A stretch of 64,000 nt of DNA, taken from NCBI GenBank assembly GCA_002269645.1, contig NIVC01001557.1, positions 1 through 64,000 of the forward strand, read 5' to 3'. The position numbers were made by a program, and so were the translations under genes. Numbering within the stretch: position 1 is the stretch's first letter; each line of letters opens with the position of its first letter. This stretch comes from Macrostomum lignano (Eukaryota). Below, piece by piece: positions 1-64,000 of this stretch. Below the pieces are notes generated by a model. The model searched no databases, was not told the origin of the DNA, and worked only from the letters and a program-made list of their open reading frames with translations.

Positions 1-720
1 ACAGATTACATAGATTCACAGATTGCATAGATTCACAGTTCCATAGATTCACAGATTCCATAGATTCACAGCTTCCATAGATTCACAGATTCCATAGATT
101 CACAGATTCCATAGATTCACAGATTCCATAGATTCACAGATTCCATAGATTCACAGGTTCCATAGATTCACAGATTTCATAGATTCACAGGTTCCATAGA
201 TTCACAGATTCCATAGATTCACAATTCCATAGATTCACAGATTCCATAGATTCACAGATTCCATAGATTCACAGATACAGATTCGCAGATTTTATAATTC
301 ACAGATTCCAAATTCAGAATCACAGCCTCATACATTTACAGATTCCATAGATTCACAGATTCCATAGACTCACAGATTTTATCGATCCACAGACGGAATA
401 GATTCACAGATGGAATCGATTCACAGATGGAATAGGTTCACAGGGCTTTCATTCACCGATCTCTCACGATTCACGATGCTTCCTCAGATTCACAGCGCGA
501 TTCACAGCAGATTCAGACCAGATTTACAGATTCCTCAGGTTCACAGATTCCATAGATTCACAGAGTTCACAGATTCCATAGATTCACAGAGTTCACAGAT
601 TCCATAGATTCACAGATTCACAGATTCCATAGATTCACAGAGTTCACAGATTCCATAGATTCACAGAGTTCACAGATTCCATAGATTCACAGAGTTCACA
701 GATTCCATAGATCATGATTC
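1..720. repeat. ~17-bp minisatellite (TTCCATAGATTCACAGA)
   Basis: Tandem copies visible; intronic. Confidence 0.95.
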
Positions 721-761
721 ACAGAATCTATAAAATCCTTAAAAATATTCGAGCCGTTTAC

Positions 762-1017
762 CTGGTCAGCCAGCCAGCGCTGCACCCGCTCCACTGTGTC
801 GTCGTGCTCGGCCCACTCCATCTGGCGTTTGTCCACGGCGGCTCGGGCGTCGTGCAATTCCTGGTGAACGTCTCCCATCGGCGTTGCAGCTCGGACAGTC
901 GATCTCGAATGGCTGGCCGGCCTTTCGCGCCGTGTTCTGCTCGCCTTGTCTGCCCAGTGGCCGGCGGCCTGCAGCAACACCTGACCTTCCTCCTTGGTCA
1001 GTGACAGGTCGTTTACT
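762..1017 (-). CDS. SYNE1: Last nesprin-like exon in the window (gene continues beyond position 1)
   Basis: CAG/GTAAA; spectrin-like ...MEWAEHDDTVERVQRWLADQ. Confidence 0.7.
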
Positions 1018-1268
1018 CTGAAATTTGAGCAATTAATCATGTTTTAAATATCACTTGTAATCAACACACTACTTGTAGTAGGACAAAAGCAGATTGTAAA
1101 ACAAAGAGATCCAGCGTGATATGGCAAACGACGCAGGTTCGAATCTTTTCACTTGGATTTATCTTCCATTAAATTTTCAAGTTTTTCGTCGATCAAATAA
1201 TTTCTCGCAAATTTACACTTTCAACCTACTGTTAGTAGGATTCAACAAAACTACAATTAAAAACGTAC

Positions 1269-1734
1269 CTATCCAGCTGGCGCTGCAGTTCGTATTTGTC
1301 CGCCTCTCCGCGACTCGCGCCCGTGGCGGCCAGCCGTTCGGCCGCGGCGCCGATCCATCGCTCGGCTTCGTCGGCGTTGCGCTCGAATTCTGCGTGATCG
1401 TCTGCGTGCGATCGGAGCTTCTGAGCATGCTCCCTGGCCAGCGCCTCCAGAGCGTGGTACCTGGCTCCAGTCTTAGCCAGCTGGGTGCTGACGCGCAGAT
1501 CAACTCCGGAGTCCTGCAGCAGTCGTCGGCGGACAGCTCGGACAGGGCCTCCAGATCCACCTGTTTCTCGGCGATCTCCGTCTCCAAGGCCTCCTGAGCG
1601 GCGGCCAGTCGTCGCTTGTCGTCGAGATCGAGGCCGGCTCTGTGCGGACGCGAGACTCGCGCGTCGGCCAGCCAGGCGTTCAGCGATTCCAGCTGGGCGT
1701 CGAATTCCGACCAGCGCTTGTTGAGTCCGGTTAC
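1269..1734 (-). CDS. SYNE1: Spectrin-repeat exon with a frameshift near 1525
   Basis: KRWSEFDAQLESLNAWL then a frame change to DDHAEFERNADEAERW; CAG/GTACG. Confidence 0.7.
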
Positions 1735-2051
1735 CTGGCGGTTTGGTTTAATGCATCTGTTTTTAAGTCCGACTACTTCTAGGCAATTGAATTCATACTT
1801 TCGATACATATCGGGATATTTAGATACGGTAGAATGTAGATAGTTTTTTTTCAAAAATCATATTTGAATTTTAGATTTATTAAAAAATTTTTCGATACAT
1901 ATCGTCGACACAAAGTAAAATTCACATTGGATTTAAAAAAGTATATTACGATACATATCGGCGACACAAAGTAGGATTAAAATGCCTTTTTTACTAAATT
2001 CAAGGCATTTTTCGATACATATCGGGGAACGAAGCGAACGAAAGTGCTCAC

Positions 2052-2386
2052 CTGTCCAGACTGGGCCTGGCACTCGGCCATCAGGTCTTTCATAGCTTTG
2101 GCCAGCGCCGCCGTCTCGTCTTCGATCTGCTTCCGGCCGTCCGCGTTGCTGCCCTCGCGCCAGTCGGCCTCGTTCGTCGGCCGTCGGATTTTCTCTTCGC
2201 CGACAGGCTTCGCGTCCACCCGTGTCGCGGAGCAGCTGGGCGCGCGCATCCAGACTTTGCCGGTCGGTGCGCAGCTGGTCGTCGGCGCCGAGACGATCGC
2301 GCGCCATCTCCAGCCACTCGGAGGGCGTCGGCGACGGCCTCCTTGTACTGCTGGTGGTCGCGGAGCGGCGGTCGGCGTCCCGGAGT
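2052..2386 (-). CDS. SYNE1: Spectrin-repeat exon with several frameshifts
   Basis: RDHQQYKEAVADA / SEWLEMARDRL / KQIEDETAALAKAMKDL are in different frames; CAG/GTGAG. Confidence 0.65.
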
Positions 2387-2658
2387 CTGTCAGGGGGATG
2401 GGGGTTGAAATTTTTTGTGACTTTGGTGGCACTCTCCATTGGTCACTCTGGTGTCACTCTCCATTGGTCACCCTGGTGTCACTCTCCATTGGTCACTCTT
2501 GTGGCACTCTCCTGTACTTTCACTCTACTGTACAGTACAGGGGCCACTATAAATTGATATCTCTAAATTAGTCACTCTATCTTAGATCGGTCACTTTGAA
2601 GAGATCGGTCACTAAATAGATCAGTCACTCTAGGTCGTCACTCCGAAATTGGCCTCAC

Positions 2659-3012
2659 CTTCCAGTGAGCTCAGCATCGAGCATCTCGAACTCCTTGACC
2701 ATCTTCATGACTCCCTCGGTGGCCTCGGACGGCTCCTGCGTCTCCAGCATCGCGGCCGCTTTGTCCGCCAGGCCGCGCACCGCCGGCTGATGGCCTCGGA
2801 GCGCAGTTTGCAGATTGCGCAATCGCTCGCCTGAGCGCGCTTCTCCGCCAAACTGGCAGCAGCGCCGTCGGCCGGCTCGGCGTCCAGCTGAGCGCGATAG
2901 TCACGAAGCCAGCGCTCGACCTGGTCGGAGCCCTCCTCGTACAGAGTCCATTGCGCAAGAGCCATCAAGCTGTTGACGCGATCGGCCCAGATCAGCTAGG
3001 CAGGAATCCCAT
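2659..3012 (-). CDS. SYNE1: Spectrin-repeat exon with about 2 frameshifts (~2960, ~2830)
   Basis: RWDSCLADLGRSRQQLD / LAQWTLYEEGSDQVERWL / ERLRNLQTALRGHQ lie in three different frames. Confidence 0.7.
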
Positions 3013-3179
3013 CTGAAGTTATTGAAGTTATCGATACATATCGGCTATGCCACCTACGTGCATATTAGATTATGTAAGCTACAAAATGCTGATTTTCGAT
3101 ACATATCGGCTGTGTAAATTTAATAGAAAACTTTTTTTCAGACGATATGTTTCGAAAAACGCATAGAAAGCCGACGAAC

Positions 3180-3697
3180 CTGTCTTGCAGTTGCTGCGCC
3201 GCCTGACGCAGTCGATCTCGTCCGGCGCCAGACGTCGCCGGCAGCACCGTCGACTGCAGCCGATCCTGCAGAGCCGCCAGCCGACGGAATCCGTCCTCCC
3301 GTTCGGCGTTCAGCTCGGCCAGGGTGGCCAGCCGGGCCTGGATCTCGAACCGATCGCCCCGGCCGTCACCGCACTGTCCGAGCCGGTCCTCAAAGTCGGC
3401 CAGCCAGTCGTCGACGTCAGCCATCTCGCGGTCGAGCTGGCCGTGATCCTCGGCGTGGCCGCGCCAAACGGCGGCCTGGTCGGACAGCTGGTCGCGCAGT
3501 AGAGAGAATCGACCGGTTAGGCTGGCCGCCTGGCCGGTCACGTGACCTTCCCGACTGGCCTTGGCGACGTCGGCCGCGGCATCGTGCAGTCGGCCGTTGA
3601 AATCGCGTTCGGCCACTTCGTCGGCCCAGGCGGCGGCGTCGGACAGACGGTCGGCCAGAGCGGATTTCTCTTCAGCATTTGGGCGGGGCTCCGCTGC
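3180..3697 (-). CDS. SYNE1: Spectrin-repeat exon (AAEPRPNAEEK...QLQDR)
   Basis: CAG/GTTCG, phase 0/2. Confidence 0.85.
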
Positions 3698-3849
3698 CTG
3701 GATTAATGAAAATTGTTCATTTTAGTCTTGAGACAATATGTATCGAAAACAAATAAAACAAAGCAGATAAAACAATAGAAGATTTCAGTCTACCCTACTC
3801 ACAATAAAGTACAACAGTAATATAAATAGCACATGATTTTTCCGCTTAC

Positions 3850-4116
3850 TTTCAAATGCGCCTCGGCCGTTCGAACGTGCTCGGTGCAGAGCTTGTGAGC
3901 CTCTTCGTACTCGGCCCAGCGATCGGCGCAGTCAGACAGGTCGCGCTTGGCCTGTTCGACAGAATCGACAAAGTCGGTCCATTCGACGCGCAGGTCGCCG
4001 GCCTCGGCTTGGATGGCATCGACGCCGGAGCTGCCGGTGCGTCGGCAGACGGCCTCGGCCAGGCTGTCCACTTTATCCAGGCGTTGCTCGCCCTCGGCCT
4101 GGGCGCGGCTCAGGTC
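3850..4116 (-). CDS. SYNE1: Spectrin-repeat exon (DLSRAQAEGEQRL...AHLK)
   Basis: CAG/GTAAG, 267 nt. Confidence 0.9.
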
Positions 4117-4685
4117 CTGAGTTGTTTTCGGCGAAGTTAAGATTTTTTGGTTAAAAAGTACATTTTAGTACTCGCGAACTTTTACAGATTCGAGAGTGCT
4201 TCCAAGGACTTCTAGATTGCAAAATTATCGGATTTTAAATACTTTTAGTACACATGCACTTTTAGGTGCACTTGTACTTTAAAAAACAGTTCAAGAAAGT
4301 AAAGTGAAGCTATCTAGAAAAATCGCATTACAACACCTTTTTATCGTAGTAGAGTCGAAACAAAATGAAATAGGGTGCTTGGGAATAAAATACAGGAGGC
4401 ACATGACGACAGTATGGAATGCGTTTGCATCTATTCGATAGCAAGGCCATCAAGCGTGAATTACAGCCTTTAAGAGAATAAAATATACAGAGTAGATCCT
4501 TAGAGGAGCTTTAAAAAGTGCAGAGCAATCATCCAGGGAGAAGAGTTCGACAAAAGACACGACAGCAATACTTACGATTCTCCGCTGAAATAGTCATTTC
4601 ATGGAAATGGGAAAACGTATGCAATACATAGTTGGTACATTTTTAATTTGATAATCAAAACTACGGTATAGGATTCAATCTTTTT

Positions 4686-5036
4686 GGAATCGAACCAACG
4701 ACTTTTTAACGGGATTCGAACCAACGACTTTCTAACGGGATTCGAATCAACGACTTTCTTACACAAGATTCGAACCAATGACTTTCTAAGACAGGATTCG
4801 AACTAACGACTTTCTAAGACAGGATTCGAACCAACGACTTTCTTACACAAGATTCGAACCAACGACTTTCTAACACGGGATTCGAACCAACGACTTTGTA
4901 ACACGGGATTTGAACCAACAACTTTCTAACATAGGATTTGAACCAACGAATTTATGCTTCGTTAGATTGTCAGGCAAATAAGCCCCAGGATTTGAACTAA
5001 CGACTTTCCTACACAGGATTCGAACCAACGACTTCC
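4686..5036. repeat. 27-28-bp minisatellite carrying a Pol III B-box (GGATTCGAACCAACGACTTTCT...)
   Basis: About 12 units; reverse complement GTCGTTGGTTCGAATCC. Confidence 0.85.
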
Positions 5037-5123
5037 CGATCATGAAGCAAACGCTGTAAACCACCCGGCTAAACAGCCACGCCTAAGCCTACCCTGGAAT
5101 GCCTTTATCCATGCAAAACTCAC

Positions 5124-5546
5124 GTCCAGCCGATCCAAGCGGCTCTGCAGCGCCTGCCGGTCGCCAGTCAGATCTGAGCAGACTGCCAGTCGTTCGCCAA
5201 GTCCGGAAATCCAGTTTCCAGCATCGGTGCAGGCCTCCTTAAATTCGGCGTGGTCGCGTACAGCTTCGTCGGCTTCGGCCGCGGCCTCTTTGGCAGCGGC
5301 TAGGAGGCTCTCGTGACTGAATTTGATCTCCTCCAGCTGGCGCTCCTGGTCTGGCGAGCCCGACAAGCCCTGGCTGGCCATGCCGCGGAGCCGGTCCTCG
5401 GCCGACTGCAGGCGCTTGCCAAACGCAGCGACCTCGTTGTGGAGCCCGCGAGCGTCGATTAATTGCTCCTTCTTCTCTTCGAGAGTATCGCGTGGCTGAG
5501 AGCAATCGTCCAGCTGGGCTTGCTTCTCCTGCAGCCAGGCTGACAT
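5124..5546 (-). CDS. SYNE1: Spectrin-repeat exon (MSAWLQEKQ...LDRLD)
   Basis: CAG/GTGAG, 423 nt. Confidence 0.9.
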
Positions 5547-5580
5547 CTGCGGGTGAGATGAGGGGCAATAGGAACTTGAT

Positions 5581-5805
5581 AATGACGTCATACCTTTAAT
5601 GACGTTATTTATACTTTGATGACGTCACTCTGTAATGACGTCATATTTGACGACATCACCCTTTAAAAGAGGTCACTCTTTATTGACGTCATATATTTAA
5701 TGACATCTTACTTTAATCACACCGCCCAAAAATGACGTAACTATTCAATGACGTAATCATTTAATGACATAATTTTTTTTCGCGTAGCCCTACAATGACG
5801 TCACC
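5581..5805. promoter_or_regulatory. Cluster of CRE palindromes (TGACGTCA) in a short intron
   Basis: Perfect sites at 5583, 5620, 5636, 5684, 5796 plus TGACGTAA/TGACGTTA variants; function unproven. Confidence 0.35.
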
Positions 5806-5816
5806 AGAATTCTCAC

Positions 5817-6293
5817 CTGCTCCAGCTGCTCTCCCAAGCCGCGCCACTGATTGGCGCTCTGCTCCAGCTGTTTCCTCCTAGTGGTCAGCTGATCAACCAA
5901 ACCGTCTAATCGATTTTTCAATCCTCGAACTTCGCCTCGGACCCGATCGCGGCCGGCGGCTCCGCTAGCTGAGCACACTTTCTCAGCGGCGGCGTTCAAC
6001 GATTGCAGCTTGGAGTACAGCTCGCTGCGGCGCTGCGCCAGCTCCTCGGCCAACCGCTGCTTGGCCTCCAGATCGTCGGCGGTGCCAGCGGTGTCCAGGT
6101 CGCGAGCCTCGTCCTCCAGTTCGTCGATGTCGGCGGTGAGCTGCTCGAGCTCCTGCTGGTAGGCTTCGTGATCGGCGGCTGCGGCGGCGGCCTTCTCAGC
6201 AGAGGCCTCGGTGGCTTTGGCCAGGGAGCGAAGGCGCGACTGCAGCTGCGGCTGCGAGCTTGAGTCCAGGTTGTTCAGGTCGGGCTCCATCGA
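5817..6293 (-). CDS. SYNE1: Spectrin-repeat exon (SMEPDL...EQLEQ)
   Basis: CAG/GTGAG, 477 nt. Confidence 0.9.
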
Positions 6294-6419
6294 CTGGGGT
6301 GTTTTGGGATACAAATGCTCAGCATTAGCGGCAGCACTGCACAGAATCGCTGCATAGAGCTTCATCAAATCCTGACTGGAGATCAAGGCTTGATCTCAGT
6401 TTAACATGCTCGCTAGATC

Positions 6420-7070
6420 CACTCATCGTTAGCCTCTAACTGGATCTTTAATGGGTCACAACTAGATCCTCACTGGATCCCAACGAGATCCTCACTAGAT
6501 CCTCACTGGATCCCAACTAGATACTTACTAGATCAAAACTAGATCATCACCGGATCCCAAATAGATCCTCACTAGATCCCAACGAGATCCCAACTAGATC
6601 ATCACTAGATTCCAACTAGATCCTTACTAGATCCCAACTAGATTCTCACTAGATCCCAACTAGATCCTCAATGGATCCCATCTAGATCCTCACTAGATCC
6701 TCACTGGATCCCAACTAGATACGCAATAGATTCCAACTAGATCCTCACTAGATCCCAACTAGATCCTCAATAGATCCCAACTAGATCCTCACTAGATCCT
6801 CACTGAATCCTAACTAGATACTTACTAGATCAAAACTAGATCATCACCGGATCCCAAATAGATCCTCACTAGATCCCAAAGAGATCCCTACTAGATAATC
6901 ACTAGATCCCAACTAGATCCTTACTAGATCCCAACTAGATACGCAATAGATTCCAACTAGATCCTCACTAGATCCCAACTGGATCCTCAATAGATCCCAA
7001 CTAGATCCTCACTAGATCCCAACTAAGATCCTCAATAGATCCCAACTAGATCCTCATTAGATCCCAAATA
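6420..7070. repeat. 11/22-bp minisatellite (TAGATCCCAACTAGATCCTCAC)
   Basis: Tandem copies. Confidence 0.93.
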
Positions 7071-7125
7071 GCTACTCACTATAGATGCCCAACAGATCCC
7101 CCAACATCCCGCTCCCCAGCCTCAC

Positions 7126-7641
7126 CTGCACATCGTCCAGCAGCCGCTGCAGCGCCTCCACCTGGTCCCGCTTCTCATCCAGCGAGTTTTTGGCGCCGCC
7201 AGCCTCCCGGCCGCGCGACTCCATGGCTGCCAGCTGGGCGGCCAGGTCCGTCTCCAGCGCCTCTGCCCGGCCCAGCCTGTCCAGCGTGTCCTCCAGATCG
7301 GCCTTGGCCTGCTGCGCCCGCTCCCTGTGCGCGTCCCAGGCTCGTTGAAGCTCGTCCAGCTCGGCCTGCAGCTTTGCCCGCTGGGCCGGCGACGCCCCCG
7401 ACATGGCGCGGCGCACCGCCTCCATGGCCGCTTGGATCCTGGCCGCGCCCTCCTCCTCCGAGTTGATCAGATCGTTCAGCCGGTCCAGCCGGCTGGCTAG
7501 GCTGGCTTTGTCGCCCGCTTCGGTTGAGGTCAGGGGTTCGAGCCTGTCACCAGCTGTCCTGAGCCAGTCCTTGGCCAGTTTGAGGCTGCTCTGAGCAGCC
7601 TGCATGTCTTGGGCTTCCTGTTCCGCTCGAGATAGCAAAGC
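7126..7641 (-). CDS. SYNE1: Spectrin-repeat exon (ALLSRAEQ...LLDDVQ)
   Basis: CAG/GTGAG, 516 nt. Confidence 0.9.
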
Positions 7642-8519
7642 CTGCATGATTTAGTTGGAAAAATTTAGGGAAAACACAAATTTAGACTTACATGTCCGCG
7701 ATAGTCTACTGACAAATTTTATCAGTAGAATATAACGATTATAGGGGGAAATAATTTACGTTTGATTGAAAAAAAAGCATTTTTACTGAGCATACGCTTT
7801 CATGTGTCTCCAGATTTTTCGAAACTCGAGAATCAAAACCTAGCTCCGTCACACTTCAGCTACAAAAAACGCCCCTATAAAAAGTATCTTCCCTTCAATA
7901 CAAAAAGCGGATAAAAGTGCGTCACACATGAACTTGTTTCTGTACAGTACAAAAAGCAAGAAATAGTTTGAGCAAAAGCAATTAAATAATTGATTAAATA
8001 AAACAAATTCTAACAGAGACCGAACAAAGGCACGAACTGCTGGCAAAGGTGGTAGTTGTCAAGGTAAATGCATAGAGCTCTGAGCTGCTACAGTCCATAG
8101 CTTATCTACACTAGATGGCTGACTTAGCTATTGTTGTAGTTGCACAAAACAAAAAAGTCTGCTGTGGCTACTGCTGGAAGGCGTAGATAAGTAGTATATC
8201 TGCCTCTTTAGCTAGTGAAGCGACAGGTGATCAAAAAACAACTATTGATTTAAAATTTCCCTTCTGGAGGCTCAGCGATGGAGGAAATGAATGCAAATGT
8301 GTATCCTGCTTTACCGAACACATCTGGCCATTGGCGAGGTGGCCCTCGGGCTCCTGTTGCAGGTTGCGTTGAAGTTTAGAAAGTACTTTTAATAGTTTTA
8401 GTATCTAAGTAAGGTAGTGTAGGATTGTAATTTCGCGAGAAGAGGTGTAGCTTCTAGCTTCTAGGTGTCCATGGCAGAGTTTTGTGGGTGGTGTCAGGAC
8501 AGGCTTTAAATGCAATATT

Positions 8520-9060
8520 TGTCACTCCAAAGACAGGCACTCTAAGTAGTCGCTCTAAAGACAGGCACTTTAAATAGGCATTCTAATGCACCTTGTCAAT
8601 CTAGAGACAAGCAATCTAAATAGTCACTTTAGAGACAGGCACCCTAATGTACCTTGTCGCTCTAAAGACATGCAATATAAATAGTCACTCTAGAGACAGG
8701 CACTCTAATGTAACCTGTCACTTTCGAGACAGGCACTCTAATACACCTTGTCACTCTAGAGACAGGCACTCTAATACACCTTGTCACTCTAGAGACAGGC
8801 ACTCTAATACACCTTGTAACTCGAGACAGGCACTCTAATATACCTTGTCACTCTAGAGACAGGCGCTCCAATACACCTTGTCACTCTAAAGACAGGCGCT
8901 CCAATACACCTTGTCACTCTAAAGACAGGCACTCTAATACACCTTGTCACTCTAAAGACAGGCACTCTAATACACCTTGTCACTCTAAAGACAGGCACTC
9001 TAATACACCTTGTCACTCTAAAGACAGGCACTCTAATACACCTTGTCACTCTTAAGACAG
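8520..9060. repeat. 31-bp minisatellite (CTCTAATACACCTTGTCACTCTAAAGACAGG...)
   Basis: Tandem copies. Confidence 0.93.
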
Positions 9061-9224
9061 GGCCTTCTAGTGGCCCTCTAAGCAGAGGATCCACCAAAAA
9101 TGTCTAAAAACCGTGCCATCAAAAACTAAGACTAAAAAACTCGGCCTAATCAAGTCCACCACCCCGCCCTCCTCCCTATCCCCACAAGCCTAAACTGGAC
9201 CAGCCTCAACTCGTCCCCGCATGC

Positions 9225-10926
9225 CTTAGCCAGGCTCCGCAGGCGCTCGTATCGCTGGCCGGCGTCCCGCACGAACTGCATCGCCTCGCCGCCATCGCCA
9301 TTCGCCGTCGCCGTCGCTGCCTCGTCAGTCAGGGCGACCGCCTTCTCCACCAACTGATCCAAGGGTCGCCGGCGGGCTTGAACTTCTTGAAGCAGCGACA
9401 GCGCTTCGCTGGCGCGGCGCCGACGTTGATTCGCGTCGGCGGCGCCGTCGTCCGCGTCGGCCTCCGCCTCTGCTGCCGCGGCTCGAGCCTCGGCCGACTC
9501 CAGCCAGCTGCTCAGGGCCTGCCGGTGCTCCTCGAACGAGCCCAGCCGGTTCAACCGCGAGTGCAGCCGCTCCACCGACTCCTCCAGCGACACCTCGGCG
9601 TCATCAACATCTTCGCCAATGCCGCGCAGTTTTGACTTCAATGACTCCCGGCCGGCCGAGGCGGTGTCGGGCAGGACGGACTCCTCAGCCCGGCGGCACA
9701 GCGACTCCAGCTGGGATCTGCACTGGCTGAGCTGGCCGCGCAACCTCCCAGCCTCCGACAGGTGCGATTCGACATCAGCTCGACTGGCATCGGCGGTCGC
9801 TGCCGACATCGCCAGCTGGGCAACTGCGACCGAGGCTTCGGCCAGCTCGCCTGACAGATTTTCAACGTCAGCGTCGAGCTCCGAGTGTGCGGTGGCCCTC
9901 CTGCGCCAGTCAGCGGCCGTCGCTGCCACGGACTTCTTCAGAGCCGGCAGCCGCCGCTGAGCCAAGCCGGCCACTCGCTCGTCCAGCCGTCGGTCCAGGC
10001 CCGACAGCGGCGCCGCCAGCTCCAGCAGGAGCTCCGCCTGCGGCTCGGCTTCGGCTTCCAGGCTGTTCAGCAGGGCTTCGAACTTGCCCGCCAAGCGAAC
10101 CTTCTCCGCGGCCGACGCTGCAGCTTCGTTGCCGCCGCTGACGCCGCCGCCACGCGCCTGAAGCTCCAGCGAGCGCAGTCGGCTGTTGAACGACTCGACG
10201 GCGGATTCCACTTCTAGTAGGCGCTCCAGCGACTGGCGGGCCGCGTCCGCGCCTGCCGATGCTGACTTTTCCAGGCTGTCCAACTCCGACTGACCTTCGG
10301 CCACCTCGCCATCTTCGCTGTCGCCGCCGCCCAGCTCGGCGAGCCGGTTCAAAGCGGCCTGGCCGTCGGACAGGCTGGCCAGCAGCTCCTCCAGCTTGTC
10401 CCGCCGCAGCTGCAGCGCCGTTCTTTGATCTTCGCCGCCTCCGGTTGAGTTTGCCGCCGCCAGAACCGACCTGGCGCCGGTCAGCCAGTCCAGCCAGACG
10501 GCGCGAGCTTCCTGGCGCTCGGCGCGGCGCGCCAGATCCGCCTGTCGCCTGTCGATAAGTTTGCCGCATCGGTCAAGCAAGTCATCGCGTCTTCTTTGAA
10601 GTTGTCGAATCTCGGGATTGTCGGTGTCTTCGGCGCCGAACCTGTCAATCAGCTGCTGGTCGATCCTCAGGCGGCCGGACGAGACGAGGTCCTGCTGGAA
10701 GGCGCGCAGCGAGTGCAGACGTGCCCGAAGGTCGGCGGTGTCGCCACCGCGGCCGCTGTCGTTCTCTCCGTAGACGTCGACCAGTCGACTCTCCGACGCG
10801 GCCAGCCACTGCTCAGCCTGAGCCAGGGCCAGCTTGTACGAGCTCAATGATTGACAGCTCGACTCCAGGCTGGCTGCCGCTTGAGCAGCCTGCTCAGCGA
10901 GCTGACTGTAGGTCTGGCGGAGGTTG
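9225..10926 (-). CDS. SYNE1: Large spectrin-repeat exon, probable GC donor
   Basis: ORF 9150-11009; CAG acceptor phase 2; ends GCT AAG|GCATGC giving phase 0 into the 7641 exon. Confidence 0.85.
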
Positions 10927-11049
10927 CTGAATATTGGCAGGTGGAAAAAAGTAACCAATATTGCAGTTTTGCAGTACTGAGTGGCCACCACATGCTTGAG
11001 TACTTTCATCAGCCAAATACCCAGAAGTGATGAGAAGGACTTAACCTAA

Positions 11050-11950
11050 TCCCAACTTTTAATAGTGAATCCCATATACTCAACAGGTGAATCCCAAATT
11101 ATTTAATAGTCGAATCCCAAATCCTTGAACTGAAGAATCCTAATCTTCAAACTGGGGAATCCCAACTCTTCAAACTGGGGAATCCCAAATCTTCAAACTG
11201 GGGAATCCCAAATCTTCAAACTGGGAAATCCGAAATCTTCAAACTGGGGAATCCTACATCTTCAAACTGGGGAATCCCAAATCCTTGAACTGGGGAATCC
11301 CAAATTTTCAAACTGGGGAATCCTACATCTTCAAGCTGGGGAATCCCAAATAAAAAAACTGGGGAATCCGAAATCTTCAAACTGGGGAATCCTACATCTT
11401 CAAACTGGGGAATCCCAACTCTTCAAAAACTGGGGAATCCTACACCTTCAAGCTGGGGAATCCCAAATTTTCAAACTGGGGAATCCTACATCTTCAAACT
11501 GGGGAATCCCAAATCTTCAAAAACTGGGGAATCCCAAATTTTCAAACTGGGGAATCCAAAATTTTCAAACTGGGGAATCCTACATCTTCAAACTGGGGAA
11601 TCCCAAATCTTCAAAAACTGGGGAATCCTACATCTTCAAACTGGGGAATCCCAAATCTTCAAAAACTGGGGAATCCTACATCTTCAAGCTGGGGAATCCG
11701 AAATCTTCAAACTGGGGAATCTCAAATCCTTGAACTGGGGAATCCCAAATTTTCAAACTGGGGAATCCCAAATTTTCAAACTCGGGAATCCCAAATTTTC
11801 AAACTGGAGAATCCCAAATTTTCAAACAGGGGAATCCTCAATTTTTTGAAACGGGAATCCCAAATCCCAAAACCCATATCCTCAAACCAAGAAATCCCAA
11901 ATCCTGAAATTAAGGGATCCTCAATGCTCAAACCGGGAAGTCCAAAATTC
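11050..11950. repeat. 22-24-bp minisatellite (CAAACTGGGGAATCCCAAATCTT)
   Basis: Tandem copies. Confidence 0.95.
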
Positions 11951-11989
11951 TCAAACACTAGATCTCCAAATCCCCATATCGGTGCTCAC

Positions 11990-13085
11990 CTGCACAGCTC
12001 ATGTGCAGCGGCCCGCCCCTCGGCAGACGTGGCAGGCGCGATTCTGTCCACAGCGGCGCTCAGCCTGTCGCACTGCAGCTCGACATCGCCCAGCCGATCG
12101 CGCACCCCCGCCAGCTCCGCCAGCGTCTCCTCGACCTCCTCAGTCGTAGCCGGTTGCGAGCGTCTCAAAATTGCATTCAAATCAGCGCCAGCTTCATCTA
12201 GCGACTGGCCCAGCTGCCGGGCTGACTCGTCAAAGGCTTCGTGCTCGCCAGCTCGCCTGAGCTGGGCGGCCGCCGACTCCCTCAGGCCGGTGCGCAGGCG
12301 GATGAGCCGAGCGCACAGCGCCGCAGCTCGCTGACTCGCCCGATTGTCGCGCCGATCTGCCAGCTCGCGGAGCGACGAAAATGCCGGCTCATCGCCCGAC
12401 AGCCTGTCGGCCATGGAGGAGATCTGCTCGGCCAGCTGCCGCTTGCTGGCCGCGTCTGCCGCGATGGCCGAAGTCAGCGAAGCGGCTTCAGCCTCGGCTT
12501 CGCGGAGCAGCTTGTACAGTATCTCGTACTCGGATTCGAACTCGCGACTGTCGGCCAGTCGCTGACGCAGCCGGGCCTGCAGGTCCTGGCAGCGCTCCCT
12601 GACGGCCTGGACTCCGCGGTCCAGCCAGTCCATCTCGCGCTGCACCGCCGGGCGTCCCGACTCCGCCGTCTCCGTCAGGACAGCCTCGCCGAGCTTCAAC
12701 GCTGCGCTGGTTTTCGTTTCGCTGTCGGGCAGAGCGGCGTCGACCAGGCTGTCGACGGCGTCGACCAAGTCGCTTGGGAGTCGGAGAGGCCCGACGTCGA
12801 TGGGTCGGCGTCGGAAGACTCGCCGGCGGACTCGCAGCGGGCCAGCCGCTCGTTGGCGGAGTGCAGCCAGTCGGCGGCCAGCTGGAAGGCGTCCTGGTAG
12901 GCCAGGTGGGACTCGAACACCTGCTCGCAGTGCCGAACTGCTCCAGCGGACGAGTCGGCGAGGTCGCGGTACCTGGCGGACAGCTGGGCGAGCTTGTTGG
13001 CCACGTGCGGCGAGGCCAGCTGCTGGCCGCGGCGGATGAGGGCCTCCAGCACCGGCTCTCGGGTGCGAATGTCGTGCAGGCGCGA
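11990..13085 (-). CDS. SYNE1: Spectrin-repeat exon with an internal 1-nt frameshift near 12780-12800
   Basis: 5' part in the frame of ORF 12696-13052, 3' part in the frame of ORF 11986-13107; flanking phases (0 in, 2 out) require +1 nt. Confidence 0.8.
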
Positions 13086-13454
13086 CTGCGGACGGAGAGG
13101 AAGTCAAAGTGCGTCGAGTACTTCACTCGGAGTCTATTTGGCTTTAAGAGTGCGTGCCATTTATAAAGTGCAAATGCGGGATTCTAAAAGTACTAACTTA
13201 AACGATCTATCTATGCATTTCTATCGCTGTGCGAATCGTGAATTTGATGGAGAGGCCCAAAGAGCTATAAAGAAGATGGACTTCGCTGACATCAATAAGG
13301 TCATCATTGAGAAGACTCTCCCAAAGAAAGCTCGAAGTTCATATCGAGCCAATTCTGTGACACTGCCCGCATTTGCTTTTGCTTTGGCTTCGATATAAAA
13401 GTACATCTGTATCAATACAGAGTAGATACCGACTAACAATAAAAGTACACTTAC

Positions 13455-14402
13455 CCTGTGAAAGTGCAGCTGGCTGCGCTTCTCGGGCAGCCCTGGTTGC
13501 AGCGGGAAGTCGCCGGTGGCGGCGAACTCGGCCTCCTTCAGCCAGGCCACCAGCCGCTGGTAGCTCTCGTCGTAGTCGCTCCACTGCAGCCCGGCCGCCT
13601 CCAGCCGGCGCCGCAGCTCCGCGGAGGCCTCGCACCAGGCGTCGAATCGACGTCGAAGATCGCGAAGCTCGGCTCGAATCTCGTCTCGGCCGGCCGGCGC
13701 TGTCCCAGTCAACGCCCGGTCGGCCGCTCCGGCCGCCTGCATCGCCAAAGTCTCGCCGTCCGGTAGAGTTTCGGCCACTGTCCGGGCCAGTTCGGCCTTG
13801 TTGGCGATGGACTCGCGATCGGCCTCTGGCGCGTCCGCGGCCTCGGCCAGCTCGCGCTCCGCCTCGGACAGCCAGTCGGACAGCGCGGCCGCCCGCTCCG
13901 CCCAGGCGCGGTGATCGGCCACGCGGGCCGTCGCTTCGTCGACAGCATCGGCTACGTCGCGTCGCAGGCGCCGGCTTCGACTATCGACATCGTCGACTAT
14001 CACGGCGCCGGCGGCGGCATTGTCGTCGGCATCGTCGAGACGGCGAGCCAGAGCCCGCAGGCCGTCCAGCTGGGCGAGCTTGGTCTCCAGGCTGGGCCGC
14101 GGCGCCCGCAGCGACTTCAGCTCGGCCTCGGCAGCGGCCAGGCGGGCCCGACGGTTGCCAGCGGCGGAGGCCAGTTCGGCGAGTTGATCGGCGCGCCGGC
14201 GAAGTCGCTCGGCGCAGTCGGCCAGGCGGGCCTCCAAATCAGCGAGTTCGTCACCGGCGACCGACGCGGCGGTTGAAGGTCGGCGAACTTCGAGGAGGCT
14301 CGAGTCGACCTCCTGGATGCCGGAGTCGGCGAGGCGAGACGCAAAATCGACGAGCGACGCGAGTCGGTCCTTCCCGGATGTGGCCGCCTCCGACTGCAGA
14401 TC
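13455..14402 (-). CDS. SYNE1: Spectrin-repeat exon (...LQWSDYDESYQRLVAWLKEAE...FHR)
   Basis: CAG/GTAAGT, 948 nt; classic W-x-x-Y...W-L spectrin pattern. Confidence 0.9.
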
Positions 14403-14899
14403 CTGCCGATGCGGGGGCGGTAGATTGATCGAATATTTACCTACCATTCTAGGAAAGCAATAATAGTCCGGTTAAAACCCAATCACTTTCTCACCTGTCA
14501 GTCAATGAGAAAAAAACCAAATATATTTATGTTTAATGAGAAATTGGATCCCCAGGTAGATATGGGATTTGGGGTTTGTACTTTTAACTTCTGGTTGGAT
14601 TATTTCTATGGCGCCCTCTATTGGCGGGATAATGGCCAATGAGAGCCAAGGGGATCCGAAGATCACGAAGCCGAGAGAAGCAAAGAATGGGGTAGGCAGA
14701 AAAGTTTCTGGGATAGTTTTGCTGCCAGCTTCCGCCTCACCGCGCTCCCCCAGCTTCATTGCTGCCTTCCAGACTCCCGGTCCCGGACACAATGTTCCCG
14801 CAAAACCCCCGATCCCAAGGCGATTTAGTTTGAAAAAGTGCAAACTGAAAAAACTGAGGTGATTCAATAAATATCCTCAATATTTATTCATGTACGACT

Positions 14900-15610
14900 C
14901 CCAAATACCGATCCCAAATCATAACAAATCCCAAATCATAACAAATCCCAAATCATAACAAATCCCAAATCATAACAAATCCCAAATCATAACAAATCCC
15001 AAATCATAACAAATCCCCAATCATAACAAATCCCAAATCACAACAAATCCCAAATCATAACAAATCCCAAATCATAACAATCCCAAATCATAACAAATCC
15101 CAAATCATAACAAATCCCAAATCATAACAAATCCCAAATCATAACAAATCCCAAATCATAAAAAATCCCAAATAATAACAAATCCCAAATTATAACAAAT
15201 CCCAAATCATAACAAATCCCAAATCATAACAAATCCCAAATCATAACAAATCCCAAAGTCATAAAAAAATCCCAAATCATAAAAAATCCTAAATCATAAC
15301 AAATCCCAAATCATAACAAATCTCAACTCAAAACAAATCCCAAGCTAAAAAAATCCCTAATCATAAATAATCCCTAATCATAACAAATCCCAAATCATAA
15401 CAAATCTCAACTCAAAACAAATCCCAAGCTAAAAAAATCCCTAATCATAAATAATCCCTAATCATAACAAATCCCAAATCATAACAAATCCCAAATCATA
15501 ACAAATCCCAAATCATAACAAATCCCAAACTATAACAAATATCAACTCAAAACAAATCCCAAACTAAACAAATCACAAATTATAACAAATCCCAAATCAT
15601 AAGAAATCCC
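14900..15610. repeat. 17-bp minisatellite (AAATCCCAAATCATAAC)
   Basis: Tandem copies. Confidence 0.95.
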
Positions 15611-15689
15611 AAACACTGACCAATCTCAACAGATGAATGCTTGGCAAAGATATCTCAATACCGGCGCCATACAAAAGCTGATCGCTCAC

Positions 15690-16625
15690 CTCAACTGCCT
15701 GCAGAGCCACTTGCACCGCCCTGGCGGTCTCGTCAAGAGACAAAGCCGCAGCCGCAGCCGCAGTTTCCGTCGGCTCTGGGGCGTCTCCGATGGCCATCAG
15801 GTCGTCCAGACGTTCGCCGCAGCCGGCCAACCACCGATGAAACTCGGACAGCCGGTCGAGAAACCGGCCAACTAGAGCCGCTTCTGTCCGTCCGGCCGCC
15901 TGTCCGGCAGATTCGGCCAGTCGGGCAGCTCGGTCGGCCAGTTCGCCGGCGCCCGGCTGCTGGTCGCGCAGCTCCGTTTCCTTGGCTGCCAGGCGATCGC
16001 GCAGGTCGCCGAGCAGCTCCAGCCGGTGCCGCAGGCGACCCTCCGCTTGATCGTCGTCCTCATCGACTTCACCGCCGCCGATGTCGCAGGCGGCCCGAAG
16101 CTCCTCGCGGGCCTGCCGGAGCCACTCGGCCGCAGCCGCTGCTGCCGCGGCCGCCTCTGCTCGACTCTCCGCCTGTCGGTCCGCCTCCGAGGCCAGTCGG
16201 CCGGCGGCTTCGTCGGCGGCGTCCAACCGCAGCGACATCTCGTCGGCCGATCGACGCAACACCTCGGCCGCCGCTCGACCTTCCGGCGTCGATGTCGATT
16301 CAAGCTCGTCCGCTCGCTGGCGAAGCTCGTCGACAAGCTCCCGAGCTGCCAGACGGTCCTCGGCCGAGCGAGCCAGACGGGCTCTGGTCAGAGATTCGTC
16401 CGGGTCAGCGGCGAGGCTGTCCTCGGCGGAGCGGACCAAGGCGGCCAGCTCGTCGCGGCGCTGCTCGGCGGCCTCCCAGACGGCGGCCAGGCGGTCCAGC
16501 TGACGGCGCCGGGTGGCGAGGCGGTCGGCCAGGGCGCGGTTGGCGTCGACAATGTCGGCGAGGCGGTCGGACGGCGAGGATTCGTCGAAGGTGGCGTGGG
16601 TCAAAGCGCGAGCGTCTTTGCAGAG
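15690..16625 (-). CDS. SYNE1: Spectrin-repeat exon
   Basis: CAG/GTGAG, 936 nt, phase 0/0. Confidence 0.88.
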
Positions 16626-16988
16626 CTGAAGATGCGAGCGGAGGTGCGCGGGCTATCAGTGCGAGAAATGCCTACCGTCCGGAAGCCCTGATTTTATAAG
16701 AAAGTTTTCCAACTTAAAAAATCCTCAATTTTGCAGGAATCCCTGATTTCCAGAAGTACAAAGTTTTCTAAGAAATCATAAAATGCCAGCATTAGCAGAT
16801 TTCTAAGAAACTCAACTTTTTTAAAAATCGTAACCCCCAGATTAACCTAACTTTCTAAGATATATGTAACTTTCAGAAATCTCTTCAACTTCCAGACGTT
16901 TCAAGTTTCTAAGAAATCAAAAACTCCAAAAAATAGCGCCTACTCTCAATAACTTCGATTGTCGTAGAAAACCACGAGGCGCCCTCAC

Positions 16989-19034
16989 CTGACTGACAGC
17001 CCGCTGCGCGGCATCCAGCTCCCGCCCGCCGCCGCTGGCCAGCTCCTCCTCTGCGGCCCTCAGCCGGCGCGCCGCTTCTGCCGCAGCTTCCGGCGACGCG
17101 GCATTCTCGTCCAGCTCGAAGTCCAGCTCGGCCGAGCTCAGCAGCCGACTCTGCAGCTCCTCGGCAGCGGCCAGCCGGTCCTCGAACGCTCGGGCGGTGC
17201 CGGCCAGACTGTCGGCCAGGCGCTGCTTCTCGGCCAGTCGGGCCGCCGTGTCGTCCCAGGCGTCCTGCGCCCTCGAGGCCACGTCGGCGGCGGAGGCGGC
17301 AGCGGCCGACATTGAGCCGCTGCGCTGGCGCCGGGCCGCCGCCAACTTCAACGATTCGAGCTCCGATCGTCTGTCCGACATCGCCTCGGACAGCTCGGCC
17401 AGCTTGCCAGCGGCCGCCTCGGCGCCCTCCGAGGTCGGCGGTTCAACGCGAAGCTCGTCCAGTTGGCGGCCGACGTCGGCCAGGAATTCGGACAGTTCGG
17501 CCTCGGCCATTCGAAGCTCGTCCAGCTCGCGGCGGGTGTCCAGACAGGCCTGCCGCTTGGCCGCCACGGCTTGCTCGATTTCGGACACCTCGTCCAGCGC
17601 CCGCCGGACACCGCCGAGGTCTCCATCGTCGCCGCGTTCGTCCTCCTCATCATCGTCCGGCCGAATTCGCATCTCGGCCACGCGCATCAGCTCGGCCAGC
17701 GACTCCTGCTGGCTGCCGTCGCCTTGAAACTGTTCAACAGCATCTCGGGCCCGCCGCACCGCCTCGGTCAGCGAGTCCAGCTCATCGGATTCGTCATCGG
17801 CGCCGCGGAGCTGCTCGGCTACTCGACGAAGCTCCCGGCGGGCGTCGGCCCGGGCTCGAGTCCAGGCCAGCCAGGCTCCGCACAGCCGGCGTCGGCGGCT
17901 TGTCAAGTCGGCGACGTGCTCGACGCTGGCCGCGGCGCTGTTGAATGCCTCGCCAAGCTGGCGAGCCTCGCGGTCAGGCAGCAGCTCGAGCTGCTCGTCG
18001 ACCATTTGTCGCAGATTGCCGTTAAGTTCGGCGACTCGATCTGCAGCCTCGCGCTCGATGCCGGCCAGGTGGTGCCCGTCGATGTCCGCCACCTGGGCGG
18101 CTCGGACGTCCGACCAGCGCGAGTGTCTGGCCATCGCCCGCCTCGCCCAGTCGGACAAACCAGCCACGCGTCCGGCGCTCGAGTCGGACAGTTCGGACAG
18201 TCGCTGCAGCTCGGCCATTCGATTCTCTAGCTTGTCCGAGCACTGGGCCAGCCGCCGGTCAATGTCCGAGTGCTTCGCTGCGGCTTCCTGACCGGCCGAG
18301 TCGGACAGGTGCGGACGCAAACCGGCCAGGCGCCGCTCGGATTCGGCCAGCTGGTCGGCGGTCTCGGCCACCCGCTGTCGCAGACTCCTGGCGGCTGCCG
18401 CCTTCACCTCCAGCGACTCGCCTTCGGGACCTTCGCCGCAGAGGGCCTCCAGCTCGGCCAGCTGATCCTCCAGCTGCCTCCTGCCGGCCAGAAAGTCGAG
18501 CACGGCGTCCCGGACACTGGCCGATCGTTTTGCTTTCAGTTCGGCGTCCGATTCCATTGCCAGCCAGCGCTCGGTCAGCTGACGGCACCTCGCCGATGCC
18601 CGAGGATCCGCAGCCGCTGCCAGCGTCTCCAGAGGATCGAGCAGCTCACCTCGGGCTCGGGCCATCTCGGCCAGCAGTTTGTCGTCTCGAGCACAGGTCG
18701 CTTCGGCATCGGCAGCGTCGTCCAGTTGTTGAATGACGCCGTCGACGGTGTCAAGAGGTCCCTGGCGGCGCTCCTGACGGTTGAGGAAGTCGGCAGTTCG
18801 AGCAGCCAGAGAGTCGAACTGGTCCCGCGCTTCGGCCGCCGATGCTGCCGCTGAGGTCAACTCGGCGGATCGTCTTTGAAGCGCGGCGAGGGCCTCCACG
18901 TCGGTCGACAGCAGGTCGGAGCCGCCACCAAGGCTGCTGAAGTCTGCCGTCAGGTTGACGAGGTCGGCCTCGGCTTGGCGGAGCTGCTCGGCGAGGTCCG
19001 AAGCGCCCGCGAGTAGGTCGCGGGGATCTGCAGA
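16989..19034 (-). CDS. SYNE1: Large spectrin-repeat exon (682 codons)
   Basis: ORF 16917-19124; CAG/GTGAG; phase 0/0; Ala/Leu/Arg/Glu helical repeats. Confidence 0.9.
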
Positions 19035-19054
19035 CTGGAAGGATTGGGAGATTG

Positions 19055-19645
19055 GATTGAACCTACTCAGCCATCTGCTCAACCTACTCAGCCATCTGCT
19101 CAACCTACTCAGCCATCTGCTCAACCTACTCAGCCTATCTGCTCAACCTAATCAGACCATCTGTTCAACCTACTCAGCCCATCTGCTCAACCTACTAAGC
19201 CATCTGCTCAACCTACTCAGCCCATCTGCTCAACCTACTCAGCCCATCTGCTCAACCTACTCAGCTATCTGCTCAACCTACTCAGCGATCTGCTCAACCT
19301 ATTCAGCCATCTGCTCAACCTACTCAGCCCATCTGCTCAACCTAATCAGCCATCTGCTCAACCTACTCAGCCATCTGCTCAACCTACTCAGCCTATCTGC
19401 TCAACCTAATCAGACCATCTGTTCAACCTACTCAGCCCATCTGCTCAACCTACTAAGCCATCTGCTCAACCTACTCAGCCCATCTGCTCAACCTACTCAG
19501 CCCATCTGCTCAACCTACTCAGCTATCTGCTCAACCTACTCAGCGATCTGCTCAACCTATTCAGCCATCTGCTCAACCTACTCAGCCCATCTGCTCAACC
19601 TAATCAGCCAACTGCTCAAACTACTCAGCCAACTGCTCACCATCT
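19055..19645. repeat. 21-bp minisatellite (TCAACCTACTCAGCCATCTGC) with higher-order duplication
   Basis: Fills the intron 19035-19658. Confidence 0.95.
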
Positions 19646-19658
19646 CCAAGCAACTCAC

Positions 19659-20367
19659 CGATCCCAGATCCTCGAGCCGACTTGCCAGGTCGGCCGCTCG
19701 CCGCAGCGCCGTCGCCAACTCGTTCCTCCCCGCCCGCAGCGCCCTCAGCTTGTCGCCGCGCTCGCCGAGTTCGCCAATCCGATTGCCAAGCCGATCGCTG
19801 CCGCCAGCCGCCCAGCTTCGCAGCTCCATCAGCCAATCCTCCAGCGCTTTCAAGTCGATCGTCTCTTCCGCCTCGTCGGCAGCCTGCTGCACAGCCGGAA
19901 CAGCTTCCATGACAGCGACAGTCCGAGTTTCGGCCTGGGTGAATCGGCGAAGCAGTCGACGATCTTCGTCAAGGGTTGCGTCGAGAATTTCGACATCGAT
20001 GTCGGCCTGTTGCTGCTGCTGTTGAGTGTCGGAGTTGAGCTGCGACTCAGCGGCTTCCAGGATGGCGCCGACAGCGCTGGCCTCGGACTCGAGCTCGGTC
20101 CACCGCTGCGCCAGCCGCTGCAGCTGCTCAATCTTTGCCTCGGCCACCGCGCCCGCCGAGGCCTCCCAGGCGTCGGCCAGGTCGACGAGACGTTCCGCGA
20201 CAAACTTCACAGTCGTCAAGTCGTCAGCGGACGCGGCGGCGGCTTCTTCAACCAGACGGTTGCCGTCGGCCAGAGCCGCGGTGACAGCGGACCGCTGCGC
20301 CCGGTCCAGCCGGAGCCGCCGGGACCTCAGCCGGTCGTGCTTCGCCCGGACCGCCGCCACACGCACC
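19659..20367 (-). CDS. SYNE1: Spectrin-repeat exon; 5' boundary abuts a SINE and is uncertain (phase-compatible acceptor at 20294)
   Basis: ORF 19578-20372; GTGAG donor at 19658; upstream sequence switches abruptly to SINE. Confidence 0.75.
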
Positions 20368-20530
20368 CTCAATTACCCCAGCTAATGCTGGCACCCATTT
20401 TACAGCTGGGTGAACTGAAGCAAGGCAGAGTTTAGCGTCTTGCTCAAGAACTCAAATTGTTTCGAATGAGTCGAGAATCGAACCCCCGACCTTTCAGTGG
20501 AGAGTCCGACGCTCTGACCACTAGGCTACA
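20365..20530 (-). mobile_element. tRNA-derived CORE/MIR-like SINE, copy 1 (apparently 3'-truncated)
   Basis: Minus-strand head TGTAGCCTAGTGGTCAGAGCG (A box) and GGGGTTCGATTCTC (B box); CORE-like CCCATTTTACAG...AACTGA...CTTGCTCAAG; second copy at 22460. Confidence 0.75.
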
Positions 20531-21550
20531 GCCCTGACTACAAATGCTACGAATGCAAACACTACCTATTCAATTCAAAGCAGTTCACGAATTTGGAGAC
20601 CCGTTGTATCCAAATTGCTCAATTGACGTGAATAGCAATCAAAATTATGCATAATAATAATAGTAGTATATCGTGTCTCATTGAGTTAAATGCATCGCTG
20701 AAACGGTTAATCGCTTGTCGATTGATTGATTGATTGATTGATAGACACAGTGGGTGCGTGGCAGACCTTCTAACAATTAGTCTCGATCGATAGGTCGTAG
20801 ATACAGGTAAATGCAGGTGCAGAAGTTTACAAAAAGTTAAATAGATCCTCTATTTTCATTATCTCATAACATGCACTAAAAGTTAATTCTCGTATCCAGT
20901 TCATTCTTTTGGGCTGGCACAATTACCTATAATGAAAAATTAGAATTTGTTATAATACTGGCACAAATTCGAATGGAATTTTTTGTTTTAAACTAACACC
21001 AATGTGAGTAGACAGCTTTGTTAAGGTTAATAAGTGTGAGAACTTTTTACACCAATTCTCAGATTTTAAGTTAATAACTTACTGACAATTAATTCATGCG
21101 TATTGCAATATTAACCCCTATTACATAACGACAATTATCTACACACAAATATTTAAAAAAAGAAATATTATTCTCGAGTTTCAAATCTGGAGACACAGAA
21201 AAAACGCCCAACACTAAATTCTTTTATGCACGCCTGCTTAAAATAAAATCCGGCAGTTTCGAGGCAACAAAAAAACAACTTCTACTTTAAAAAAGTACCA
21301 CATGTACTGCAGGTTCGCGTGCGAAAATTGGCGAGGAATGCAGAAATAAAGGCGCACTTTCAATGCCTACTACTAACAGTACTATTCTGCAGCTTTTGAA
21401 ATAACAAAATATCAAACTAAACGGTACTATCAGGTAATAAAACGCATTTTTGGGTGATTTTGCGGTGAGTTTAAGATTGAAAAGCAAGTAAAAAGTTGAC
21501 AACACGCAAAGATTCTCATGACAGGTGTATTTAATGCGGCCTGCACTTAC

Positions 21551-21694
21551 CTTAAACCTCCGATTCAAATCTTCGAACTGAGCGTCTACTTCGTCAGTGT
21601 TGAGATTCTTCACCTTGGAGGATTTGATCTTGGTCAAGAAGCGATTTTTTCCGTCCAACACCGATTTGAAATAGTTGGTCTGGCCAAAGTGAGT
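21551..21694 (-). CDS. SYNE1: Nesprin-like exon (THFGQTNYFKSVLDGKNRF...RRFK)
   Basis: CAG/GTAAGT, 144 nt, phase 0/0. Confidence 0.8.
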
Positions 21695-22015
21695 CTGAGT
21701 AAAACAAATCATTGTGCGGGAAACCAAACTAATCAAGTGATTTAACGACGATAATGATAAAATTTATATAATGAAGTAAAACGTGACTGTGATGTTTTCT
21801 TAGAATAAAAAATCTACTAATGTGCATAAGCTATACTTAATTACGCAATAAAGGTAGTAGTATTAAAGTATTTTATGCGCAAAATTATGATTAAATAAAA
21901 ACGACAATAACCAACAACTTTTTTCCTTAGATTACTACTGGCTTACATTACACAGTTAGTAGTACGAAAGTACATTACGCAAAAATTAACAATATTCTGT
22001 TAAAAATGAACCAAC

Positions 22016-22339
22016 CTTGTGTGCTTCAATTTTCTCTTCGATCGTCTTGTCCTCAGAGTCGCCTCCGTGCTGGGCCAGCAGCCGCTCGCCAGCCTCAATC
22101 CAGCTGACCAGCTCCTCCAGCCCGTTCTCCAGGCTCTCTACGTTTGGCAAAACAGATTTCAGGCCCCGACTTCGCTCGGGCAGTCGCTTTCGCAGATTCT
22201 GAAGTCGATCTTTGATAATTTTCAAATTGCCAAGCATCTCGTTTACAGTCTGTTCCGGCAGGTCCTTCACCATTGATTGAGCAGTTTTGCTCACTGATTT
22301 GAATTCCGCTTCCATTGGCTCCTGCTGATCTTGAGTAGC
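22016..22339 (-). CDS. SYNE1: Nesprin-like spectrin-repeat exon (ATQDQQEPM...IEAHK)
   Basis: CAG/GTTGG, 324 nt, phase 0/0. Confidence 0.9.
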
Positions 22340-22459
22340 CTGAGTTGATAAAACAGTATGGTAATTAGCTATGAGAAGCTGACGTTTACTACACCTGCGC
22401 CGATCGGGCCAGATGTGCAACCGACGGCTTAGTCCAAGGACTGGGGGGTCGCCACTCAA

Positions 22460-22625
22460 ACCCTCAATTACCCCAGCTAATGCTGGCACCCATTTTACAG
22501 CTGGGTGAACTGAAGCAATGCAGAGTTAAGTGTCTTGCTCAAGGACACAAATTGTTACAGTGGGATCGGAAATCGAACCCCCGACCTTTTAGTGGTGAGT
22601 CCGACGCTCTAACCACTAGGCTACA
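22460..22625 (-). mobile_element. tRNA-derived CORE/MIR-like SINE, copy 2
   Basis: Highly similar to 20365-20530; A box TAGCCTAGTGG, B box GGTTCGATTTCC; may extend to ~22370. Confidence 0.75.
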
Positions 22626-22689
22626 ACCCCTACTGGTCTATTTGCTGACTCAAAACTAAAAAGCCCCTAAAAAGAGGCCGACCGCTCAC

Positions 22690-23061
22690 CTGCAGGCTAG
22701 CCAGATTTTCGCGAATGCAGCGAACGTTGCAGGGCAGCTCGGCTTCGACCAGCTGCTTAGCCCTGTCCAGCCAATCAGTGAGAGCCGTCGTGCTGGCGTG
22801 GTAGCCCTTCCGGCTCTTCTCAGCCGCGTCCATCCGCTCGGACTGCTTGTGCCCTTCGGACAGCTCCTTCCACTGACGATTGATCCGCTGCAATCGCTGG
22901 CGGACCTCGTCGGCTGCCGCTGGCGCGCAGTTGGCCGTCAGGAGGCCACCGGCGTCGTTTAATCGACGGTGACGCGCCTCCCAGTTGGCGAAGTCGGCGA
23001 AGAACGAGTCGCGCTCCTCTGCGGAGCCCCGGAGCGCCGCTTGGGCTGAGGGTAGCCAAGA
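22690..23061 (-). CDS. SYNE1: Nesprin-like spectrin-repeat exon (SWLPSAQ...LASLQ)
   Basis: CAG/GTGAG, 372 nt, spectrin W/L helical pattern. Confidence 0.9.
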
Positions 23062-23336
23062 CTGGAAATATATTGGTTGGGTTAGAATTAGATGAGCTTT
23101 GGCGAATGTACATTTGCTAGGCAGGGGGAGAGGGACGGGTTTGGTGAATGTACATTTGCTAGGCGGCGGGAGAGGGGGGAGGTTCGGTGAATGTACATTT
23201 GCTAGGCGGCGGGAGAGGAACGGGTTTGGTGAATGGAAGACATTTTGCAAGATTCGGGTAGGCTGTATAGTTCCGATGAAGATTGTATTAGCACTGATAG
23301 TAACTTATAAATGAATATATGCCTGATCATGCTCAC

Positions 23337-23760
23337 CTCAATGGCCTCCGCTTCATCTAGAAACTGTTTCCAGCTCTCTGCTATCCGCTTCAACGGTTCC
23401 GGTGCCGCTTGAACCTCGCGTCGCAGGCGGTCCCACTTCCGGGTTGCCTCGGTGGCGAAGCGGTCGTTTTCTCGAGTCTCTGGCATCGACTTGCCCGAGT
23501 CGCGCTTCTTCAGAGCCTCTGCCTGCTGGCGGAATGAGTCCAGCGCTTGGTCCACGCTGGGCAGGAGTTTGCCGGCAACCACGAAATTATCGTAGTCGGC
23601 TAGAAGTGCCTCCACTTCCGGTAGGTGGCCATAGTTTCCGGTCCATTCCGGTAGTTTCCGTTCGGTAACGATGAAATATGCGAGTACGCGGTATTTGGAT
23701 TCTAGGAATTCCAACTTCTGCCGGACTTCCGGTTCGTCCTGCTGCACCTGGGTCAACCGT
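23337..23760 (-). CDS. SYNE1: Nesprin-like spectrin-repeat exon (KLEFLESKYRVLAYF...)
   Basis: Resembles nesprin-1 KMEFLELKYRLL; phase 2/0. Confidence 0.9.
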
Positions 23761-23789
23761 CTGGGAGAGCGAATTCCGGGAAAAGTTAG

Positions 23790-24120
23790 ATGGCGATTCT
23801 TATGGCAGTTGAGGGCCGATTCTTATGCCAGTTGACGGGTGATTCTTATGGCAGTTGAGGGGCGATTCTTATGCCAGTTGAGGGGCGATTCTTATGCCAG
23901 TTGAGGGGCGATTCTTATGGTAGTTGAGAGGCGATTCTTATGCCTGTTGAGGGGCGATTCTTATGCCAGTTGAGGGGCGATTCTTATGGCAGTTGAGGGG
24001 CGATTCTTATGCCAGTTGAGGGGCGATTCTTATGGTAGTTGAGGGGCGATTTTTATGGCAGTTGAGGGGCGATTCTTATGGCAGTTGAGGGGCGATTCTT
24101 ATGGCAGTTGAGGGGCGACT
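23790..24120. repeat. 23-bp minisatellite (GTTGAGGGGCGATTCTTATGCCA)
   Basis: Tandem copies. Confidence 0.93.
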
Positions 24121-24211
24121 ATTTGTTAAACACGTTATTTATAGTTTTCATACTACTCTTCTCACAACCAGTATTGAGTAGTATAAACTGCACAAAATTC
24201 AGCACCCTCAC

Positions 24212-24633
24212 CGGTCAATATCGGCCAGCTGTTCAGCTGGCAGGCCCCGGCCAGCCGATTTTCGCGCCTCCTGAAACGCCTTGCGCATCGCTGGCGCATC
24301 GGCGAAGATGGCCCTGTGCTCAGTCAGCCGCTGGTGCAGGGCCTGCGCAATCGCCTCGTCCGGCTCGCCTGCCGCAGTGTCCGGGAACGGCTCCCGGAGG
24401 CAACGCTCCGCCCTGGCCAGCCAGCCGCCAACTTTGCCCAGATCGCCTGGCAGCGCCGAGTCCAGCTGCCAGCGCCATTCGTTCAGCTGGTCAGAGGCGG
24501 CGCGCCACTGCGCCTCCAGGGCGTCAACTTCGTCGGGCTTCAGCGTCAGCAGATGGCCGTCGGCGCGACGCTTCAGCAGAGCCTCGTAGGCCTCCTTGAG
24601 AGCCGCCTGCTGCTGACGGAATTCTTCGAATTT
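24212..24633 (-). CDS. SYNE1: Nesprin-like exon, first spectrin repeats (KFEEFRQQ...WRWQLDSALPGDLGKVGGWLARAE)
   Basis: WxxQLDxxLPxxLGxxGxWLxRAE matches the nesprin-1 N-terminal spectrin repeat as I recall it; phase 0/2. Confidence 0.9.
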
Positions 24634-24793
24634 CTGCAGTGAAGATGTACCATAGCGTTGAAACTATGGAGAATGCTGCAGCCGATATGTATCGAAAATA
24701 TATTTTATGTCGCAGTTTTTAATGCGAGTTGTTTTTTGCAAAACTACTAAGAGTAGAAACAAAAAATGAATGCTAAAAGATATTTCTTCTCAC

Positions 24794-24925
24794 CTTGTAA
24801 TTTTCTACCGGGTCGCCGCGACCCTTACCAGAGGTTGGGAGTTCGCGCTCCACAGCCTCACAAAAGTCGGAGATTTTGCGCAGATCGTTTCTCTCCTGCT
24901 CGGCCGCCTGTTTAGCCGCTTCGAC
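24794..24925 (-). CDS. SYNE1: Nesprin-like exon (VEAAKQAAEQERNDL...PVENYK)
   Basis: TAG/GTGAG, 132 nt, phase 0/0. Confidence 0.75.
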
Positions 24926-25099
24926 CTAAGTGAATTACGCAGATGTTTGAATAGTGAGATACTACTCTGAGCAGTATAATTTAAATATTGTAACTAACCA
25001 ACAGTTATCGCAGCGAATTTCGTTCAAAAAATTATCGGAAAAGTTTTAATTAGTAATGGTATATGTAGAAAATTAAAATTTTAATGAACTGAAATGGTT

Positions 25100-25440
25100 G
25101 GAAGAGGGATAGGAGTAGAGACACGGATAAAGGAGAGTAGAGAGAAAAGGGTTAAAGAAAAGAGGGTAGAGAGAGGAGGGTAGAAAGTGGAGGGTAGAGA
25201 GAAGAGTAGAGTGGAGAGGGTAGAGAGAAGAGGGTAGAGAGAAGAGGGTAGAGAGAGAGGAGGGTAGAGAGAGAGGGGGGTAGAGAAAGGAGGGTAGAGA
25301 GAGGAGGGTAGAGAGTGGAGGGTAGAGAGAAGGGTAGAGTGGAGAGGGTAGAGAGAAGAGGGTAGAGAGAGAGGAGGGTAGAGAAAGGAGGGTAGAGAGA
25401 AGAGGGTAGAGAAGAGGGTATAGAGAGATTGGTAGAGAAA
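25100..25440. repeat. Purine-rich low-complexity repeat (GAGGGTAGAGAGA)
   Basis: Visible in the sequence. Confidence 0.85.
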
Positions 25441-25671
25441 TGATGCAAATTTATAAAGGCAGAAAAATTGGAATCGCAACAATCAGCTACTGATTTGAGC
25501 AACAATTGTTTAAACTCTTAATCTGCAAAAATTTTCAATCAATTTAGACTTTCACAAGACTTGGCCAATTAATATCATTTTTGTAATCTGCATGCAGGGA
25601 GAAATACTTTAATTAAGACACTGTTGCTAATGATTGATTGGGTGTTAATTGGGGTTGGGAAATTTATTTAC

Positions 25672-25902
25672 ATGAGCAAAACTGAACTGCTGAGACTTCT
25701 GATTCGACTCGAAAGATTGCAGCAAACATTTCTGCGGCTCAGCTTTCTGCTTTTTCAATTCAATACTGCAGCTGACTCTGTACAGTTTTGGCGGCTGTGG
25801 CCAGTTTGGCGAAGGAGAAGTGGAGGGGGAAGGAGCAGGTGGCGATGATGAGGCATGACTGGGATGCTGGAATGTTGTGCCGCTATGACTGGGCGGTTTG
25901 GA
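25672..25902 (-). CDS. Candidate Pro/Ser-rich cassette exon (SKPPSHSG...FSFAH)
   Basis: TTTCAG acceptor, GTAAAT donor, phase 0/0, open frame; no homology recognised. Confidence 0.35.
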
Positions 25903-26569
25903 CTGAAACAAAGTTAAGATAAGTCTGCTTTAAGATTCGAAACAACACTGGAACAGTGAATCTCAGCTAGAGATAGACTTTTTAAAGAATTTCTTCTATA
26001 AAAAAGATATGCTTTCTAGGAAAGCGCGCGTATTTAAACAAAAGATAGATTCAAAACTTTCCGTTGCTAGAGAGAGTCAGATATTTATGCGATAAGGCAT
26101 GGATTTTTTAAAACAATCATACCGATAAATTAAAAATACCAAACTTCGTTAAAATGCTTGTTTTGTTACAACGTTGTCAAGTATTTAAATTTAAACTCAA
26201 ACTATTAATTTGCGGGCCGATTAATATACATAAATAAACACCTCTGAATAAAAACAGAAACCACGTCAAACAATATTCAACTCTAAAAAGTTCAAACTTT
26301 TAGGTTTTTTAGAATACTGCAACCAAACACCCAAATATTATAAGGTTATACTTTTATAGATACCTTTGACTGCGCGTCTTCCATCTGCAATAATAAGTTT
26401 TTTTAAGCACAGCAATAAAACTTTGCTTCTCAAACCTTAAATAAGATTGAAAATAGTACACTTTAAAAATCCATGCTTTGAGCAATACAGAAAGATGCTA
26501 GAAAGATGCGGTTAAATGCATCAAATATTTAATTTTAGAAACGTAAAGCATGCTCACTTTTTTAATTAA

Positions 26570-29290
26570 CTGATGGATTGCTAATCTGTCCCATCAGGGA
26601 TGGAGGAAGAGAAAGAATGGATTGCTAATCTAGCCAATCAGGGATGGAGGAATAGAATGGAGTGGATTGCTAATCTGTCCTATCAGGGATGGAGGAAGAG
26701 AAAGAATGGATTGCTAATCTAGCCAATTAGGGATGGAGGAATAGAATGGAGTGGATTGCTAATCTGTCCTATCAGGGATGGAGGAAGAAAAAGAATGGAT
26801 TGCTAATCTAGCCAATTAGGGATGGAGGAATAGAATGGAGTGGATTGCTAATCTGTCCTATCAGGGATGGAGGAAGAAAAAGAATGGATTGCTAATCTAG
26901 CCAATCAGGGATGGAGGAATAGAATGGAGTGGATTGCTAATCTGTCCTATCAGGGATGGAGGAAGAGAAAGAATGGATTGCTAATCTAGCCAATCAGGGA
27001 TGGAGGAATAGAATGGAGTGGATTGCTAATCTAGCCAATCAGGGACATTGAAATACAATGGAGTGGATTGCTAATCTAGCCAATCAGGGATGGAGGAATA
27101 CAATGGAGTGGATTGCTAATCTAGCCAATCAGGGATGGAGGAAGAGAAAGAATGGATTGCTAATCTAGCCAATCAGGGATGGAGGAATAGAATGGAGTGG
27201 ATTGCTAATCTAGCCAATCAGGGACATTGAAATACAATGGAGTGGATTGCTAATCTGTCCTATCAGGGATGGAGGAGTACAATGGAGTGGATTGCTAATC
27301 TAGCCAATCAGGGATGGAGGAATACAATGGAGTGGATTGCTAATCTAGCCAATCAGGGATGGAGGAATACAATGGAGTGGATTGCTAATCTAGCCAATCA
27401 GGGATGGAGGAATAGAATGGAGTGGATTGCTAATCTAGCCAATCAGGGACATTGAAATACAATGGAGTGGATTGCTAATCTAGCCAATCAGGGATGGAGG
27501 AGTACAATGGAGTGGATTGCTAATCTAGCCAATCAGGGATGGAGGAGTACAATGGAGTGGATTGCTAATCTAGCCAATCAGGGATGGAGGAATACAATGG
27601 AGTGGATTGCTAATCTAGCCAATCAGGGATGGAGGAATAGAATGGAGTGGATTGCTAATCTAGCCAATCAGGAACGGAGGAAGAGAAAGAATGGATTGCT
27701 AATCTAGCCAATCAGGGATGGAGGAGTACAATGGAGTGGATTGCTAATCTAGCCAATCAGGGATGGAGGAGTACAATGGAGTGGATTGCTAATCTAGCCA
27801 ATCAGGGATGGAGGAGTACAATGGAGTGGATTGCTAATCTAGCCAATCAGGGATAGAGGAATACAATGGAGTGGATTGCTAATCTAGCCAATCAGCGATG
27901 GAGGAATACAATAGAGTGGATTGCTAATCTAGCCAATCAGGGATGGAGGAATAGAATGGAGTGGATTGCTAATCTAGCCAATCAGGGATGGAGGAATACA
28001 ATGGAGTGGATTGCTAATCTAGCCAATCAGGGATGGAGGAATACAATGGAGTGGATTGCTAATCTAGCCAATCAGGGATGGAGGAGTACAATGGAGTGGA
28101 CTGCTAATCTAGCCAATCAGGGATGGAGGAATACAATAGAGTGGATTGCTAATCTAGCCAATCAGGGATAGAGGAATAGAATGGAGTGGACTGCTAATCT
28201 AGCCAATCAGGGATGGAGGAATACAATGGAGTGGATTGCTAATCTAGCCAATCAGGGATGGAGGAATACAATGGAGTGGACTGCTAATCTAGCCAATCAG
28301 GGATGGAGGAATAGAATGGAGTGGACTGCTAATCTAGCCAATCAGGGATGGAGGAATACAATGGAGTGGACTGCTAATCTAGCCAATTAGAGATGGAGGA
28401 ATAGAATGGAGTGGATTGCTAATCTAGCCAATCAGGGATGGAGGAATAGAATGGAGTGGATTGCTAATCTAGCCAATCAGGGATGGAGGAATAGAATGGA
28501 GTGGATTGCTAATCTAGCCAATCAGGGATGGAGGAATACAATGGAGTGGATTGCTAATCTAGCCAATCAGGGATGGAGGAATACAATGGAGTGGACTGCT
28601 AATCTAGCCAATCAGGGATGGAGGAATAGAATAGAGTGGATTGCTAATCTAGCCAATCAGGGATGGAGGAATAGAATGGAGTGGACTGCTAATCTAGCCA
28701 ATCAGGGATGGAGGAATACAATGGAGTGGATTGCTAATCTAGCCAATCAGGGATGGAGGAATACAATGGAGTGGACTGCTAATCTAGCCAATCAGGGATG
28801 GAGGAATACAATGGAGTGGATTGCTAATCTAGCCAATCAGGGATGGAGGAATAGAATGGAGTGGATTGCTAATCTAGCCAATCAGGGATGGAGGAATAGA
28901 ATGGAGTGGATTGCTAATCTAGCCAATCAGGGATGGAGGAATAGAATGGAGTGGATTGCTAATCTAGCCAATCAGGATGGAGGAATAGAATGGAGTGGAT
29001 TGCTAATCTAGCCAATCAGGGATGGAGGAATACAATGGAGTGGATTGCTAATCTAGCCAATCAGGGATGGAGGAATACAATGGAGTGGATTGCTAATCTA
29101 GCCAATCAGGGACATTGAAATACAATGGAGTGGATTGCTAATCTAGCCAATCAGGGATGGAGGAATACAATGGAGTGGACTGCTAATCTAGCCAATCAGG
29201 GATGGAGGAATAGAATGGAGTGGATTGCTAATCTAGCCAATTAGGGATGGAGGAATACAATGGAGTGGACTGCTAATCTAGCCAATCAGG
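26570..29290. repeat. 45-bp satellite, ~60 units, most containing AGCCAATCAG
   Basis: Unit ATGGAGTGGATTGCTAATCTAGCCAATCAGGGATGGAGGAATACA. Confidence 0.97.
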
Positions 29291-29463
29291 GGTCAAGAAT
29301 TCAGGGATGCAGAACTTGACCATTCCCAAGATGGGGCGAACCTCGCAAGTCGCAAGCCAAAAAACAACACAACCGGACCTCAGCTCATGCTCTCTTCCAA
29401 GCCATGCAGCAATGAGCACGGCAACGCGGCAAGACCATAAAAACGAATTCTGCACTGCGCCAC

Positions 29464-29495
29464 CTGCAGTAGAGCGACATCCAACTGAGAGCAAC

Positions 29496-29534
<39 letters not shown>

Positions 29535-29805
29535 AGGCGGCTCCAGCTCGGAGCTCCCTGCGAACGGCGAACGCGGCGAAAGGCATCGGCGGCGACAATA
29601 GCAGATTCGCCGAGGCCGCAGATACGCAGTCGGTGGAGGTGTCGGCACCGATGGAGGACACTGTGGTGCAGCTGGACTCGTCATCGAGGTCAGAGCTCAA
29701 GGGCTCCTCCGACAAGGTGCCCAGGCGGGCATCGGGTTGAGCAGACCTCATCGAAGACGATCGAGAAGTCGGTCTCACCGTGCCGAATGTGGCAAAGAAT
29801 TCCAT
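29464..29805 (-). CDS. Candidate Ser-rich exon or internal alternative first exon (MEFFATFG...SSSSSSSSSSSSGCSQLDVALLQ)
   Basis: GC-rich ORF 29380-29949 with a CAG/CTG triplet tract; phase-0 donor CAG|GTGGCG at 29464; no phase-0 acceptor found, so the start is uncertain. Confidence 0.45.
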
Positions 29806-30176
29806 TCTACTGTCGGAGCAGTCGGTGCAGCCGCAAGCTCCCGGGTTCGAGTCCTCCTCGTGGCTGCAGGTCAAATCGTAAGCCGAGGGCTCGCGGAGCA
29901 GCACTGAGCAGCAGGGCTTCACGAGTTTTGGCAATTTTAAAGAGTGCACCGAGTTGATTTTTGGTGAGACGGGATTTTTAGTTTATAGGAATTAAATAAA
30001 AAGGCTGCATCAAGCTACTTATTGAAAAGTAGTGTAAAAGCGCATTATAAATTTGTTTGAGAGTCTAGATTGTTATGCAAAATTACATGTAAAACTTGTG
30101 TTTGTGAAACTTTTACCAATTTTAAGAAACGGTGAATTAAATATTATTTGACCCATCATCATACGAATTTGCTCAC

Positions 30177-30283
30177 CTGCTCCAGCAACTTCGGCTTCTT
30201 TTTTGAGCCCTCGGGATAGGCCTTGAGGAACTGGGCCACGTAGGTCATAATGGACTTCTCGTCCGGCTTGTCCACGTCAACGT
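30177..30283 (-). CDS. SYNE1: Nesprin-like exon: end of CH2 (DVDVDKPDEKSIMTYVAQFLKAYPE...LLEQ)
   Basis: KPDEKSIMTYVAQF signature; phase 1/0. Confidence 0.95.
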
Positions 30284-30329
30284 CTGCGAAGTTTGTTTAT
30301 TTTTAATTGATAAAATTGATCTTTCCGAC

Positions 30330-30960
30330 TTTTTAATCTCACTTTCTATCACCCCTTCACCCTGCAGAATCTCATCATTCACCATTCAGGATCTCACCCT
30401 CATCCAACAGGATCTCACCCTTCACTCTACAGAATCTCACCATTCACCCTATAGAATCTCACCCTCACCCTACAGAATCTCCCCCTTCACCCTACAGAAT
30501 CTCACCCTTCACGCTACAGAATCTCACCATTCACCCTATAGAATCTCACCCTTCACGCTACAGAATCTCACCATTCACCCTATAGAATTTCACCCTTCAC
30601 CCTACAGAATCTCACCATTCACCCTATAGAATCTCACCATTCACCCTATAGAATCTCACCCTTCACGCTACAGAATCTCACCATTCACCCTATAGAATCT
30701 CACCCTTCACGCTACAGAATCTCACCATTCACCCTATAGAATCTCACCATTCACGCTACAGAATCTCACCATTCACCCTATAGAATCTCACCATTCACAC
30801 TATAGAATCTCACCCTTCACGCTACAGAATCTCACCATTCACCCTATAGAATCTCACCCTTCACGCTACAGAATCTCACCATTCACCCTATAGAATCTCA
30901 CCATTCACACTATAGAATCTCACCCTTCACCATTTATAATCTCACTCTTCACCCTGGCCT
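30330..30960. repeat. 22-bp minisatellite (TACAGAATCTCACCCTTCACGC)
   Basis: Tandem copies; the minus strand carries GGTGAGAT. Confidence 0.95.
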
Positions 30961-31126
30961 ACAGGATCTCGCCTCTCTTGACCCTGGAGAATTTCACCTG
31001 AACAGTACAATCTCACCCCTTAGCACTTGAGAATCTCACCCCTTAACACCAGAGAGTCTCATCCCTTGAAAATGCACCTATCTACCAACCTACATCAACA
31101 CCCCAAAAAACCTGCTTAAACCTCAC

Positions 31127-31448
31127 CCTCAGGATCAATGAGCCGCGGAATGTTCAGCCCGGACTCGGCGGCAGCGAAGGCGGCCTCGAGGTTCTCGCGG
31201 TTGGTCCTGTCGCCCAGCTTCTCCATGTCCACTAGGCTGGGGTCGATGTTGTGCACCATGGCGTTGAAGGCGGAACCGTCGCGCCAAGAGTTGCCGAAAT
31301 CGCGAATGTCAATGGCGTACTTGTCGCCGAGGTTGTTCTGCGCCCAGGCTAGCAAGGCCTTCTTGGCGGAGCCTTTAAACTTTTCGCCGCGCTCTGCGAG
31401 TTCCGTGCCTTCCAGCGACTTCATGATGGTGTCCTCCTGCTCCTCGAT
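31127..31448 (-). CDS. SYNE1: Nesprin-like exon: CH2 domain (SAKKALLAWAQ...DFGNSWRDGSAFNAMVH...PRLIDPE)
   Basis: CH2 motifs; CAG/GTGAG; phase 0/1. Confidence 0.95.
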
Positions 31449-31599
31449 CTGGGGAAATGCGGCAAGGGTTAGATATGAAGATTAGACAGGGGCGCTGCTG
31501 GGTGGCGGCTGGTCTAGGGGTGAAGCGAGTCGCTCTGTCATTCCAAAGGAACTAGGTTCGAGTCCCGAGTGTGGTCCAGTTTATTTATAGTTACAGAGT

Positions 31600-32110
31600 A
31601 GGCTGGGAAGGCTGTAGAGTAGGGATGGGAAGGCTTTAGAGTAGGGATGGGAAGGCTGTAGTGTAGGGATGAGAAGGCTGTATTGCAGGCATGGGAAGGC
31701 TTAAGAGTAGGGATGGGAAGGTTGTAGAGTAGGGATATGAAGGCTTTAGAGTAGGGATGGGAAGGCTGTAGAGTAGGGATGGGAAGGCTGTAGTGTAGGG
31801 ATGGGAAGGCTGTAGTTTCAGGCTGTAGTGTAGGGATAGGAAAGCTGTATTGCAGGCATGGGAAGGCTTTAGAGTAGGGATAGGAAGGCTTTAGAGTAGG
31901 GATAGGAAGGCTGTAGTGTAGGGAAAGGAAGGCTGTAGAGTAGGGATAGGAAGGCTGTAGTGTAGGGATTGGAAGGCTGTAGAGTAGGGATGGGAAGGCT
32001 GTATTGCAGGCATGGGAAGGCTTTAGAGTAGGGATAGGAAGGCCTTAGAGTAGGTATGGGAAGGCTGTAGTACAGGGGTGGGATGCTGTAGAGTAGAGAC
32101 GGGAGGCTGT
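31600..32110. repeat. 22-bp minisatellite (GGGATGGGAAGGCTGTAGAGTA)
   Basis: Tandem copies. Confidence 0.93.
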
Positions 32111-32933
32111 ACTGCAGGAAAACAGCTTCGCAAAAAGCTTCGCAAAACTGCTACAAAAAGAAATACTGAATCGATTCTGAGGTTTAAAAAACATGTTCTT
32201 CAGATAGCATAGGATGCATAGACAGACGTCAGTCATAGGGCAAACGAAAACTTTGTGGTCTTCATTATTATGCAGAATAATATCAACGAAGGAGTAAAAA
32301 CAGACTTCAGAAGACTCTGGTGGATAAAAATGACGCAAAAAAGTTTACTGGCACCAGAAACTGGAGTAATAACATATTTGTGGCTTTTTCTCCATCCAGT
32401 GTGCAATAAGCGATGACGTAATCGCAATGGAAGGGACAGATAATCAATTACTTGTTACGCAATACTTGCAGCAGACACTATCTATCCATTTGCCAAGGTT
32501 TTCATAGCTCCAGGGTTCCAACACCCTACAGCCTCAGTTTTTAAAACTGTTTCTAACTTTCCACCTTTTCCAGTTTACGTTTTCGTGGATAAACATGGAT
32601 AGGTGAAATTTGCCTCAAATGCCAGGGCAATCCTATACGAATACGGGGGTGTAAAAGCATATAAAATTAACCAACCAATTCCTGAAAGAAAAATAAAATA
32701 AGTTCAGCAATGAAATGTTTTTATCGAGAGTAAAATATATTCTCATAGAACATATTAATGATCAGATTTGAGTAGGTTGTATTACCAATTGGCTCAAGTC
32801 CATGATTGGCTGATCAAGCTGTTCAGGTAATAGTTTATCGAAAGCAATTAGTCAATTATATATTTTAGCTATAATTACAGGTTAATTATTACAGCTGTTA
32901 CAATAAAGAGCGCCGCCACCCCAGTTTGCTCAC

Positions 32934-33026
32934 CTGGAAGTACAGGATAATTGTCCAGATAAGGCCCAGCACAATGGAAGGTTTGCCGTCCACAATGTCG
33001 GCCGGGTTGATGTTGACTAGCTTGAT
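32934..33026 (-). CDS. SYNE1: Nesprin-like exon: end of CH1 ([31 protein letters not shown])
   Basis: Signature [21 protein letters not shown] as in nesprin-1/MSP-300; 93 nt, phase 0/0; not in the ORF track. Confidence 0.95.
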
Positions 33027-33619
33027 CTGCGGCAGGTGAAAATGGTTCGATCTTTATCAGTTCTGCCTGGGCTGAGTTTTATGGCTTAATTATTATTCCC
33101 GGGTGTTAATCGGTTGGTCTAATTATTTCACTAAATGAAAAAGTGGGTCGGCCTTAATGAATTTTGACTCTGCAGCAGTATTGAATTTATACACCTGGGA
33201 TTTAAAGGTATAACTACTTTTGAAAGAACAGGTACGGAAGAATGCATGGAATTTTCGACGATCAAGGCGAATGCTTAAGTGAACAGCAAAAAAGTCGATT
33301 CATTTCGAAACCCAAAAAATGCGCAGATAAATCTTCTGCGCCACAGATTTGTCAGACCCAGCACAGCAGTGAGTCATCAAGATTCAAGAGGGGGGTGATC
33401 AGTGAACTTTTAGGCGAAATTAAATTACCCTTGGTTAATGATAGACACGGGAAGACAAGAGAATAGGCAATTGCATGCATACTAAGTAGATAGATGCAGG
33501 TGCATAAAACAGATTGGTATTGTTAGCTGCAGATATGCAGGTAGATGTAGATAGAAAGGTAGATAGGTAGGTAGATGTAGTCGCTAGATATGATGGTAGC
33601 TATGGGTACTCGTGAGCAG

Positions 33620-33980
<361 letters not shown>

Positions 33981-34859
33981 AATTCTGGCAGCCAATTAGC
34001 TAGCAGACAGGCAGCAGCAGCCAGAGCCTGTGGCCAGAAATATGAGCACACTGGCCATCGCTAACCCGCTATGCGAAGCGCATTCCTCACGTGGCACTCG
34101 GCCCCACACAGCCACCCATTGAGCGATCTACGCACAAAACTCGGCAGTGCAGTCGCTCCAAACAGAATGGCAGAATGGCATATTCTCTCGCCTATAGCGC
34201 CTACGGTCGCCATGGCAACTGCAACTTATTATATATGGGTTTGACAGCTATGCGCTACTATGAGCTGCACTTGAGCTACTGGGCTAGGAAGTCTACGCCA
34301 ACCCCCTGAGACTGGGTGGCGAGCGGGACAGGCAGGTAGTGCTGGCTACCTGAGCTTAGGGGTCTATTAATTTGTCTCTTTCAACTCTGCCTCCGAGTCT
34401 GTCAGCACGGCTCTCACAGCAGGTGATGCGGAGAGAGTTACACCCATCTAGACCTCGGTCTCAGTCTCATTCTCTTTCTCTCTCAGCTCTGTTTTAGAAA
34501 GCAATCTCTTCTTCGTGCCGATGAAGAAGCGAGCCGAGGTGTGTTTGAGAGGCTGTAGAGGCTGGGCCGATGCCAGCGGAAGCGCAAAGTGGCTTCAAAC
34601 TAACAAAAATAACAGCAGAGACGTTTGTGCCGAGAAAAATTGTTAATTAACTTTTGCCGAGACCCTGCCTCTTTAGGGGTAATCTGATATCTAGTTCTCG
34701 AGTCAGTTGATGCGGTTTAAACTGGGCTCAGTTCGCAGTTTGAGTAGAAAATTTATTATAGTACAGCTCAGCGACAGGAAACGTTAGGAGCAAAATGCAG
34801 ATCTATTTTGTAAACTTTCCAGGGATTTCCTTTTCGTTGTTTTTTTCAAAAGTACAATG

Positions 34860-35160
34860 TTGGTAGGTAGGTAGGTAGGTAGGTAGGTAGGTAGGTAGGT
34901 AGGTAGGTAGGTAGGTAAGTAGGTAGGTAGGTAGGTAGGTAAGTAGGTAGGCAGGTAGTTAGGTTGGTAGGTAGGTAGGTAGGTAGGTAGGTAAGTAGGT
35001 AGGTAGGTAGGTAAGTAGGTAGGTAGGTAGGTAGGTAAGTAGGTAGGCAGGTAGTTAGGTAGGTAGGTAGATAGGTAGGTAGGTAGGTAAGTAAGTAAGT
35101 AGGTAGGTAGGTAGGCAGGTAGTTAGGTAGGTAAGTAGGTACGTAGGTAGCCAGGTAGGT
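34860..35160. repeat. (AGGT)n microsatellite
   Basis: Visible in the sequence. Confidence 0.97.
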
Positions 35161-35327
35161 ATGTAGTTTTTCTTTCCGGACTACGGAATCCTCACAAAAT
35201 GCGTCAAAATTGCATGGCGGAAGTAAAAAGTATCAGTAATTTCTAGTACATCTAAGTTCAACAAGAAGACTCAACTCAATATTAATTAATACAGCCCAAA
35301 AGCATACATCTGATGAGTAGGACTCAC

Positions 35328-35569
35328 CTTTTTGCTCTCGAGAAAGCTGAGCGCAGTTCGAACATTGCTGAGGCAGTGCACTCGCTGCATGACTTTTCTC
35401 GACTCGTGCGGCAGCTTCTGGCCAGACAGCACCTCCAGCAGCAGCAGCAGCTTGATGCCGTCCTTGACCTCGGGGAACAAGTCGGCAATCTTGCAGGGCG
35501 GCTGGCACTGGATGAGGTAGGTGTTGATCCAGTTGGTGAAGGTCTTCTTCTGGACGCGCTCCTGCTCAT
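35328..35569 (-). CDS. SYNE1: Nesprin-like exon: CH1 domain (DEQERVQKKTFTNWIN...LEVLSGQKL...NVRTALSFLESKK)
   Basis: Canonical actinin-type CH1 motif QKKTFTxWIN; CAG acceptor (phase 1), GTGAG donor (phase 0). Confidence 0.95.
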
Positions 35570-36348
35570 CTGCGCGAGTTGAGTGAGGAGTTAAAGTCAG
35601 TGCGGCATCAAACGCTCGAAGGGAAGCCGTCAGTCGCTTTCGGAACCGCTTCATAATTGAAGCTTCCGCCAGAAATTCTACACTGTATGGCCGAGCTTCC
35701 GTTCAAAGTCTTTGTTCTAATATATAAGAAATCTGCCCAATTGTGCCATAGCCAGTGACTCAGTCAATGCAGAACTCGCCAGATGAAGCCGGGACTGGAA
35801 GACTGGCTTCGATAATGCGGGGCTGCTGAAGAAGCCAAGGTCAAGGCAGGCTATGGACCTCTCCCCGCTCTTCCCCTCGGTTCCATTTATAACCCAGCCT
35901 AACCCGCAGGATTCCTTCGCTGTACCAGGCAATATTTTTTTCTACTTTGCCAAACGTGCGCGCAGATGCGCAGAGAACCGCCCCCCCCCCCCTAGCAACA
36001 AGGCTGGCTGACTTTCAATGCAGCATCCCGAATAGCAGATGGGGACAGCAGCTTCAGCGGGTTTAGGGGGGAAGCACGTCGGGTCTTCTGCAACCTGGCG
36101 AAGAAAACACCTACTGTGGAATCTTCCCCTATACCAGGTATCTTGCATGGCTTTGGTTCTGCGTACATTTCCTGTAAAGGTGCACACGCTCTTTAGGGTT
36201 GGGGATACAAGTTCCCCCTGGCAATAACTATTGCGTTTGCGGTAGCAATTGACCCTTGCACGGATGTAAGATCTATTTTTAAAGTAGCGGAAGGGTTCGA
36301 AATCCGGAAAAAGTATCACTGAATCAGAGTTAGAAAGGCCGCTTTTAC

Positions 36349-36394
36349 CTCGCAGGTTTTTCACATTGCTCATGAAACTCTGGCGACGTTGCAT
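36349..36394 (-). CDS. SYNE1: Nesprin-like gene, candidate alternative first coding exon E (MQRRQSFMSNVKNLR|D)
   Basis: ATG at 36394; 46 nt, phase 1; ends CTG CGA G|GTAAAA. Confidence 0.6.
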
Positions 36395-37271
36395 TTTTAA
36401 AAATGACGCAGGTGCTTTTTGTAGAAAGATGAAAGTCTAAATTAATACTGGGAAATTGGTAGGGGGTTCAGGAAGATGCACGCACTGACCCCTCGAGTCA
36501 GCGTTTGACTGAGGAGCAACACACCTGTTAGGACCTGATTTACGTTTATTCTAATCTTTATAAATTTATGAGTGTTGACTCCGCTCTCAGTCTCAAACTG
36601 CCACCCTATGAGAAGCTGTTTTCCACAGTTCTTAAACAGTTCTCAAAACTGATCCACTGACCCACCGCTCGCTGTACACAGCAGGTAAGAAAAACTACCT
36701 GCCACCGAGCGAGTTCTCAAACCTCTCTGCCCAAGCGTTCGTCTTTATTATTTCAAACCAAATAATAGGATGGAAAGAAACGGTCTTCAAAGTGAGCGGC
36801 CGAAATAACAAAGTTCGACATTGAATTCGCTGACCTACCAGAGGCTACCAACCACGAGTAGCTTTGTACGAGCTACATAGCTTTGAGCACAGTAGCGCAA
36901 CGAAGTACTCAATAGTTTATTACTATTATTATTGTTCTTATAACTTTCCCGTCTGTCGCCCAATTAGATTTAAGCTCGGTAAAGGTAGAGAAGAGTACTG
37001 AGGTAGTAACTGGGGCAGGTACACACAGCTGCACACACACCCTTGCCGTCCGTGGGTGCGCACACAGGGTGAGTCCAGTCCAGGGACACCTGTATAGCAC
37101 AGCGCAGCTTTCGTTTGTATTTTCTACAGTTGTGGATAGCACACAATTAGCATTAATAAACACCGCGGCATTTGCTTATTTTACTAAATAAAATTTTGCT
37201 TATTTCCTGAGAAACAGATTTTCACATCTTGAGTCTTAGTGAAATAGAATAATACAAAATATAATATTTAC

Positions 37272-37287
37272 CTCTCATCTGCCTGTT
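37272..37287 (-). CDS. Candidate 16-nt micro-exon (NRQMR|D) upstream of CH1
   Basis: Polypyrimidine tract, branch-like CTAAC and TAG acceptor, then AACAGGCAGATGAGAG|GTAAAT; phase 0 in, phase 1 out. Confidence 0.4.
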
Positions 37288-37534
37288 CTATGAAACAGTT
37301 AGAAATTCAGTAAAGAAAAATGCCGCTTGTTTAACAGCAGATTTTATCTAATCTGCACCACACCCAGCAATGAACTCCCGTATGCTAGACGGCGTAGCAC
37401 TGTACTGAGTGAGTTTCCGTACTGGGTTCCCATACCTGTAGCACCGGACTCCGTTAGCCAATAGATTCATCCATACTAAGATATGCGCTCAACATGTTTA
37501 CAATCTAAACGAATTTCCTCTACTGAGCTCTCAC

Positions 37535-38078
37535 ATCGATAAATAACGATGGCGGCATCCATTAAATCTGTGATGTCCTGCGGCTCCTCCGGCAGGCCCG
37601 CTCGATTCAAAACATCGCGCGGCGAAGGCCAGCTAACCTGACGGCGGCTTCTTGGCTCTATCAAGGATGTTTCCTCGGCAGTGTCTACCTGCTGCCTTAC
37701 TAAGGAGTTGCTGGATTGCTTTCTGGTGGAATTCGACAAATGAGACTTGAATTGCCACGGGATCAAGGAACCCTCGGGCACATCCTCGGACTGGTAGATT
37801 GGATTGTACTTCACCTTGAGCGCGCCTAGTCTAGGACGGCTCGATGACACTTCTTGGCCATCGATATCGTCAGGATGTTCAAAATCAGCAGCCTCTGTAA
37901 CCTCCGTAGTGCTGAACGCCTCAAGCCACCTGGCCCGGTGCAACACCAAGTTGTCACTCAACTCGTTGATTGGCAACAATAGCAGCTCATTCTCCTCCTC
38001 AGGTTGCGAAATTCGGTCGTTGATTTCGTAGAAAGCCGGAAAGTTGACGCCATCCGGGTCGGGCTCTTGAGTAGCCAT
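37535..38078 (-). CDS. SYNE1: Nesprin-like gene, candidate long acidic alternative first exon D (MATQEPDPD...KYNPIY...DAAIVIYR|Y)
   Basis: 200-aa non-repetitive ORF 37476-38078; phase-1 donor TAT CGA T|GTGAGA at 37535/37534; 544 nt = 181 codons+1. Confidence 0.6.
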
Positions 38079-40164
38079 GCCTTTGAGTCCTCAGCCTCTG
38101 AGGCACGAGGGTCTTTCTCTATACTCAAACCAAGTTTAAATTAGAAATTTTGTATCTACACAGCCTCTTTTAGCGTATTTTATCGCGGTGGCATTGGAGC
38201 TAGGAGCCAGGTCCTAATTAATAATTTAACCTAAACAGCTCGTATAGCTGAGCCATGCAAGTAGATCGCTTCTGAGACGACTCAGAGCAGTTTCGCTGTA
38301 CAATCTTCAATGACCCACTGTGTACTTGCATTGCGCCAATCTCAAAACCTTCCTGTTTGAGCAGCTTACCTTCCGGAATGGGTTGTCCTCTAGCATAATA
38401 TCTGCCATTCTTTGCCAGTAAATCCAGCATTGCACCTACGACATCTCTCGATGGGGCAAAGAAATGGAACCTATTGCAATTTGCTCCAGTAACCTTGGAT
38501 TTCAGTGTGTTCAACTGCGAATTCTTTAACACTGACGAACAAGAGTCAAGGCTGAGCCAGTCGCATTGTACTTATATGTAAACGCATATCTTATCTCTAA
38601 GTCAAAGATAGTTATGACTAAGCTTGAATTATGCTAATTTTGTGTAACTTGTCTTCTGGTGCACGGGGCAGATTGCTACGGACGATACAGAGCTGAGGCA
38701 ACTGGCGTCCGAGCTCTTATAGTGGAGGCTTTGGCAGTACTTAAAACTCCGCGTTCCCAAGGTAAGCCCGCATAGGTAACTATAAACTTGGATAGGTAAT
38801 AACTGGGATTGCTCAGGTCAAGAGAGCGCATTGGGGGGGGGGGAAGACATTTCTATTCGATGGCATTTTTGCCAGACAAAATGGCGAAAGAGTCAATCTC
38901 TGGCCGGCCCGGCGCGTATTTATAGCAGCAGAGCAAGGCTAAAGTCAACATTGAGCTCACCATTTTATTCAGAGTTATTGACATACTCATAACTTATTGA
39001 GCGCGGCAAAGATTATAAATACTAGCGGGAGAGGTAATGAGTGAAATCAGAAAGAACTGCCTGCAATTTTAAACCTACGTTGGTCAATTCGTTGTTCTGT
39101 AGATCAAGCATTGACATGCAGATAGTGAATTACGATGAGAGAAATGGAAGAGAAATGAAAAATATGCAAATTATTCTACTGCAAGTAGACAGCTCTGAGT
39201 AAGGATTATAAGGAATTTACCTACATAATTCATCCTTTATCAAAGAAAACGCAAAAAAACTATGGGGAAAATTTTATATTCTAAAAGCACTCATTTGTGC
39301 TTTCCATAATTTCTGCACTATAATTGAACAATTAGGAAAAAATTTTCAAAATGCGCAAAGCCTCAAATTGGCCCCGGCAGAAGAAAGATCCATCACGAAG
39401 GCACCGCGTAATCCCACTTTATCATCCAAAGGAGTCAGGAAGTTCAACAATCGGAGAGGTTCAGGTTCAAGAAACACTCCGGAACCTCTAGCTGAATAAT
39501 AACTCAGACTTTTGCATGCCATGCAGAAACACGACTCAAAGTTCCCGGGGTAGGGGGTAGGGCAGAGTTTTTTCAAGTTTGAGAAGTTCAAGCACCTGGT
39601 CTGGCCTTTCTTTCTGTTAGAAAATGGAGCGCCGACATTTCTGGTGTCCCGCGCAGCCTCCAGAGATGCAGTTGATTAACATGCCACTAGAGGAGAACCC
39701 AGTGGCCATAGGCAAGTCAGTAACAATGCTGCTTGTATGTCCTGCGTTGCCTTATCCCCACACATCGACCCGGCTACTTACTGAGCGCACAAAGGCGGTT
39801 TTCCAGCATATAGAAACGGCTGAGTGTTTGCCAACTCTATCTATATTAATACTTCATGCATGAGGAGGAGCCATAGATGGATCCGTGAGTTGAGTAGCAG
39901 CAGCTATTGTTGTTGAACTGGCGCTTTGCTTCGCCCACCCCTGTTCGGAAAAACACGCAACTGAAAATTCCCATTTCACGCTTCTCCCGCTCTCACCTTC
40001 ACTCGCTCACTCACTCACTCACTTGCTACCTGAGTGAACCATCCTGCATGCATGCGCCCGAGGTGAATTTAAACAATTGATGCCTTCGGATGCTTGCCTA
40101 TATGGTTAATAGTTTGGCTATCGTCAATGTACTTCTACAATGTACTTTTGACTACATTGACTAC

Positions 40165-40340
40165 AGAGATCATGAGACATTTAGAATTGGGATCTAAATG
40201 GGATCATGAGACATTCAGAATTAGGATCTAAATGGGATCAGTAGACATTTAGAAGTTGGATCTAAATGGGATCATGAGACATTCAGAATTTGGATCTAAA
40301 TAGGATAATGAGACATTCAGAATTTGGGATCTGGATGGGA
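40165..40340. repeat. ~34-bp tandem repeat (GATCATGAGACATTCAGAATT-GGATCTAAATGG)
   Basis: About 5 degenerate units. Confidence 0.8.
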
Positions 40341-40869
40341 CTAGAATTAGCTAGCTATTGGGATTTCAATAGGATTTCGTTTATTCTCTCAAAACTATCC
40401 TCAGAAAATTTTATAACGGCACCATAAATGTAATAAAGTTTACAAGGCAAATTTAAGCCTTCTCAATCTGGTCACAAAATAGCCTTGGGAAACTTATTGA
40501 ACTAACCCAGCACCTGCAAGACCTGTAACAGTGACCCGGTAGCAATAAACCAGTACAATGCGACTCATAATGCAAGCCAATTTTCCACTTTGCCTGCACT
40601 GCACTGACTACTCACTCAAATTGCTACTTGAAAAAAAACTTCATCATCTCAACACGCTTGCAGAGTTGTTAGCTTAATGACTGAAATAACAGAATTTGCT
40701 ACTTGAGAATTGCCCACAAAGGCAGAGCTGTACTGCCCTAGCAACACATGGGTTAGAGAGAAAATCAGTTTTCCAAAGTAAAATCTGATGATGCATGAAG
40801 CCACCAACTTAAGTTGTCGGCGATATTAAAATTCTGACTTAACTGCACCGACATGGAAAATATGACTTT

Positions 40870-41160
40870 GAGGACCTATGACCTTGAACTTGAGGAACCA
40901 TAGAATCCAGTGACCCTACAAGAAATGACCTCGAAGACCTATGACCTTGAACTTGGGGGACCATAGAATACAGTGATTCTACAAGAAATGACCTTGCCGA
41001 TCTATGACCTTGAACTTGGGGAATCATAGAATACAGTGATTTTATAAAAACTGACCTTAAGGACCTATGACCTTGAACTTGGGGGACCATAAAATCCAGT
41101 GACCCTACAAGAAATGACCTTGAAGATCGATGACCTTGAACTTGGGAAACCATAGAACCC
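40870..41160. repeat. 60-bp tandem repeat just 3' of candidate first exon C
   Basis: About 5 units GACCTTGAACTTGGGG... Confidence 0.88.
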
Positions 41161-41176
41161 AGAAGCCGGTACTCAC

Positions 41177-41279
41177 CTCTGTAGAACAATGCCCTCGACT
41201 CAATTTCTGACCTTCGTTTGTCAATACGCCGCCGACCTCCTGAACTGTCATCTGACGATTCGCGTCTTATCCAACTCAT
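41177..41279 (-). CDS. SYNE1: Nesprin-like gene, candidate alternative first coding exon C (MSWIRRESS...ESRALFYR|D)
   Basis: ATG at 41279; 103 nt, phase 1; ends TAC AGA G|GTGAGT, followed soon after by an intronic 60-bp minisatellite. Confidence 0.7.
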
Positions 41280-42569
41280 GTTCTAGCTGTTCTTCAATAT
41301 ACACCTGCTTGCTGAATCTTAATCTTGTACGTAAATTACTTTAACATTCAAAGCTTTCATTCTGTCAATTAATTCTGCGATGACGTCTCTTGCTGTGAGG
41401 GGTTCCAGCGCTTCAAGTCAGTCTGAGCTATATAACGCAATGGCGCAGTGCAAAAAAAACTTTTTCAAGACTTTTCTTTTTATTTAAGTGAGCGGGAGGA
41501 GGGAGGGAGAGAGAATCGACAGGAAATGGTGGCCGCCGCAATTGGAGGGCCGGGTTGCTGAGCAAGTTTCTGGGGGGCGAAGTGAAAGACCAATAGGGTG
41601 GACCTCTAAACTGTTCTCGATCTTACTTATCTTAAATCAGAGAAATTCTAAGAAATGTAAGGCGCAGCAGCGAGCCGGACTTCCTGCTCTCTGTCTTCTC
41701 ACTCAGTGCTCGGGATTTATTGGTGAGGCAAATTTGGGACGAGGAAATCTACAATATAAAAAAAATTCTATTTTTGGGCGTTCCTGCGCTTGTCTGTCCG
41801 TGTCTGTCTTGCGTTTATACCAGCCTGCCACAAGGGAAATGAAACGATGTAAAAATTGTATAGAAATTGCAAAACCCGCGGTGTACGGTGTGCGCAAATT
41901 CCTGAGATAGTTGCTAAGCTGAGCCCACGTGCGGGTGGGTGAGCGATAGGCCAGTTAAAAAAGGTGGGAGGTAGAGAAGCACAGGACTTAGGATTTTGAA
42001 TCACTATAGCTGGGTTGGTTGCCGAGGGGGTGGAGTTTTGAGTACATTTCCCCTCTGCACTGCCTATCCATGAGTTGCCACAGAGAAGAGTAGCAACTGC
42101 TCATGGCTGTATCTGGGCAACACCCACCCCCGCTCCTCCAAGGTCTTTCCTTCCTCAATGCAAGCCAGGAAAATGGGAACGCATCGGGGTTTAGCTCCCA
42201 GCAACTGCATGACAGATAACCTCCCCGTGCCCCTCCCCGCACACAGAAGTACTCGTACGGAAATGGAATTGGGGACTGCAAGTCACCTGGGAGGTAAGGG
42301 AAGAGCTCATATATACCTTTGGCGAGCCGCTCCTAATTTCTCCTCCTCTCTCAGCTGACGCGTCCACCCCTGCATGCCCCGCCCCGTCCATTTCCGTGAA
42401 TGAGGTCATACTTAGGTCTCGTATAGGTATATATAGTGCTATACTCTGCACCGCTCACTGTGCGGATAATTGCTCGCCTTTCTCCGATTCGTTTACCTGC
42501 CGGGCTGATAAAGAATGAGAAATCCTATTTTATTTTTTATTACTCGTATGTCGAAATCAATGTCCGGCT

Positions 42570-42615
42570 AACTGACTAACTAACTAACTAGCTAACTAAC
42601 TAACTACCTCCCTAC

Positions 42616-42650
<35 letters not shown>

Positions 42651-42771
42651 CCTACCTACCTACCTACCTAACTAACTAACTAACTACCTACCTACCTACC
42701 TAACTAACTAACTAACTACCTACCTACCTACCTAACTAACTAACTAACTACCTACCTACCTACCTACCTAC

Positions 42772-42806
<35 letters not shown>

Positions 42807-42815
42807 CCTACCTAC

Positions 42816-42854
<39 letters not shown>

Positions 42855-42951
42855 CCTAACTAACTAACTAACTACCTCCCTACCTAACTAACTAACTAAC
42901 TAACTACCTACCTACCTACCTACCTAACTAACTAACTAACTAACTACCTAC

Positions 42952-43010
<59 letters not shown>

Positions 43011-43011
43011 G

Positions 43012-43063
<52 letters not shown>

Positions 43064-43064
43064 T

Positions 43065-43100
<36 letters not shown>
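42570..43100. repeat. (CTAA)n/(CTAC)n microsatellite
   Basis: Visible in the sequence. Confidence 0.97.
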
Positions 43101-43103
<3 letters not shown>

Positions 43104-43639
43104 ATAGCTATAACCAACCAACGCTCATTCAATAAATAAAGTATTTAAGAAATAATAACACAAAACGCATCAAAATGCGTTACCTGTCAATCACTAAACA
43201 AAAAGTTTTCATACCATTTTACAAAAGAGAAAGTTCAGCAATGTTCCATATGTAACTCGAAATTGAGCCTAAGCTAGCACAATTCCGTAGTTCATGTGAA
43301 GGCATAATGAATCTGAAGCAACTCAAGTGGTTCGCAAGTGGTCAGAGGGTGTCAATTAATTAAATCACACCCTGACTAAGAATTGCAGTCACACCCCCGA
43401 CTATCTTTCTTCTAATAACTAACTTCAATTTGTTCTATTGTTCGAGTTTTTAGCACTGGTTTGGCCTCAGAAAGTTGAGAGTAATATTTTGATATATATG
43501 AGTTTAAGCATACACGAGTAGAATAGCATTTTTTTTGTTAGTGGCAGTGTGGGGCTATGGCCTATGACCGTTTATGATGGTGGGTAACTAAGTGCTTTAA
43601 GTACTCTTCATACGGTAAAAGTAACTGCACTCCCGCATA

Positions 43640-44360
43640 CCAATCTTGGCACTCCTAGCTCGTCTATCTTGGCATTCCTAGCTCGCCTATCTTGGCACTC
43701 CTAGCTCGCCTATCTTGGCACTCCTAGCTCGCCTATCTTGGCACTCCTAGCTCGCCTATCTTGGCACTCCTAGCTCGCCTATCTTGGCACTCCTAGCTTG
43801 CCTATCTTGGCACTCCTAGCTCGCCTATCTTGGCACTCCTAGCTCGCCTATCTTGGCACTCCTAGCTCGCCTATCTTGGCACTCCTAGCTCGCCTATCTT
43901 GGCACTCCTAGCTCGCCTATCTTGGCACTCCTAGCTTGCCTATCTTGGCACTCCTAGCTCGCCTATCTTGGCACTCCTCGCATGATTATCTTGGCACTCT
44001 TAGCTCGCCTATCTTGGCACTCTCCGCATGCCTATCTTGGAACTCCTTGAATGCCTATCTTGGCACTCCTCACATGCCTATCTTGGTACTCCTCGCATGT
44101 CTATCTTGGCACTCCTCGCTCGCTTATCTTGGACTCGACACTCCTAGCTTGCTTTTCTTGGATTTCTCGCACGCCGATTTTGGCACTCCACGCATGTCTA
44201 TTTTGGCACTCTGCACACATCTATCTTGGCACTCTGCACACATCTATCTTGGCACTCTGTACACATCTATCTTGGCATTCCTTGCACACGCCTATATCTT
44301 GGCACTCTGCACACACTTATCTTGGCACTTTTCGCTCGCCTAATCTTGGCACTCCTCGCT
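43640..44360. repeat. 23-bp minisatellite (TATCTTGGCACTCCTAGCTCGCC), decaying rightwards
   Basis: Tandem copies. Confidence 0.93.
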
Positions 44361-45541
44361 CTTCTTGACACAAAACTGTTGGTAAAAAAGACGAAAAAAT
44401 AGAACAGTTTCTGGTCTTGTTTGCCAGTGCTTCAGTTGTTTCTATAAATAGATGTCTTAGACAGATGACGGAGCAGACATTGATGGATGGATGAGCACTA
44501 CTCCACTACAGTCTTCAGCAAATTCAAAGCATTTCTGCAATTCTGGCAGTCTGAGAAGACAAACAGCTGCAGAGTCAAAGAAGTTAAAAAACTCCAAAAA
44601 AGAATGACAAGGAACTGAAATGCATAGACATCCGGCTTTGCCCTCAACTCAATGGCTAAAGGTTTTTTCATCCAGCCTCAAGCAACGAGTGCGCGTTAAA
44701 AGCTTCTTTAAATACGCACTCCTTAGTCCTAGAGTCCCATTGTCCCTCGCACAGCAGTGTTACAGCACATAAACAATGAGCTATGCATTTGCAATATATT
44801 CAAGGTTAGGTATTTCCCGATACAGCCTATACAGAAGTGTGAGACTGTGAGTGAGTGAATGGGAGCGATCCTGAGTCCCTCCCTTATCATCGCTCCGATG
44901 TCATTCCCAGAGCACTCTCTAGGAGAATTTTGTAAAGCTCTTTATTGTCTAAGCTAAATATGGTTCATCAAACAATCCCTTGCGAACAATCAGAAAGTGA
45001 GCGAAATTCTCGATTTGCGCTACTGATAGTAAAAATGCGAGAAAACTTCGACAAAAAATTGTAACGAAAAAAAAAACACTGCTTTAATTGCGGGGAGACG
45101 GCGTTAAGCTTCTTTGACTTTAATTTTTACTCGAAGGGAAAACCCTTTGATATATAGCACGTGATCAATAATAATCATCAGTTTTGGCACCAATTCAAAT
45201 TGTTTTTTGGTCATCATAAGATCAGTAGATGTTAATTTACGCTTGTAAGTCTACGCATAAGCCATAAGGCATTAAGGTAATAGGTATATGAATTCCTTAG
45301 ATAGTACTCTGAATTCAAATCAATACATAAACTAAAGCCAAAACGAAAATTATATCAAAAACTCGTTAATAATCTTCAAGTAAATTAATTTGAGTCAGCT
45401 GTCTCAGCCTGTGTTTGCACACAAAGTATCGTCACGAATGAATTATTGTACTTTTGCCTCTGGATTTTCTGTACCTATTCAATATAAATAAATAATAAAT
45501 AAATAATTGTACAATTACAAAGCTATATTATAAAGCCTTAC

Positions 45542-45575
45542 CTCTCAATCGGTGATACGCCACTGATACGCTCAT
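45542..45575 (-). CDS. SYNE1: Nesprin-like gene, candidate alternative first coding exon B (MSVSVAYHRLR|D)
   Basis: ATG AGC GTA TCA GTG GCG TAT CAC CGA TTG AGA G|GTAAGG; 34 nt, phase 1; same TTGAGAG|GTAAG end as exon A; too short for the ORF track. Confidence 0.6.
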
Positions 45576-47714
45576 ATCATTAATTGGTTTAGCCCAGAAG
45601 GTCAATATAAAAATAAATCAGTCCAGGAGAAATAGTAACGGTAAACCATGGTCAGAGTTCGTCAAGTGTCGTCTGTGTTGATGGTCAGGAAAAAAATAGA
45701 GTTCCACCTCGAAACGTAGTTGCAATAATTAAAAATAACTTAATTGGCCAATTTAAATGCTCATGCGCAGATTCAGTTCAGGATTTAATTTTAAGCATTT
45801 AATTTAAGCAAATAAGAAGCTAAGAGGTAAAGATTACCAACTCATAAGCCAGCTAAGTGCAATAGGAAGTAGCTAAGAAAACTTCGTCTCAGGTCAGGAA
45901 GTTGAAGAAGCAAGTTAAAATGCAGATTGGTTTCAAAGTAGCAAGGTCGAGTGTACTTGTAAAAAAGTAAACAATCTATATAAATTAATCAATTGTTTGC
46001 TCGCTGCTAAATAACAAAAAACACCCTGACTCTCCTCTTAATTCAGCACTGTTTTGGAATAAATTCAGTAAGAGTTTGTTGGTTGCACGCCTAATATTAT
46101 ATTATAGGTTGGTTGGTCCGGGGTTTGTGTTGCAGTTTCAGTTCAAGTTCAGTTGTATAGCCCAGGGGGGGACAGCTTTGAGGAGGCGGGGTGGGGTGGT
46201 TGGTCTGGGGGGCGCCGTCTCTCGCATATAATTTCACATTACTAAACACGCACAGCGGGGGGAGCCCAATCGGTTTACAGGCCTTTCCTTATTCTGAACT
46301 GAAGCCCTATTACTTTTTTTTTAAACCGATTTGGGGGACTTGGTGAGGAGACCAAGCCCCCCCCTCCTCCAATACGTGCGTAGGAAATAAGGGTTTGTTC
46401 GGGGGTTTCGGAATTGGGGGTGGACTGTTGGGGAAAAGCCCTGAACCCTCCCCAAGAGAAAGTCAATGTAGATACTATAAACGGTTCTTTATTATTAGGT
46501 AGGGCCCTATTTTTAAATGTACATACGAAATCAGTAGATAAAGTACGGAAAACATTACACGTTACGGTAATGCGCTTTTTTGTGGGGCTGGAGTGCCAAA
46601 CTTTGCCAAAATTTGCCAAACATGAGGAAAAGCTCGTAGAAAATCCCTATAAATTTCGGAATATGAGGAATACGTTTGATTGATAAGGTTGTATTCTTAT
46701 CGGCGTAGGGAAGGGCTAATAATAGGTTTTCATGATTCGTTCTTTATTCCGGTCCGGGGGGGGGGGGCTTGAGTGAACTCAATACTCAAGCATAGGCTTC
46801 CAGTAAACTGTCTTTGTCAATTTCCTACTTAAGGACAACGCTTTGTAGGAACTCAAGGTCAAGGTCGGATTTAGGGTTGCGACTTGTGGAGGTGGGTCAC
46901 AGTTTCAGAACAAAGTGCTTTCAAGAGTAGTGTGGAGTGAGTCGTGACTCAATAGAGTCAATATTACGACGTAAAGCTCCACTCAAGCCCGCTTAAATAA
47001 ATGCGATTCTCCCACGGCCAACCCATCCAGCTTCTACTGTAGAATAGAACTGCTTGGGAGCCAATTCGCATTGTACTAGCTATTTTAGCGCATAAATTAT
47101 GTTTACGCGAAAAATAAGCGCTGGACATGTACAGGACTATAGAATCCGTCTTCTTGCCATGCGCATGAGATTTCCAGTCTGATAATAGCATAGGTGTTCC
47201 GAAATTTAGTTTAGCTTTTCGCTTTTACTATTTAAACAGTTTAACAAGTCAATCAACATTATTTTAAGTCAGGTATTAACTATGAATTTGAATTGAGGGG
47301 TTTTGATCATGGCTACAGTTAAAAGTTAAATATTTAAAAAAATAATATGTTAAGCCGATACTCGCTACTACCTAACCAGTAGTCCCATGTAGTACGAGCA
47401 ATGTACGTATTAGAGAATTGTAAACCATGCATGAGTCAGCTGTTTTTGGGAGTCTCGATCTCTTTACACGTGTGTGTAAAATTGACAGTTAATGTATATT
47501 ACGCAGTACCTGTACTACCCAGTATACCCGCATATATCCCAGATACATGTACTGTAAATGCAAAGTACAGGTTGATCAGGTAACAGTTCAGTTGTACATG
47601 ATTTGTCCAGAGCACATTACATTTACAGTTTCAGTAAAGTACATCAGGTCACAGTACACTACCCGAATACAGGACAAGTACATGTGTACCTGTACAGGAT
47701 TGCCTAATACATTA

Positions 47715-48160
47715 CATGATTACCCAAACACAGTACAGGATTACCCAAACACAGTACAGGATTACCCAAACACAGTACAGGATTACCCAAACATAGTACA
47801 GGATTACCCAAACACAGTACAGGATTACCCAAACACAATACAGGATTACCCAAACACAGTACAGGATTACCCAAACACAGTACAGGATTACCCAAACACA
47901 GTACAGGATTACGCAAACACAGTACAGGATTACCCAAACACAGTACAGGATTACCCAAACATAGTACAGGATTACCCAAACACAGTACAGGATTACCCAA
48001 ACACAGTACAGGATTACCCAAACACAGTACAGGATTACCCAAACACAGTACAGGATTACCCAAACACAGTACAGGATTACCCAAACACAGTACAGGATTA
48101 CCCAAACACAGTACAGGATTACCCAAACACAGTACAGGATTACCCAAACACAGTACAGGA
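47715..48160. repeat. 21-bp minisatellite (GGATTACCCAAACACAGTACA) just 3' of candidate first exon A
   Basis: About 21 near-perfect units. Confidence 0.96.
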
Positions 48161-48201
48161 TGAAATCGCATCCAAAAGCTGCCAAGGATCGGGCGACTTA
48201 C

Positions 48202-48379
48202 CTCTCAAACTGGCCGTCTTTCCGCCAACACCCCTAGCAGACGATAGCAACTGAGGACCCGGTCCCGCGCTACTTGTTGCAGCATTGCTGCCGGCGCTGC
48301 TGCTACTAGGAGAAGCGCCAGTTGTTGTTGGCTTCAAACTGAATCGCCTGATATTGCTGCTGCCGCTGTTGGATGCCAT
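48202..48379 (-). CDS. SYNE1: Nesprin-like gene, candidate alternative first coding exon A (MASNSGSS...GGKTASLR|D)
   Basis: ATG at 48379; 178 nt = 59 codons+1; ends TTG AGA G|GTAAGT (consensus donor); phase 1 matches the CH1 exon acceptor at 35569. Confidence 0.7.
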
Positions 48380-48919
48380 CAATGAAAACTACCGATACCA
48401 GCTGTACTCAGGCAGCATAAATAATGATTAATAATTCCATAAATTCTACATTCAAAGATTTAAAAAATGACACGACAGCACTGGCACAGATTTATAAACA
48501 ATTTGCTCAAAACACTCTCTCCCTTCTCTTCTTTTCGGCTTTCTAATATAGCCTGTGCCAATATATGAGCAGATTTTGAGAGCCTCACAAAAAGAAGAAG
48601 AAGAGTCTTGTCTTTTGCACAGCCGGTTTATATCGTCTGCGTTGCCTTGCATTGCTGCTTTGTCGAAGCCACTTCTGCTAATTGTGTAATTAGATAAATA
48701 TGCCCACATGATGGGGCAAAATGGCCATGCAGAAAGGGCTGCATATGCTGAATGAACAACCAGCAGTTCAAACAGAGAGCAGCCAGAGCTCTGATGAGAG
48801 AGAGAGTTAGAAATGAAAGTTTATCAGCTGTGCTAAACTCCAATTCGGATTCATATTCTCTTGAGTAAGAGTATGCACGGGCTGCTGAGTTGCACTGGGT
48901 GAGTCTGCTTGAGCACACA

Positions 48920-49350
48920 CACACATGCATCAAATATTACCTACACACACATAAAACACAAGTTAACACATCCCACAATCACACATGTCAAACACACAGA
49001 CACATCACACACATCATACACACAGACACATCACACACATCATACGCACAGACACATCACACACATCATACACACAGACACATCACACACATCATACACA
49101 ACAGACACATCAAACACACATCATACACAACAGCCACATTGCACACATCAAACACAACAGACACATCACACACATCATACTCACACACACATCATACACA
49201 GCAGACACATCACACACATCATACACACAGCCACATCGCACACATCATACACAATAGACAAATCACACACATAATACACAACAGACACATCACACACACA
49301 CTCACACACATCATACACATACAGTCACACACATACACATTACTCATTAC
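48920..49350. repeat. CA-rich degenerate repeat
   Basis: CACACACATCATACACACAGACACAT units. Confidence 0.88.
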
Positions 49351-50129
49351 TCACAGACACATCACGAAGTTTTGAGCTATGAGATTTACTGTCTTCGAGT
49401 ATGTTAAATCTTCGATCCTATGAAAGGTAAAAGCGCCTCTGGGCCAATTTCCGATACTAATTCCTAGAAACGAGGTACTGTAGTTTTGTACTTTTAAATA
49501 CTTATAGCAATGCATGGAACAGCAGAATTTCTCTATTGCTGAAATTATTATACCAAGCAGTGCAAAGCACATGGCCAGGCCTCCTCACAGTTCTGGGCTA
49601 CTTTGAGTAGAAATGCAAGAATTTAAGCGAACAAAAAAGAGAAAAACTGCTGAAATCTGCTGAATTTTACTGAACGAATTTTGTGAAGGATTGACTGAGC
49701 AGAATTTATATTATTTAAATAGCTCTATGGATAGATAATCCCCATTATGAAAGTGCAAACGGAGAAGTTGGGCTTTATGTATTTTTTAAACAGGATATAT
49801 GACATCTACCATCGATTCTATTAAAAGTTTTTTTTGTTGCTGCATCTAAAACTATTACATATAAATGATTATATCATACATAAATGTGGATAAGTTACCG
49901 CACACTTCACGATTTAACAAAAAAAGGCATAACGCACTTGCACTACACCTTGTAATAGTTAGCAAAGCACTATGACGTAAGCAACAGTACGGAGACAAAT
50001 GCACTATGGGTTTGAATCAGAATACTTAAATAAATATAACAGATTATAACAGTAAAATTGTACAACTTACAAAACTAAACAACTGTTTGACGGCGCCAAC
50101 GAGGGGTGGCGTGTTTGAGACTAAATAGG

Positions 50130-51260
50130 GCCTGTTGGTGTGATGCTTTTAGGGCAGGTTGGTGTGATGCTAATTAGGGCAGGTTGGTGTGAGGCTAATT
50201 AGGGCAGGCTGGTGTGAGGCTAATTAGGGCATGTTGGTGTGAGGCTAATTAGGGAAGGTTGGTGTGAGGCTAATTAGGGCATGTTGGTGTGAGGCTAATT
50301 AGGGCATGTTGGTGTGATGCTAATTAGGGCAGGTTGGTGTGAGGCTAATTAGGGCAGGTTGGTGTGAGACTAATTAGGGAAGGTTGGTGTGAGGCTAATT
50401 AGGGCAGGTTGGTGTGAGGCTAATTAGGGAATGTTGGTGTGAGGCTAATGAGGGCATGTTGGTGTGATGCTAATTAGTGCAGGTGGGTGTGAGTCTAATT
50501 AGGGCAGGTTGGTGTGAGGCTAATTAGGGCAGGTTGGTGTGAGGCTAATTAGGGAAGGTTGGTGTGAGGCTAATTAGGGAAGGTTGGTGTGAGGCTAATT
50601 AGGGCATGTTGGTGTGAGGCTAATTAGAGCAGGTTGGTGTGAGGCTAATTAGGGCAGGTTGGTGTGAGGCTAATTAGAGCAGGTTGGTGTGAGGCTAATT
50701 AGGGCATGTTGGTGTGATGCTAATTAGGGCATGTTGGTGTGAGGCTAATTAGTGCAGGTGGGTGTGAGGCTAATTAGTGCAGGTGGGTGTGAGGCTAATT
50801 AGTGCAGGTGGGCGTGAGGCTAATTAGTGCAGGTGGGTGTGAGGCTAATTAGTGCAGGTGGGTGTGAGGCTAATTAGTGCAGGTGGGTGTGAGGCTAATT
50901 AGTGCAGGTGGGTGTGAGGCTAATTAGTGCAGGTGGGTGTGAGGCTAATTAGTGCAGGTGGGTGTGAGGCTAATTAGTGCAGGTGGGTGTGAGGCTAATT
51001 AGTGCAGGTGGGTGTGAGGCTAATTAGTCCAGGTGGGTGTGAGGCTAATTAGTGCAGGTGGGCGTGAGGCTAATTAGTGCAGGTGCGTGTGAGGCTAATT
51101 AGTGCAGGTGGGTGTGAGGCTAATTAGTGCAGGTGGGTGTGAGGCTAATTAGTGCAGGTGGGTGTGAGGCTAATTAGTGCAGGTGGGTGTGAGGCTAATT
51201 AGTGCAGGTGGGTGTGAGGCTAATTAGTGCAGGTGGGCGTGAGGCTAATTAGGGCGGGTG
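50130..51260. repeat. 25-bp minisatellite (GAGGCTAATTAGTGCAGGTGGGTGT), two variant domains
   Basis: Tandem copies downstream of the morgue stop codon. Confidence 0.96.
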
Positions 51261-51420
51261 AAATTAAAATGACAAGGCCAAAAACTGCAGTGACGATTGC
51301 AAGGGGAGAAAATGTCTCACACACGCAGTAACCAAAAACAAAAACAGCGAGTGCTTAACGGGGCTGACGAGTGCAAGGCGGAAATGCTTGAAGAGAAGAT
51401 TAAACGAAAACGCCAACAAA

Positions 51421-51714
51421 TTACAAGTCACCACCGCCGTCACCCGCCGGTTCGTCGGTCGCAGCCAAAGGCCCGACAAAGTCGTGCATGGCGTACTTCC
51501 AGGTCCACAGGCGGGCCAGCCGCTCGAATTCTGGCCGGTTTTCGATGCACAGCCGGGCGATCCTGGGCTCCATGCTCACCTCGGTGTAGGGGTCCGTGAG
51601 TAGGCTCTGAACACAGACCAGCACTTTGGCCAGGGTGAGGGCCAGGCTCCAGTTGGTTGGCAAGATGGCGTCCAGGCCCACGTCTCCGTGACGACTCACG
51701 TTGGGGTGGAACAC
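51421..51714 (-). CDS. morgue: morgue orthologue exon 3: C-terminal UEV with Gly at the catalytic Cys site, ends at TAA
   Basis: VFHPNVSRHGDVGLDAI...WSLALTLAKVL...LLTDPY...WTWKYAM; canonical E2 is HPNxxxxGxICL. Confidence 0.92.
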   Translation of the reverse strand: MFHPNVSRHGDVGLDAILPTNWSLALTLAKVLVCVQSLLTDPYTEVSMEPRIARLCIENRPEFERLARLWTWKYAMHDFVGPLAATDEPAGDGGGDL

Positions 51715-51789
51715 CTGGGGTGGCAGTTAATTCGGGGTATTTGACTAGTTTACGCAGGGTTCACTGTCGATTAAAGGATTTAAGGATAA

Positions 51790-52640
51790 AGTTTAGGGGC
51801 GATTGTTGTGGTAGTTTAGGGGCGATTGTTGTGGTAGTTTAGGGGCGATTGTTGTGGTAGTTTAGGGGCGATTGTTGGGGTAGTTTAGGGGCGATTGTTG
51901 TGGTAGTTTAGGGGCGATTGTTGTGGTAGTTTAGGGGCGATTGTTGTGGTAGTTTAGGGGCGATTGTTGTGGTAGTTTAGGGGCGATTCTTGGGGTGGTT
52001 TAGGGGCGATTCTTGGGGTGGTTTAGGGGCGATTGTTGTGGTAGTTTAGGGGCGATTGTTGTGGTAGTTTAGGGGCGATTGTTGTGGTAGTTTAGGGGCG
52101 ATTGTTGTGGTAGTTTAGGGGCGATTGTTGTGGTAGTTTAGGGGCGATTCTTGTGGTAGTTTAGGGGCGATTCTAGGGATAGTTTAGGGGCGATTTTTGG
52201 GGTAGTTTAGGGGCGATTTTTAGGGTAGTTTAGGTGCGATTCTTAGGGTAGTTTAGGGGCGATTCTTAGGATAGTTTAGGTGCGATTCTTAGGGTAGTTT
52301 AGGGGTGATTGTTGTGGTAGTTAAGGGGCGATTCCTAAGGTAGTTTAGGGGCGATTCTAGGGATAGTTTAGGGGCGATTCTTAGGGTAGTTTAGGGGCGA
52401 TTGTTGTGGTAGTTTAGGGGTGATTGTTGTGGTAGTTAAGGGGCGATTCCTAAGGTAGTTTAGGGGCGACTGTTGTGGTAGTTTAGGGGCGATTCTTGAG
52501 GTGGTTTAGGGGCAGTTTTTGGGGTAGTTTAGGGGTAATTCTTGGGGTAGTTTAGGGGCGATTCTTGGGGTGGTTTAGGGGCGATTTTTGGGGCTTAGGA
52601 GCGATTATTGGGTTGATTCCTAGGGTTGATTCTTGGGGTG
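51790..52640. repeat. 23-bp minisatellite (TTTAGGGGCGATTGTTGTGGTAG) in morgue intron 2
   Basis: Tandem copies. Confidence 0.95.
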
Positions 52641-52797
52641 GGTTAGTGTGATTGTGTGATTTTTAGGTGGTTAACTAATTTACCTTGTATAAAACTGTTT
52701 AGGGACGATTCTCATGAAATTTGGGGCGATTTCCCGATGGTTTTAGAAACGATTTCAAGGCCGGTAAAACGCAAACACAGTTCACCCCCTCGCCCAC

Positions 52798-53343
52798 CTT
52801 AGTCAGGAAGCGAATCAACGGCGGTCGCAGCGGGTAGCTGTGCGGCACAGTCAGAGACAGGAAGAAGGCGCCGCCCTGATAGGGGGAGCCGGGCGGGCCG
52901 CAGATGACGGCATGCCACTGGGACAGCCGGCCGCTGTCCACGGGCGTCGGCACGGCCGCCACGCCGTAGGGCGGCTCCTGTATAAGGCTGCGGTACTCCA
53001 GCCTCAGCCGGCGCTGTCGCCACGACGACGCTTCGTCGACGTCCCAACTGGAGGGCCCGCTGGCGAGACAGGCGAGACAGGGCGCGCTCAGCAGCAGATC
53101 CGAGTAGAGAGAGCGCCAGGTGCCGGCGCCCAGGGGCCGGCGCAGGGTGAACAGGGGCCACCGGTGGCTGAGCTGCCGCTGCCAGTAGGCGTCGGAGAAC
53201 TCCCGTTCGATAATCTGGGTCAGCCGCCGGTTGCCAAGGCGGAGCAGCGACCAGACCGCCATGTCGTCGCAGTGAGCCAACACGGCCAGAATCAGCTCGG
53301 TTGGCAGGGCGTCAAGGCGGGCACCGCGCGACTGCGCTGAGCT
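52798..53343 (-). CDS. morgue: morgue orthologue exon 2: F-box plus N-terminal half of the UBC/UEV domain
   Basis: LDALPTELILAVL (F-box); WHAVICGPPGSPYQGGAFFLSLTVPHSYPLRPPLIRFLTK (UBC fold); CAG/GTGGG. Confidence 0.92.
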
Positions 53344-53384
53344 CTGCGGAGGGGGGTGCGATGGTGCTCTGAGATAGTACTCAA

Positions 53385-53930
53385 ACATTTAAGCTCCAAG
53401 TCACTCTGGAACTCAAACATTTAAGCTCCAAGTCACTCTGGAACTCAAACATTTAAGCTCCAAGTCACTCTGGAACTCAAACATTTAAGCTCCAAGTCAC
53501 TCTGGAACTCAAACATTGAAGCTCCAAAAGTCACTCCGGAACTCAAAGACTGAAGCTCCAAAAGTCACTCCGGAACTCAAACACTGAAGCTCCAAGTCAC
53601 TCCGGAACTCAAACACTGAAGCTCCAAAAGTCACTCCGGAACTCAAACACTGAAGCTCCAAAAGTCACTCCGGAACTCAAAGACTGAAGCTCCAAAAGTC
53701 ACTCTGGAACTCAAACACTGAAGCTCCAAGTCACTCCGGAACTCAAACACTGAAGCTCCAAAAGTCACTCCGGAACTCAAACACTGAAGCTCCAAAAGTC
53801 ACTCCGGAACTCAAACACTGAAGCTCCAAAAGTCACTCCGGAACTCAAACACTGAAGCCCCAAAAGTCACTCCGGAACTCAAACACTGAAGCTCCAAAAG
53901 TCACTCCGGAACTCAAACTCTGAAGCTCCA
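53385..53930. repeat. 31-33-bp minisatellite (GAACTCAAACACTGAAGCTCCAAAAGTCACTCCG) in morgue intron 1
   Basis: Tandem copies. Confidence 0.95.
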
Positions 53931-53952
53931 GGTCACTGGCTCTCGCATTTAC

Positions 53953-54255
53953 ACTGCTAGATGGCAGAGGCTGCTGTTGCTGCTGCTGCCGCAGCTGTTG
54001 CTGCAACAACTTTTTCTGCTGCTGCTGTCGCAACTGCCGCAGCTGCTGGGCCTCATCGTCAGAAGCGGCACCCGACGGGCCGACGGCGGCGGCAGCGGCG
54101 TGAGCAGCGGCTTCCTCCTCGGTGCCGGAGTCTCCGTCTTCGTCGTCGCGCTTCAGGGCGGTGCACTGGTACTGATAGAGGAAGGAGTGGCACACGGGGC
54201 ACACCGGCTGGTCATCGCACGCGCTGTAGAACCCGTTGCAGTGAAAGCAGGGCAT
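53953..54255 (-). CDS. morgue: morgue orthologue exon 1: CxxC-x12-CxxCH zinc finger plus acidic/poly-Gln linker
   Basis: MPCFHCNGFYSACDDQPVCPVCHSFLY; phase-0 donor AGT|GTAAAT (donor choice is an inference). Confidence 0.75.
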
Positions 54256-54409
54256 TGGCTTTGCTTGCGGAGCTCACCGCTTGCCTGTCTTCTCAGTGAG
54301 AGGATTCGAATTTTTAAAAATACACTTCTGTTGCGAATCTCGCTAGACCAGAAAAAATTGACAAATGAAGGTTTGAAGGTCAAGGCAAGATTAATTGGAA
54401 AGTTCAGGG

Positions 54410-55800
54410 CGATTCTTGGGGAGGCATAGGGGCGATTCTTGGGGAGGCTTAGGGGCGATTCTTGGGGAGGCTTAGGGGCGATTCTTGGGGAGGCATAGGG
54501 CGATTCTTGGGGAGGCATAGAGCGATTCTTGGTGAGGCATAGGGGCGATTCTTGGGGAGGCATAGGGCGATTCTTGGGGAGGCTTAGGGGCGATTCTTGG
54601 GAGGCATAGGGGCGATTCTTGGGGAGGCATAGGGCGATTCTTGGGGAGGCATAGGGCGATTCTTGGGGAGGCTTAGGGGCGATTCTTGGGGAGGCTTAGG
54701 GGCGATTCTTGGGGAGGCATAGGGCGATTCTTGGGGAGGCATAGGGGCGATTCTTGGGGAGGCATAGGGGCGATTCTTGGGGAGGCTTAGGGGCGATTCT
54801 TGGGGAGGCTTAGGGGCGATTCTTGGGGAGGCATAGGGCGATTCTTGGGGAGGCATAGGGGCGATTCTTGGGGAGGCATAGGGGCGATTCTTGGGGAGGC
54901 ATAAGGCGATTCTTGGGGAGGCATAGAGCGATTCTTGGTGAGGCATAGGGGCGATTCTTGGGGAGGCATAGGGCGATTCTTGGGGAGGCTTAGGGGCGAT
55001 TCTTGGGAGGCATAGGGGCGATTCTTGGGGAGGCATAGGGCGATTCTTGGGGAGGCATAGGGCGATTCTTGGGGAGGCTTAGGGGCGATTCTTGGGGAGG
55101 CTTAGGGGCGATTCTTGGGAGGCATAGGGCGATTCTTGGGGAGGCATAGGGGCGATTCTTGGGGAGGCATAGGGGCGATTCTTGGGGAGGCTTAGGGGCG
55201 ATTCTTGGGGAGGCTTAGGGGCGATTCTTGGGGAGGCATAGGGCGATTCTTGGGGAGGCATAGGGGCGATTCTTGGGGAGGCATAGGGGCGATTCTTGGG
55301 GAGGCATAGGGCGATTCTTGGGGAGGCATAGGGGCGATTCTTGGGGAGGCATAGGGGCGATTCTTGGGGAGGCTTAGGGGCGATTCTTGGGGAGGCATAG
55401 GGCGATTCTTGGGGAGGCATAGGGCGATTCTTGGTGAGGCATAGGGGCGATTCTTGGGGAGGCATAGGGCGATTCTTGGGGAGGCATAGGGGCGATTCTT
55501 GGGGAGGCATAGGGCGATTCTTGGGGAGGCTTAGGGGCGATTCTTGGGGAGGCTTAGGGGCGATTCTTGGGGAGGCATAGGGCGATTCTTGGGGAGGCAT
55601 AGGGGCGATTCTTGGGGAGGCATAGGGGCGATTCTTGGGGAGGCATAGGGCGATTCTTGGGGAGGCTTAGGGGCGATTCTTGGGGAGGCATAGGGCGATT
55701 CTTGGGGAGGCATAGGGGCGATTATTGGGGAGGCATAGGGGCGATTCTTGGGGAGGCATAGGGACGATTCTTGGGAAGGCTTAGGGACGATTCTTAATGG
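54410..55800. repeat. 22/23-bp minisatellite (GGGGCGATTCTTGGGGAGGCATA)
   Basis: About 60 units upstream of the morgue ATG. Confidence 0.96.
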
Positions 55801-56289
55801 GCTTAGGGGCCGGTTCTTTGAGAGTAGTTTACGGTTTATTACCCATATAGTTTAGGGCGATTCGTAAGGTGATTTAGTGGCGAATGTACGAGGTTTTAAG
55901 CCAATTTTGAGGGCGATTTTTAGATGGTTTAAGGAAGGCTATGTGTTAGTGAGAGCTAATCTTATCTTAGAGCTAAGCTAATCTTAGTAACGTACAAACG
56001 TACAACCAAACAGTAATAATTTAATTTTTCAGTACCTTTAGAAAAATTGATAGTCTATAGGACATAATTTAAGTCACGATTAACATATAACCAACCATTT
56101 AAAATCAAAATCCGCCAAAATTACAGTCTCAATGTATTTAGTATAATCTTGCTATTTCAATAAATTTAAGCACAAATTGATAGATAATATTTATATCATT
56201 TGATACCTTGCACTACAAACAGGGCAATAATTAAAGCAAGCACTTTAAAAAACACTGAGGACCATTGAAACACCTGTAAGACTTCTACC

Positions 56290-57140
56290 CCAAATGTACA
56301 CCGGTTCCCTGTCTGCCCCCCCTAATGCACACACGGTTCCCTGTCTACCCCCAATGTACACGCGGTTCCCTGTCTACCCCCTAATGTACACAGGGTTCCC
56401 TGTCTACCCCCTAATGTACACACGGTTCCCTGTCTACCCCCAATGTACACGCGGTTCCCTGTCTACCCCCCAATGTACACACGGTTTCCTGTCTACCCCC
56501 CAATGTACACACGGTTTCCTGTCTACCCCCCGATGTACACACGGTTCCCTGTCTACCCTCCAATGTACACACGGTTCCCTGTCTACCCCCTAATGTACAC
56601 ACGGTTCCCTTTCTACCCTCCAATGTACACACGGTTCCCTGTCTACCCCCTAATGTACACAGGGTTCCCTGTCTGCCCCCCAATGTACACACGGTTCCCT
56701 GTCTACCCCCGTAATGTACACACGGTTCCCTGCCTACCCCCCAATGCACACACGGTTCCCTGTCTACCCCCTAATGCACACACGGTTCCCTGTCTACCCC
56801 AAATGTACACGCGGTTCCCTGTCTACCCCCCAATGTACACACGGTTTCCTGTCTACCCCCCAATGCACACACGGTTCCCTGTCTACCCCAATGTACACGC
56901 GGTTCCCTGTCTACCCCCAATGTACACACGGTTCCCTGTCTGCCCCCAATGTACACGCGGTTCCCTGTCTACCCCCAATGTACACACGGTTCCCTGTCTA
57001 CCCCCTAATGTACACACGGTTCCCTGTCTACCCCCCAATGTACACACGGTTCCCTGTCTACCCTTCAATGTACACACGGTTCCCTGACTACCCCCTAATG
57101 TACACACGGTTCCCTGTCTACCCCCCAATGTACACACGAT
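56290..57140. repeat. 32-33-bp minisatellite (CCCAATGTACACACGGTTCCCTGTCTACCCC)
   Basis: Tandem copies. Confidence 0.95.
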
Positions 57141-57549
57141 TCCCTTTCTAACCTAATGTATAATTGCTCCCCAATAAGAGAAATTATTGCAACATAATCA
57201 TACTAGCCGAAGCAGGTGACAAACAATAAAATAAGCACATGCCACTACTACTTGAATGAAAACAGAATCGGTTGAAGATAATTATGCACCAATTACGAGC
57301 ATTAAAACAGGACAATTAAACAAGACTGGAAACAATAAATGGCAAAAAATCAGATCCAGTTAAATCGGATTTATTGGAAATGCGCTACACAATGAATCAG
57401 AGGACAATTTGACAACAATAAAAGCAGAAACTATTCAGCCGGTCAATTTTGCTACCAAGACACTAAGGTATGTTAATAAAGTACACGGTCTGCTGAAGAT
57501 CTGCTAAAGGTCTGGGTGCCGATAGTACTTTTTACAAACTTCTACTGCT

Positions 57550-59120
57550 GATGGGGGTCACTCTGAATGCAGGGTCACTCTGATGGAGAGGGTCAAACCG
57601 AGGGAACAGTCCTGAGTCTGAGGGAAAAGTCACCGGAAGAAAGGGTCCCTCTGAAAAGAGGGTCACTCCGAAGGAAAGGTCACTCTGAAGGGAGGGTCAC
57701 TCTGAAGGGAGGGTCACTCTGAAGGAAAGGTCACTCTGAAGGGATGGACACTCTGAAGGGAGGGTCAATACGAAGAAAAGGTCACTCTGAAGGGAGGGTC
57801 GCTCTGAAGAGAGGGTCACTCCGAAGGAAATGTCACTCTGAAGGGATGGACACTCTGAAGGGAGGGTCAATACGAAGAAAAGGTCACTCTGAAGGGAGGG
57901 TCGCTCTGAAGAGAGGGTCACTCCGAAGGAAAGGTCACTCTGAAGGGATGGACACTCTGAAGGGAGGGTCAATACGAAGAAAAGGTCACTCTGAAGGGAG
58001 GGTCGCTCTGAAGGGAGGGTCAATACGAAGGAAAGGTCACTCTGAAGGGATGGTCACTCTGAAGGGAGGGTCACTCTGAAGGGAGGGTCACTCTGAAGGG
58101 AGGGTCACTCTGAAGGGAGGGTCACTCTGAAGGGAGGTTCACTCGAAAGGGAGGGTTACTCCAAAGGAAAGATCACTCTGAGGGAGGGTCGCTCTGAAGA
58201 GAGGGTCACTCCGAAGGAAAGGTCACTCTGAAGGGATGGACACTCTGAAGGGAGGGTCAATACGAAGAAAAGGTCACTCTGAAGGGAGGGTCGCTCTGAA
58301 GAGAGGGTCAATACGAAGGAAAGGTCACTCTGAAGGGATGGTCACTCTGAAGGGAGGGTCACTCTGAAGGGAGGGTCACTCTGAAGGGAGGTTCACTCGA
58401 AAGGGAGGGTTACTCCAAAGGAAAGATCACTCTGAGGGAGGGTCGCTCTGAAGAGAGGGTCACTCCGAAGGAAAGGTCACTCTGAAGGGATGGACACTCT
58501 GAAGGGAGGGTCAATACGAAGAAAAGGTCACTCTGAAGGGAGGGTCGCTCTGAAGAGAGGGTCACTCCGAAGGAAAGGTCACTCTGAAGGGATGGACATT
58601 CTAAAGTGAGGTTACTCTGAAGAGAGGGTCACTCCGAAGGAAAGGTCACTCTGAAGGGATGGACATTCTGAAGTGAGGTTACTCTGAAGAGAGGGTCACT
58701 CCGAAGGAAAGGTCACTCTGAAGGGATGGACATTCTGAAGTGAGGTCACTCTGAAGAGAGGGTCACTCCGAAGGAAAGGTCACTCTGAAGGGATGGACAC
58801 TCTGAAGGGAGGGTCAATACGAAGAAAAGGTCACTCTGAAGGGATGGACACTCTGAAGGGAGGGTCAATACGAAGAAAAGGTCACTCTGAAGGGAGGGTC
58901 GCTCTGAAGAGAGGGTCACTCCGAAGGAAAGGTCACTCTGAAGGGATGGACATTCTAAAGTGAGGTTACTCTGAAGAGAGGGTCACTCCGAAGGAAAGGT
59001 CACTCTGAAGGGATGGACACTCTGAAGTGGGGGCACTCTTAAGGTAGGGTTACTCTGAAGGGAGGGTCACTATAAAGGGTCACTCTGAAGGCTCACTCTA
59101 AAGAGTCACTCGAAAAGAAT
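57550..59120. repeat. 16-bp-based satellite with higher-order structure (GGTCACTCTGAAGGGA)
   Basis: Tandem copies with ~96-bp super-units. Confidence 0.95.
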
Positions 59121-59298
59121 GGTCACTATAAAAGCAGAGGGCTTTGAAAGTCAAATTTCCTCTGCAATGCAACCGTGACAGACGATTAACTAGCTGTTAA
59201 ATCTAAGCTTGATTTGCAATTCCGGATTTTATAATAACCACAGATTCTAAAATAACTAGATGGGCCACTCAGGCAGATATACTTAGTAAAACAGCTTT

Positions 59299-59635
59299 CT
59301 ACTTTCAGTTCAGTAGTAAAGAAGAATAAATAAGCTAATTTTTTAAACAGAAACAGCTAAAATGACTTTGATAAGTTTAGAAGCCCAAAGCTTGCAGGCG
59401 TGAACAACTTGCTAATTGGTTCAGCAGTAATGTACATTGGCCAGCTCACTGAAATGTACATGGCAGCTTTAGGCTTGGAATTCCGGGAAAGGCCATAAAA
59501 ATTGGGGCGGGGCGGTGGTAGTGTGGAAAGGCGCGGTTGGAGGGTTTAGGCTGGGGGTAAGAGCCAATAAATTAGCCTTCACTTTAAAAATACATTAAAA
59601 TGCTTCAGTTTAACTTACTACTGAACTGAAAGTAG
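59299..59635. repeat. 21-bp perfect inverted repeat enclosing ~295 bp (MITE-like or 3'UTR stem)
   Basis: CTACTTTCAGTTCAGTAGTAA (59299-59319) vs TTACTACTGAACTGAAAGTAG (59615-59635). Confidence 0.65.
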
Positions 59636-59782
59636 TTTACACGCAAATGTGCTGAGTGGTCCATCCAGTTATTCAAGTATCTGCGATCACAACTTAGCCT
59701 TTAGCAGACTGTGGAATTTGACAATAAAATACCTACTGGAATTGAGGGAGAAAAGTGGATGCGCAATCAACAGAAGCTGTCA

Positions 59783-60283
59783 TCAGGCCTCAGCCACCGG
59801 CAGCTGGACCACATCACCGCACACGTTCAGCAGGCACTGGGCGTGTCCTCTGCTCGGGTTATCCAGCAGCAGCACTTCGCTCAGGTGAAACGAGGTCACG
59901 GCTTGGCCGCCCAAAGCCGCGGCGTGGGCTCGAACCACGGCCATCACCTCGGCTAGACAGGTGTGCAGGAAGGCCTGCGAGCCGCCGCAGTCTCTCACGG
60001 AGCTGGTCTCGCGGATGAAGAAAAAGTCCAAATTGCCCAGGTAGTTGGCCACGGGCCGGCCCGGCGGGTGGCAGCCGGAGCACAGCAACACCCCGCTGGC
60101 TGTGCCCAGCAACAGGCCGCCCTGAGGTGCGGTCTGCCTGACGCAGTCGCCTGTCAGCACCGTCTGCAGGCAGCTCTCGTCCGTGACCTCCGTGTGGAAG
60201 TGCAGAGCTGCCAGAGTGCAGGGCAGGCTGTGCCGGAAGTGGAAACAGGTGGAGTGCAGCATGTCCGCTAGGAGGGAGTTCAC
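59783..60283 (-). CDS. C2CD5: C2CD5 terminal exon (FIRETSSVRDCGG...RAHAAALGGQAV...AQCLLNVCGD), ends at TGA
   Basis: C2CD5 C-terminal signature FIRETTSxRExGG / RAHVAALGGNAV / AQCLINVSGD. Confidence 0.92.
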   Translation of the reverse strand: MNSLLADMLHSTCFHFRHSLPCTLAALHFHTEVTDESCLQTVLTGDCVRQTAPQGGLLLGTASGVLLCSGCHPPGRPVANYLGNLDFFFIRETSSVRDCGGSQAFLHTCLAEVMAVVRAHAAALGGQAVTSFHLSEVLLLDNPSRGHAQCLLNVCGDVVQLPVAEA

Positions 60284-60349
60284 CTGGGGAGTGGGAGGGG
60301 AAGTTGTTGAACTTGATTTTGCTAGGATTCTGAGGTCAATTAGAGTTCA

Positions 60350-61065
60350 GATCATAACCTGAATTTATGAGATCATAACCTGAATTTATGAGATCATAAC
60401 CTGAATTTATGAGATCATAACCAGAATTTATGAGATCATAACCTGAATTTATGAGATCATAACCTGAATTTATGAGATCATACCAAAGCAGCTCACATAT
60501 TTAACCATAATGCGAAATAATAACCCAGGACTCAGAAATCATAACCGGGAACTCGAAAATCATAACACGCAACTCAGAAATCATAACCCGGAACTCGAAA
60601 ATTATAACGCGGAACTCAGAAATCATAACTCGGAACTAAAAAATAAAAAACCCGGAGCTCAGAAATCCTAACCCGGAAGTCAGAAATCATAACTGGGAAC
60701 TAAAAAATAAAAAAACCCGGAAGTCAGAAATCATAACCCGGAGCTCAGAAATCATAACCCGGAAGTCAGAAATCATAACCCGGAGCTCAAAAATCATAAC
60801 CCGGAGCTCAGAAATCATAACCCGGAGCTCAAAAATCATAACCCGGAGCTCAAAAATCATAACCCGGAAGTCAGAAATCCTAACCCGGAAGTCAGAAATC
60901 ATAACCCGGAAGTCAGAAATCATAACCCGGAACTCGAAAATCATAATCGTAACCCAAGACTCAGAAATAAAAACCCGGAGCTCAAAAATCATAACCCGGA
61001 AGTCAGAAATCATAACCCGGAGCTCAGAAATCATAACCCGGAGCTCAAAAATCATAACCCGGAGA
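60350..61065. repeat. Two adjacent 21-bp minisatellites sharing ATCATAACC
   Basis: ATTTATGAGATCATAACCTGA then AAATCATAACCCGGAGCTCAG. Confidence 0.93.
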
Positions 61066-61078
61066 CCCCCAACCTCAC

Positions 61079-61430
61079 CTGTCTGCTACTGTTAGCCTCG
61101 GGATCGTCCAGTGGGCATCGCAGAATCCTCACAAAGAAGTTGGTGTCCTCAGAGCGGCAGGCAGGGGAGCAGGTGAGCTGCAGACTGTCCATCAGAGGAT
61201 AGTCAACCAGCAAGGCTTCCATCTCGTCAGTTTCGCAGTCGTCAGCCAAGGAGATGATGAAGTTGTCTCGCTGATTTGACTGCAGATCGATGGGCGGGGA
61301 AGCCTCAGCATCCTCAGCCGCCCCTCCCGAGTCGCTGTTACTAGCCGATGCGTTGGAAACTGATGCGCCTGATGAGGCTGAGATGGCTGCGAGCGCTTGG
61401 GCCCGATCAAGGCAGTGCACCTCGCGACTC
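61079..61430 (-). CDS. C2CD5: C2CD5 exon (SREVHCLD...DNFIISLADDCETDEMEALLVD)
   Basis: CAG/GTGAG; phase 2/0. Confidence 0.82.
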
Positions 61431-62520
61431 CTGGATAAATGAGGTTACGGGGCGGTTTGCAATCAATTGTTGAAAACCTTTACCGTGACAAGACTCAAAA
61501 ACGACTGCATGCGACGGAGAGGCGATTGTTGAGTTGTAGAGTTGGAAAAGAGTCCCGAAACAGCCTAGTTTAAGAAGCGCTTCAATTAAGTTGACTAAAT
61601 CGAGTTCATATACTAAATGCGAAATGCTATTACAATTCATAAGGTAACGCAGGTGCTCTTCAGACGCAACTAAAGTGACTCCAAAACGACTCCAGCAGCC
61701 ACAGATACGACCCCACGGCCCCAGAGTCATTCTAGAAACGTCCCTGTGTCGCACACAATAAAACGCCTCAAATTGACTTGTACCGTGACATCTCGTCCTT
61801 TTAGAGTCGTATAGAGTCGCTTCTTTCCGTTTTTACCTGTGTTAACTGCAGTGACTCCAAAACGACTCCAAGGGGGGGGGGCCGCTTCTTGGCCCAGGTA
61901 ACGTTTTCATGAGGCTGGGAGGTCATCAGTGGAAACGATAGTTGGGTGTGCAACTTCGACTCGATGAAAACGGTACCCAGATTCATCCAGTAAAGTAGCA
62001 AAATTGTCTTGAGTTGTAAAGGTGCTTCATTGTCTGAGACTCTGGTGTGACGCAAGGGACACTGGGGCGTCGTACGTGAGGCGTAACTTGCGTCGCTAAA
62101 GAATCACTGAGTTCCGTCAAAATCGCATGTACGTCATTTTATGAGTTGCGATCGCATTCAACATTTATAACAACTCTATTTAGTCTACTCGAGTTTGTAG
62201 ACAGTTAAACGCTAACACAACGATTCTTGGACGACTTTTTGCGACTCATCAATCGCCTCTATTGTCGTTTGAGTTTTTAGAAAGTCACAAGAGCCGCCTA
62301 AATGTCGCTAGAGTCCCTAGGTCCCTAGAGGGTTGTTTGAAATGACGTGTCGAATGAAATGTCGCAATGGGTCCTTGTAGGAAGCAGCCCGAATTCAAAT
62401 TTCTCTGGTCAAGAAGCGTCACCCAGCAGACAGTGACTGAGTGACTGCTAACTGGTATGTGACTGTGTGTAACGTCTCCAGGTGTTGTAAGCTGGGGCTG
62501 AGAGAGAGAGACGTCCAAAC

Positions 62521-62630
62521 ACGCGACATCGGGGGGCTCCAACTCCCCCAGGACAACGCCCCGGCCCACACAGCTAAAAAACTATCGAGTTCATGAAGCA
62601 GAACCGCGTCCATCTTTACTTCTTCGACTT
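62521..62630 (+). mobile_element. Decayed Tc1/mariner-type DDE transposase fragment in a C2CD5 intron
   Basis: + strand reads QLPQDNAPAHTAK, then after a 1-nt shift TIEFMKQNRVHL; matches the family motif (F/L)xQDNAPxHxA. Confidence 0.55.
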
Positions 62631-63000
62631 CTTTACGGGCCAAGCGTCTGCTCAGGGGAGTTAGAGTTGAGACGCTGTTGAGACATCCTCCAACATCCTG
62701 TTTGACACTACTCAGTTGGAGTGGGGTAGCTGCTTTTTTACGTGGCTTGAGAAGATGAGAGGAAGCGCATCGATGCAGCTGGAGGGTAGTTCGAAAAGTG
62801 CTACGAGTAACATATGTTTTTATTCAACATTGTGGTTCTGTGTAAGTTTTTATAACTACTATTAATAACTATTAATAATTTCTACAAAAATAGCCTAGCC
62901 GCATCAAAAACGCACAGAAAAATGGCACCAAATAATCGCAACTTTTTATTCACAAATGCATCGAAATGTTTCTTATCAAATACCCGAACAAGCTGCCCAC

Positions 63001-63306
63001 CTGGACACAAACTCGGACACCTTGGCCTGCAGACTGGACAGCAGCCGTTGATCGCCTTTAGACACGAGCTGCGGCTCGCAGGGCGCGGGCAACGCCAGCA
63101 GGTGGACCCCGGTGCCGGTGGCCGTCACCAGAATGCCGCAGCTGGCCACCGACATACGGGTTCGAAGCCCGAACAGGCCGTTCATGCCGCGCAGGCGCAG
63201 CTTCTGCACCAGCTGGCTGTGCAGCTCGTACTCGATGAAGGGCAGCCGGTCGCTCACCTCGCGAGCGTTCGCCTCGCCTTTGGCGTCTCGCTTGGGCCGC
63301 CAGACT
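63001..63306 (-). CDS. C2CD5: C2CD5 exon (KRDAKGEANAREVSDRLPFIEYELHSQLVQKLRLRGMNGLFGL)
   Basis: LPFxEYELHxQL...MNxLFGL C2CD5 signature; donor AG|GTGGGC gives phase 2, matching the next exon. Confidence 0.9.
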
Positions 63307-63388
63307 CTGTTTGTGGGGAGATTAGGGATAAAAATCCCATTTTTAATAGCTCAGTCACTGCAGATTAAATCCCATTTAGCTCAGTCAC

Positions 63389-63578
63389 CTGGCCTGAATG
63401 AGTGCCGGTTGTCCGCAGGTGGCCAGTTCGGCCGGAGTGTCCGAAGTGGCCAGCAGGATGTCCGGGACGCTGCCGCGGCCGCAGACGGCGCAACGGCTGA
63501 AGGACACGGGGAAGGGCGGGCTGGACTGGCTGTACAGCACGTGCAGAGCGCGACAGCTCGATGGCGGCTGATGGGAAT
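63389..63578 (-). CDS. C2CD5: C2CD5 exon (CRALHVLY...PFP...CAVCGRGSVPDILL...LIQAR)
   Basis: Matches the C2CD5 CxxCxxxKVPDVL...LIQAR block; phase 1/2. Confidence 0.88.
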
Positions 63579-63604
63579 CTGGAAGAAAAAGTGGTGAGCA
63601 ATCA

Positions 63605-63895
63605 AGATAGCAGCTCCTACCAGCTCTCATTCTGATTGGCTGGCTAACCACCTCACTCCTACCAGCTCTCATACTAATTGGCTGGCTACCCACCTCACTC
63701 CTACCAGCTCTAATCCTGATTGGCTGGCTACCCACCTCACTCCTAACAGCTCTCATTCTGATTGGCTGGCTAATCACCTTACTCCTATCAGCTCTCATTC
63801 TGATTGGCTGGGTACCCACCTCACTCCTAATAACCGCTCTCATTCCGATTGGCCGGCTACCCACCTCACTTCCACCAGATTGGCTGGCTAAGTTT
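63605..63895. repeat. ~42-bp minisatellite containing CTGATTGGCTGG and CACCTCACT
   Basis: About 7 units in the C2CD5 intron 63579-63938. Confidence 0.9.
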
Positions 63896-63938
63896 CTCCA
63901 GCTGCTATCTTGCCATCCAAAAAAGCTTTGCAACTCAC

Positions 63939-64000
63939 TCTGAACATCTTCTAGAGAGTTCAGCTTAGCAGCCGTGCCGTATGCGCTCAACACAATAAGA
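63939..64000 (-). CDS. C2CD5: C2CD5 exon (truncated by window end): LIVLSAYGTAAKLN
   Basis: Resembles C2CD5 ILSASGTAAVL as I recall it; donor A|GTGAGT, phase 1. Confidence 0.75.

Follow-up and report, generated by a model that had tools for sequence, protein, structure and literature searches.

A probable set of alternative coding first exons ahead of the CH1 exon in a Macrostomum lignano nesprin gene

A nesprin-type gene and the segments upstream of its CH1 exon

The window analysed here (64 kb) matches the start of Macrostomum lignano contig NIVC01001557.1 letter for letter and contains, on its minus strand, the 5' portion of a gene of the nesprin type. The actin-binding domain of this gene is 255 aa long and is joined from four exons; its identity to the nesprin-1 actin-binding domains of molluscs, cestodes and vertebrates is 56-63%, with lower scores for spectrin, plectin and calmin, and a 1537-aa query matched nesprin-1 proteins across about 50% of the query length. 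The domain order is likewise that of the nesprin family of SYNE1/2, Msp300 and ANC-1: Pfam records a tandem calponin-homology (CH) actin-binding domain (PF00307) on gene model P0161 (GenBank PAA66447, BOX15_Mlig015905g1), and precomputed assignments to P0161 and P0162 place spectrin repeats after it (PF25034, Spectrin_SYNE1, and PF00435). Judging from the same data, the gene does not belong to the plakins or spectraplakins (plectin, dystonin, MACF1, shot), as the actin-binding domains of plectin and MACF1 reach only 47% identity, against up to 63% for nesprin-type proteins, and the precomputed Pfam lists for the sequence downstream of the actin-binding domain contain Spectrin_SYNE1 and no plakin-family match. 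The best matches to nesprin-1 and the CH and Spectrin_SYNE1 domains thus bear out the nesprin gene claimed by a first-pass annotation of this DNA. The window stops short of the 3' end of the gene, where a C-terminal KASH domain would be encoded, and the gene models are incomplete as well (P0161, 1646 aa; P0281, 1949 aa).

The exon encoding the start of the first CH domain (hereafter the CH1 exon) is entered in phase 1 and is shared by PAA66447 and a second gene model, P0001 (UniProt/UniRef A0A1I8HKJ9). Upstream of it, the first-pass annotation had listed five minus-strand segments, here called A to E (Table 1), and its description of them proved exact: each starts with ATG, is open throughout, is 3n+1 nt long (A 178, B 34, C 103, D 544 and E 46 nt) and ends in Arg plus one nucleotide ahead of GT, the last three residues being SLR, RLR, FYR, IYR and NLR, respectively. 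Each segment ends after the first nucleotide of a codon, so direct in-frame splicing to the CH1 exon is possible for all of them. With D the junction codon would be TAT (Tyr), not GAT (Asp), and the D donor is weaker (GAT^GTGAGA).

Table 1 Features of the nesprin 5' region in the window (^, exon boundary)
Feature	Position	Strand	Extent and boundary	Basis
Candidate first exon A	48202..48379	-	59 codons + 1 nt, MASNSG...KTASLR G^GTAAGT	Pattern only
Candidate first exon B	45542..45575	-	11 codons + 1 nt, MSVSVAYHRLR G^GTAAGG	Pattern only
Probable alternative first exon C	41177..41279	-	34 codons + 1 nt, MSWIRRESS...ESRALFYR G^GTGAGT	Start of A0A1I8HKJ9
Probable alternative first exon D	37535..38078	-	181 codons + 1 nt, MATQEP...DITDLMDAAIVIYR T^GTGAGA	Paralog conservation
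Probable alternative first exon E	36349..36394	-	15 codons + 1 nt, MQRRQSFMSNVKNLR G^GTAAAA	Annotated CDS start, GenBank PAA66447
Common CH1 exon	35328..35569	-	Phase-1 acceptor cgcgcag^AT GAG CAG; encodes (D)EQERVQKKTFTNWIN...SFLESKK; 3' edge at 35328, then GTGAGT	Present in P0001 and P0161
Remaining tandem CH actin-binding domain, 3 exons	33026-32934, 31448-31127, 30283-30177 (span 30177..33026)	-		Spliced alignment of P0161 to the window

Spliced leaders can end in ATG, and trans-splicing, which occurs in M. lignano, could also provide 5' ends. The idea that such a leader brings the start codon to the CH1 acceptor was considered and rejected, since an ATG directly before 35569 would be in the wrong frame.

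We then asked how many such segments chance would produce on the minus strand over 35570-51400, from the acceptor of the CH1 exon back to the stop codon of the next gene upstream. A criterion chosen after the data had been seen (ATG-open, phase 1, donor score >=4, hydrophobic-Arg end) yielded six segments, namely A to E and a trivial 7-nt ATGAGAG^GTAAAT at 37278-37272. First-order Markov simulations gave an expectation of 0.48 (P(>=4) = 0.003, for this post hoc criterion), and the five other phase/strand combinations contained 0-1 segments each. A and B were also evaluated on their own with a broader motif, [LIVMFYW][RKQ], drawn from other nesprins; here P(>=2) was 0.08 at a donor score >=5 and 0.46 at >=4, neither of which is significant, and the control frames and strands gave 0-2. 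The proposal that the [L/Y]-R endings exceed chance holds for the set as a whole under the post hoc criterion and is not supported for A and B tested alone. Nor do the endings represent independent convergence, as had been suggested, because a survey of about 120 nesprin N-termini shows a hydrophobic residue and then R, Q or K immediately ahead of [D]EQExVQKKTF, a constraint common to nesprins.

Gene models and paralog conservation of the individual exons

Different ATG-bearing exons are joined to the same CH1 exon in existing gene models. PAA66447, whose CDS spans window positions 36394..2901, begins MQRRQSFMSNVKNLR^DEQERVQKK and hence starts with exon E, and the transcriptome-derived GenBank annotation has E as the start in all three annotated copies; the paralog proteins PAA68132, PAA63878 and A0A1I8GMD0 begin MRRSSLMTNVKSLR^DEQERVQKK. 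A0A1I8HKJ9 reads MSWIRR...ALFYR^DEQERVQKK, which is exon C fused to the CH1 exon. This computed model is the only one behind C. A further ATG-bearing exon, the counterpart of D, is joined to CH1 in a model of the M. lignano paralog (A0A1I8GVC4).

The protein of this paralog is only 56% identical, and its introns do not align with those of the gene in the window. Counterparts of C, D and E (C', D' and E') nevertheless occur in it in the same order, each with an ATG, phase 1 and a matching tail, and in the entire 5' region the tails and donors of C and D are the only DNA conserved between the paralogs. C', located at 7664-7742 of paralog copy L004, is 79 nt long (3n+1) and reads MQPHWLAKQQQEGSTSLVEARALFYR G^GTGAGA; the tail E[S/A]RALFYR and the donor are kept, and the 38 nt over them form one of the two conserved nucleotide stretches. 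The junction of C with CH1, as given by the computed gene model and by paralog conservation, thus appears genuine. Another paralog segment, p8172, had been taken by eye for the C counterpart and was discarded, as the likeness is not significant (p=0.6).

The second conserved stretch comprises 49 nt spanning the D donor. D' is an ATG-initiated open reading frame of 178 codons + 1 nt (L001 8699-9233) at the same position between C' and E', and it ends ...DITDVIDAAIVIFR T^GTAAGA, so that D and D' have in common the tail ...DAAIVI[Y/F]R and a T^GT donor. Within the exon, LALFQASWLNAFA of D' matches LVLHRARWLEAFS of D, with a local alignment score at z=5 above shuffles. A0A1I8GVC4 reads ...AAIVIFR^YEQERVQKK, that is, D' joined to CH1; this model is plainly over-joined, with p2536 (a further upstream segment), C' and D' strung together in a manner that requires an implausibly small intron. 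Sequence of the close homeolog L003 ends about 20 nt short of exon C, and the homeolog comparison covers D and E. Exon E is identical in the homeolog. D shows no indels (2.3 expected), and 3 of its 8 substitutions are nonsynonymous (78% expected; P=0.017), amounting to a synonymous excess. HMMER, run exhaustively with an A+D query against 1.84 billion representative proteins, found no D homolog outside Macrostomum; its lone match (E=1.8e-5) consisted of 10 short stretches and is not real. Pfam scans of the longer open reading frames in the region gave no match for D. Together, these sequence comparisons suggest that D, too, appears to be a genuine ATG-initiated, phase-1 exon feeding CH1.

With C and E annotated on the same CH1 exon and D conserved in a divergent paralog, we take the array design to be real at this locus. 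Of the five-member array put forward in the first-pass annotation, the parts concerning C and E (gene models) and D (paralog conservation) stand, whereas for A and B the pattern is the sole support. Our preferred reading, which we hold with good though not full confidence, is accordingly a nesprin 5' end with a common CH1 exon and at least three genuine alternative coding first exons, C, D and E, to which A and B add pattern-fitting candidates; the C and D junctions in this reading are predicted from sequence.

Competing readings of the locus

The most serious alternative concerns the size of the array, and we rate it a little below even: the array would consist of C, D and E only, A and B being chance ATG...GT segments in the repeat-rich 10-kb upstream region. 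In line with this, the family-derived tail motif yields two or more A/B-like segments by chance with the probabilities given above, and control frames are not devoid of them. No convincing counterpart of A or B was found in either copy of the paralog at the protein or DNA level (tblastn and blastn), and the A peptide is in none of the 1.84 billion representative proteins searched with HMMER (B is too short for a search on its own). A resembles paralog segment p8172, though weakly (p=0.0025, uncorrected for 20 tests). Moreover, p3758, a comparable paralog candidate, is interrupted by a stop in the second copy, an indication that matches of this kind do arise by chance. On the other side, the donors of A and B are near-consensus (GAG^GTAAGT and GAG^GTAAGG), both segments have the narrower L-R + G ending seen in E, and the 59-codon frame of A is preceded by an in-frame stop only 3 codons upstream of its ATG. 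The paralog, too, has extra upstream candidates that are intact in both copies (p2536, ...NSLR G^GTGAGG; p8172, ...GFK G^GTGAGA). A also sits on the downstream side of the adjacent E2 gene, a location that would suit the promoter furthest upstream. In sum, A and B fit the first-exon pattern and may have arisen by chance. A 235-aa plus-strand open reading frame overlapping A was dismissed as the product of a 21-bp tandem repeat and is no gene.

A different objection, which we consider improbable, is that D is no first exon at all and instead a phase-1/phase-1 cassette between A, B or C and CH1, such that the locus would mix first exons with exon skipping. An in-phase AG does lie 2 nt upstream of the D ATG (aaag^GC ATG) and would give ...FYR-G-MATQEP in frame, another lies 5 nt upstream of the D' ATG in the paralog, and A0A1I8GVC4, the only model with D', joins C' to D'. 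Yet these candidate acceptors occupy differing positions in the two paralogs, are expected by chance and are preceded by sequence without pyrimidine richness; the ATGs of D and D' follow shortly after in-frame stops (4 and 14 codons upstream, respectively), and A0A1I8GVC4 is unreliable in precisely the C'-D' stretch. Harder still to credit is the reading in which E is the only real start, C a model artefact, D an orphan open reading frame in the first intron, and the shared ending a coincidence. Although E is used in all three copies of the transcriptome-derived annotation and C rests on a single computed model, this reading, to which we assign a very low probability, runs against the exclusive conservation of the C and D tails and donors, the maintained order, ATG, phase and tail of C', D' and E', the synonymous excess in D between homeologs and the pattern count (6 against 0.48).

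Junction structure and parallels in other CH-domain proteins

If the array of alternative first exons is used as we propose, nesprin isoforms would differ only in the peptide ahead of the CH1 domain. The hydrophobic residue and the Arg that close each first exon are constrained, and this tail is predicted to prolong the first helix of CH1 at its N-terminal side: in an AlphaFold2 model, residues 15-34 of exon C form a helix continuous with CH1 helix A (pLDDT about 91), with a pLDDT of 91-92 for residues 21-40. Sequences N-terminal of CH1 are described as binding actin and setting affinity in beta-III-spectrin and related proteins (PMC8810934, PMC6938246, PMC7688639), and by analogy with such tandem-CH proteins the tail segment may contact actin and tune affinity here as well. 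Separate promoters would pick the first exon, and the variable peptide would alter actin affinity, subcellular targeting or both, as in plectin.

Plectin isoforms differ solely in their first-exon peptides, which direct them to different compartments (PMC4664173). The M. lignano arrangement resembles that of plectin (PMC4664173), and of dystonin/BPAG1, MACF1 and Drosophila shot, in that several short ATG-bearing first exons lead to one exon starting with CH1; it differs in that the gene is a nesprin, with three supported and five possible members, and in that isoform targeting, shown by experiment for plectin, is a proposal for the flatworm exons. Among nesprins, Drosophila Msp300, the nesprin-1 ortholog, has CH-containing isoforms of two kinds: H, I, J and K begin with exon 1, and D and L with exon 3 (PMC8616381; FlyBase-based PMC11230431). 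Transcription of Msp300 thus begins at two sites ahead of the CH domains, compared with the three to five proposed for the M. lignano gene. The earlier remark that no array was known for an invertebrate nesprin was, given these two starts (PMC8616381), too strong.

In database models of vertebrate nesprin-1 (SYNE1), the junction found in M. lignano recurs as x^EQE.VQKRTF and is preceded by N-termini of at least three classes unrelated to one another. One class, ...DIANVMQRLQ^D, occurs in many species, with some sequences matching human; another, ...SLNLVTGFFQYLR^D, is found in fishes and birds; and a third reads MIKTIYKTPGMIK^D in human and MRKTNCKTPGVIK^D in rodents. All of them end in a hydrophobic residue followed by Q, R or K, and apart from the last two or three residues they are non-homologous to the flatworm peptides. 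Our search for a paper describing these SYNE1 variants as an array returned none. The layout is therefore already known from plectin, fly Msp300 and vertebrate nesprin-1, and the flatworm gene is a further case, not a new type. More speculatively, the phase-1 junction before (D)EQExVQKKTF and the hydrophobic-R/Q/K tail could be an ancient bilaterian nesprin docking rule for swapping lineage-specific N-terminal peptides, in which case all five members of the flatworm array would be real, D among them as a 180-aa module specific to Macrostomum, and each would tune actin affinity or target nesprin to a different structure; we regard this extended proposal as rather unlikely in its entirety.

Should transcripts confirm the array, peptide swapping before an actin-binding domain would not be restricted to plakins. 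The design would be common to nesprins from flatworms to vertebrates, which would share both the position of the intron and the constraint on the final residue pair, and it would provide a testable handle on how the stretch ahead of CH1 adjusts the actin binding or the targeting of proteins of the LINC complex. Isoform-specific knock-down is feasible in M. lignano, a flatworm model that regenerates. The array, if true, would also correct an annotation that now gives one start per gene copy. For nesprin-1, Rajgor et al. (2012; PMC3388047) describe internal promoters, which lie beyond the CH domains.

A nesprin gene and its 5' region

The window agrees without differences with the initial 64 kb of contig NIVC01001557.1 (assembly GCA_002269645.1), and its stretch 46394..1 matches at 100% the locus fetched through protein model P0161 (L002). 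The minus strand carries a nesprin-type gene, of which the window includes the 5' part. Its tandem calponin-homology (CH) actin-binding domain shares 56-63% identity with the nesprin-1-type domains of molluscs, cestodes and vertebrates, is less similar to spectrin, plectin and calmin, and is followed by exons matching Pfam Spectrin_SYNE1; the KASH end lies beyond the window. Next to it on the upstream side is a gene for a ubiquitin-conjugating (UBC) enzyme, whose first exon covers Pfam UQ_con positions 1-70 and whose second holds the remainder, and because its stop codon falls at about 51424, the nesprin 5' region is limited to about 35.6-51.4 kb.

This region is rich in minisatellites. Between 35000 and 64000 they are very dense (units of 17-63 bp, up to 86 copies), two of them begin 15-40 nt beyond the exon C and exon A donors, and they produce long spurious open reading frames on both strands (e.g. 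47547-48254, plus). Past the actin-binding domain (about 30177-24925), annotations of the near-identical gene copies P0161 and P0281 diverge after ...KKKPKLLEQ, continuing as VEAAKQAAEQ... and IEDAQSKVQAAKQAAEQ..., respectively, which suggests an alternative splice site or a small exon right after the domain. P0161 (GenBank PAA66447) ends with a short non-homologous tail, given which the model is probably truncated.

Coordinates of the nesprin 5' region, its neighbour and the paralog counterparts (a slash marks an exon boundary)
Feature	Position	Strand	Remarks
Segment A	48202-48379	-	candidate first exon
Segment B	45542-45575	-	candidate first exon
Exon C	41177-41279	-	
Exon D	37535-38078	-	
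Exon E	36349-36394	-	
Sixth segment	37278-37272	-	ATGAGAG/GTAAAT, 7 nt
Actin-binding domain, four exons	35569-35328 (CH1 exon), 33026-32934, 31448-31127, 30283-30177	-	
UBC gene, two exons	51424-53388	-	same strand as nesprin
UBC exon 1 (large)	starts 53388	-	long N-terminal extension (MFEYYLRAPSH...)
UBC exon 2	about 51726-51424	-	
Minisatellite examples	50116-51259, 54407-55795, 57642-59091		
C'	L004 7664-7742		MQPHWLAKQQQEGSTSLVEARALFYR G/GTGAGA, 79 nt
D'	L001 8699-9233		178 codons + 1 nt, ...DITDVIDAAIVIFR T/GTAAGA
E'	L001 10001-10043		MRRSSLMTNVKSLR G/GTATCA

Five segments and their support

The first-pass annotation had proposed segments A to E as an array of alternative first exons spliced to the CH1 exon, and the sequence bears out all of its coordinates: 5/5 segments start with ATG, stay open, are 3n+1 nt long and end in Arg plus one nucleotide before GT, and the CH1 acceptor is indeed in phase 1 (cgcgcag/AT GAG CAG). 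Enumeration of phase-1, ATG-open segments with a passable donor on the minus strand of 35570-51400 returned 31, a total roughly equal to the simulated expectation. Six of these end in a hydrophobic residue and Arg, against 0.48 expected (P(≥4) = 0.003), and each of the five remaining phase/strand combinations yielded 0-1; this criterion was set after the data had been seen, so the real test is external evidence. The sixth segment is regarded as trivial. It is preceded by a good-looking acceptor (ttcatagaacaggcag/), starts much like the CH1 exon (cag/ATGAGCAGG), and would read MR/DEQE as a first exon and break the frame as an internal one.

External evidence exists for C, D and E. PAA66447 (BOX15_Mlig015905g1), annotated on NIVC01001557.1 with its coding sequence starting at 36394, begins MQRRQSFMSNVKNLR/DEQERVQKK, that is, E joined to CH1, and UniProt A0A1I8HKJ9, a model from a separate annotation set, begins MSWIRRESS...SRALFYR/DEQERVQKK, that is, C joined to the same CH1 exon. 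M. lignano also has a second nesprin gene, only 56% identical in protein and with introns not alignable with the window, in two copies (L001, NIVC01001422.1; L004, NIVC01001808.1); upstream of its CH1 exon lie C', D' and E', in the order seen in the window. D and D' have in common their tail, the unusual final exon base T (so that the junction codon encodes Tyr) and an internal motif (LVLHRARWLEAFS and LALFQASWLNAFA, respectively), and their local alignment scores 5 SD over shuffles. Across the whole 5' region, only 49 nt spanning the D donor and 38 nt spanning the C donor align with the paralog as DNA. Compared with the close homeolog (L003, about 96% identity over the aligned stretch), E is identical, and D has 0 indels where 2.3 events are expected and 3/8 nonsynonymous substitutions against 78% expected (P = 0.017).

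These annotations and sequence comparisons lead us to the conclusion that exons C, D and E are functional and coding, that each opens a reading frame and that all feed one CH1 exon. D could additionally act as an internal phase-1/phase-1 exon: its ATG has an in-phase AG 2 nt before it, and the sole model with D' (A0A1I8GVC4) links it to C', although that model is unreliable precisely in the C'-D' stretch. The proposed array is supported in part: annotation and conservation in the paralog give good support to three or more alternative first exons, among them C, D and E, and A and B stay candidates.

For these two, nothing supports the assignment beyond the pattern. The A peptide, searched together with D, was absent among 1.84 billion representative proteins, counterparts of A and B were not found in the paralog at the protein or DNA level, and L003 covers the region to about 20 nt short of exon C. 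A is open for 59 codons and has a stop codon shortly before its ATG, and both segments have near-consensus donors and the L-R plus G ending of E; under a broader, nesprin-derived tail motif, it is not unusual for the 10 kb upstream of C to contain two such segments (P = 0.08-0.46). Among extra paralog candidates, p2536 (...NSLR G/GTGAGG) and p8172 (...GFK G/GTGAGA) are intact in both copies and p3758 carries a stop codon in one, so chance matches do occur. It is unlikely that A and B are both real.

Two features of the paralog copies were also seen. The L001 copy of the C-type exon (7682-7744) lacks, relative to L004, 16 nt (GCGCTCTTCTACCGAG) at its end, which removes ALFYR and leaves the exon in phase 0 instead of phase 1; on its sequence, this copy cannot make a C-type isoform, unless the assembly is in error. 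In L004, the 5' region (C', D', E' and CH1) occurs twice, inverted (6595-10400, plus; 19069-15270, minus), at about 97% identity to L001, and is either a true inverted duplication or a palindromic assembly artefact.

The shared tail and known systems

In about 120 nesprin-type proteins returned by our searches, the pair preceding the junction codon, just before EQExVQKKTF, is almost always a hydrophobic residue followed by R, Q or K (RLQ, YLR and VIK in vertebrate nesprin-1; SLQ in nesprin-2; LLQ, QIR and SIK in arthropods; QLQ and SLK in molluscs; ILR in Schistosoma). With the exon C isoform heading the alignment, AlphaFold2 predicts a single continuous helix from exon C residue 15 through the first CH1 helix (pLDDT 91-92 for residues 21-40). 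The [L/Y]-R ends had been called convergent; given the nesprin-wide pair and the predicted helix, they reflect a structural constraint on the extension of CH1 helix A rather than independent convergence. This rule for junction and tail seems to be shared by nesprins across Bilateria. In beta-III-spectrin and related tandem-CH proteins, the residues directly preceding CH1 are reported to bind actin and to set the affinity (PMC8810934; PMC6938246, PMC7688639), and by analogy a switch of N-terminus in the flatworm could alter affinity for actin, targeting, or both.

In gene design the locus resembles plectin but, tested for plakin features, it is not a plakin. Multiple starts have a precedent among invertebrate nesprins: of the four start exons in Drosophila Msp300, two (exons 1 and 3) precede the CH domains (PMC8616381). 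At the identical junction, nesprin-1 entries in databases carry at least three N-terminal classes unrelated to one another, and the human and human-matching sequences returned include two of these (MATSRGASRCPRDIANVMQRLQ/D and MIKTIYKTPGMIK/D). Our literature search found no paper presenting these classes as an array and none on Macrostomum nesprin; the promoters that the main isoform survey describes are internal ones, 3' of the CH domains (PMC3388047). Plakins already show this first-exon design, and it can be seen in nesprins of flies and vertebrates; a useful addition from the flatworm locus is the rule for junction and tail.

Several vertebrate nesprin-1 database models (P0196, P0238, P0194, P0208, P0014, P0172 and P0278) have Tyr for Asp at the junction codon (.../Y EQE.VQKRTF), implying an upstream exon ending in T, like flatworm D; some begin without a start Met and may represent read-through of 5'UTR exons.
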